DNA of 37,695 bases from an uncultured Candidatus Saccharibacteria bacterium (GTDB taxonomy: Bacteria; Patescibacteriota; Minisyncoccia; Phycocordibacterales; UBA1006). The notes below the pieces were generated by a model, which saw only the letters and a program-made list of their open reading frames with translations, had not been told where the DNA came from and did no database searches. The stretch is taken from the NCBI GenBank assembly GCA_964432575.1, contig CAYSOB010000002.1, positions 1 to 37,695 on the forward strand. Reading direction: 5' to 3'. The position numbers and the translations under genes are program-made. This document shows positions 1-37,695 of this stretch, in pieces (within the stretch, counting starts at the first letter, position 1; each line of letters starts with the position of its first letter).

Positions 1-7
1 GAATACA

Positions 8-730
8 ATGAATATTTTTGTTCCAAAAGATTCAAATGAAAAAACACCATTTATATTGCTGATACATGGTGGTGCATGGATATCTGGAGATAAAAACGAT
101 GTTGCAATTGTACAACTAGCGTTAGGAAAAGAAGGAATTGCCAGTGCGGCCATTAATTATCGATACGCATCGAAAACGGTTCATTATACAGAACTGATGA
201 ATGATGTAAATTCTGCGGTTGATTATATTGTTTTACATGGAAAAGATTGGAATGTAAATACAGAAAAAATGGCAATAGGTGGCATTAGCGCTGGTGCACA
301 CATGGCAATGTTATATGCGTATCATTATGATTCCGGGAATCATATCAGTTCTGTAATTTCTTTGGCTGGACCAAGTAACATTGCAGATGTAACTATTTTA
401 AATGCTTCTGTTGTTAATAAATTAATTGGCGGTGTTGAAAAAATGGTAGGGACAACATATACTGCAGGACAATCCTTGAATCAAAAATTCAGTGATGCAA
501 GTCCTATTAATTTTATAAAAAATGTTCCAACGTTATTAATTCATGGAACAGGCGATACAATTGTTGCCTATGATCAATCGGTAAAAATGGACGCAGCTTT
601 AGCTGCTGCTGGAGTACCACATAGATTAATGAGTATCACAGGAGCTAATCATGATTTAGGGTTAGGCAACCCGACGACTGCAAAAAATATTGCAGATGAA
701 GTGGTAATGTGGGTAAAGAATTATCATTAA
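8..730 (+). CDS. alpha/beta-fold hydrolase (esterase/lipase-like); N-terminus possibly cut by window edge
   Basis: 240-aa ORF. HGGAW oxyanion-hole-type motif, GxSxG nucleophile elbow (GISAG), and late GD and NHD acid/His candidates. The frame stays open back to nt 2, so the true start may lie upstream of the window. Confidence 0.7.
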   Translation: MNIFVPKDSNEKTPFILLIHGGAWISGDKNDVAIVQLALGKEGIASAAINYRYASKTVHYTELMNDVNSAVDYIVLHGKDWNVNTEKMAIGGISAGAHMAMLYAYHYDSGNHISSVISLAGPSNIADVTILNASVVNKLIGGVEKMVGTTYTAGQSLNQKFSDASPINFIKNVPTLLIHGTGDTIVAYDQSVKMDAALAAAGVPHRLMSITGANHDLGLGNPTTAKNIADEVVMWVKNYH

Positions 731-756
731 TAATTTTTTGTGTTATAATTTTAGTC

Positions 757-1623
757 ATGTCTAATAGTGGTTTTGATAAAAATTTTTACAAAATTTTAAA
801 AATAAATAAGTCTGCAACAAGTCTTGAAATTAAAGATGCTTTTAAGAAACTAGCAAAGGAACACCATCCAGACCATGGTGGTGATACACAGAAATTTAAA
901 GAAGTCCTGGAAGCGTACCAAATTTTAAGTGATCATGCCTCTAGAAAATCCTACGATTGGTATTATGAGTCACATTACAATTTTTCAGATGAAGAATATA
1001 GAGATAATAAAGAACAAAAAACGTACAAATCTCAAGAACCAGATATTTCTGATAATAAAAGAAGAATTGATAAAAATTTAAAAAATATAATTTGGGCCAT
1101 GGTCATAGGGATCTTTTTTGTCATTATAGCAAGTATTTCAAATCTTGATTCACAAGATAAAATAACCACAACAAATTTTAGCTCTACAAAAACAGAAAGT
1201 AATATTGTCTGGTTGGGATCTGAGGCTGTTACTATAAAGAATAATTCTTTTTCAATGAATTGGTTTATCTTAGGAGACACTATTACTTCAAATAAAGTTG
1301 TTACACAGTTCGATTATTTGTCTAGTGCACCTTCGTCTTTGTCGGGGCAATTCATTATTGTTGTTTTGTCAGATAAAAATAGCGGAAATAGTTACACAAG
1401 TTCTACTGTTAAAAATATAAAAATAGTTGATGAAAATGGAAGGGAGTTTTTCCCATATTATTTAAATCCAGAAATTATTGGAATTCGTGATGAAAATGGT
1501 AAAGTGGTTAAGGTTAATAAAACATTTTTAGGAGCTGCACCAGGACTGGTTGATAAAACCGCTTATGTTTTTGAAGTTCCAAAAGATATAAAAGCAATAT
1601 CTCTTGGATTTAGTATGGAATAA
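757..1623 (+). CDS. J-domain (DnaJ-like) membrane protein with C-terminal extracytoplasmic beta-rich domain (DUF4352-like)
   Basis: ATG 757 preferred over the track start at 709, which overlaps the upstream gene. TATAAT at 744-749 ends 7 nt before 757. J-domain signature YKILKI..AFKKLAKEHHPDHGGD with the HPD tripeptide. One TM helix (IIWAMVIGIFFVIIASI). The C-terminal part resembles DUF4352-type domains by eye. Confidence 0.7.
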   Translation: MSNSGFDKNFYKILKINKSATSLEIKDAFKKLAKEHHPDHGGDTQKFKEVLEAYQILSDHASRKSYDWYYESHYNFSDEEYRDNKEQKTYKSQEPDISDNKRRIDKNLKNIIWAMVIGIFFVIIASISNLDSQDKITTTNFSSTKTESNIVWLGSEAVTIKNNSFSMNWFILGDTITSNKVVTQFDYLSSAPSSLSGQFIIVVLSDKNSGNSYTSSTVKNIKIVDENGREFFPYYLNPEIIGIRDENGKVVKVNKTFLGAAPGLVDKTAYVFEVPKDIKAISLGFSME

Positions 1624-1661
1624 AAATTAAAATAAGAATATGTTTTTTAGTAAGTAAAAAT

Positions 1662-1690
1662 AAAAAACACCCAATCGGTGTTTTTTATTT
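1662..1690. terminator. bidirectional rho-independent terminator between the J-domain gene and ssrA
   Basis: AAAAAACACC / loop CAATC / GGTGTTTTTT hairpin, flanked by an A-run and a T-run. Confidence 0.6.
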
Positions 1691-1692
1691 TG

Positions 1693-2092
1693 TGGAGATG
1701 GGGGGAATTGAACCCCCGTCCATATGGGTCGATACAAACGTCTACATATTTAGTTGCTTTCAATACCGCTTGCAAGAGCGATGTTCCGCACTAACCTCTG
1801 GAAAGAAACAAAGAACGGGTTAGTGTTTGGATGAAAAAATGTTTCGATCACTGTGTTCATCAGCACAGGGAAGGATGAGTCTGAAGATATGACACGAAAT
1901 TGGTTATGTCAGACACACGACCAGTTCGCGGCTTAATATAAATTAATTAAGCAAGTACTGCTCCGTTAAACGCAAAAGCGTAAGGCGAAGGAGTTGATTT
2001 TGAGTTTGCATTTCAAAGTTTGCAAGATTTACCAGATTGCGCTGGACATGCATTGGTATCGAGGATTCCACATGTCAAAGCCGGTCATCCCC
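1693..2092 (-). ncRNA. ssrA: tmRNA (transfer-messenger RNA)
   Basis: The minus strand reads 5'-GGGGATGACCGGCTTTGACATGTGG... and ends ...GGGGGTTCAATTCCCCCCATCTCCA. It has a 7-bp tRNA-Ala-like acceptor stem with the G3:U wobble and a T-arm GGGGG/TTCAATT/CCCCC. Length is about 400 nt. Candidate tag ORF resumes at GCA (tmRNA nt 84-86) and reads ANSKSTPSPYAFAFNGAVLA-TAA, with the stop inside a GCTTAAT/ATTAAGC hairpin. An alternative resume GCA lies at nt 70-72. CCA is not encoded. Confidence 0.9.
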
Positions 2093-2094
2093 AA

Positions 2095-2535
2095 TTAGTT
2101 TTTCAATAACCTACGGATTTCACGATCCGCATCACGTTTTTTGATGTCTTCGCGTTTATCGTGTTTGTTTTTTCCGCGCACCAGACCAAGTAATATCTTG
2201 ATCTTGCGGTTTTCAGTATACATCTTGATTGGTACTATTGTCAATCCCGCTTCTGATTTTTTTCTGAACCAGTTATTAATTTCTGTTTTGTTTAACAATA
2301 ATGTTCTGGCACGATAGGGGTCATAGGAAGGAGGTGTGTTTTTAACTTGATAGGGAGGTATAAATGCTTTTACTAATTGTAATGCCCCATTTTGAAAGAC
2401 AACAAACGAATCATTGATGGTTCCGTGATTTTTCCGCAATGATTTCACTTCGGCACCAGAAAGAACAATACCTGCAGAAATAGTATCTAATACATCATAA
2501 GAACGATAAATATGTTTATTTTCTAAAACATTCAT
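2095..2535 (-). CDS. smpB: SsrA-binding protein SmpB
   Basis: Motifs GIVLSGAEVKSLR, LVKAFIPPY and KLLL-type NKTEI, plus a basic C-terminal tail. Start re-called to ATG 2535 (MNVLENK...). TACAAT ends 7 nt upstream of it. The stop lies 2 nt before the tmRNA 5' end. Confidence 0.9.
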   Translation of the reverse strand: MNVLENKHIYRSYDVLDTISAGIVLSGAEVKSLRKNHGTINDSFVVFQNGALQLVKAFIPPYQVKNTPPSYDPYRARTLLLNKTEINNWFRKKSEAGLTIVPIKMYTENRKIKILLGLVRGKNKHDKREDIKKRDADREIRRLLKN

Positions 2536-2542
2536 ACGAATG

Positions 2543-2571
2543 ATTGTAGCACAGGCGACAGTCATTGACAA
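2543..2571 (-). promoter_or_regulatory. sigma70-like promoter of smpB-ssrA (TTGTCA-17-TACAAT, 7 nt to ATG)
   Basis: Minus strand reads TTGTCA (2571-2566), a 17-nt spacer, TGc-TACAAT (2548-2543), then cattcgt and ATG. The -35 overlaps a plus-strand TTGACA (2565-2570) that faces the divergent membrane gene. Confidence 0.5.
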
Positions 2572-2606
2572 ATTGTTATTTATATGTAAAGTATATCTCA
2601 AATACA

Positions 2607-2924
2607 ATGCCTATGTTTTCAATGGATTATTCAATCCTTGTCTTGGTTACTATTGTTTCAAACGTTTTATTCCTTATTATAGCAATATCCGATATAAGGG
2701 TCACTTACCAACAGATTTTTGCAAAAGAAAAAAAGAATTTTAAATCTAGTCTGTGGTTCGAATTCTTACTGTTTGCGGTAGCATTGTGGTCTGCGGGAGA
2801 TTTACTTTTAAATGAAGTCACCCCTGCTCGGTTTGAATATTTTTTGTTAATTTCTGGAATAAACTCGGCACTCTTTATTTTATTGTTAGCGCTGGAAAGA
2901 GCTTTAATCAAGACAAGGTATTAG
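2607..2924 (+). CDS. small hypothetical membrane protein (about 3 TM helices)
   Basis: ORF with hydrophobic segments (ILVLVTIVSNVLFLIIAI; FEFLLFAVALW; LLISGINSALFILLLAL). First ATG is at 2607; the track start at 2565 is a TTG. The start is uncertain (ATG 2613 is also possible). No recognisable family. Confidence 0.4.
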   Translation: MPMFSMDYSILVLVTIVSNVLFLIIAISDIRVTYQQIFAKEKKNFKSSLWFEFLLFAVALWSAGDLLLNEVTPARFEYFLLISGINSALFILLLALERALIKTRY

Positions 2925-2929
2925 AATGT

Positions 2930-2957
2930 GGTTCCCAACAATGGGAACCCTTTTTTA
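2930..2957 (+). terminator. rho-independent terminator
   Basis: GGTTCCCA / ACAA / TGGGAACC hairpin followed by a T6 run. Confidence 0.65.
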
Positions 2958-2986
2958 TTTGTTAGAAATCTGTATACTGGGTGCAT

Positions 2987-4891
2987 ATGTCAGCACCAAA
3001 ACAATCAAAAAAACAAAAGAAAATGCCAGGTAAAACAACCTTTTTCCAACAAGTCATTTCAATGATCTTGGTTTTATTGGCAATTGGGTTTTTGTACTCA
3101 TCATTTAATAGTGAGGCAAAAAAAACAACTGAAATAACCCTTTCACAGGTTGCCGAAATGGTAACTGCAGGTCAGGTTGCAAATATCACTGTAAAGGGTG
3201 ACACGCTTACTATTACAGCAAAAGACGAAACAAAGAAAACTGCTAAAAAGGAAACCGGCGCATCATTACCTGAAACACTTGCTACCTATGGGGTGTCCGG
3301 TGATGTGTTACGCAATACACCAATAACAATAAAATCAGAAAGTAATGCGTGGATTATTGTTTTAAATATCCTTTCCATCCTTGCACCAATTCTATTTATT
3401 GGGTTCTTTTTCTGGTACATGTCACGACAAATGAATGGCGCAGGTGGCGGAATGAAAGCGTTTTCTTTTGGGCAATCAAAAGCACGGGTAACTGACCCAA
3501 ATGATAAAAATAAAAAAATCACTTTTGCTGATGTTGCTGGAAACGAAGAGGCAAAACAAGAATTAACTGACGTCGTAGATTTCTTAAAAAATCCAAAAAA
3601 ATATTTTGATGTCGGCGCAAAAATGCCAAAGGGAATTTTATTAACTGGTGAACCAGGGACAGGAAAAACATTACTTGCCAGGGCAGTTGCTGGTGAGGCA
3701 GGTGTGCCATTCTTTCACTTGTCTGGTTCAGAGTTTGTGGAAATGTTTGTAGGTGTCGGTGCATCACGTGTTCGTGATTTATTCGAACAAGCAAAATTAG
3801 CATCACCTGCAATTATTTTTATCGATGAAATTGATGCCGTAGGACGTTCACGTGGTGTTGGAATTGGGGGTGGAAACGATGAGCGTGAACAAACATTAAA
3901 TCAAATTTTGGTAGAAATGGACGGGTTTGAACCAACTGAAAAACTGGTGGTTATGGCAGCAACAAACCGTGCTGATGTGTTGGATGCAGCACTGTTGCGA
4001 CCTGGGCGATTTGACCGAAGGGTGTATCTTGGTCTTCCAGACCGAAAAGATCGCGCGGCTATTTTAAAAATCCATTCCAATGAAAAACCTCTGGAAAAAA
4101 ATATCAATCTTGAAATAGTCGCACAACGAACACCTGGTTTTTCTGGAGCAGATTTACAATCATTAATGAACGAGGGTGCAATTTTTGCAGCTCGTGAAAA
4201 TCGAACTACGATTACTCAGAATGATTTATTATCAGCAATTGAAAAGGTTTTGATTGGACCTGAACGAAAATCTCATCTACACACAATACATGAACGTAAA
4301 CTAATTGCGTATCATGAAGCAGGTCATGCAATTCTTGCGTCTGTGTTGCCACATGCTGACCCGGTACATAAAATTACTATTATTCCACGAGGGTCTGCTG
4401 GTGGATACACGTTGAATATTCCGGTTGATGAACGAAAACTGACAACCAGTGCTCAGTATATTGATGATATAACAGTGACATTGGGTGGTTACGCAATTGA
4501 AAAAATCATTTATGGTGATGTTACTACAGGGCCATCAAATGATTTACAAGTAGTAACCAGAACTGCGCGGGACATGGTAACAAAATGGGGAATGAGTGAA
4601 TTACTGGGACCTGTTGCATATGCAAAATCATCAGGAATGATTCCAGGATCTGGTGCTGGAAATGAATCAAAAGAATATTCCGGTCACTTGGCACAAAAAA
4701 TTGATGAGGAAGTTTCTCGAATTATTAATTCAGCATTACAAGTTGCAACAGAGACTCTTCATCAATATCGTGATGCAGTAGAGGCAATAGTAGTAAAATT
4801 ATTAGAGGTAGAAACCTTGGAACAGGAAGAATACAATGCAATTATTAAACAATTTGGTATTGAACCAAAAGTTGCCCAAAAAACTGCCTAG
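2987..4891 (+). CDS. ftsH: ATP-dependent zinc metalloprotease FtsH
   Basis: Two N-terminal TM helices. AAA+ Walker A GEPGTGKT, Walker [12 protein letters not shown] region and zinc motif HEAGH. ATG 2987 lies 8 nt after TATACT (2973-2978). The track start at 2981 is a GTG only 2 nt after that box. Confidence 0.95.
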
Positions 4892-4902
4892 GCAGTTTTT
4901 TG
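4877..4902 (+). terminator. rho-independent terminator overlapping the ftsH stop codon
   Basis: AAAAACTGCC-TA-GGCAGTTTTT palindrome with the TAG stop at its centre, followed by a T-run. Confidence 0.55.
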
Positions 4903-4955
4903 TTTGACATTGATCATTAAAAAGTTAATATTGAAAGAAATTAAAACAAAATACT

Positions 4956-5573
4956 ATGGAACTCTATGCTATTCTTCAAGGTTTTCTGGTGGGAATAGCG
5001 ATAGCTTTCCCTAAAGGTCCCGCAGGTTTTTTGGTTATTACACAAACGATTCGTTTTGGGTATACCAGCGGAACGCGGCTTGCAAAAGGTCCGATTGTTA
5101 CCACATTTATTTCGTGTGGAATACTTATCATTCTTTCAGAATGGATTGCTATTACAGGTGATCAAATCCATCAAATCAGAGATAATTTCCTTATACATAT
5201 TATTGCTGGATTTTTCCTCTTAGCGGTTGGTTTGTATATTATGTTTTTCTTGGAAGAAAAACCGACTACCGCACAGAAATTATTTCTGTATACACTACTC
5301 GAGCCGATGTTGTTTCCTGGGACGATTGCTACATTTATTTGGATTTATCCAAACATTTTTCAAGAGTCTTTTTCTATGAAGTTGTGTTTTTTCTTGGGCA
5401 TAGTTATAAGTACGTTTTTGTATTACGGAATTTCTGTTGTATGTTTTAGCAGATATTTTCAAAAAACAAATTCAGAAAAAATAAGGAAAATACAGATATT
5501 TTTTGGAGGAATTTTTGTTCTTTTTGGATTTTTCACCATCCTACTTGCAAACTATAAAACAGTTTTCTTTTGA
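4956..5573 (+). CDS. LysE/RhtB-type exporter-like membrane protein
   Basis: 205 aa with about 6 hydrophobic helices. The N-terminal G-rich helix plus KGPAG segment resembles the LysE-family N-terminus. Assignment is by eye only. Upstream is TTGACA (4904-4909), a 16-nt spacer and TAATAT, giving a 24-nt leader without SD. Confidence 0.45.
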   Translation: MELYAILQGFLVGIAIAFPKGPAGFLVITQTIRFGYTSGTRLAKGPIVTTFISCGILIILSEWIAITGDQIHQIRDNFLIHIIAGFFLLAVGLYIMFFLEEKPTTAQKLFLYTLLEPMLFPGTIATFIWIYPNIFQESFSMKLCFFLGIVISTFLYYGISVVCFSRYFQKTNSEKIRKIQIFFGGIFVLFGFFTILLANYKTVFF

Positions 5574-5626
5574 AAACTGTTTTATTTGATTTACCTTGTA
5601 AAATAGGGTAGTATTCAATTACCAAT

Positions 5627-5700
5627 GGGAATATAGCTCAGTTGGTTAGAGCACAGAGCTTATACCTCTGCGGTCGATGGTTCGAATCCATCTATTCCCA
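5627..5700 (+). tRNA. tRNA-Ile, anticodon UAU
   Basis: Clean cloverleaf: acceptor GGGAATA/TATTCCC, D-arm GCTC-AGTTGGTTA-GAGC, anticodon stem CAGAG/CTCTG with loop CT-TAT-AC (anticodon at 5661-5663), T-arm GATGG-TTCGAAT-CCATC, discriminator A. CCA not encoded. Confidence 0.85.
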
Positions 5701-5726
5701 CACACTTGTTAAAAATTTTCATAAAA

Positions 5727-5753
5727 TAAAAAACCACGTCCTGTGGTTTTTTA
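5727..5753. terminator. bidirectional terminator (tRNA-Ile on +, recG on -)
   Basis: AAAAAACCAC / GTCCT / GTGGTTTTTT hairpin with an A-run on one side and a T-run on the other. Confidence 0.6.
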
Positions 5754-5754
5754 T

Positions 5755-7923
5755 TTATTCAAGATGAGGCGCTTTTGCTAATGTTTCAATGTATTTTTTT
5801 AGGACGATATGTGTTTTTAATTCTGGATCATCTGCAATTATTTGTTTTGCTTCTTCACGGGCATATTCAACTAATTTAATATTTCGTAATGCATGCATGG
5901 CAAGATCTGAAATACCCCATTGTTTTGCACCAAGTAAATCCCCAGCACCTCGCAAGTTTAAATCCATTTCCGCAAGTTCAAATCCATTTTTCGCTTCCAA
6001 AAAACTCTTTAATCGTTTTTCAGTAACACTGCCCATTGATTCGGTAAATAGAAAACAATAGGGTTGATGTGAACTTCGCATAACTCGTCCGCGTAATTGA
6101 TGTAACTGAGAAAGTCCAAACCGTTCTGTTCCTTCGATAATCATCACACTTGCATTCGGAACATTTACACCCACTTCAACTACCGAAGTTGAAACTAGGA
6201 TATCAATTGTATGATTTGCAAACTCCTGCATGACATGCTCTTTCTTTTGTTTAGTCATTTTGGAATGCATGATACCAACGGTATATTCTGGGAAAACTGT
6301 TTCCTGTAACCGTTTTGCTTCGGCTGTTACTGACCGTAATTGTAATTTTTGCTCAACATCTGGATCAGAATCACTAATACGTGGACAAATTACATATGCT
6401 TGGCGTCCTGCATGTAATTCTTTTCGCATAGTTTCATAGGCACTGTCACGTTTGTCTGGTTGTACTAATTCTGTTTTTACAGGTTTTCGACCACTTGGCA
6501 TTGTGTCCAATACTGAAATATCCAAGTCACCATAGATTGTCAAAGCAAGTGTTCGCGGAATAGGTGTTGCGGTCATTGATAAATAGTGAGGTGCATGGCC
6601 TTCTTTTTTTGCAAGTTTCATTCGTTGATTGGTCCCAAATCGATGTTGTTCATCGATGATTACCAATCCAAGATCATGAAAATCAATTGATTTTGAAATT
6701 AATGCATGGGTTCCAACCGTGATTGCGATTTCTCCACTTTTTATCCATTTTGTTAATTGTGTTTTTGAAATTTCTGTCCATGGTTTCTGACTTGATGCAA
6801 CCTTGGTAGGGAATTTACGACAACCTGAACCAGTAACCAGTCCAATTGAAATACCGGTATTTTTAAAATATTCGATAAAGTTTTCAAACAACTGAACCGC
6901 TAATACTTCGGTTGGTGCCATGTAGGCAACTTGCAGGTTTCCATAAGTTTGTCCTGCTGGGCGATTCATAATGGTTGCATAACTTGCTACAGCTGCTAAA
7001 AATGTTTTTCCAGAACCTACATCACCCTCGATTAGTCGCGACATCGGTTCTTCAGATTCCATGTCGCGGAATATATGTTCCAGTGCACTCATTTGACCTG
7101 TTGTTGGTTTAAATGGAAACGTTCCAATGAAGTCAGTGATATCTTTTTTTGGAATTGATAATTTAAATGAAAATAATTCTTGATATTGTTTTCGTTCGAA
7201 TGCTTTCTGTACATGGATGAGAAAAATTTCCTGAAATGCAAATCGTTTTTGGGCTGCGTCGGCATGCTCTTTTTTCTCGGGCATGTGCATCCAAACCAAA
7301 GCCGTTTTTAAATTAGGTAAATGAAATTTTTTTAGGACACTGTCTGGTAGTGGATCAGGAATAGTTGCATGAATGTTTTCAGAAAATATTTTTTTTACTG
7401 TGTGATAAATCCACTTGCTGGTAATTCCACGAGTTTCCCGGTAAATAGGGAATCCGACGTCTTTTGCATCTTCTGTGTTTTCAAATAAGGAATCAGAAAC
7501 ATCAACAGGTAAATAACCAGTTTTTTCGATATGAGGATTCATGAAAATACGACCATTTTTTCCTTCACTGATTTTTCCGGTTAGTTTTACTTGGTCACCT
7601 TCGGAAAACATTTTTGCCATATAGGGTTGGTGCATCCAGATGATTGAAATAGTTGTATCTGAAATATCCCGTAAAGTCGCTTTTGCCATTGGAATTTTAC
7701 TTTTCCATCCCTTGGTCAAACTGATTTTTGACAAAACACCGTATACGGTTATTTCTGTGTCTGGTTCTGCGTTATCTAAAACAGTTATAGTTCCAACATT
7801 GCTGTAACGAATTGGAAAATAATATAACAAGTCATGAGCGGTCTGGATACCCATTTTCCCCAGGGCCACCGACTGTTCAGGAGATATTTTCGTTATTGCT
7901 TTTATGGCAGTTTCGGGCTTCAT
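5755..7923 (-). CDS. recG: ATP-dependent DNA helicase RecG
   Basis: N-terminal wedge/OB region. SF2 helicase motifs GDVGSGKT (Walker A), DEQHRFG, SMTATPIPRT and the QLHQLRGRV motif VI region. Start re-called to ATG 7923 (MKPETAIK...), with TGt-TATACT ending 7 nt upstream. The track start at 8007 would run through the upstream gene's terminator and 3' end. Confidence 0.92.
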   Translation of the reverse strand: MKPETAIKAITKISPEQSVALGKMGIQTAHDLLYYFPIRYSNVGTITVLDNAEPDTEITVYGVLSKISLTKGWKSKIPMAKATLRDISDTTISIIWMHQPYMAKMFSEGDQVKLTGKISEGKNGRIFMNPHIEKTGYLPVDVSDSLFENTEDAKDVGFPIYRETRGITSKWIYHTVKKIFSENIHATIPDPLPDSVLKKFHLPNLKTALVWMHMPEKKEHADAAQKRFAFQEIFLIHVQKAFERKQYQELFSFKLSIPKKDITDFIGTFPFKPTTGQMSALEHIFRDMESEEPMSRLIEGDVGSGKTFLAAVASYATIMNRPAGQTYGNLQVAYMAPTEVLAVQLFENFIEYFKNTGISIGLVTGSGCRKFPTKVASSQKPWTEISKTQLTKWIKSGEIAITVGTHALISKSIDFHDLGLVIIDEQHRFGTNQRMKLAKKEGHAPHYLSMTATPIPRTLALTIYGDLDISVLDTMPSGRKPVKTELVQPDKRDSAYETMRKELHAGRQAYVICPRISDSDPDVEQKLQLRSVTAEAKRLQETVFPEYTVGIMHSKMTKQKKEHVMQEFANHTIDILVSTSVVEVGVNVPNASVMIIEGTERFGLSQLHQLRGRVMRSSHQPYCFLFTESMGSVTEKRLKSFLEAKNGFELAEMDLNLRGAGDLLGAKQWGISDLAMHALRNIKLVEYAREEAKQIIADDPELKTHIVLKKYIETLAKAPHLE

Positions 7924-7948
7924 AATACGTAGTATAACATAACAAAAT

Positions 7949-7968
7949 AAAACACCTTGCGGTGTTTT
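7949..7968 (-). terminator. terminator hairpin overlapping the response-regulator stop codon
   Basis: AAAACACC / TTGC / GGTGTTTT hairpin. On the minus strand it is followed by ATTTTGTT, then the recG -10 box. Confidence 0.5.
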
Positions 7969-8338
7969 ATTTTCCAATAATCGCTTTAATTTTTTCAGCC
8001 AATTCATCTAGGGTAAAGTTTGCTTTTACCAGGTATTCACTTACACCCAAGTCGAGACATTTTTTAATATCATCTTCTTCTCCAAGATTTGAGAATACAA
8101 TTACTTTTAATTTTTTGGTAGCCTCGTTTTCTCGAATTTTTTGAAGTACTTCAAACCCAGAAACATTTGGTAGCATTAAGTCTAAAATAACTAAATCAGG
8201 CGGAAGTGCCATAATTTTAGCTAATCCATCGTCACCAGTTGGCGCGATGTCCATTACAAATCCTTCCGCTTGTAATTTTGTTACTGCCAATGATCGCAAG
8301 AAATCGTCATCTTCTACAATTAATATTCGGTATGCCAT
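7967..8338 (-). CDS. single-domain response regulator (CheY-like receiver only)
   Basis: 123 aa. Receiver signatures EDD acidic pocket, phospho-acceptor context DLVILDLMLP, downstream S/T and K (VFSNLG..., YLVKA). No output domain. Promoter is TTGTAA-17-TATACT, 8 nt before the ATG. Confidence 0.85.
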   Translation of the reverse strand: MAYRILIVEDDDFLRSLAVTKLQAEGFVMDIAPTGDDGLAKIMALPPDLVILDLMLPNVSGFEVLQKIRENEATKKLKVIVFSNLGEEDDIKKCLDLGVSEYLVKANFTLDELAEKIKAIIGK

Positions 8339-8451
8339 ATGGGAATAGTATACGGCACAACCTTATTTTTTACAAGCCAACCTAATTATTTCAAGTCTTT
8401 TTTTATTTATTATTTTATGGTAGATTAGCAACGTTCAGGTTGTGCATAGAC

Positions 8452-8538
8452 GGAGACGTGTCAGAGTGGTCGAACGTACCTCTTTGCTAAAGAGGCAGGG
8501 TGTTATAGCCCTCGCGGGTTCGAATCCCGCCGTCTCCG
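8452..8538 (+). tRNA. tRNA-Ser, anticodon GCU (type II, weak D-stem)
   Basis: Acceptor GGAGACG/CGTCTCC, discriminator G. Anticodon stem CCTCT/AGAGG with loop TT-GCT-AA (8486-8488). Long variable arm (AGGG..CCCT). T-arm GCGGG-TTCGAAT-CCCGC. The D-loop GAGTGGTCGAA is canonical, but the D-stem TCA/CGT gives only one Watson-Crick pair. Confidence 0.75.
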
Positions 8539-8548
8539 CACAAAAATT

Positions 8549-8635
8549 GGAGGATTGGATGAGTGGTTTAAATCAACAGTTTACTAAACTGTCGAGCCGT
8601 AATTGGCTCCGTGGGTTCGAATCCCACATCCTCCG
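8549..8635 (+). tRNA. type II Ser-like tRNA with anticodon ACU
   Basis: Acceptor GGAGGAT/ATCCTCC, discriminator G. D-arm GAT-GAGTGGTTTAA-ATC. Anticodon stem ACAGT/ACTGT with a 7-nt loop TT-ACT-AA (8583-8585). Long variable arm GAGCC-GTAATT-GGCTC. T-arm GTGGG-TTCGAAT-CCCAC. Confidence 0.75.
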
Positions 8636-8669
8636 CAAAGACATAATTAATGATATACTTTCCTTACGT

Positions 8670-9308
8670 ATGGAACAAAAAATTATTGACCATCTTTTAA
8701 GTGTATATAAACCAAGAGCGATTATTCTCCACGGATCTCGTGCATCAGGAAAAGCAATACCTACAAGTGATTGGGATTTTATTATGCTTGTAGATGAACC
8801 TAAAGAACCAACACGTGGATATGTTGATGGGGAAAACGTAGAATTTGTTCAAAAAAAGCTTCCCATAAAACCAGAAGATGCTTTCAAAGTTTTTGGTATC
8901 AAGTTTCGAGGGGGAAATGTGCGTATTGTTTATGACCCAGAAAATATTGCAGCACCACTTGTTGCTGCATGTAGAGAAGAAATTGCAAAAGGTCTTGAAT
9001 TAACCAAAGAGGATAAACAGGGACGCAGAGCATTTATGGAGGGATTGTTAAGTAAAATATCTCGGTTTCATGATAATTTCATGCGTTTTGAACCTATGGG
9101 AGATTTTATTAGCCGAGCAACGTATTCATGGTTCCCAGTAAAAGAAAAAAGATATAGTATAGCGACATATGACGCATTAGCATATTTACAGGAACATGAT
9201 CCTGAATATGTAAAAATGCTTGAGAAGTTTGGAGGTGCCTCGGGTGATCAACAAATTGAAGTGGGAAATAAAATTTTAGACTACTTGTTTCCTAATGAGC
9301 AAGAGTAA
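8670..9308 (+). CDS. Pol-beta-superfamily nucleotidyltransferase domain protein (KNTase/ANT-like two-domain layout)
   Basis: NTase motif HGSRASG-(x8)-SDWDF (G-S ... DxD) followed by a helical C-terminal half. Start re-called to ATG 8670, because the track ORF from 8442 reads straight through two tRNA genes. TGa-TATACT (8654-8659) ends 10 nt upstream. Confidence 0.6.
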   Translation: MEQKIIDHLLSVYKPRAIILHGSRASGKAIPTSDWDFIMLVDEPKEPTRGYVDGENVEFVQKKLPIKPEDAFKVFGIKFRGGNVRIVYDPENIAAPLVAACREEIAKGLELTKEDKQGRRAFMEGLLSKISRFHDNFMRFEPMGDFISRATYSWFPVKEKRYSIATYDALAYLQEHDPEYVKMLEKFGGASGDQQIEVGNKILDYLFPNEQE

Positions 9309-9978
9309 ATGCAAATACTGCTTTTGCATAAGGGAGGAGAATGGTGCGGATTTCATCAAGAGTTCCACCGGTTGTAGTTACGTCGTCAATAATGATTACT
9401 AAGGATTGACCGAGATGCGCAGCATCTCGGTCTTTTTGAATTGAAAAAGCTCCGCGAATGTTTTTTAATCGAATTGATTTTTCACTAACCAAAGCTTGTT
9501 TGTCAGTCTTTTTTGATTTAACGATCAGGTCAGTTTCTATGTAAACAGGAATAGATATGTTGCGTTTATTTTCAACAATTACTTTTTGAAATGCTTCTGC
9601 AATTAATTCTGCTTGATTATACCCTCTGTCAATAAATCGTGAACGATGAATAGGTACTGGGATAATTACTATTTTGTTACAATTAAAATTTTTTAACAAT
9701 CCCATTGCCCAACCAAAAATCATAAACTCATTTTGTTGGATAATTTTATGCAGCAGTGCTTGATCAGGAAAGTTTTTAATATGCCGAACACATAACGAAA
9801 CCGGTTCTGTTTTGTAGCGATATAGTGAAAAAATCCATGGTCGTCGAGTTTCGCGACTTAATTCAAGTCTTTGGGAACAGTCTTTACAAATATTGATTAC
9901 TGTATTTTCTTCTTTACAAATAATACAGGTTGGGGGGAATAGGTAATTAAAAATGTGTTGTATAATTTTTGAAATCAT
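9292..9978 (-). CDS. comFC: ComF family protein (ComFC-type phosphoribosyltransferase-fold competence protein)
   Basis: N-terminal 4-Cys finger (CIIC...CKDC) and C-terminal PRTase motif VIIIDDVTTTGGTL. The 3' end overlaps the convergent NTase gene by 17 nt. Confidence 0.85.
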   Translation of the reverse strand: MISKIIQHIFNYLFPPTCIICKEENTVINICKDCSQRLELSRETRRPWIFSLYRYKTEPVSLCVRHIKNFPDQALLHKIIQQNEFMIFGWAMGLLKNFNCNKIVIIPVPIHRSRFIDRGYNQAELIAEAFQKVIVENKRNISIPVYIETDLIVKSKKTDKQALVSEKSIRLKNIRGAFSIQKDRDAAHLGQSLVIIIDDVTTTGGTLDEIRTILLPYAKAVFAFTLAH

Positions 9979-9990
9979 AGTGGTATTTTT

Positions 9991-10010
9991 ATTATAATAT
10001 ATGATATACT
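9991..10010. promoter_or_regulatory. back-to-back divergent -10 boxes for comFC (-) and pilM (+) in a 38-bp intergenic region
   Basis: Plus strand: TGa-TATACT (10005-10010) ends 6 nt before pilM ATG 10017. Minus strand: TATAAT (9996-9991) ends 12 nt before comFC ATG 9978. Confidence 0.5.
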
Positions 10011-10016
10011 ACAGTC

Positions 10017-11114
10017 ATGTTTGACGCTATTAAAAAATTATTTCAAGGCAACACTCAAAACGGCGGAACTTCAGGTGGAAGTGTTTGCGGTATTGATATT
10101 GGAAGTGGATCAATAAAGGTTGTACAAATAAAAGAGGAAAAAGGGCGTATTATTTTGGAAACCTATGGGGCTCTTTCACTTGCACCATTTGCAAACGATT
10201 TGATTGGTAAACCTGCAAAATTATCTGAAGCAGATACTGTAAAGGCGATTACACAAGTATTAAAAGAATCTCGCGTTACTGCAAAAAACTTTGTTGTATC
10301 ACTTCAATCAAATGCAATTTTGGTGTTTGTGGTTACATTACCTCGATCAAGTCAAAATCAATTGGATGCAGTTATCCCAAACGAAGCGAGAAAATATATT
10401 CCTGTCCCACTTACAGAAGTTTCCTTAGACTGGTTTATTATTCCTGATAAAGAAACGTATAACCAAGAGGCAAGTGCACCTTCGCCAACCATTGAAGTTT
10501 TAATTGTTGCTGTTCGAAACGAAACATTACAAAATTATCAAAATGTGTTAACCCAAGCAGCTATAACCAATCCTGCGTTTGAAATAGAAAGCTTCGCAAC
10601 TATGCGTGCAGTGTTGCGTCGTGAAATTGCCCCAGTACTTATTGTTGATGTTGGAACTGCGTTTACCAGCATGATGATTGTTGAGTATGGAATTATTAGA
10701 ATATTCCACGTGGCAAATCGAGGATCAGCCTTTGTAACTGAATCATTAATGCGCAGTCTATCTATTCCATTTGAAAAAGCAGAAGAAATGAAATATAACG
10801 CTGCAAAACACCCAGAGGCACAGCCGTTACTGGATGCCTCACATGAATATCTTGTTTCTGAAATTAAACGAGTATTATTGGAATATGAACATACTCAAAA
10901 TCGTGTGGTATCAAAAATTATTCTGTCGGGTGGAGGTTCAGTAGTTTCAGGATTTCATGAATTGGTTGCAAAAGAAACAGGATTAGAAACAATCATGGCT
11001 GACCCATTTGCAAAAGTTGATGCACCTGAATTTATGCGACCTCTTTTGATTACTTCTGGACCAGAATTTTCTGTAGCAACAGGTCTTGCATTAAAAAACA
11101 TGTTGTCTTTTTAA
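10017..11114 (+). CDS. pilM: type IV pilus assembly protein PilM (actin-like ATPase fold)
   Basis: 365 aa. N-terminal phosphate-1-like GIDIGSGSIKVVQI and a later DVG/GGG actin-fold motif (ILSGGGS). First gene of the pilus block. Confidence 0.85.
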   Translation: MFDAIKKLFQGNTQNGGTSGGSVCGIDIGSGSIKVVQIKEEKGRIILETYGALSLAPFANDLIGKPAKLSEADTVKAITQVLKESRVTAKNFVVSLQSNAILVFVVTLPRSSQNQLDAVIPNEARKYIPVPLTEVSLDWFIIPDKETYNQEASAPSPTIEVLIVAVRNETLQNYQNVLTQAAITNPAFEIESFATMRAVLRREIAPVLIVDVGTAFTSMMIVEYGIIRIFHVANRGSAFVTESLMRSLSIPFEKAEEMKYNAAKHPEAQPLLDASHEYLVSEIKRVLLEYEHTQNRVVSKIILSGGGSVVSGFHELVAKETGLETIMADPFAKVDAPEFMRPLLITSGPEFSVATGLALKNMLSF

Positions 11115-11145
11115 ATAACCTATCGTATACTATTAATAACTTTCT

Positions 11146-11898
11146 ATGGAACAAGAATTTCGAACAACTTTCATTCCCAAAAAACCGATTGTACCTCAAT
11201 CATCACAATCATCTGCTCCGGTTTCAAAACCAGTCGGAATTCTTTTTGTGATTTCAGTTATTATTTTTGTGGTGAGTCTTGCTATTGCTGGTTCTGTTTA
11301 TGGGTATAAAGCGTATCTACAAAATCAAGTTTCCGAACTTGCTATTTCTCTTGATAAGGTTCAAAAAACTCTTGACCCAAATACAATAAAAGAATTTACT
11401 GTGATGGATAAACGATTACGAAATTCAGAAACTCTTTTAAATCAACACGTGGTCATTTCACCTTTATTTAAAGTTTTAGGAACAACAACTTTGCCAACTA
11501 TTCGATACACAAAAATGGATATGTCGTTTGGCGATACTGGAAATTTACTAGTTTCGATGTCGGGTGAATCTGATGGTTACCGATCTATTGCATTGCAGTC
11601 TCAGGCACTTGCTCAGAATGCTGATCTTGGTGACACTATTTTTTCAAATTTTACCGTAACTCCAAAAGGTCGCGTTTCATTTGATGTTGCTTTTACTATT
11701 CCTAAAAACGATCTTGTATTTTCAAAAAACCTTCCTGATGCTCAATCACAAAATGGGCTTGGTCAATCAGTAGACGCGCTATCAGGAAATACTACAACAG
11801 ATATGATGGCAGAGACTCAAGAAACTGCTGTAGAGGTTGCTCCAGTTGAAACTGCTCCGGCTCAACCGATTACTAATGGGTCGTCATCAAAACGTTAA
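11146..11898 (+). CDS. pilN: PilN-like bitopic pilus alignment protein
   Basis: Short cytoplasmic N-terminus (TTFIPKKP, in the position of the PilM-binding INLLP-type peptide), a single TM helix, and a periplasmic/extracellular domain. Lies between pilM and pilO. Family call is by position and architecture. Confidence 0.5.
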   Translation: MEQEFRTTFIPKKPIVPQSSQSSAPVSKPVGILFVISVIIFVVSLAIAGSVYGYKAYLQNQVSELAISLDKVQKTLDPNTIKEFTVMDKRLRNSETLLNQHVVISPLFKVLGTTTLPTIRYTKMDMSFGDTGNLLVSMSGESDGYRSIALQSQALAQNADLGDTIFSNFTVTPKGRVSFDVAFTIPKNDLVFSKNLPDAQSQNGLGQSVDALSGNTTTDMMAETQETAVEVAPVETAPAQPITNGSSSKR

Positions 11899-11917
11899 TC
11901 AAACTAATCAACTTATT

Positions 11918-12457
11918 ATGAGAACCATCTTTTCCATTACTATGTTACTTGCATCTATAGGTAGTTTTATCGTATACACGGTTCCTACTTATGCTGATGT
12001 AAAAACAATCGGTGTTAAAAAAACCGAGTATTTGGATTTACTACAAAGTGCTCGGACACTTGCAGAAAAACGTGATCAGTTACTACAAGTTTATAATGGC
12101 ATTGCACCCGAAGATATTGCACGTTTGGAAAAAATGCTTCCTACTAATCCTGATAATGTGAAATTGATTTTAGAAATTGATGCACTTGCAAAAAATCAGG
12201 GGCTTGCATTACAGAATGTAAAAATTAAAGACGCATCTGATGCTAGTTCAAAAAACAAAGCAAAAGCAAATACTGACATAGGAACACTAACTCTTGAATT
12301 TACAACAGTTGGGCCGTATGCTGGGTATGTAAATTTTATTAACATTCTCGAAAAAAACTTGCGTGTTATGAATGTTAAAAAAGTTTCTTTCTTGGCTCCA
12401 GATGATAAAGCTAATTATCAGTACCAGACGACTGTCGAAACGTATTGGGTGAAATAA
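11918..12457 (+). CDS. pilO: PilO-like pilus biogenesis protein
   Basis: Start re-called to ATG 11918 (MRTIFSI...), because the track start at 11837 overlaps the pilN 3' end. N-terminal TM helix, coiled-coil region, and C-terminal region (LPTNPDNVKLILEIDALAKNQGL) typical of PilO. Confidence 0.55.
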   Translation: MRTIFSITMLLASIGSFIVYTVPTYADVKTIGVKKTEYLDLLQSARTLAEKRDQLLQVYNGIAPEDIARLEKMLPTNPDNVKLILEIDALAKNQGLALQNVKIKDASDASSKNKAKANTDIGTLTLEFTTVGPYAGYVNFINILEKNLRVMNVKKVSFLAPDDKANYQYQTTVETYWVK

Positions 12458-12470
12458 TTCTTCCTTATTT

Positions 12471-12929
12471 ATGAAAAATCAAAAACTATTCATCGGAATT
12501 GTTGCACTGCTTGTTATTGCTTTAGGGGCATATCTTTATTTTTCTAAAGGTTCTTCTATAAAACAACCAGTAACCAGTACCATTGCATCAACAAATACAG
12601 GATCTAATCCAGTTGCGCTTGGAAACAATGCTGAAATAACCGCTTCGTCTTTTGCAGGTAGTGATATTGCGACCATGCTGAAAAATATTTCGCAAATTAA
12701 ATTAAATACGGGAATTTTACAAAACCCATCATTCTTGTCTCTTGTTGATACAACGCTTTCGTTGCCACCTGCAACAGTATCAGGACGTATTAATCCATTT
12801 GGACGATCTGGTGCATTGGACAGCGCTACTCCAACTTCATCACAAATTAACAGTGGTGATACTGCGTCGCCGTCTACTCCTGTGGTTTCTCCAACAACAA
12901 CTCAGAATTCAACAACAAAAAAACCATAA
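12471..12929 (+). CDS. hypothetical membrane-anchored protein, S/T/P-rich C-terminus (pilus-operon member)
   Basis: 152 aa with an N-terminal TM helix (LFIGIVALLVIALGAYLYF) and a low-complexity tail. Occupies the position where PilP/PilQ would follow in diderms, but shows no secretin features. Confidence 0.5.
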   Translation: MKNQKLFIGIVALLVIALGAYLYFSKGSSIKQPVTSTIASTNTGSNPVALGNNAEITASSFAGSDIATMLKNISQIKLNTGILQNPSFLSLVDTTLSLPPATVSGRINPFGRSGALDSATPTSSQINSGDTASPSTPVVSPTTTQNSTTKKP

Positions 12930-12964
12930 TAAAAAAATCAGCACTATGCCTGGTTTTTTTATTA

Positions 12965-12973
12965 TGATATAAT
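12965..12973 (+). promoter_or_regulatory. extended -10 (TGaTATAAT) 8 nt upstream of the pilB ATG
   Basis: TG at 12965-12966, TATAAT at 12968-12973, ATG at 12982. Confidence 0.5.
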
Positions 12974-12981
12974 CTTGTCAT

Positions 12982-14730
12982 ATGGGATTTCTTGAAAAAC
13001 TGGTTGAAAAACAAATCATCAATCGATATCAACTAAATGATATTTTAGAAAAGACAAAAGACATGTCAGGTGATATTGATCGGGTTCTTGAATTATATAA
13101 AGTTCCTGCTGATGCCGTACGATCTGCAAAAAGTTCTTTTTTTGGTGTTCCTGAAATCATTGCGCCAGAGGTGATCCAAAGCGACCTCCTTTCTATTATT
13201 CCTATTGATGCTGCACGTAATTATCGATTCGTACCTATTGCTCGTGAAAATGATGTGTTAAAAATTGGGATGCTTGATCCTGGAAATTTGGAGGCAAGAA
13301 ATGCATTACAATTCATTGCTTCACAGACGAATATTCCTTTTGAGGCCTATGTAATTTCGCTTTCTGATTTTAATAGAATTGTTTCACTTTATAATGGTTC
13401 TGAAAATGACGTATTAACCACCAGTGTTAACCGAGGCGAAAATGTTTCAAATTTGGAAACCGATGCAGGTACCCGAGAGGAATCAGACAATATTTCATTT
13501 GCAGGATCTTTTGATGCGGATATCAAACAAACTAATGATAAGAAAATTGTAGAAGATGCACCTGCAACAAAAATGATAGCGGTGATTTTGAAAAACGCCA
13601 TTGAGGGTGGAGCTTCGGATGTACACATAGAACCGACTGGGAGTGATGTACGTGTTCGATATCGTGTTGACGGTGTGCTGCATATTAGTTTGCGTACTAA
13701 CAAAAATATGCTGGATTCATTAATTGCGCGGTTAAAAACAATGACCAATACCATGAAATTAGATGAACGACGTAAACCACAAGATGGTCGGTTCATGGCA
13801 TTAACGGGTGGACGTAAAATCGATTTTCGTTTATCAATCTTGCCAACATTTTTTGGTGAAAAAGCAGTAATTCGTATTTTGGATCCAGGTCGCGGTGTAA
13901 AGAAACTTGATGACATTGGAATGAGTAAAACTCATTTAGAAATGGTTCGTCATGCTCTTGCTTTGCCATATGGTTTAATTCTGATTACTGGACCAACAGG
14001 ATCTGGTAAGACAACTACATTGTATTCAATGATGAATGAAATTGATCGTGAACGATTAAATGTTGTTTCATTGGAAGATCCGGTGGAATATAATATTTCA
14101 GGAATGAACCAATCACAAGTACATCCCGAAATCGGGTATACATTTGCAAACGGACTTCGTTCTATTCTACGACAAGACCCAGATGTGATTATGGTAGGGG
14201 AAATTCGTGATAAAGAAACGGCGGAACTTGCTATTAACGCAGCGCTTACAGGACATTTAGTGATGGCAACACTTCACACAAACAACTCTATCGGGGTAAT
14301 TCCACGTTTGGTTGATATGGGGGTTGATCCGTACTTAATTGCTCCTACGCTTGTGTTATCTATTGCTCAACGATTATCTCGAAAATTCGTAGAAGGAAAA
14401 GGCGAGGCGATTCCGATTGATGGAGCGATTGCTGGTTTGATTCAAAAGCAATTTGCTGACTTGCCGGAACAATATCGTCCTGTGTTTAGCTCTACTGATA
14501 TGATTCATGATATTCCAAAGGTTGGCGGAGAAGGTGTATTACATGATCGAATGCCGGTATTTGAAATGTTTGCAGTTGATAAACCGCTTCAAAATATTAT
14601 CTTGAAAGAACCAACAGAAAATGCGATTTATGATTATGTTCGTGCTCAAGGAATGGTAACCATGCGCGAAGATGCAATTATTAAATCAGTTGCTGGTGTA
14701 GTTCCATGGAGTGAAGCAAATGCGTTATAG
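12982..14730 (+). CDS. pilB: type IV pilus extension ATPase PilB (GspE/T2SS-E family)
   Basis: 582 aa. N-terminal T2SSE_N-like domain, Walker A GPTGSGKTTT, Asp box, Walker B (VIMVGEIRD) and His box (ATLHTN). Confidence 0.9.
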   Translation: MGFLEKLVEKQIINRYQLNDILEKTKDMSGDIDRVLELYKVPADAVRSAKSSFFGVPEIIAPEVIQSDLLSIIPIDAARNYRFVPIARENDVLKIGMLDPGNLEARNALQFIASQTNIPFEAYVISLSDFNRIVSLYNGSENDVLTTSVNRGENVSNLETDAGTREESDNISFAGSFDADIKQTNDKKIVEDAPATKMIAVILKNAIEGGASDVHIEPTGSDVRVRYRVDGVLHISLRTNKNMLDSLIARLKTMTNTMKLDERRKPQDGRFMALTGGRKIDFRLSILPTFFGEKAVIRILDPGRGVKKLDDIGMSKTHLEMVRHALALPYGLILITGPTGSGKTTTLYSMMNEIDRERLNVVSLEDPVEYNISGMNQSQVHPEIGYTFANGLRSILRQDPDVIMVGEIRDKETAELAINAALTGHLVMATLHTNNSIGVIPRLVDMGVDPYLIAPTLVLSIAQRLSRKFVEGKGEAIPIDGAIAGLIQKQFADLPEQYRPVFSSTDMIHDIPKVGGEGVLHDRMPVFEMFAVDKPLQNIILKEPTENAIYDYVRAQGMVTMREDAIIKSVAGVVPWSEANAL

Positions 14731-14734
14731 ATTT

Positions 14735-14764
14735 AAAAAGTTCCCCAAATGGGGAATTTTTTTG
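14735..14764 (+). terminator. rho-independent terminator after pilB
   Basis: TTCCCC / AAAT / GGGGAA hairpin followed by a T7 run. Confidence 0.55.
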
Positions 14765-14805
14765 TGGAAAACTTTATAAATTTATTGCGTTTACATTTCA
14801 AGTAA

Positions 14806-14814
14806 TGGTATACT
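14806..14814 (+). promoter_or_regulatory. extended -10 (TGgTATACT) 7 nt upstream of the pilT ATG
   Basis: TG at 14806-14807, TATACT at 14809-14814, ATG at 14822. Confidence 0.5.
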
Positions 14815-14821
14815 GTAAAAC

Positions 14822-15886
14822 ATGGAAACCAACTACAAACAAAATCTTGAAACATTATTAGATTTAGTAATTCAAAATGGGGCGTCTGATCTTCATTTAG
14901 GTGAAGGGCGTCATCCATTTATTCGTGTTGAGGGTGAATTAACACCCATTGTACAATATCCCCAATTATCAAAAGACGATATTGTAGGAATGTTAAGTAT
15001 CATGATTACTCCTGAAGCATTACGAAAAATTAGTAACCTTCAAGAGGTTGATTTCGCCTATGATTTTGCAGGTAAAGTTCGGTTTCGAGGAAATGTTTAT
15101 ATTAAATCAGGAACTCTTGCAGTTGCGTTACGTGCAATTCAAAAAGTTCGAACATTGCAAGATTTAAAATTACCTGACGTACTACAGCAATTTATTCAAC
15201 CACAACAAGGGTTCTTTTTAGTGGTAGGACCAGTAGGACAAGGTAAATCAACAACACTTGCTGCAATGATTGATATGATTAATACAACCCGAAAGGATCA
15301 TATTGTAACCATTGAACATCCTATTGAATATTTGCATGTCGAGAAACAGTCAATCATTGATCAGCGAGAAGTTGAATTAGATACTATTTCGTTTGCTGAT
15401 GCACTATCATCAGTATTTCGTCAGGATGTAGATGTTATTTTGGTTGGTGAAATGCGTGATCCTGAAACTATTAAAACTGCAGTAACTGCCGCTGAAACAG
15501 GTCACTTAGTATATTCAACACTACACACTAACTCCGCATCACAGACTGTAGATCGAATCATCGACTCATTCCCTGCAGAACAGCAGGATCAGGTTCGTAT
15601 TCAATTAGCCGGAAGTTTGTTGGGAATTTTTTCACAACGATTAATCCCAAGTCAAAAAGGAGGATTAGTTCCTGCATATGAATTACTTATCAATACCAAG
15701 GCTGTTGCCAATGTTATTCGGGAAAATAGAACCCATGAAATTGATATGTTAATTGAAACAGGAACAGAACATGGAATGATTTCTATGAACACGTCTCTTT
15801 TGGAATTAGTTCGATCAGGAGACATAACACTGGACGAGGCTCGGTCATATTCTTTGAATCCTCAAGCTCTAGAACAGTCAATATAG
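14822..15886 (+). CDS. pilT: type IV pilus retraction ATPase PilT
   Basis: 354 aa. Walker A GPVGQGKSTT, Walker B ILVGEMRD, His box STLHTN. PilT-size protein lacking the long PilB N-domain. Confidence 0.88.
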   Translation: METNYKQNLETLLDLVIQNGASDLHLGEGRHPFIRVEGELTPIVQYPQLSKDDIVGMLSIMITPEALRKISNLQEVDFAYDFAGKVRFRGNVYIKSGTLAVALRAIQKVRTLQDLKLPDVLQQFIQPQQGFFLVVGPVGQGKSTTLAAMIDMINTTRKDHIVTIEHPIEYLHVEKQSIIDQREVELDTISFADALSSVFRQDVDVILVGEMRDPETIKTAVTAAETGHLVYSTLHTNSASQTVDRIIDSFPAEQQDQVRIQLAGSLLGIFSQRLIPSQKGGLVPAYELLINTKAVANVIRENRTHEIDMLIETGTEHGMISMNTSLLELVRSGDITLDEARSYSLNPQALEQSI

Positions 15887-15918
15887 GTTTCTGTTATTCG
15901 TTATGATATTATTACATT

Positions 15919-17124
15919 ATGTTATTTAACTATACGGTATTAACCCCAGAAGGCTCACAATCAAAAGGTCAAATCGACGCACTGTCTGCAGATGCTGCAA
16001 TTAGTTCGCTGCAACGGCGTGGCTTTGTGGTTGTTTCGGTTAATGCTGATCAACAAAAAAACTTCTTACAAAAGAAGTTTTCAGTGTTTGACCGTGTACC
16101 AATGAAGGATGTTGTGATTATGTCACGACAAATTGCAGCATTGTTTGAGGCACAAGTATCAGCAATAAAAGCTTTTACTTTGCTGGCTGAAAACGCTAAT
16201 AATAAAGTTTTATCGTATGCGCTTTCAAGTATTGCTCAGGATATTCAAGGGGGAATTACTATTTCTGGTGCTATGGAAAAACATAGTAATGTTTTTTCTC
16301 AGTTTTATATCAGTATGGTTCATGCAGGTGAAGAGTCTGGGAAATTAACAGATTCATTCCGATATCTTGCAGATTATTTGGAACGAGAATATGAACTTAC
16401 CAGTAAAACAAAAAATGCATTAATTTACCCGGCCTTCGTAATTGTAACATTCATTACGGTTATGGTTTTAATGCTTACCATGATTATTCCTCGTCTGTCT
16501 GTTATCTTGATTGAAACAGGTCAGCAGCTACCAATCTATACACGGGCAGTAATTGCGCTTTCTGATTTCTTTGTACATTACGGTATCTTTATGTTGATTA
16601 TCGTAGTTGCAATTGGATTGTATATTGGGCGGTCTCTACGAACAGTAGAGGGTAAGCGTAGAATTGATGGTTGGAAAATTAGCTTGCCAGTAGTAGGAGA
16701 ATTATATAAAAAAGTATATCTTTCTCGAATTGCTGACAACATGGATACTATGCTTTCATCAAGTATCCCGGTATTACGAGCTCTTGAAATAACAGGTGAC
16801 GTAGTAGATAATCAGCTATACAAAGATGTAATGCAACAAGCGGTGAACGATGTAAAGGCAGGAGTTTCTATTTCTTCATCATTTGAAAAACACGCAATTA
16901 TTCCACCTATTATGGTACAAATGGTGCGAGTAGGTGAAGAGACAGGTTCCTTGGGATCTATTTTGAAAACATTGGCACGATTTTACAAACGAGAAGTTGA
17001 CGGCGCTGTGGATACCTTAATCGGTTTGATTGAACCAATTATGATTGTAGGTCTCGGTGTCGGTGTAGGATTCTTGTTGACATCTATCCTTGTTCCAATT
17101 TATAATATTGCTAGTTCCTTGTAA
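15919..17124 (+). CDS. pilC: type IV pilus platform protein PilC (T2SS-F family)
   Basis: 401 aa with two T2SSF repeats, each containing a GE(E/T)(S/T)G motif (HAGEESGKL; RVGEETGSL), and 3 TM segments. Confidence 0.9.
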   Translation: MLFNYTVLTPEGSQSKGQIDALSADAAISSLQRRGFVVVSVNADQQKNFLQKKFSVFDRVPMKDVVIMSRQIAALFEAQVSAIKAFTLLAENANNKVLSYALSSIAQDIQGGITISGAMEKHSNVFSQFYISMVHAGEESGKLTDSFRYLADYLEREYELTSKTKNALIYPAFVIVTFITVMVLMLTMIIPRLSVILIETGQQLPIYTRAVIALSDFFVHYGIFMLIIVVAIGLYIGRSLRTVEGKRRIDGWKISLPVVGELYKKVYLSRIADNMDTMLSSSIPVLRALEITGDVVDNQLYKDVMQQAVNDVKAGVSISSSFEKHAIIPPIMVQMVRVGEETGSLGSILKTLARFYKREVDGAVDTLIGLIEPIMIVGLGVGVGFLLTSILVPIYNIASSL

Positions 17125-17186
17125 GAAAGGATTTGTGATATACTTGATTTATTATTCGCATTAACCGATCTCTTTAGTTTATTTTT

Positions 17187-17699
17187 ATGAAAAAACTTTT
17201 TAAAAAATCAGAGGCAGGATTCACATTGATCGAACTTTTGGTGGTGATTGCTATTATTGCAATTCTTTCAACAATCGTTCTTGCTTCGCTTAACCAAGCT
17301 CGTGCACGTGCGCGAATTGCAAAATTACAATCAGAAATGAAAAATATGCAACCACAAGCGGAATTATATTACTCTGGGCATTTAGAGTATGCTTCAGGAA
17401 CAGTTTTAGGAACCAGTGGGTGTAGCGCAACAAATTCAATGTTTGACGCAGATGTTTCCGATGGTGGTGTATCAGCTCTTGTGAATTCTATTAATGATGT
17501 TGCTAACAATACACTTGAATGTTATTCAAATGGGTCATCCTGGGCAGCAATTGCTCCATTACCAAATGCTAGTGGTGAAAAATGGTGTGTTGATTCAAAT
17601 GGATATTCAGGAAAAGCTACGTCAGCAACTAACTCTGTTTGTGACGGAACTCAGCAAGGTACCCCAATTATCCCTGGGGGCGGTGGATCAGTAAACTAA
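17187..17699 (+). CDS. pilA: type IV pilin (candidate major pilin)
   Basis: Class III signal peptide KKSEAG/FTLIELLVVIAIIAIL (G-1, F+1, E+5). Several Cys in the globular C-terminal domain. Has a 42-nt leader after TGa-TATACT (17139-17144) and is followed by a terminator. Confidence 0.85.
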   Translation: MKKLFKKSEAGFTLIELLVVIAIIAILSTIVLASLNQARARARIAKLQSEMKNMQPQAELYYSGHLEYASGTVLGTSGCSATNSMFDADVSDGGVSALVNSINDVANNTLECYSNGSSWAAIAPLPNASGEKWCVDSNGYSGKATSATNSVCDGTQQGTPIIPGGGGSVN

Positions 17700-17712
17700 A
17701 TAGTACCAAAAT

Positions 17713-17742
17713 AAAAACTTTCCTTTGGGAAAGTTTTTATTT
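17713..17742 (+). terminator. rho-independent terminator after the first pilin gene
   Basis: AAAAACTTTCC / TTTG / GGAAAGTTTTT hairpin followed by a T-run. Confidence 0.6.
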
Positions 17743-17761
17743 TGGTGTATAATTTAGATAT

Positions 17762-18292
17762 ATGAAAACACGAATGCAAAAAGGTTTTACCGTACTTGAA
17801 TTTTTAATTGTTATTGCGATTATGTGTATTTTAATTTATATCGCACTTGCAAGTCTAACTTCTTCACGTGAAAAATCTGTCGATGAAAAGAAAATAACAG
17901 AACTAAAAACAGTTGCACTTGGAATTGAACAGTTCAAGCAAATTTGTGGGACGTATCCAGCTCAAATTCAACCTAATCAACAGTGTACCGGAAATGACAA
18001 TCTGGGGACCAGTACATTAAATGATTTTATTCCAAACATCGAAGCGTATCGTTTTAATGATCCCACATCTGGCTTTTACTATACTCCGATTACGTATGAT
18101 CCAAATAATTCTGATTTTTGTGATGGTTTTCATTTGGGGGTAGAATTAAAAAATCCTGTTGATGGAACTGTAGCTGTGGGTGATTCAAACATTAATTCAG
18201 GTGATCCGATGTATCAACCGTGTACAGCAACAGGTGCAACAGGGGCAACTATCAATGGAACTGATCCGCGCATGTTTGATATCTTTAAATAG
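17762..18292 (+). CDS. second type IV pilin-like protein
   Basis: Prepilin motif MQKG/FTVLEFLIVIAIM with E+5. 176 aa with Cys pairs. TATAAT (17748-17753) ends 8 nt before the ATG. Confidence 0.8.
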   Translation: MKTRMQKGFTVLEFLIVIAIMCILIYIALASLTSSREKSVDEKKITELKTVALGIEQFKQICGTYPAQIQPNQQCTGNDNLGTSTLNDFIPNIEAYRFNDPTSGFYYTPITYDPNNSDFCDGFHLGVELKNPVDGTVAVGDSNINSGDPMYQPCTATGATGATINGTDPRMFDIFK

Positions 18293-18295
18293 TAT

Positions 18296-19129
18296 ATGTT
18301 TTTTCTTTCTACTACATTTATATCCATATTGTTTGCTTTATTTGGTTTGATCGTTGGGAGTTTTTTAAATGTTGTTATTTTGCGACATAATAAAAAAACA
18401 CTTGGCGGTAGATCAGAATGTCCTCATTGCCATAAGCAACTTTCTTGGTATGAACTTATTCCAGTTATTAGTTTTGTGATACAGGCAGGGAAATGTCGCG
18501 GTTGTAAAAAACAAATATCGACACAATACAGTATCGTTGAACTTATCACAGCTTTTGTATTTTTTGTGAGTGGTTTTTACTTACAAAATTACATTATTAC
18601 ACTACATCATCCATTACTATCAATTATTGCTGTTATTTCATTTCTTACAACTGTTTCCTATGCAATTATTATCTCTGTATATGATATAAAAACTAAATTA
18701 GTTCCATTAGTTTGGTTTATAGGGTTAGTTGTTTCAAGTATCATATTTTTGATTAATTACTATGTAATTATTGGGTTTTACGCACCAAGTTTATTACCAC
18801 ATCTTGTGGGATTAATTATCTGTACTCCATTCCTGTTTATATGGATTATCTCAGGAGGAAAATGGATCGGGTTTGCAGATATTGAAATTATAGCGTGGAT
18901 CGGTCTGTGTTTGGGTGCTTTTTCTGGGATCATGACGGTACTTTCTGCGTTTTATATGGGCGCATTATTTGCTATTCTATTTATTATTTTTAAAAAATTA
19001 TTAGGTTTTTCATATAAAACAATACGCACAATACAGATACCGTTTACACCGTTTTTGATACTTGCCTGGTTTATATCTACCGTATCTTCTTGGGATTTCT
19101 TTTCCTTGATTACCTCATTTTTTTTGTGA
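18296..19129 (+). CDS. pilD: prepilin peptidase (A24 family) PilD
   Basis: Polytopic membrane protein. N-terminal CxxC...CxxC (CPHC, CRGC). Two catalytic Asp contexts (SVYDIKT and GFADIEI). Terminates with TGA. Confidence 0.85.
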   Translation: MFFLSTTFISILFALFGLIVGSFLNVVILRHNKKTLGGRSECPHCHKQLSWYELIPVISFVIQAGKCRGCKKQISTQYSIVELITAFVFFVSGFYLQNYIITLHHPLLSIIAVISFLTTVSYAIIISVYDIKTKLVPLVWFIGLVVSSIIFLINYYVIIGFYAPSLLPHLVGLIICTPFLFIWIISGGKWIGFADIEIIAWIGLCLGAFSGIMTVLSAFYMGALFAILFIIFKKLLGFSYKTIRTIQIPFTPFLILAWFISTVSSWDFFSLITSFFL

Positions 19130-19156
19130 TATACTATAAGGGATAATTTATTTTCT

Positions 19157-19789
19157 ATGAAACTTTTTCAAACCTACATTAAAAAATATTCACTGGGATT
19201 TACACTAGTTGAGTTTATTGTCATTATGGCAATTTTCGCCGTTATGGTTGGTGTAGTACTATTTAACTTTACAGGGTTTCGATCAAGGGTGACTCTTGAT
19301 AATCTTGCACAAGATATTGCATTGTCTATTCGAAACATCCAAACATCTGCAGGGGCTTCAATTTCCACAGATAGACCAGAAAGCGAAATTCCTCGCGGAA
19401 TTTATTTTCCGTACAGTTCTGAGTTAGGTACGTATGATACAAAATTTATTCTCTTCCAGGATAATGACGGAAGCGGTTTGTATGATGCGGGAGAAGAAAT
19501 TGATACAATCGTTCTACAAACACCTGACCGCATTACTGATATTGTATATGGGTCAGATTTAACAACACTTATGACACCAATTGGTAATGAATCACTTGGA
19601 ATTACGTTTCGACGATTTACTACGAGCGCAACATTTAGAGATTCTTCTCTCAATGAGTCAGTTACTAATGCAGGTGTTATCCGTATAAAAATATCTTCTC
19701 CTGATCGACAACTATCCCGATTTATTACTATTTCAAAAATTGGACAAGTAAGTGTCCAAAATGATGATACGGTACCACAAAATTCTTAA
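19157..19789 (+). CDS. minor (pseudo)pilin
   Basis: Prepilin-type N-terminus KYSLG/FTLVEFIVIMAIF with E+5. 210 aa. Confidence 0.7.
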   Translation: MKLFQTYIKKYSLGFTLVEFIVIMAIFAVMVGVVLFNFTGFRSRVTLDNLAQDIALSIRNIQTSAGASISTDRPESEIPRGIYFPYSSELGTYDTKFILFQDNDGSGLYDAGEEIDTIVLQTPDRITDIVYGSDLTTLMTPIGNESLGITFRRFTTSATFRDSSLNESVTNAGVIRIKISSPDRQLSRFITISKIGQVSVQNDDTVPQNS

Positions 19790-19793
19790 TCTT

Positions 19794-20351
19794 ATGAAGT
19801 TACCAATTCCAAAATTAAAAATAAACCAAAACGGATTTACCTTGATGGAGGTAATGGTTTCTGTGTCTATATTTGCCATTATTATTACAATTGGTATTGG
19901 TTCATTATTAACTATTTATAGTACGTTACAAAAAACTCGCGCTGATCAACAAACCATTGATTCATTATCATACGTGTTAGATACTATGACGCGACGTGTG
20001 CGTACTGGACATACTTATACAGGTGGTGGCGACTCTATTACCTTTATTGATCAAGTAGAAAATGAATCTGGTGGAAAATCTATAACATACTATCTAGAAC
20101 AAGATCAAAATGGAGTTAAGAGATTGCATGTAATAGAAAGTGATGGTCAGAAGTATGACATTACCCCTCAAAATATTTCGATCGATGCGTTTAATGTAAC
20201 TATTTTTGGGGGAACATCCGGTACTGGTGGCGGACAACCAATGGTTGAATTTCAGCTTCAAGGAACTGTAAAAAATGGAAAAAATGAGTCACCGCTCGCA
20301 ATTCAAACAACTACATCCCAGCGCCCGTTTGATACAGGGATTTCGCCTTAG
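19794..20351 (+). CDS. minor (pseudo)pilin
   Basis: Start re-called to ATG 19794, 4 nt after the upstream stop. Prepilin motif NQNG/FTLMEVMVSVSIFAII. Confidence 0.7.
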   Translation: MKLPIPKLKINQNGFTLMEVMVSVSIFAIIITIGIGSLLTIYSTLQKTRADQQTIDSLSYVLDTMTRRVRTGHTYTGGGDSITFIDQVENESGGKSITYYLEQDQNGVKRLHVIESDGQKYDITPQNISIDAFNVTIFGGTSGTGGGQPMVEFQLQGTVKNGKNESPLAIQTTTSQRPFDTGISP

Positions 20352-20564
20352 TGGACTAGGAAGTAACAATACAACCGGTGATACGGTTGGCGATACGCCG
20401 CCGCTCACAGCTCCAACAGAAATACTAAACCCAAGACAGTCTCCTACAGAAATACCGAGAAGAACAAATCCTCGTAATACTTCTAATGGTACCCCAACGC
20501 CAGCAGTAATAGAATTAGCCCCAATAACGGAAACAACTGACACTCTGTTTGTCAGATAAAATTT

Positions 20565-21095
20565 ATGAAAAGTATTCTTAAAAAAAATAATATTACCGCA
20601 CAAGGTTTCACATTGCTTGAAATGCTTTTTGCGGTCATTATTTTTTCTTTTGCCTTGGTGTCTCTTATGACTATTGCAGGAAAAGGGGTAATCGCAACAA
20701 CAACTGCTCGTGAACAATTAACTGCACAATTTTTAGCTGAAGAATCACTCGAAATTGCTCGAAATATTCGCGATAGTAATTATATTAACGGGAGTAATTG
20801 GACAGACGGATTAACACAGTGTATCGGGGCAAGTTGTGATGTAGAATATGTGCTAGGACAAAAACCGACACTCGAACCATGTTTATCAGGTGGTTGTAAT
20901 AGAATACTTTACAATATTTCCGGCCAATATCGACCTGATCCATCATTTGGTGGTACCGCAACACAATTTACTCGAGAAATTAGAATCACTGAAATAACTC
21001 CAGATAAAGAATTATTGATGGAATCCACTGTATATTGGAAACAAAAAACATTAAATCGAAAGTTGACAGTACGAACGCGTATTGCTAATTGGTAA
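20565..21095 (+). CDS. minor (pseudo)pilin
   Basis: Prepilin motif ITAQG/FTLLEMLFAVIIFSF. 176 aa. Confidence 0.7.
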   Translation: MKSILKKNNITAQGFTLLEMLFAVIIFSFALVSLMTIAGKGVIATTTAREQLTAQFLAEESLEIARNIRDSNYINGSNWTDGLTQCIGASCDVEYVLGQKPTLEPCLSGGCNRILYNISGQYRPDPSFGGTATQFTREIRITEITPDKELLMESTVYWKQKTLNRKLTVRTRIANW

Positions 21096-21102
21096 TAAGT
21101 AT

Positions 21103-21576
21103 ATGAAAAAAAATCTTCAACAACTACATACTTCTCATCAATCAGGGTTTGTCCTACTGTTTTCATTGGTTGTATCTGCAATTATTTTCTTGGTAGGTGC
21201 TGGTATTTTTTCACTTTCATTTAAAGAATTATTAACTTCAACGCTTGCACAAGAATCACAAAAATCAATTTTTGCAGCTGATTCTGGTGTTGAATGTGCA
21301 CTTGCTTCTGATACTCAAAATCCATTTACACCAGATTTTCAGGATACAATTACTTGTTTTGGTCAAAACATACTTCCTACTAACTCTGCTGGTGTTATAA
21401 AATTTTCCATTGCATTTGCAGATAGCGGAACCTGTAGTGTTGTACAAGTTGATACAAATGATCCTGATACTGTAACTGTTACTGCACAAGGGTACAATAA
21501 ATGCGTTTCCAGTGATCCAGTATATAACTATCCAGGCCTTACTGAGCGCGTATACCAAGTAAGTTTCTTTCGTTAA
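21103..21576 (+). CDS. PilX-like minor pilus component (prepilin-like N-terminus lacking E+5)
   Basis: Start re-called to ATG 21103. N-terminus HQSG/FVLLFSLVVSAIIFLV is hydrophobic and pilin-like, but position +5 is Phe, not Glu. Last gene before a strong terminator. Confidence 0.55.
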   Translation: MKKNLQQLHTSHQSGFVLLFSLVVSAIIFLVGAGIFSLSFKELLTSTLAQESQKSIFAADSGVECALASDTQNPFTPDFQDTITCFGQNILPTNSAGVIKFSIAFADSGTCSVVQVDTNDPDTVTVTAQGYNKCVSSDPVYNYPGLTERVYQVSFFR

Positions 21577-21602
21577 AAAATCCTTTACAAAAGGATTTTT
21601 TT
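21577..21602 (+). terminator. rho-independent terminator ending the pilus block
   Basis: AAAATCCTTT / ACA / AAAGGATTTT hairpin followed by a T-run. Confidence 0.7.
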
Positions 21603-21636
21603 GTTATGTTTGTGATAATGGATACATCTTGTTTGA

Positions 21637-23691
<2,055 letters not shown>

Positions 23692-23710
23692 ATTATGGTA
23701 GGATAGCCAT

Positions 23711-23986
23711 ATGACTGACGCAGATATTAAAAACCTTGCCCATTTGGCAAGAATTGAAATTACTGATGATGAGGTTCAAAAATTCAAATCTGATATTGAG
23801 CCGATTTTGGCGTATGTGGCGCAAATTAACGATGTGCAGATTGATGATATTCATCCTGACTATATGACTAAAAATCTAATGCGTGCTGATGTTGCAGATT
23901 CTGCAAATACTAGTGAACATGATTTGGTAGTAAAAAACGCACCAGATATGCAGGATGGATTTTACAAGGTACCAAAAATTCTGTAA
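23711..23986 (+). CDS. gatC: Asp/Glu-tRNA amidotransferase subunit C
   Basis: 91 aa. N-terminal HLARIEITDDE pattern typical of GatC. Lies immediately upstream of gatA. Confidence 0.85.
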   Translation: MTDADIKNLAHLARIEITDDEVQKFKSDIEPILAYVAQINDVQIDDIHPDYMTKNLMRADVADSANTSEHDLVVKNAPDMQDGFYKVPKIL

Positions 23987-23989
23987 TAT

Positions 23990-25423
23990 ATGACACTTGA
24001 TCTCAAAAATTTAACGATTGAATCTGCGCATGCAATGCTCGTAAACAAGGAAATCACCGTTCGTGATTTAGTTTTTGCGTATCTGGATAATGCAGAAAAA
24101 CGAAATACAGATATTTTTGCATTTATTGAATTTTTTGATAAACATCCAGATTTTGAAAAAAGAATAAGTGGCGCACAGGAAATGATTGATTCTGGGAATG
24201 CACACCTACTGACAGGGATTCCGTATGGAATAAAAGACAATATTTTAAACCAAGGGCATATCGCCAGTGCAGGATCAAAAATGCTTGAAAATTATACCGC
24301 CAGTTACAATGCAACTGTGATTGAAAAACTAAATGCTGTTGGGGCAATTTGTATTGGCCGAACCAATATGGATGAATTTGCTATGGGTTCCAGTACTGAA
24401 AGTAGTTCATTTGGAATTACAAAAAACCCTGTTGATATGTCACGTGTTCCAGGAGGTTCATCAGGAGGATCGGCTGCAGCAATTGCGGCAGATATGTGTT
24501 TATTTACACTTGGGACTGATACAGGGGGTTCTGTGCGCCAACCAGCCGCTTTTTGTGGGGTAGTGGGTATGTATCCAACCTATGGATCTGTGTCACGATA
24601 CGGTGCTATTGCTATGGGTAGTTCATTGGATCAAATTGGTCCATTTGGAAAAACGGTGCAAGATACAAAAATTGTCTTTGATACTATTTCAGGTTTTGAC
24701 TCTATGGATTCAACATCCTTATCTGTAGAAACAAGAACAGATTTAAGCAATAAATCTCCGATGAAAAAAGTCATAGGGGTACCCCGACATTTTGTTGACA
24801 TGGATGGGATTAGTTCAGAAGTAAAGAAAAATTTTGAACAATCACTTAAAAAGTTAAAACAAGCGGGATATGAGATTCGAGATATCCAATTACCAAATGC
24901 ACATCTTGGGCTTGCGGTATATTATATCGTAATGCCTGCAGAAGTTTCTTCGAACTTATCTCGATATGATGCTATGAAATATGGGTTAAGTGTTCGAGAA
25001 GGTGATTTGTTGCAAACATATTTACAAACGCGACATCGGGGGTTCGGAGTAGAGCCACGCCGTCGTATTTTATTGGGGACATATGTATTGTCAGCAGGGT
25101 ATTATGATGCGTACTATAACAAAGCGACTAAAGTTCGTGAAGTTATCAAACAGGATTTCAAAAAAGTTTTTGAATCAGGAGTTGATGCAATCTTAACACC
25201 TACTACACCAACCACAGCGTTTAAATTTGGAGAAAAGGCAGATCCGCTGTCTATGTACTTGGCGGACATTTTTACCATCAATGCAAACTTGACCCATATG
25301 CCAGCAATTTCTATTCCATCAGGAACAGATGAGCAAGGATTACCATTTGGAATTCAATTTGTCGGAGATCATGGTTCAGAACAAAAATTATTTACCATTA
25401 CTCATGATTTTGAAAAAAAATAA
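23990..25423 (+). CDS. gatA: Asp/Glu-tRNA amidotransferase subunit A
   Basis: 477 aa. Amidase signature GGSSGGSAAAIA, with the Ser-cisSer-Lys context (KDN..., GTDTGGSVR). Confidence 0.93.
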   Translation: MTLDLKNLTIESAHAMLVNKEITVRDLVFAYLDNAEKRNTDIFAFIEFFDKHPDFEKRISGAQEMIDSGNAHLLTGIPYGIKDNILNQGHIASAGSKMLENYTASYNATVIEKLNAVGAICIGRTNMDEFAMGSSTESSSFGITKNPVDMSRVPGGSSGGSAAAIAADMCLFTLGTDTGGSVRQPAAFCGVVGMYPTYGSVSRYGAIAMGSSLDQIGPFGKTVQDTKIVFDTISGFDSMDSTSLSVETRTDLSNKSPMKKVIGVPRHFVDMDGISSEVKKNFEQSLKKLKQAGYEIRDIQLPNAHLGLAVYYIVMPAEVSSNLSRYDAMKYGLSVREGDLLQTYLQTRHRGFGVEPRRRILLGTYVLSAGYYDAYYNKATKVREVIKQDFKKVFESGVDAILTPTTPTTAFKFGEKADPLSMYLADIFTINANLTHMPAISIPSGTDEQGLPFGIQFVGDHGSEQKLFTITHDFEKK

Positions 25424-25471
25424 CCCTTTGGGGTTGTTTTTGTTTTTCCTATGGTATAATCTTTTTATTAT

Positions 25472-26101
25472 ATGCCTGAAGTTCGATTTATTAATCTTGA
25501 ATACTTTTTTTATAAAATATACGACTTTTTAGGAGGTGTTTTTGGTAACGGTTCTGGAAATAATGGATTTGGGATTTCATCGGGAGCTCATCGGACTTTT
25601 GGTCAATGGTTGGTTGATGTCTTGAGTACTACTGCATCAATTGTATGGGTATTGATTATTATTGCTTTTCTGGTATTGTTTTGCGTTATTATTTATACAC
25701 GATTACGTATGTATGAATTAGATCAAAAACACAAAGCTGCCTATAATAGTCATTTTATAAAACCAGAACCAAAAGTTCATCAGTTAAAAAATCCACGATG
25801 GGAATATGTAGAAAAACTGTTTGCGTCAGATAATTCAAATGATTGGAGGGTTGCAATTATTGAGGCTGACACTATGCTTGACGAACTGGTTCAGTCGTAT
25901 AATTTCCCAGGAGAGAACCTAGGAGAACGATTAAAAAATGCAAACCCTAAATTAATGCCGACGTTACAAAGTGCGTGGGAGGCACACAAGGTCCGAAACA
26001 GGATTGCTCATGATGGTGTAAATTTCCAATTATCAGAACGAGAAGCTCAAATTACCAAAAAACACTTCGAATTTGTTTTTACTAACGCAGGAATTCTTTA
26101 G
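25472..26101 (+). CDS. hypothetical membrane protein with cytoplasmic helical C-domain
   Basis: 209 aa with one strong TM helix (IVWVLIIIAFLVLFCVIIY). The C-terminal segment (WRVAIIEADTMLDELV...AHKVRNRIAH) looks conserved, but I cannot name a family. TGg-TATAAT ends 11 nt upstream. Confidence 0.55.
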   Translation: MPEVRFINLEYFFYKIYDFLGGVFGNGSGNNGFGISSGAHRTFGQWLVDVLSTTASIVWVLIIIAFLVLFCVIIYTRLRMYELDQKHKAAYNSHFIKPEPKVHQLKNPRWEYVEKLFASDNSNDWRVAIIEADTMLDELVQSYNFPGENLGERLKNANPKLMPTLQSAWEAHKVRNRIAHDGVNFQLSEREAQITKKHFEFVFTNAGIL

Positions 26102-26114
26102 TGATATAAACAAT

Positions 26115-26137
26115 AAAACACCTTTTAGGTGTTTTAT
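26115..26137. terminator. terminator hairpin (AAAACACC/TTTTA/GGTGTTTT)
   Basis: Inverted repeat with a flanking A-run and T-run. Lies between convergent transcription units. Confidence 0.55.
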
Positions 26138-26150
26138 TGTTTATATAGTG

Positions 26151-26221
26151 TTGCGGGACCCGGATTCGAACCGGGGTCTTCAGGTTATGAGCCTGACGAG
26201 ATACCATTACTCTATCCCGCG
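26151..26221 (-). tRNA. initiator tRNA-fMet (CAU)
   Basis: Reverse complement reads CGCGGGATAGAGTAATGGTATCTCGTCAGGCTCATAACCTGAAGACCCCGGTTCGAATCCGGGTCCCGCAA. It has the C1/A72 mismatch and the A11:U24 pair, both bacterial initiator hallmarks. Anticodon loop is CT-CAT-AA. The anticodon stem TCAGG/CCTGA has only two terminal G:C pairs. Confidence 0.8.
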
Positions 26222-26245
26222 ATGATGCTGTTGAAAGCGACTGTA

Positions 26246-26274
26246 ACTATATCAAAAATATAACGTTTTTGCAA
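26246..26274 (-). promoter_or_regulatory. sigma70-like promoter for tRNA-fMet (TTGCAA-17-TATAGT)
   Basis: Minus strand: TTGCAA (26274-26269), a 17-nt spacer, TATAGT (26251-26246). This is about 24 nt upstream of the tRNA 5' end. Confidence 0.45.
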
Positions 26275-26320
26275 GTGGATAACTTTTCCATATGAAAAGT
26301 CCTGTAAACAGGACTTTTCA

Positions 26321-26397
26321 TGGCGCAGTGAAAGGGACTTGAACCCTCGACCTTCCGCGTGACAGGCGGATGCTCTAACCAGCTGAGCTACCACTGC
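26321..26397 (-). tRNA. tRNA-Asp (GUC), CCA encoded
   Basis: Reverse complement reads GCAGTGGTAGCTCAGCTGGTTAGAGCATCCGCCTGTCACGCGGAAGGTCGAGGGTTCAAGTCCCTTTCACTGCGCCA. Anticodon loop is CT-GTC-AC and the discriminator is G. It is the only tRNA in the window with a genomically encoded CCA. Confidence 0.9.
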
Positions 26398-26484
26398 AAA
26401 AAAATGATTCAAGAAAGTTCTTACGTAAACAATGGATGAATTGGTTCGCTGGCCATCCGGCCACGAGAACCTCTTTCTTGAATC
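26398..26484 (-). ncRNA. candidate structured small RNA / stable 5' leader abutting tRNA-Asp (family unknown)
   Basis: On the minus strand, GATTCAAGAAAG (26484-26473) pairs perfectly over 12 bp with CTTTCTTGAATC (26417-26406). The pairing encloses GGTTC-..-TGGCC-GGAT-GGCCA-..-GAACC nested helices. It is followed by A+U7 (26405-26398) and then directly by tRNA-Asp nt 1. A TTGAAA-16-TATAGT promoter places the predicted TSS at the first stem nucleotide. Confidence 0.35.
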
Positions 26485-26490
26485 CTGGTT

Positions 26491-26518
26491 ACTATAGCAT
26501 ATTCTTTTCTTTTTTCAA
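26491..26518 (-). promoter_or_regulatory. sigma70-like promoter (TTGAAA-16-TATAGT) upstream of the structured element and tRNA-Asp
   Basis: Minus strand: TTGAAA (26518-26513), a 16-nt spacer, TATAGT (26496-26491). It is preceded by the hairpin AACCAGG/GCAT/CCTGGTT (26509-26531), just downstream of tRNA-Met. Confidence 0.45.
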
Positions 26519-26537
26519 CCAGGATGCCCTGGTTTTG

Positions 26538-26611
26538 TGTCGAGGGTGGGAATTGAACCCACGACCTTAGCGTTATGAATGCTACGCTCTTACCATCTGA
26601 GCTACCCCGAC
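26538..26611 (-). tRNA. elongator-type tRNA with CAU anticodon (Met, or Ile2 if lysidinylated)
   Basis: Reverse complement reads GTCGGGGTAGCTCAGATGGTAAGAGCGTAGCATTCATAACGCTAAGGTCGTGGGTTCAATTCCCACCCTCGACA. G1-C72 is paired, so it is not an initiator. Loop is TT-CAT-AA. There is an A31/C39 mismatch at the stem base. Confidence 0.8.
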
Positions 26612-26634
26612 ATTGTTACACACTAAACACAATG

Positions 26635-26662
26635 ATTATACATAAATTATCTAAAATTTCAA
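26635..26662 (-). promoter_or_regulatory. sigma70-like promoter for tRNA-Met (TTGAAA-16-TGTATAAT)
   Basis: Minus strand: TTGAAA (26662-26657), a 16-nt spacer, TATAAT (26640-26635). This is about 23 nt upstream of the tRNA 5' end and divergent from the tag promoter. Confidence 0.45.
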
Positions 26663-26685
26663 GATAACTGTGATAGTATAAATAT

Positions 26686-27294
26686 ATGAAAAGATTGTGT
26701 AAAAATCTCACGCGATGTTCGTGGTGTTCTGGAAAACCATTATACGAAAATTACCATGATACTGAGTGGGGTGTGCCAGTATATGACGATAAGATATTGT
26801 TTGAGTTTTTGGTTTTAGAAAGCGCGCAGGCAGGGTTGTCCTGGTGGATTATTTTACAAAAACGTGAAGGATATCGGAAATTGTTTTTGAATTTTGATTA
26901 TAAAAAGATTGCCAAATTTACCGAACAACAAATTGAGACTATTTCAGCAAATCCGTTAATTATTCGTCACAAAGGAAAGGTGGCTGCCACGGTTGAAAAT
27001 GCAAAATGTTTTATAAAAATCCAAAAAGAATTTGGGAGTTTTTCAAATTACCTATGGGGGTTTGTAAAAGGTGAGCCAATTGATAGTGGGTATCACGATA
27101 TAAAGCAAATTTTACCAAAGACCGAGATTTCCGACAGGTTGTCAAAAGACTTAAAAAAGCGGGGATTTAAATTTATGGGGTCAACAATTGTGTATGCGTA
27201 CATGCAGGCATGCGGTCTAGTAAACGATCATGTTACTGACTGTTTTCGATACCAGCAAGTGAAAAAGACCAAGTTGAAAAAAAATAACAAATAG
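26686..27294 (+). CDS. tag: DNA-3-methyladenine glycosylase I
   Basis: N-terminal RCSWC and YHDTEWGVP, FEFLVLESAQAGLSW, and C-terminal HxxxC zinc ligands (NDHVTDC). These are all classic Tag motifs. TGa-TAGTAT ends 6 nt before the ATG. Confidence 0.9.
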   Translation: MKRLCKNLTRCSWCSGKPLYENYHDTEWGVPVYDDKILFEFLVLESAQAGLSWWIILQKREGYRKLFLNFDYKKIAKFTEQQIETISANPLIIRHKGKVAATVENAKCFIKIQKEFGSFSNYLWGFVKGEPIDSGYHDIKQILPKTEISDRLSKDLKKRGFKFMGSTIVYAYMQACGLVNDHVTDCFRYQQVKKTKLKKNNK

Positions 27295-27385
27295 GGTATA
27301 GTCCGTTTGCTTGATTTTTATCAGGCTTCGGACCAGTATCGAAGTTTTCATTTTGCGTATTTAATAGATACTGTCCGATTATTTT

Positions 27386-27458
27386 GCTGTTGTAGCTCAG
27401 TTGGTAGAGCACGTCCATGGTAAGGACGAGGTCGCCGGTTCAATCCCGGCCAACAGCT
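27386..27458 (+). tRNA. tRNA-Thr (GGU)
   Basis: GCTGTTG-TA-GCTC-AGTTGGTA-GAGC-A-CGTCC-AT-GGT-AA-GGACG-AGGTC-GCCGG-TTCAATC-CCGGC-CAACAGC-T. Perfect cloverleaf. Confidence 0.9.
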
Positions 27459-27469
27459 CATATAAAAAA

Positions 27470-27497
27470 TTGACATATTTTTAAATACATGTATAAT
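27470..27497 (+). promoter_or_regulatory. consensus-like promoter TTGACA-16-TATAAT
   Basis: TTGACA at 27470-27475 and TATAAT at 27492-27497. This leaves a 21-nt SD-less leader to ATG 27519. Confidence 0.5.
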
Positions 27498-27518
27498 GGT
27501 TAACAAATAAAACTTTAA

Positions 27519-27851
27519 ATGAAGAAGGTTATAATAATGAGCTTTTTCCTGATAGTGTTGGGGAACTGTTCGCACGCGGAAACGTCTTTTTCGGCAGAGA
27601 CGATTAAAATAACTACCGACATTCCATCTGGATTTTTATATTTTCAATCACCATTCGCGATTGATTCTATATGGATTCAACGATCGAAAACCGGAGATGT
27701 CGTGTTTCAAACCGACGTAAAAAATGACCAGGCAGACATTGGATCCTTTTTGCAGGAAAAAATGAGCCAGGACAAGTTGTCCAATCTTTACTTTATCACT
27801 TTTATAACAAGGGACAAAAAACAGTTACTTGGAAGGTGGTTTGTGTATTAG
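27519..27851 (+). CDS. small secreted hypothetical protein
   Basis: 110 aa. N-terminal signal peptide MKKVIIMSFFLIVLGNCSHA/ET. No recognisable domain. Own promoter and terminator. Confidence 0.55.
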   Translation: MKKVIIMSFFLIVLGNCSHAETSFSAETIKITTDIPSGFLYFQSPFAIDSIWIQRSKTGDVVFQTDVKNDQADIGSFLQEKMSQDKLSNLYFITFITRDKKQLLGRWFVY

Positions 27852-27869
27852 AAATCGATGTAAAATTTA

Positions 27870-27903
27870 AAAAAGCCATGATCAATGTATCATGGCTTTT
27901 TTG
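27870..27903 (+). terminator. rho-independent terminator
   Basis: AAAAAGCCATGAT / CAATGT / ATCATGGCTTTTTT hairpin. Confidence 0.7.
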
Positions 27904-28052
27904 TATGTAAAAAGGTGTATAAAAACTTGACTTATATATTATATTATGATATAATTAAGTCATGAAATAAAATAATGGTTTTCGTGATATAATTATTGCA
28001 TACAAAATTATTGTTAACATTTTATTATTCATTAATACAACATAAATTATCT

Positions 28053-28775
28053 ATGGAAAATCTTGGAAAAAAAATTCATCAAAACGTTAAAAAATTATTA
28101 ACCGTCGGAGCTTTTGTTGGTACTGCTGCAATGGGTTTTTCAAAAGAATCAGGTAAAACAATCGAGAAAGATCTTGCTTCAAATATAAATACAACAATTG
28201 CACACAATGGTCCTGAGTCAAACATTGGCGTAGTTACTGATAATGTTCAAGAAACTGCACAACAAACTCTTGTGAATACTCAGATTGAATTCAAAACTGC
28301 AATTGCGGATCTTCAAAAGAGATTTGCACATGACCCTGTTATGTTGCAAAAAATTAACGAAATTTCAGATTTGTCTCAAAAAGCTGCAGTGTTTGCAACT
28401 GGCTTTATGAAAGACCGAATGGAAGGTTTGGATACAGCAAAAGTTCAAGAATATATTACCGATGCAATTGATGCAGCAAAAAGTCCTGAATCTCCAATGT
28501 TCTTTAAAGAAAACGCAGCATTGAAAGATCTTGATGGACAATTACTTGGATCTGTTATACATCAAACCGGATTTAATGGTAGTGAGAATCATCTTGCTGA
28601 TGGTATTATTGTTTCTAAAACTCAGACTATGGACGCATTGCTTAATGGACAAGATGATATTATGTCACGCTTGATTGCTTATAACATTAAATTTATTGCA
28701 GAAAAAGCAGGGGTTAAAACTCCAAATTCTATGGATCAAGCAGTCAACAATGTTGATAATCTTGCATCTCGATAA
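28053..28775 (+). CDS. hypothetical membrane-anchored/secreted helical protein
   Basis: Start re-called to ATG 28053 (MENLGKKIHQNVKKLLTVGAFVGTAAMGF, a charged n-region followed by a hydrophobic h-region). The track start at 27996 is a TTG 2 nt after a -10 box. No recognisable family. Confidence 0.5.
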   Translation: MENLGKKIHQNVKKLLTVGAFVGTAAMGFSKESGKTIEKDLASNINTTIAHNGPESNIGVVTDNVQETAQQTLVNTQIEFKTAIADLQKRFAHDPVMLQKINEISDLSQKAAVFATGFMKDRMEGLDTAKVQEYITDAIDAAKSPESPMFFKENAALKDLDGQLLGSVIHQTGFNGSENHLADGIIVSKTQTMDALLNGQDDIMSRLIAYNIKFIAEKAGVKTPNSMDQAVNNVDNLASR

Positions 28776-28787
28776 TAGCTTTATAAC

Positions 28788-28813
28788 AAAAAACCGCTAT
28801 AAGCGGTTTTTTG
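28788..28813. terminator. bidirectional terminator (AAAAACCGCT/ATA/AGCGGTTTTTT)
   Basis: Perfect hairpin with a flanking A-run and T-run. Lies between the + strand orphan gene and the - strand tRNA-Thr. Confidence 0.65.
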
Positions 28814-28829
28814 TTATATGTTATATATG

Positions 28830-28902
28830 AGCCGATGGGCAGAATCGAACTGCCGACCTTTTCGTTACGAGTGAAATGCTCTGCCAACTGAGCTACATCG
28901 GC
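28830..28902 (-). tRNA. tRNA-Thr (CGU)
   Basis: Reverse complement reads GCCGATG-TA-GCTC-AGTTGGCA-GAGC-A-TTTCA-CT-CGT-AA-CGAAA-AGGTC-GGCAG-TTCGATT-CTGCC-CATCGGC-T. There is an A31/C39 mismatch at the anticodon stem base. Confidence 0.85.
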
Positions 28903-28944
28903 TTTATTTTTTAGAGTATAATGAAATAATATCTTTTTCAAGTA

Positions 28945-28976
28945 TAAAAAAGGAGTGGCATTCTATGCCACTCCTT
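28945..28976 (-). terminator. rho-independent terminator of the secreted-protein operon
   Basis: 12-bp hairpin AAGGAGTGGCAT / 3-nt loop / ATGCCACTCCTT, followed on the minus strand by a T5 run. Confidence 0.65.
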
Positions 28977-28998
28977 GTATGATTTTAGAAAAAATATA

Positions 28999-30576
28999 TT
29001 ATTGTTTTATATATTTTTTTGTAAATGTTTTGTCGTTAATGTTTATTTTTAGAATATACATTCCGATTGAAACATTCTCTAACAAGATATTTTGATTCCC
29101 GGTTTTTCCGTTAATCTTTTTATCCCATATTTGTTGCCCTAAAGCATTCAAGCATGAAATAGTAATTGGTGTATCTACTGGTAAAAATATGGGTAGGTAT
29201 TGGTCATTGTTTCCTGGATTTGGAAACACATTACTAATTTTTACATCAAATCCGTTTATTTTTGCAGATACTATTGTTGATATTTTATATTTTTGTGAAT
29301 AATCCAGTTGATATAAACGATAGTAATACAATATTTCTGGGTTTACGCCATAATCGTCAAACTCATAGTTTTGTATCTTATTTGAGTTATTATAACCATC
29401 TACCCAATCAATCCTTTCCCAATTTACTGCATCAAGACTTCGTTCAATATAAAAACCTTTATTATTTAATTCACTAACAGTTTGCCAGTTTAATCGAATA
29501 AATTCGTTATTTATTGGTCTTGCGGAGAATTCTACTAACTCAACTGGTAATTGAGGCCCATAACCTGCCGCAATTACAAGGTCTTTCGAGACCCCTTTAT
29601 AGGGTTCTCCGGGTATTATAAGAGCTGAACCAGTCCAGTCACTATACTGACAAAATGCGTCGGTGATAGTACCGACTACTGTTTCTGCAAAACCCAGCCA
29701 GTCATTAGTTGCGTTTGATGATTGAAATATTCTACGTGGACCTAATCCAGATCCGCATGCATTTGTATGCCCATAAGCAGTATAAATGTAATCGTTTGGC
29801 CCATTGAATCGCCAAAAATCATTTTTCAGACAGGTAAATTCAACCCATTGAGCATTTATACCTGGAATACAAGGATTAGGAAAATTTCCAGAAAAACCAC
29901 TTGGATAAAATTTACTAAAATAGAAAGTTCCAGGGTTTGTGACCGTTTTCACAGAAACATAATCCCCACCCGTTGTGCCTAAGCTAGAAAAGTTTAAATC
30001 AATACGATGATAGCCCGCCGTAGAGTTACCAATAGGAAATGTATATGTGTTTAGTGAATTAACTAACATTTTTAACTCTCCCGTATTATCGTCAACTTTA
30101 AAATATTTTGTCGGGCCATATCCAATTATTGCACCAGGCCCACCAGTTTTTATGGTAGCAATCTGTCCACCACTTAAATCGATTAAACCGTCCGTGTTAA
30201 AGGTTATAGAATCAGCATTAAAATCTCCATCAGCAATGATATTTGTTGAATTTGATTTTATAAGATGACCAAGATTATTAGAACCTATAATAGGATTAGT
30301 AATATATTGGTTACCTGTACCTATAAAATATTCACGACCAGTTGAGACATAATTATTTATAACCGTTAAGTCTCCGGTCAACATAATTACTCCTTTATTT
30401 TGAATAGTTCCGTCAACGTAAATATTTTTATTAACATAGACAGTGTTATTATTTTCAACATAAAGAGAACTACTGGGGCCAACATAAAGTGTTTGCGCTA
30501 TTGTCGTACCTGTTACCAGGCTCATCCAGATCCATAATAAAATAAATAAGGATGAATTTTTAAGAAAACTTCTCAT
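28999..30576 (-). CDS. secreted protein with T9SS type-A C-terminal sorting domain (Bacteroidota-like)
   Basis: 525 aa. Signal peptide ending TIAQ/T. Cys-containing globular middle region. An Ig/Fn3-like module VELVEFSARP..LNWQT..ELNNKGFYIERSLD..YYYRLYQLD. The final ~75 aa are VFPNPGNN..PITISCLNALGQQIW..VSIGMYILKININDKTFTKKYIKQ, which matches by eye the Por/T9SS CTD pattern (xPNPxxx ... G(x)Y ... K..K). The start overlaps the upstream stop as ATGA. Confidence 0.75.
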   Translation of the reverse strand: MRSFLKNSSLFILLWIWMSLVTGTTIAQTLYVGPSSSLYVENNNTVYVNKNIYVDGTIQNKGVIMLTGDLTVINNYVSTGREYFIGTGNQYITNPIIGSNNLGHLIKSNSTNIIADGDFNADSITFNTDGLIDLSGGQIATIKTGGPGAIIGYGPTKYFKVDDNTGELKMLVNSLNTYTFPIGNSTAGYHRIDLNFSSLGTTGGDYVSVKTVTNPGTFYFSKFYPSGFSGNFPNPCIPGINAQWVEFTCLKNDFWRFNGPNDYIYTAYGHTNACGSGLGPRRIFQSSNATNDWLGFAETVVGTITDAFCQYSDWTGSALIIPGEPYKGVSKDLVIAAGYGPQLPVELVEFSARPINNEFIRLNWQTVSELNNKGFYIERSLDAVNWERIDWVDGYNNSNKIQNYEFDDYGVNPEILYYYRLYQLDYSQKYKISTIVSAKINGFDVKISNVFPNPGNNDQYLPIFLPVDTPITISCLNALGQQIWDKKINGKTGNQNILLENVSIGMYILKININDKTFTKKYIKQ

Positions 30577-31307
30577 CTTCTATAAGTTGTAATAGTGAAA
30601 ACACATTCTGTCGCACTAGTAGAGTTTCCTCCAATTATTACACCAACAGATCCTCCAGTGCGGATAGTCCTTAAATCAAACGTATATGACCCTGTTGTTG
30701 GAATTACGTATACAGCAGTACTACTGTAAGGAATCCACCAAGGCGCATTTACTGAACTGTTTATTTCTCCTCTTGAATAACCTCCAACTGAAATTAATGA
30801 AGTATTTACAAACGGAGCAATATCAATTGTGGCATAACCTGTTCCGGTTGAATAAGCCATATTACCTGAGTAATGGATCGTAACAACGTCACCTGCTAAG
30901 TAATTAGCAGTCAATGTTGTTCCAGGGATTATTTGCCATGAAGCATTTGGAATCACTGAACCAGTACTTTCAACTGACTGGAATAATGGACCAGTAATAA
31001 ACCTGTCCCACCGTGTACCGGTCCAATAATAATAACCAGGGGTTACTGCCGTAGAGCCGGTTCCAGCGATTATAGTGTTGTAAACAATCCCTCCTATTGG
31101 AGGTGAAGGTACGACAGTTGTGACATCTGCTGTTGAAGTTAATGCTACTTGGTTTGGAACCATGGCTTTATTATTATCCCATAAATAAAACGAAGACCCC
31201 GAGGGGGCTGGGATAACAGGACCTGTTCCTGTAGATGTTTGTGCATAAATCTGCGTAGCGATCATCATCATGATGATTAGAACTACATTTCTAAATTTCT
31301 TTCTCAT
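30573..31307 (-). CDS. secreted hypothetical protein (Bacteroidota-like signal peptide and GxxVYNT..YYW motif)
   Basis: 244 aa. Signal peptide MRKKFRNVVLIIMMMIATQIYAQ/T. Motif GGIVYNT...GYYYWTGTRW, which I recognise from many Bacteroidota surface proteins. S/T/G-rich beta-type sequence. TGA stop overlaps the next ATG, suggesting translational coupling. Confidence 0.6.
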   Translation of the reverse strand: MRKKFRNVVLIIMMMIATQIYAQTSTGTGPVIPAPSGSSFYLWDNNKAMVPNQVALTSTADVTTVVPSPPIGGIVYNTIIAGTGSTAVTPGYYYWTGTRWDRFITGPLFQSVESTGSVIPNASWQIIPGTTLTANYLAGDVVTIHYSGNMAYSTGTGYATIDIAPFVNTSLISVGGYSRGEINSSVNAPWWIPYSSTAVYVIPTTGSYTFDLRTIRTGGSVGVIIGGNSTSATECVFTITTYRR

Positions 31308-31350
31308 ACTCTTATTGTTTTAGTTTATTTTGTTTTTAAAGATTTTAATG

Positions 31351-31379
31351 AGTATAGAATAGATAAATATTTTTGTCAA
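31351..31379 (-). promoter_or_regulatory. consensus sigma70 promoter TTGACA-17-TATACT for the secreted-protein operon
   Basis: Minus strand: TTGACA (31379-31374), a 17-nt spacer, TATACT (31356-31351). This leaves a ~43-nt leader to ATG 31307. Confidence 0.55.
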
Positions 31380-31388
31380 AAAAACAAA

Positions 31389-32081
31389 ATGATGCATAAT
31401 AATCATATGCACCCATGGGAATCTGAATATCGCAATCCGCAATTTATTACATTGGGCACAGAACCAATTGCGGCAGTACGTGATTTTACAAAATGGTTAC
31501 GACGCAATAAAAAAGTCGACATGACTGATTTTATTGTTTTTGATGCAGGGTGTGGAAACGGAAAACATGTAAAATATTTGGTAGAGAATTTTTGTTTATC
31601 TGGAATTGGTTATGATATTTCGCCAACAGCAATTAAACAGGCTAATGACCTGAAGGGCGACTTACCGATTAATTACCTGGTGAAATCTATCGGATCAAAA
31701 CTTGACATAGCTGACGCGTCGATTGACTTGGTTATTGATGCAACAAGTTCCCATGCGCTTTCTGTGGATGAACGCGGGAAATTTCTGAAAGAAATTTCCC
31801 GCATCATGAAACCTGGCGGGTATATGTTTTTACGCACATTAGCAATGGAAGGTGATGTGAATGCAAAAAATTTAATTAAACAATTTCCAGGAAGCGAGAC
31901 TAATACGTATGTATTACCAGGAACAGGAATGGCAGAGCGAGTTTTCTTACAATCAGATTTAGAATCTGATTATTCAACGGAATTTGATATGGTGCATATT
32001 GAAAAAACATCAGGATATCAAAAATGGGGGAATCAATCGTATAAACGAAACTACTGGGTGGTCTATTTACAAAAGAAATAA
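31389..32081 (+). CDS. class I SAM-dependent methyltransferase
   Basis: Motif I VFDAGCGNGKH, motif II-like DLVIDATS, and post-II MKPGGYMFL. An alternative start at ATG 31407 lies 6 nt after TG-CATAAT (31393-31400), matching the leaderless pattern seen elsewhere. Confidence 0.75.
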   Translation: MMHNNHMHPWESEYRNPQFITLGTEPIAAVRDFTKWLRRNKKVDMTDFIVFDAGCGNGKHVKYLVENFCLSGIGYDISPTAIKQANDLKGDLPINYLVKSIGSKLDIADASIDLVIDATSSHALSVDERGKFLKEISRIMKPGGYMFLRTLAMEGDVNAKNLIKQFPGSETNTYVLPGTGMAERVFLQSDLESDYSTEFDMVHIEKTSGYQKWGNQSYKRNYWVVYLQKK

Positions 32082-32127
32082 TATGTGATATGGTTTTTTA
32101 AATTGATAACTTAAAAAATCATACACC

Positions 32128-32898
32128 ATGGCAAGTTTACATCTCGAAGAACTAAAAGAAATCATAATAAGAATTTTTCAAAAACCAAGATTAAGAGTTG
32201 TTTTAGAAACAATGAGCCCAAATGAAGATATTCCGGGATTAATCTTGTTAGATGAAGAAAAAAGAGATCTGATTTCTGCTTTCAAATTTTCTAAAAGTAA
32301 TGCATCTGCATACCTTGAAATCGTTGAGTCGGTTAAAGATAATTTCCTACACCTTCACCTTCAGGAACATGACCGGTTAATGAATGATCTTTTGTTTGAC
32401 GACAATTTGTCTTTAAGAGCAAAGATTTTGAGTAATCAATCAAAAGATTTCAAACCATTCATTCGTGCCTATCAGGTTGCTGGTAAACCAATTAATGCTG
32501 CCAGACCAAAAAATATTCTGTGTTTAAGCCCTTCTCCGAAATGTTATGTGTACAATGAAGAGATTAAGCAGCTGCAGGATGAAATGTATCAGCGTGGAAT
32601 GTTTGGTGGAATTATTATTTCTACCACTACCATGGATGCGCGGCCTTTGTTGGAAACCAGACAGATTGATGGAATTTTTAACTGTGACTGGGGAAGGTAT
32701 GTTATCCGATCTTCTAAGGAGGAAATTCTTTCTGCCTTAAATGTAAACCCGTTGAACGGAGAAAGGTTTAACGATCAGGCGTTTAATAATTACGTCATGT
32801 CACTACCGATGAATTATCACCATAGTGACATATATGACTTTTTTATTGAACTCAAAAAAGGAAAAAGGTTGGAACAAGGTGAATTACAATTAAAGTAA
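32128..32898 (+). CDS. hypothetical protein (no recognisable domain)
   Basis: 256-aa ORF, 46 nt downstream of the methyltransferase and followed by a terminator. Soluble-looking, with no motif I can name. Confidence 0.5.
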   Translation: MASLHLEELKEIIIRIFQKPRLRVVLETMSPNEDIPGLILLDEEKRDLISAFKFSKSNASAYLEIVESVKDNFLHLHLQEHDRLMNDLLFDDNLSLRAKILSNQSKDFKPFIRAYQVAGKPINAARPKNILCLSPSPKCYVYNEEIKQLQDEMYQRGMFGGIIISTTTMDARPLLETRQIDGIFNCDWGRYVIRSSKEEILSALNVNPLNGERFNDQAFNNYVMSLPMNYHHSDIYDFFIELKKGKRLEQGELQLK

Positions 32899-32922
32899 AA
32901 TTGAAAAAGAAAGCATCGAGAA

Positions 32923-32953
32923 GCCCGCATGTTATATACTGTGGGTTTTTTTT
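32923..32953 (+). terminator. rho-independent terminator
   Basis: CCCGCA / 10-nt loop / TGTGGG (one G:U pair) followed by a T8 run. Confidence 0.5.
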
Positions 32954-32983
32954 AATTCATTTTTCAGTATACTGTCACTAATC

Positions 32984-33859
32984 ATGAGTAAAGAAGAAAT
33001 ACAATCAAAAATTACAGAACTGGAACAGTCCATGTATGCGGCTGATTTTTGGAGTGATAAAGACCGTGCACAAGCAATTTTAAAAGAAATTGATGATTTA
33101 AAAGGAAAACTGGAAGGTGCTGGAAAGTATGATAAAGGTGATGCTGTGCTATCAATTTTTACTGGTGCTGGCGGCGATGACGCAGAGGATTTTTCTGCAA
33201 TGTTGCTCAACATGTATAAAAAGTATATTGAAAATCAACATTGGAGTTACACAGTTTTAGATGCAAATGAAAATTCTCTGGGTGGTTATCGCAGTGTGTC
33301 CATTGAGATTCATGGTAAAAATGCTTATGGAAAATTAAAAAATGAATCAGGTGTACATCGATTAGTGCGCATGAGCCCGTTTAATGCAAAAGGAAAACGC
33401 AATACAAGTTTTTCAATGGTAGAAGTCTTGCCAAAGTTTGATAAGACTGATTTTGAAATTCCAGAATCAGAACTAGAAATTAGTTTTGCACGCAGTGGTG
33501 GAGCAGGTGGACAAAACGTAAACAAACGGGAAACAGCTGTGCGCATGACACACGCTCCAACAGGATTATCTGTATATGCAACTGCAGAACGGACCCAGGA
33601 AGCAAATCGTGATGCTGCACTAAAATTATTACTTGCAAAGGTGTGGAAATTAAAAGATGAACAGGAACGATTACATGAACGCGGTATGGCGATTTCTGCA
33701 ACAACTGATAATGAATGGGGAAGTCAGATTCGTAGTTACACACTGCATCCTTATAAACTTATCAAAGATCATCGAACGGGATTTGAAACGGGTAATGTTG
33801 AGAAAGTTATGGAGGATGGATATTTGGATGAATTCATCGAAGCAGAAAAAGATTTGTAA
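32984..33859 (+). CDS. prfB: peptide chain release factor 2, short form (truncated domain 1), single uninterrupted frame
   Basis: SPF tripeptide (RMSPFNAKGKRNTSF), GGQ (SGGAGGQNVNK), and WGSQIRSYTLHPYKLIKDHRTG, all RF2 hallmarks. Only 291 aa. TATACT (32968-32973) ends 10 nt before the ATG. No upstream frame-0 exon and no CUU-UGA shift site. Confidence 0.88.
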   Translation: MSKEEIQSKITELEQSMYAADFWSDKDRAQAILKEIDDLKGKLEGAGKYDKGDAVLSIFTGAGGDDAEDFSAMLLNMYKKYIENQHWSYTVLDANENSLGGYRSVSIEIHGKNAYGKLKNESGVHRLVRMSPFNAKGKRNTSFSMVEVLPKFDKTDFEIPESELEISFARSGGAGGQNVNKRETAVRMTHAPTGLSVYATAERTQEANRDAALKLLLAKVWKLKDEQERLHERGMAISATTDNEWGSQIRSYTLHPYKLIKDHRTGFETGNVEKVMEDGYLDEFIEAEKDL

Positions 33860-33973
33860 TTAAAATGACTCCACGACTGTATTGGCCGCAGAGTCATTTA
33901 CTACTGATTATTTTTAATATGTCAAGATAACTCAAAATACCCAAAATTCATCGTTATGCTATAATACACCCAT

Positions 33974-34603
33974 ATGATTATTACTCATCACGGAAAACAA
34001 TTTTTTAAATTACAGACAGGGGATCGTGTTATTGCCCTTAATCCTATTGCAAAAGATTCAAAGTTTAAAACCAGTGGTTTTGGAGCCGACATTGCACTGA
34101 TTACTGAAAATCATCCTGACTACAGTGGTGTAGATACCGTCACCTATGGCGATCGAGTTCCTTTTGTGATTAAGGGACCTGGTGAATACGAAGTTTCTGA
34201 AATTATGTTTCGAGGGTTTTTATCAAAAGGAACTGATGGCAAAAACGACTTAATCAACACTGTTTATTATTTTGAATTTGATGATATAAAAGTTTGTTTT
34301 TTGGGTGCCTTGTATGAAGGAGCTCTTTCTACCGAAGCGCGCGAATCAATTGATCAAGTAGATATTTTATTTGTACCCATTGGTGGCAAAACAGTTATTA
34401 ATGCTGAAACGGCTGCAAAATTGGCTCGAACATTTGAAGCAAAAATAATTATCCCTATGGATTATGGTAGTGACCAGGAACCTGATGCGTTGAAAAAGTT
34501 TTTAAAAGAATCTGGTGCAAAAGAATCAACACCCGTTGAAAAACTTACATTAAAATTAAAAGATTTTACAGGAAAAGAAGGTGAAGTGATAGTATTTGCA
34601 TAA
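33974..34603 (+). CDS. MBL-fold (UPF0173/Lactamase_B_3-like) protein with degenerate metal motif
   Basis: MIITHHGKQFFKLQ..VIALNP...ADIALITENHPDYSG resembles the MKITWLGHA..ILIDP..aDlvLiTHxHxDH layout, but THxHxDH is replaced by TENHPDY. TGc-TATAAT ends 8 nt before the ATG. Confidence 0.5.
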   Translation: MIITHHGKQFFKLQTGDRVIALNPIAKDSKFKTSGFGADIALITENHPDYSGVDTVTYGDRVPFVIKGPGEYEVSEIMFRGFLSKGTDGKNDLINTVYYFEFDDIKVCFLGALYEGALSTEARESIDQVDILFVPIGGKTVINAETAAKLARTFEAKIIIPMDYGSDQEPDALKKFLKESGAKESTPVEKLTLKLKDFTGKEGEVIVFA

Positions 34604-34622
34604 TTGTTAAAAAGTATTAGTT

Positions 34623-34979
34623 ATGAAAAAAATTCTGCATTCAATTCGGAATAAACCAGATCATATAAAATCGCGATATGTGATTTTATTTTCTGTTATT
34701 GCTACTGCATTAATTGTTGGGTTATGGATTATTACATTGCAATTAACAAAAACTTCTGACGATACCATACAAACTGAAAGTCCCGTAAAGGTATTTAAAG
34801 AACTTATAAAAGGAACAACTGCAAATGTTCAGAAAAAAGAATCTCCTGTTCCTGTGGATCAAGGCGACCAGCAGCAAGATGAATCGCGCGCTATTATTGA
34901 TGATACAAATACAGCTGCTCAAATTGAAACCACTTCTGATGTTCCTGTTTTACCAACATCAGTCGCAGAACAAAATTAA
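34623..34979 (+). CDS. hypothetical membrane-anchored protein
   Basis: 118 aa with one TM helix (YVILFSVIATALIVGLWIITL) and an acidic/Q-rich tail. Confidence 0.45.
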   Translation: MKKILHSIRNKPDHIKSRYVILFSVIATALIVGLWIITLQLTKTSDDTIQTESPVKVFKELIKGTTANVQKKESPVPVDQGDQQQDESRAIIDDTNTAAQIETTSDVPVLPTSVAEQN

Positions 34980-35059
34980 TCAAAAAACTCTTTTAAAAGA
35001 AGGGTTTTTTTGATAGAAATTGGGTGATTTTTTTAAAAAAATATGTTATACTTTTTTAT

Positions 35060-37534
35060 ATGGCAAAAAAAATAACTTCAGAATCTATTCCCGAAGAGTC
35101 TCATGAAGAGGGTCGAACTGGTGTAATTCCAATGAATATTTCAACAGAAATGCGCGATTCATTTATCGCGTATTCAATGTCCGTAATCACACAACGTGCA
35201 TTACCTGATATTCGTGACGGATTAAAACCGGTACACCGTCGTATTCTTTATGCAATGAGCGAACTTGGGTTATATTCAACTGCAAAATTTCGTAAATCTG
35301 CATTAGTGGTTGGAGAAGTGCTTGGTAAATATCATCCACACGGAGATAGTTCAGTTTATATGGCAATGGTAAATCTTGCGCAAGATTTTTCTACACGTTA
35401 TCCATTAATTTGGGGACAAGGTAACTTTGGTTCGATTGATGATGATCCACCAGCTGCAATGCGTTATACCGAGGCAAAGATGGCAAAAATATCTGCAGAA
35501 TTATTGCGTGATATTGAAAAAGATACTGTTGATTTTCGTCCGAACTACGATAATTCACAAAAGGAACCAACAGTTATGCCAACAGCTGTGCCTACTCTTT
35601 TGTTAAATGGTTCTTTTGGTATTGCTGTTGGAATGGCGACAAAAATTCCACCTCACAATCTTGGTGAAGTAGTTGACGCAGCTGTTGCGTATATTGACGA
35701 TAAAAATATTACAACCGAAGAGTTGTTAGAATATATTAAAGGTCCAGATTTTCCAATCGGAGGAATTGTATATGGACAATCTGATATTACACACGCCTAT
35801 ACAACAGGTCGTGGAGGTGTTGTATGTCGCGGTGAAGCCGAAATTGTAGAACTTAAAAACGGATCATTTCAAATCATTATTACTTCAATTCCATATCAAA
35901 CAGTTAAGCAGTCATTGATTGAAAAAATTGCGAACTTGGTACAAGAGAAAAAGCTGATTGGCATCAAGGCTCTTCGTGATGAATCAACAAAGGAAATGCG
36001 CATTGTGATGGATTTGAAATCCGGAACAAATCCACAAAAAACATTAAACTATATTTACAAGCATACAGAACTTGAATCACGATTCAACTACAATATGCTT
36101 GCATTGGTTGATGGATCGCCACAAACGCTTTCGCTAAAAGATTTTATCAGTAACTTCATCAGTCACCGACAAGAGGTGGTGAAACGAAGAACAATTTTTG
36201 ATTTAAACAAAGCAGAGGCACGCGCACATATTTTGGAAGGTTTGAAAATTGCACTGGATCATATTGATGAGGTAATTAAAATTATCAAAGCATCAAAAGA
36301 CACTTCTGATGCTCGTGATAATTTAATGAAGAAATTCAAATTCTCAGAAATTCAGGCAAATGCAATTTTGGATATGAAATTGCAAAAACTTGCAGGTTTG
36401 GAACGCAAAAAGGTAGAAGAGGAACTTGCTGAAGTTTTGAAATTAATTGCTTTCCTGAAAGACTTACTTGCCAGCGAAAAGAAAATGCTAAAAGTTATCC
36501 GTGATGAGTTACTTGAAATTAAGGATAAGTACAGTGACGCACGACGTACAAAAATTGTAAAAGCTGCAGTTGGAAATATATCTGATGAAGATTTAGTCCC
36601 CGATACAGAAACAGCATTGGTATATACTGCGGGTGGTTATATTAAACGAACCGACCCATCAGAATATCGTTCTCAAAAACGCGGTGGTGTGGGTGTGGTG
36701 GATATGGATACAAAAGAAGAGGATGTGGTAACTCATTTATTAACTGCCTCGACTCATTCAAATGTATTATTCTTTACCAATCTTGGGAAAGTGTATCAAT
36801 TAAAAATGTATGATTTACCAGAAGGTCGACGTGCAACCCGTGGAAAATCAATCATGAATTTTTTACAACTTGCCGATAATGAATTAGTTACATCTATTTT
36901 ACCAGTTCCAAAAGGAAATGAAGTAAAAGATCAGTCATTATTTTTTGTTACAAAACAGGGTGTTATTAAAAAAGTTGCAGCTGATAGTTTTGCAAGTGTT
37001 CGCCGAAATGGGTTAATTGCTATCAATTTGCGTGACGGTGATACATTACTGGGGGCAATGTTAACAAAAACAGAAGATACGGTAATGTTGGTGACTGCAG
37101 ATGGTCAATCTATTCGATTCAAGGCATCACAGGTTCGCGATATGGGACGAACTGCAACCGGTGTTAAGGGGATGGAATTAGATAAAAATGACGTTATTGT
37201 AGGACTTGGTATTATTTCTGATACCATGAAAAATCCGACCGTAATGATTATGTCTAATAATGGTTATGGTAAACGTACTCCAATTGATGAATATAAGGTT
37301 CAAAATCGTGGAGGTTCTGGAATTAAAACAGCAAACGTAACTGATAAAACAGGTCCGATTATTGGTGCAAAAATTGTTACTGATGATGATTCAGAGTTAA
37401 TTGCAATTTCACAAAAATCACAAGTAATCCGTACAGAATTGGATAGTATCCCAGTATTGGGACGTGCCACCCAGGGTGTTCGTATTATGAAACTACGAGA
37501 TGGTGATAATATTGCAAGTCTGACATTGCTATAG
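35060..37534 (+). CDS. gyrA: DNA gyrase subunit A
   Basis: Catalytic Tyr context AAMRYTE, QRDR-like HPHGDSSVY, and C-terminal beta-pinwheel with GyrA-box-like QKRGGVG. Start re-called to ATG 35060 (MAKKITS...), 7 nt after TATACT (35047-35052). The track start at 35024 is a GTG upstream of that box. Confidence 0.95.
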
Positions 37535-37540
37535 AAAATA

Positions 37541-37569
37541 AAAAAACCACAATGATGTGGTTTTTTTTA
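37541..37569 (+). terminator. rho-independent terminator after gyrA
   Basis: AAAAAACCACA / ATGA / TGTGGTTTTTTTT hairpin. Confidence 0.7.
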
Positions 37570-37595
37570 TTTGTGTTTTATGGTATTATATACGT

Positions 37596-37695
37596 ATGAT
37601 GAAAATTCTTAACAGTAAAAAATTTTTTTTCACCGCATTTTCCATTCTCTCTGTAGTAGGTTACGGAGTTTTTGTATTTGCTGTTGCACCACCAC
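37596..37695 (+). CDS. 5' fragment of a gene encoding an N-terminal signal/TM segment (runs off the window)
   Basis: ATG 37596 lies 6 nt after TGg-TATTAT (37581-37589). Translation is MMKILNSKKFFFTAFSILSVVGYGVFVFAVAPP... and the frame is open to the window end. Confidence 0.4.
   Translation, partial: MMKILNSKKFFFTAFSILSVVGYGVFVFAVAPP

Follow-up and report, generated by a model that had tools for sequence, protein, structure and literature searches.

A CTD-tagged surface-protein gene pair, probably derived from Bacteroidota, in Paceibacteria-like CPR bacteria

How does a gene pair that ends in a T9SS sorting domain come to lie in the chromosome of a CPR bacterium, and what could it do there? 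We addressed this question in a 37,695-nucleotide stretch of DNA (the 37.7-kb window). As had been proposed from the letters alone, there are two overlapping genes, which, like all the features of the pair given below, are on the minus strand. Gene 1 (30573..31307) encodes a 244-aa secreted protein annotated as PTL_trimer. Gene 2 (28999..30576) encodes a 525-aa secreted protein made up of a signal peptide, an N-domain, an Fn3-like module, and a T9SS type-A C-terminal domain (CTD). The gene 1 stop and the gene 2 start share an ATGA (30573..30576), indicative of translational coupling, and coupling or a gap of a few bases also is found in the relatives L007, L009, L010, L089, and L094. The sequence-only reading gave the pair its own promoter and a hairpin terminator, and we located both. 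Upstream of the pair is a sigma-70-type TTGACA-17-TATACT promoter (31351..31379), a consensus match only, which agrees at 11 of 12 positions and is the top match in 28700-31600. After gene 2 there is an intrinsic-terminator-like hairpin (28950..28976) with a 12-bp stem (6 G-C pairs) and a 3-nt loop, followed by the T-tract TTTTTATACTT.

The same reading placed a type-A CTD at the end of the 525-aa product. We found that two HMMs exceeded their curated cut-offs within residues 448-525 (29002..29235). TIGR04183 scored 42.5 bits on the C-terminus of gene 2 against a cut-off of 23, and PF18962 scored 34.2 bits on residues 450-525 against a gathering cut-off of 27, covering model positions 1-74 of 75. 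The domain is at the extreme C-terminus (450-525 of 525) of a protein that starts with a hydrophobic signal peptide ending in A|Q. T9SS type-A CTDs are compact Ig-like beta-sandwiches of about seven strands in which the beta3-beta4 loop motif has a conserved Gly and the final strand a conserved Lys (PMC11285876). In the AF2 model of gene 2, residues 450-525 have a pLDDT of 90-96 and form six predicted strands at 460-524; a seventh, N-terminal strand was not called by DSSP. G480, G505, and Y507 are invariant in the CTD (G480, in ..ALGQ.., in 45 sequences), and Lys occurs in the last strand, KTFTKKYIKQ. These residues may correspond to the Porphyromonas gingivalis motifs.

The gene 2 signal peptide (residues 1-27, ...TTIA|QT; 30496..30576) has a putative cleavage site before Q28, which is invariant in the family. 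The N-domain (residues 28-342; 29551..30495) consists of a strand-rich region and then a subdomain with conserved Cys and Trp residues, of which C236, C309, W293, and W314 are invariant. The AF2 model has a mean pLDDT of 86.6, rising to >95 at residues 30-150, and residues ~30-215 may form a beta-solenoid. A profile search with the N-domain retrieved 226 cluster representatives, including 33 that are full-length at E<=1e-30, and a sequence search of the PDB returned no relative of it. Next is the module that had been read as an Fn3/Ig-like domain preceding the CTD (residues 343-447, LPVEL...W.T..E.N..GF.IERS...YYYRL.Q.D; 29236..29550). Consistently with that reading, it models as a beta-sandwich, its best PDB fold matches are tandem FN3 domains, and W364, T366, E369, Y404, and Y419 are invariant in 45 homologues. 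This Fn3-like module is shared with CTD proteins of Bacteroidota, Ignavibacteria, and Chlorobi.

In gene 1, the ...IYAQ/T signal peptide noticed earlier is a hydrophobic N-terminal segment ending in A-Q (residues 1-23, ...QIYA|QT; 31239..31307), with Gln at +1 of the putative cleavage site; a small residue followed by Gln is kept across the family. It is followed by an N-module (residues ~40-108, VALTS...GGIVYNT...TPGYYYWTGTRWDRF; 30984..31190), for which we built our own HMM ("nmod"), and a head domain (residues 110-244; 30576..30980) predicted to be a TNF/C1q-like jelly-roll. Precomputed annotations assign PF26696 (PTL_trimer) to the exact 244-aa protein and to 20 of the 21 other listed homologues; homologues of the gene 1 protein are 57-82% identical. 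The AF2 model has a mean pLDDT of 79.7, and the pLDDT is mostly >90 in the head. Foldseek matches of the head in the PDB include BxpB, BC2L-C-N, PLTL, Bd2734, and Pgp3, and those in BFVD are C1q-like tips of collagen-like and tail-fibre proteins; a sequence search of the PDB returned no relative of the head. This fold resemblance suggests that the gene 1 product may function as a lectin or adhesin. The relative L007 has the same N-module joined to a different head. The signal peptides of both proteins, the lectin or fibre-tip fold of the head, the fast divergence of the pair, and this head swap were counted towards a surface or recognition role.

The window had been taken to come from a CPR/Patescibacteria-like cell with a secretin-less type IV pilus. 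We found that this holds: the named GyrA relatives are all Patescibacteria, Pacebacteria, or Campbellbacteria, and the pilM-N-O-B-T-C-pilins-pilD cluster (10017-21576) has no secretin. Were this organism to have an outer membrane and a T9SS, the pair would be ordinary cargo, as the intact CTD motifs would allow in a genome that we see over 37.7 kb only. However, there are no T9SS, LPS, or BAM genes in the window or in the flanks (up to ~20 kb each) of eight CPR relatives, and SprA/Sov, PorV, PorU, PorZ, and GldKLMN were not seen in the window and these flanks. Patescibacteria are reported to lack an outer membrane (PMC12102498), the pilus operon lacks a secretin, and the related contigs, at 0.4-0.75 Mb, point to small, CPR-sized genomes. 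We consider ordinary T9SS cargo very improbable. Since the phylum is reported to be without an outer membrane and T9SS, we do not expect T9SS-dependent export, PorU cleavage, or A-LPS anchoring for gene 2.

A second way to account for such a pair is that the assembly is chimeric, an option that the sequence-only reading had raised, or that a Bacteroidota fragment was mis-binned. The tetranucleotide profile of the pair fits such an artefact, being the most deviant tile of the window (r = 0.825 versus a mean of 0.93), but proteins so rich in G/N/T/Y/W can by themselves explain the deviation. GC, GC3, and synonymous codon usage of the pair are ordinary for the window. Of the compositional comparison with the flanks, then, the tetranucleotide part finds a difference for which amino acid composition suffices, and the codon part finds native usage. 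In addition, the pair and its flanks were recovered with identical junctions at least six times independently, from different samples and with different assemblers, and the pair is syntenic in four divergent relatives (L007, L009, L089, and L091). We excluded a chimera or mis-binning on the basis of the junctions, the synteny, and the native codon usage, and regard it as scarcely credible.

Where did the pair come from? The GGIVYNT...GYYYWTGTRW motif of gene 1 had been called typical of Bacteroidota, and a taxonomic tally agrees. The N-module (VYNT...TPGYYYW) has 434 confirmed relatives in GTDB species genomes, and among the 79 best loci, tallied from the best 80 of the 434 hits, 74 are Bacteroidota and 2 are CPR, so that the CPR count is at least 2. 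Fn3/CTD genes are linked to these modules: 23 of the 77 non-CPR N-module loci have an adjacent Fn3/CTD gene on the same strand, and the density of such genes is 4.4 per 10 kb directly adjacent versus 0.15-0.25 farther out, ~20 times that expected. A Chitinophagales T9SS protein matches the full N-domain of gene 2. Gln at +1 after the SPI site (the "Q-rule") is reported to be specific to Bacteroidetes, where a glutaminyl cyclase turns this Gln into pyroglutamate (PMC5837995). Both window proteins follow it at their predicted cleavage sites (..IA|QT and ..YA|QT), and all the clade members have a small residue and Gln. Bacteroidota are also reported to be frequent donors of horizontally transferred genes to Patescibacteria, including one Paceibacteria MAG (PMC12455944). 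Our literature search found no paper linking CTD-tagged surface proteins with CPR.

The position of the pair is that of an inserted cassette. It lies beside a pair of tRNA genes that bound a hotspot: tRNA-Thr(GGT) (27386..27459, plus strand) on one side and tRNA-Thr(CGT) (28829..28902, minus strand, the same orientation as the pair) on the other. Between the two tRNA genes are two lineage-variable hypothetical genes of 110 aa and 259 aa (27519..28775, plus strand). The 259-aa protein has no Pfam match and, among the eight relatives, only L010 has it (89%); nothing but position links it to the cassette. In L090, which lacks the pair, the tRNA-Thr(GGT) and tRNA-Thr(CGT) genes are 38 bp apart. 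In other relatives the cassette is between or beside the tRNA-Thr genes, with inversions, and in L096 and L097 the slot holds different cargo. No att-like repeats are left at the hotspot. We found the pair in relatives with a GyrA identity of at least 81% (L007, L009, L089, and L091) and not in the outgroups L090, L096, and L097 (79%, 75%, and 73%). Orthologues of the two proteins are 30-51% and 33-70% identical where GyrA is 81-88% identical. Because codon usage is native and orthologues are 30-51% identical when GyrA is 81-88% identical, the insertion must be old. The pair is not a one-off: L094, another CPR lineage, has at a different locus a homologous cassette that keeps its CTD, and L097, from a further CPR lineage, has an unrelated 1194-aa CTD cargo.

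An alternative to acquisition is a family that arose in CPR or has been shared since ancient times, and that moved from CPR to Bacteroidota or descended vertically in both. The closest placed full-length homologues of the 525-aa protein (E<=1e-40) are indeed CPR. The best Bacteroidota matches are ~42-44% identical for the PTL protein and ~31% for the Fn3+CTD protein, with no close donor found; among the homologues closer than these, all those with a name or genomic context that allows placement are CPR. A neighbor-joining tree of 40 labelled sequences, built on 187 columns of the Fn3+CTD region, is star-like, and any CPR grouping receives just 0-1 of 100 bootstraps. An old transfer, however, would itself make the closest homologues CPR. 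The type-A CTD and Q-rule signal peptides have known functions only in Bacteroidota (PMC11285876, PMC5837995), and the N-module and N-domain are far more numerous and diverse there, including tandem arrays and multi-repeat giant proteins. The pair also is missing from three successive CPR outgroups and is located in a tRNA hotspot. We consider a CPR-native family improbable.

Since no close donor was found, the direction of transfer rests on distribution and signatures and not on a resolved tree. The tally of relatives, the gene linkage, the Q-rule, the tRNA-Thr insertion, and the absence from outgroups support the proposal, first made from the sequence, that the pair was acquired horizontally from Bacteroidota. 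We conclude, with a probability of roughly 60%, that the pair is a Bacteroidota-derived surface-protein cassette that is now a stable chromosomal resident of a narrow Paceibacteria-like CPR clade. The two products are most likely Sec-exported adhesins acquired from Bacteroidota. According to this model, a Bacteroidota donor passed the cassette to an ancestor of the clade, where it inserted at the tRNA-Thr hotspot, and both proteins would cross the single CPR membrane by the Sec pathway. The 244-aa protein would trimerise via its TNF/C1q-like head to form a lectin-like binding tip, and the coupled 525-aa protein would be its extracellular partner or scaffold. The pair would then attach to the surface glycans of another cell, plausibly a Bacteroidota partner. 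With no outer-membrane translocon to read it, the CTD could not direct T9SS export. It would remain, less constrained, as a folded Ig-like module at the C-terminus that has a role in structure, retention, or binding.

How strongly the CTD is held by selection bears on this last step. CTDs within the family are 35% identical with 20% gaps, versus 47% and 1-3% in the other gene 2 domains, and in some members, among them the complete L095 gene, just a shortened CTD tail is left. Judging from these alignments, the CTD appears to be less constrained than the remainder of gene 2. A possible, though tentative, alternative, also listed in the sequence-only reading, is that the CTD has been repurposed, so that selection rather than inertia keeps it as a means of retaining the protein on the episymbiont envelope or as a ligand for the partner cell. 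An intact CTD with the glycine and basic residue of T9SS recognition would be unexpected if the module had no role. Six of seven CPR orthologues pass the TIGR04183 cut-off despite 30-51% identity. Three residues (G480, G505, and Y507) do not vary, a basic residue is retained in the C-terminal strand, and the L094 cassette and the 1194-aa L097 cargo retain CTDs as well. On the other hand, no domain of the protein is less conserved or more prone to indels than the CTD, which is shortened or lost in some members. Structure alone could explain why Gly and Tyr are conserved, and a repurposed CTD has no known binding partner or anchoring mechanism.

If the pair is a Bacteroidota-derived cassette, what does it say about hosts? 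To our knowledge, the hosts of almost all Paceibacteria-type CPR bacteria are unknown. A stably inherited, fast-evolving surface cassette that bears several independent marks of Bacteroidota suggests, as a concrete hypothesis, which partners or neighbours these bacteria may have. The earlier suggestion of a host-association clue thus stands at the level of the phylum but does not extend to a specific host. A more specific version, which we consider unlikely, places this lineage on Bacteroidota hosts, where CTD-tagged proteins that came from the host would serve for docking. A glycan of the host would be the ligand of the TNF-like lectin head, and the CTD would be recognised by exposed T9SS or attachment-complex components of the host (e.g., PorV) or would mimic host surface cargo. 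If that were true, the repeated capture of CTD cargo into one tRNA hotspot would be ongoing adaptation to a Bacteroidota host.

Under the preferred reading, acquisition from Bacteroidota, the pair matters in other ways too. Species without T9SS genes have been stated to lack CTD proteins as well (PMC11285876), a rule that a CTD protein in CPR would contradict. The CPR pair would be a natural experiment on the role of a T9SS sorting domain and its decay after loss of the secretion machine. The analysis also flags a recurrent, uncharacterised Bacteroidota neighbourhood in which an Fn3/CTD protein gene lies beside PTL-type fibre genes, and there the protein without a CTD may depend on its CTD-bearing partner.

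We compared the pair with known systems. The transfers reported previously (PMC12455944) went between the same two phyla in the same direction, in one case into Paceibacteria, but are mainly of informational and housekeeping genes, unlike this surface-protein pair. The predicted gene 1 head has the same fold as TNF/C1q-like trimeric lectins and fibre tips (the BC2L-C N-terminal domain, Photorhabdus PLTL, Bacillus BxpB/ExsF, the Bdellovibrio Bd2734 C-terminal domain, and phage receptor-binding heads), with a Foldseek probability of 1.0 and TM-scores of 0.55-0.73 normalised to the target, at a sequence identity of just 9-17%. Like Bacteroidota T9SS cargo (e.g., P. gingivalis RgpB and Fn3-CTD surface proteins), gene 2 has a Sec signal peptide with Gln at +1, and its Fn3-like module precedes a C-terminal Ig-like sandwich of ~75 residues, which scores above the HMM thresholds. 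It also resembles this cargo in having a conserved Gly (G480, putatively in the beta3-beta4 loop) and, in its last strand, a basic residue. Unlike that cargo, gene 2 sits in Patescibacteria, and the CTD of its clade is the least constrained domain and is shortened in some members. A close parallel to the whole pair is on a Paludibacter MAG contig (DYMG01000046.1, L012) that also carries LpxB and a TonB-dependent receptor. There, a 498-aa Fn3+CTD gene abuts a 477-aa PTL gene on one strand. The PTL protein is 42% identical to gene 1 in the N-module and 44% in the head, and the CTD protein shares the N-terminal S-x-G-x3-F-x-G-x3-Q-x-I with gene 2 (hhalign probability of 99.3%, in an alignment that spans the motif). 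In the Bacteroidota neighbourhood the order is often the reverse of that in the CPR pair: in 15 of 23 loci the CTD gene comes upstream. PTL proteins of Bacteroidota typically have long stalks and occur in tandem arrays, whereas the CPR version is minimal (244 aa) and coupled to its partner.

We found the gene pair to be organized as the sequence-only reading had described it, as coupled ORFs with their own promoter and hairpin terminator. Gene 1 (30573-31307, minus strand) encodes a 244-aa protein and gene 2 (28999-30576, minus strand) a 525-aa protein, and the two ORFs share an ATGA overlap. The best promoter-like site of the region, TTGACA-17-TATACT, matches at 11 of 12 positions and lies at 31379..31351 on the minus strand. 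A G+C-rich 12-bp hairpin with a T-tract lies downstream of gene 2 on the same strand (28976..28950). A separate 17-bp perfect A/T-rich hairpin (TATAACAAAAAACCGC...GCGGTTTTTTGTTATA, 28782-28818) sits between the gene for a 259-aa hypothetical protein and tRNA-Thr(CGT) and looks like a bidirectional terminator.

The sequence-only reading also placed the pair in a CPR-like (Patescibacteria) genome and, as one of its options, suspected a chimeric assembly. We found that the exact 525-aa protein is present on 14 contigs. We fetched six of these, from different samples and assemblers (megahit, SPAdes, Logan); all six carry the same pair, and the flanks are identical too wherever the contig reaches far enough. 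These independent assemblies, together with synteny in relatives, rule out both a chimera and mis-binning. Chromosomal housekeeping genes surround the pair (FtsH, RecG, LigA, GatCA, Tag, a release factor, and GyrA), and the window also carries tmRNA and eight tRNAs. All organism-named GyrA relatives are Patescibacteria, Pacebacteria, or Campbellbacteria, and several lie on contigs of 0.4 to 0.75 Mb, the size expected of CPR genomes; the CPR context is thus supported. The complete type IV pilus cluster (10017-21576) follows a pilM-N-O-B-T-C-pilins-pilD order and encodes PilM, a PilN-like protein, PilO, a 152-aa unknown protein, PilB, PilT, PilC, two pilins, and PilD, along with four or five minor pilin-like proteins. 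We did not find the PilQ secretin in this cluster, which fits an envelope without an outer membrane.

Several other features of the window were recorded. The tmRNA (1690-2092) scores 115.9 bits against Rfam, and its tag peptide reads ANSKSTPSPYAFAFNGAVLA. At 5627-5701 there is a tRNA-Ile whose anticodon is TAT (UAU); reading of AUA by a UAU tRNA is uncommon, and most bacteria use a lysidine-modified CAT tRNA. Tandem tRNA-Ser genes with anticodons GCT and ACT, the latter unusual, occupy 8452-8636. They overlap with the 5' end of the nucleotidyltransferase-domain ORF at 8442-9308, so the true start of that ORF must be further downstream. The release factor (32984-33859) is only 291 aa long and lacks the N-terminal portion of a typical ~360-aa factor, with the PCRF match beginning at model position 91 of 194. 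Relatives with GyrA identity as low as 75% keep this short form (the pair-less outgroup L090 has 296 aa), and the factor of another pair-less outgroup, L097, is 360 aa.

The 525-aa protein has a signal peptide ending in ..TIA, followed by QT, and its AF2 model has a mean pLDDT of 86.6. Its N-domain spans residues 28-342. Residues ~30-215 contain many short strands and, judging from the AF2 secondary structure, may form a beta-solenoid; the subdomain that follows holds invariant Cys236, Cys309, Trp293, and Trp314. Residues 343-447 form an Fn3-like module whose best fold matches are FN3 tandems, and such matches also dominate the full-length Foldseek search. PDB sequence searches with the N-domain and with the 244-aa protein found no relatives. 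In the model, residues 448-525 form a sandwich. The sequence-only reading had called this end a T9SS (type IX secretion) type-A C-terminal sorting domain (CTD), and the HMMs agree: residues 450-525 match the full models of PF18962 (34.2 bits; cut-off, 27) and TIGR04183 (42.5 bits; cut-off, 23), above both curated cut-offs. The C-terminal domain thus has the sequence and the predicted fold of a T9SS type-A CTD. We refrained from calling the 525-aa protein functional T9SS cargo: the machinery that defines such cargo is not expected in this phylum.

The 244-aa protein has a signal peptide ending in ..IYA, followed by QT, an N-module at residues ~40-108 (VALTS...GGIVYNT...TPGYYYWTGTRWDRF), and a head at residues 110-244 with a pLDDT mostly above 90. 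In the predicted model, the head has a TNF/C1q-like jelly-roll fold. Its best PDB fold matches are Bacillus BxpB/ExsF, the trimeric lectins BC2L-C-N and PLTL, the Bdellovibrio fibre tip Bd2734, Chlamydia Pgp3, and phage receptor-binding heads. In a viral structure library, it matches the C1q-like tips of collagen-like and tail-fibre proteins. The protein carries the precomputed annotation PF26696 'PTL_trimer', and we refer to it as the PTL protein. It had no match in our Pfam and NCBIfam scans, for which the Pfam copy did not contain PF26696, and our literature search found no paper mentioning 'PTL_trimer'. A scan of the viral-contig database with the PTL family gave no relatives, and we found no att-like direct repeats flanking the pair. 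On these grounds we rejected a phage vehicle or prophage. A 1,494-aa Peptidase_S74 protein is encoded directly downstream of gyrA in a close relative (L089:12538-17022). Peptidase_S74 is an intramolecular chaperone of tail-fibre-type proteins, and this is another fibre-like surface protein of the lineage.

Four relatives share the site of the pair, in the order Tag ... pair ... (glycosyltransferase) ... methyltransferase-RF-...-GyrA. L089 has the pair at this site, L009 has it inverted, and L091 has only the CTD gene left. L007 has a 692-aa PTL gene product that shares only the N-module with the window PTL protein and therefore has a different head. In the pair-less outgroup L090 (GyrA, 79%; 746-kb contig), tRNA-Thr(GGT) and tRNA-Thr(CGT) lie on one strand, separated by 38 bp. 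In pair-bearing genomes the cassette is bounded by tRNA-Thr(GGT) on one side and by tRNA-Thr(CGT) or the methyltransferase on the other; there are local inversions, and additional genes vary. The pair is also absent from L096 (GyrA, 75%), where a Flg_new_2 surface protein takes up the slot, and from L097 (GyrA, 73%), which has other genes there. The L096 protein is a 571-aa Flg_new_2-repeat protein encoded just after tRNA-Thr(CGT), in the cassette's place (L096:4608-6323). Because the outgroups lack the pair, we conclude that it is a derived insertion at a tRNA-Thr hotspot in a clade with GyrA identity of at least 81%. The site acts like a slot in which surface proteins are exchanged.

The comparison of composition with the flanks, which the sequence-only reading had proposed, came out both ways. 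The pair is the tetranucleotide outlier of the window (r = 0.825 versus a mean of 0.93; SD, 0.025), but its GC, GC3, and synonymous codon usage are native, which indicates an old insertion. The G/N/T/Y/W-rich, K/E/L-poor composition of the proteins can explain the tetranucleotide deviation. A recent transfer is ruled out by the native codon usage together with the deeply diverged orthologues. Among relatives with 81-88% identity in GyrA and 76-90% in the release factor, identity is 30-51% for the 525-aa protein and 33-70% for PTL, as would be expected of proteins with a surface or recognition role. The most similar DNA pairs available have 51-70% protein identity and are too diverged for their synonymous sites to inform dN/dS. 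Of the domains of the 525-aa protein, the CTD shows the lowest conservation and the most gaps in the clade (35% identity, 20% gaps, versus 47% identity and 1-3% gaps for the N-domain and Fn3-like module). Six of the seven CPR orthologues nevertheless pass the TIGR04183 cut-off; positions G480, G505, and Y507 do not vary, and most members have a basic last strand. The CTD is thus under weaker constraint but not in free decay.

Full-length homologues of the two proteins are 40-82% identical. NCBI labels one adjacent homologue pair (HQV65016.1 and HQV65017.1) 'Candidatus Paceibacterota', and its pipeline names one 525-aa orthologue 'T9SS type A sorting domain-containing protein [Candidatus Paceibacterota bacterium]'. 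A GTDB scan with the PTL family gave 434 confirmed relatives, and we tallied taxa for the best 80 of them. The 79 best loci comprise 74 from Bacteroidota, 2 from CPR (a lower bound for the 434), 1 from Chlorobi, and 2 from 'Rhizobium' MAGs. Both CPR loci are close matches, one full-length (L010) and one covering the head only, at a contig end (L011). Nearly all non-CPR loci match residues ~1-105 only, that is, the signal peptide and N-module. The two 'uncultured Rhizobium sp.' MAG loci (CAYPYX010000091.1 and CAZBMF010000016.1) are Bacteroidota-type N-module arrays on short contigs, which were probably mis-binned or given a wrong label. Outside the clade, the nearest PTL relative (L093, 60% identity) has a non-CPR-like neighbourhood (MnmE, RsmB, GyrB, PD40, LysR). 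With an N-domain-only profile, we found 226 proteins among 1.84 billion cluster representatives, 33 of them with a full N-domain match at an E value of ≤1e-30; the one named member with such a match comes from Chitinophagales and is labelled 'T9SS type A sorting domain-containing protein'. Of the 150 N-domain matches listed, 147 were newly retrieved, and our own HMM detected a CTD in 85 of these. Both window proteins, and all clade members of both families, have a small residue and then Gln at the predicted signal-peptidase site, and Q28 is invariant in the 525-aa family. Gln at +1, the 'Q-rule', is reported to be specific to Bacteroidetes and not common to the whole FCB group (PMC5837995). 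The window has a single further classical signal peptide (27519-27851; ..SHA, followed by ETS), and this one case does not follow the rule.

Such genes also occur elsewhere in CPR. A cassette at L094:4156-7809 (Logan ERR12387327) encodes a 661-aa PTL_trimer protein and a 551-aa N-domain/Fn3/CTD protein. The homologue P0253 is 32% identical to the window 525-aa protein over its full length; its gene accompanies that for the 661-aa PTL_trimer protein, again with PTL first and CTD second, and the two are inserted into the conserved SecY...Adk-Map string of another Patescibacteria lineage. At ≥90% identity, the SecY encoded on this contig falls into one cluster with a protein that NCBI labels Patescibacteria. 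Such cassettes thus lie at different loci in different CPR lineages. Another family member (L095) has a truncated CTD tail only and a CPR-like neighbourhood. The outgroup L097 (JGI 3300071634 Ga0620598_000033, a 376-kb CPR contig) encodes an unrelated 1,194-aa CTD protein (257-3841), annotated Ig_7, GBD_T9SS_assoc, and Por_Secre_tail, which scores 37.3 bits on TIGR04183. Its signal peptide follows the Q-rule (..LNA, followed by QN), it shares the Fn3-like pre-CTD module with the window protein, and its gene is part of the same variable, tRNA-rich stretch upstream of the methyltransferase-RF-GyrA string. Published work counts Bacteroidota among the commonest donors from outside CPR to Patescibacteria, with a Paceibacteria MAG as one recipient (PMC12455944), and places them among the phyla that co-occur with Patescibacteria most often (PMC12931201). 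The CPR occurrences fit this published donation.

These data show that the pair is real, conserved, apparently separately transcribed, and marked by Bacteroidota signatures and that it is inserted at a tRNA hotspot in a CPR clade. They support a cassette of Bacteroidota origin that was acquired long ago and has become domesticated in a narrow Paceibacteria-like clade, within a wider, repeated flow of genes for CTD-tagged surface proteins into CPR genomes. The acquisition from Bacteroidota favored by the sequence-only reading is thus supported, with the corrections that it is old, that the CPR clade is not the only one with such genes, and that the host clue is at the phylum level only. A bootstrapped neighbor-joining tree of the Fn3 and CTD region did not resolve the direction of transfer or the number of acquisitions, and no close donor was found. 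We infer that both proteins would be exported by Sec across a single membrane. PTL would trimerise through its TNF-like head into a lectin-like tip, and the translationally coupled 525-aa protein would be its extracellular partner or scaffold. Together they would attach to surface glycans of another cell, an adhesin or lectin function suggested by fold resemblance. The CTD, which cannot serve as a T9SS signal in a cell without a translocon, would survive as a folded terminal Ig-like module; a relic CTD and a repurposed CTD would look alike in the present data. Species without T9SS genes are reported to lack CTD proteins as well (PMC11285876), and the pair-bearing CPR clade would be an exception to this rule. 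Within the searchable library, we found no report joining T9SS, Por_Secre_tail, or TIGR04183 with CPR/Patescibacteria.

We screened all fetched loci with our own HMMs for linkage between Fn3/CTD genes and N-modules. A same-strand adjacent Fn3/CTD gene is present in 23 of the 77 non-CPR loci (15 upstream, 9 downstream), and another 27 have tandem N-module gene arrays. Fn3/CTD genes occur at 4.4 per 10 kb abutting N-module genes and at 0.15-0.25 per 10 kb further off. Because their density is concentrated beside N-module genes, the two-gene association is a real Bacteroidota neighbourhood. With the taxon tally and the Q-rule sites, this bears out the Bacteroidota signature read from both products at the outset. 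In the Bacteroidota loci (L012-L088), VYNT...TPGYYYW N-module genes are often in tandem, up to nine in L055 (1837-15857; also L054:4533-15900). The arrayed genes have no CTD of their own and frequently abut an Fn3/CTD gene, which hints at an uncharacterised system in which a CTD-less fibre protein relies on a CTD-bearing partner. One counterpart is a Paludibacter contig (L012), clearly from a diderm, with genes for LpxB, a CarboxypepD_reg-Plug TonB-dependent receptor, and DUF4249. On it, a 498-aa Fn3-like and CTD protein (PF18962, 51.9 bits) adjoins a 477-aa PTL protein that is 42% identical to the window 244-aa protein in the N-module and 44% in the head. A profile comparison with the 498-aa protein gave a probability of 99.3%, and the alignment covers the family-invariant N-terminal motif S-x-G-x3-F-x-G-x3-Q-x-I. 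This Bacteroidota neighbourhood, with an Fn3/CTD gene adjoining a PTL gene, is like the window pair.
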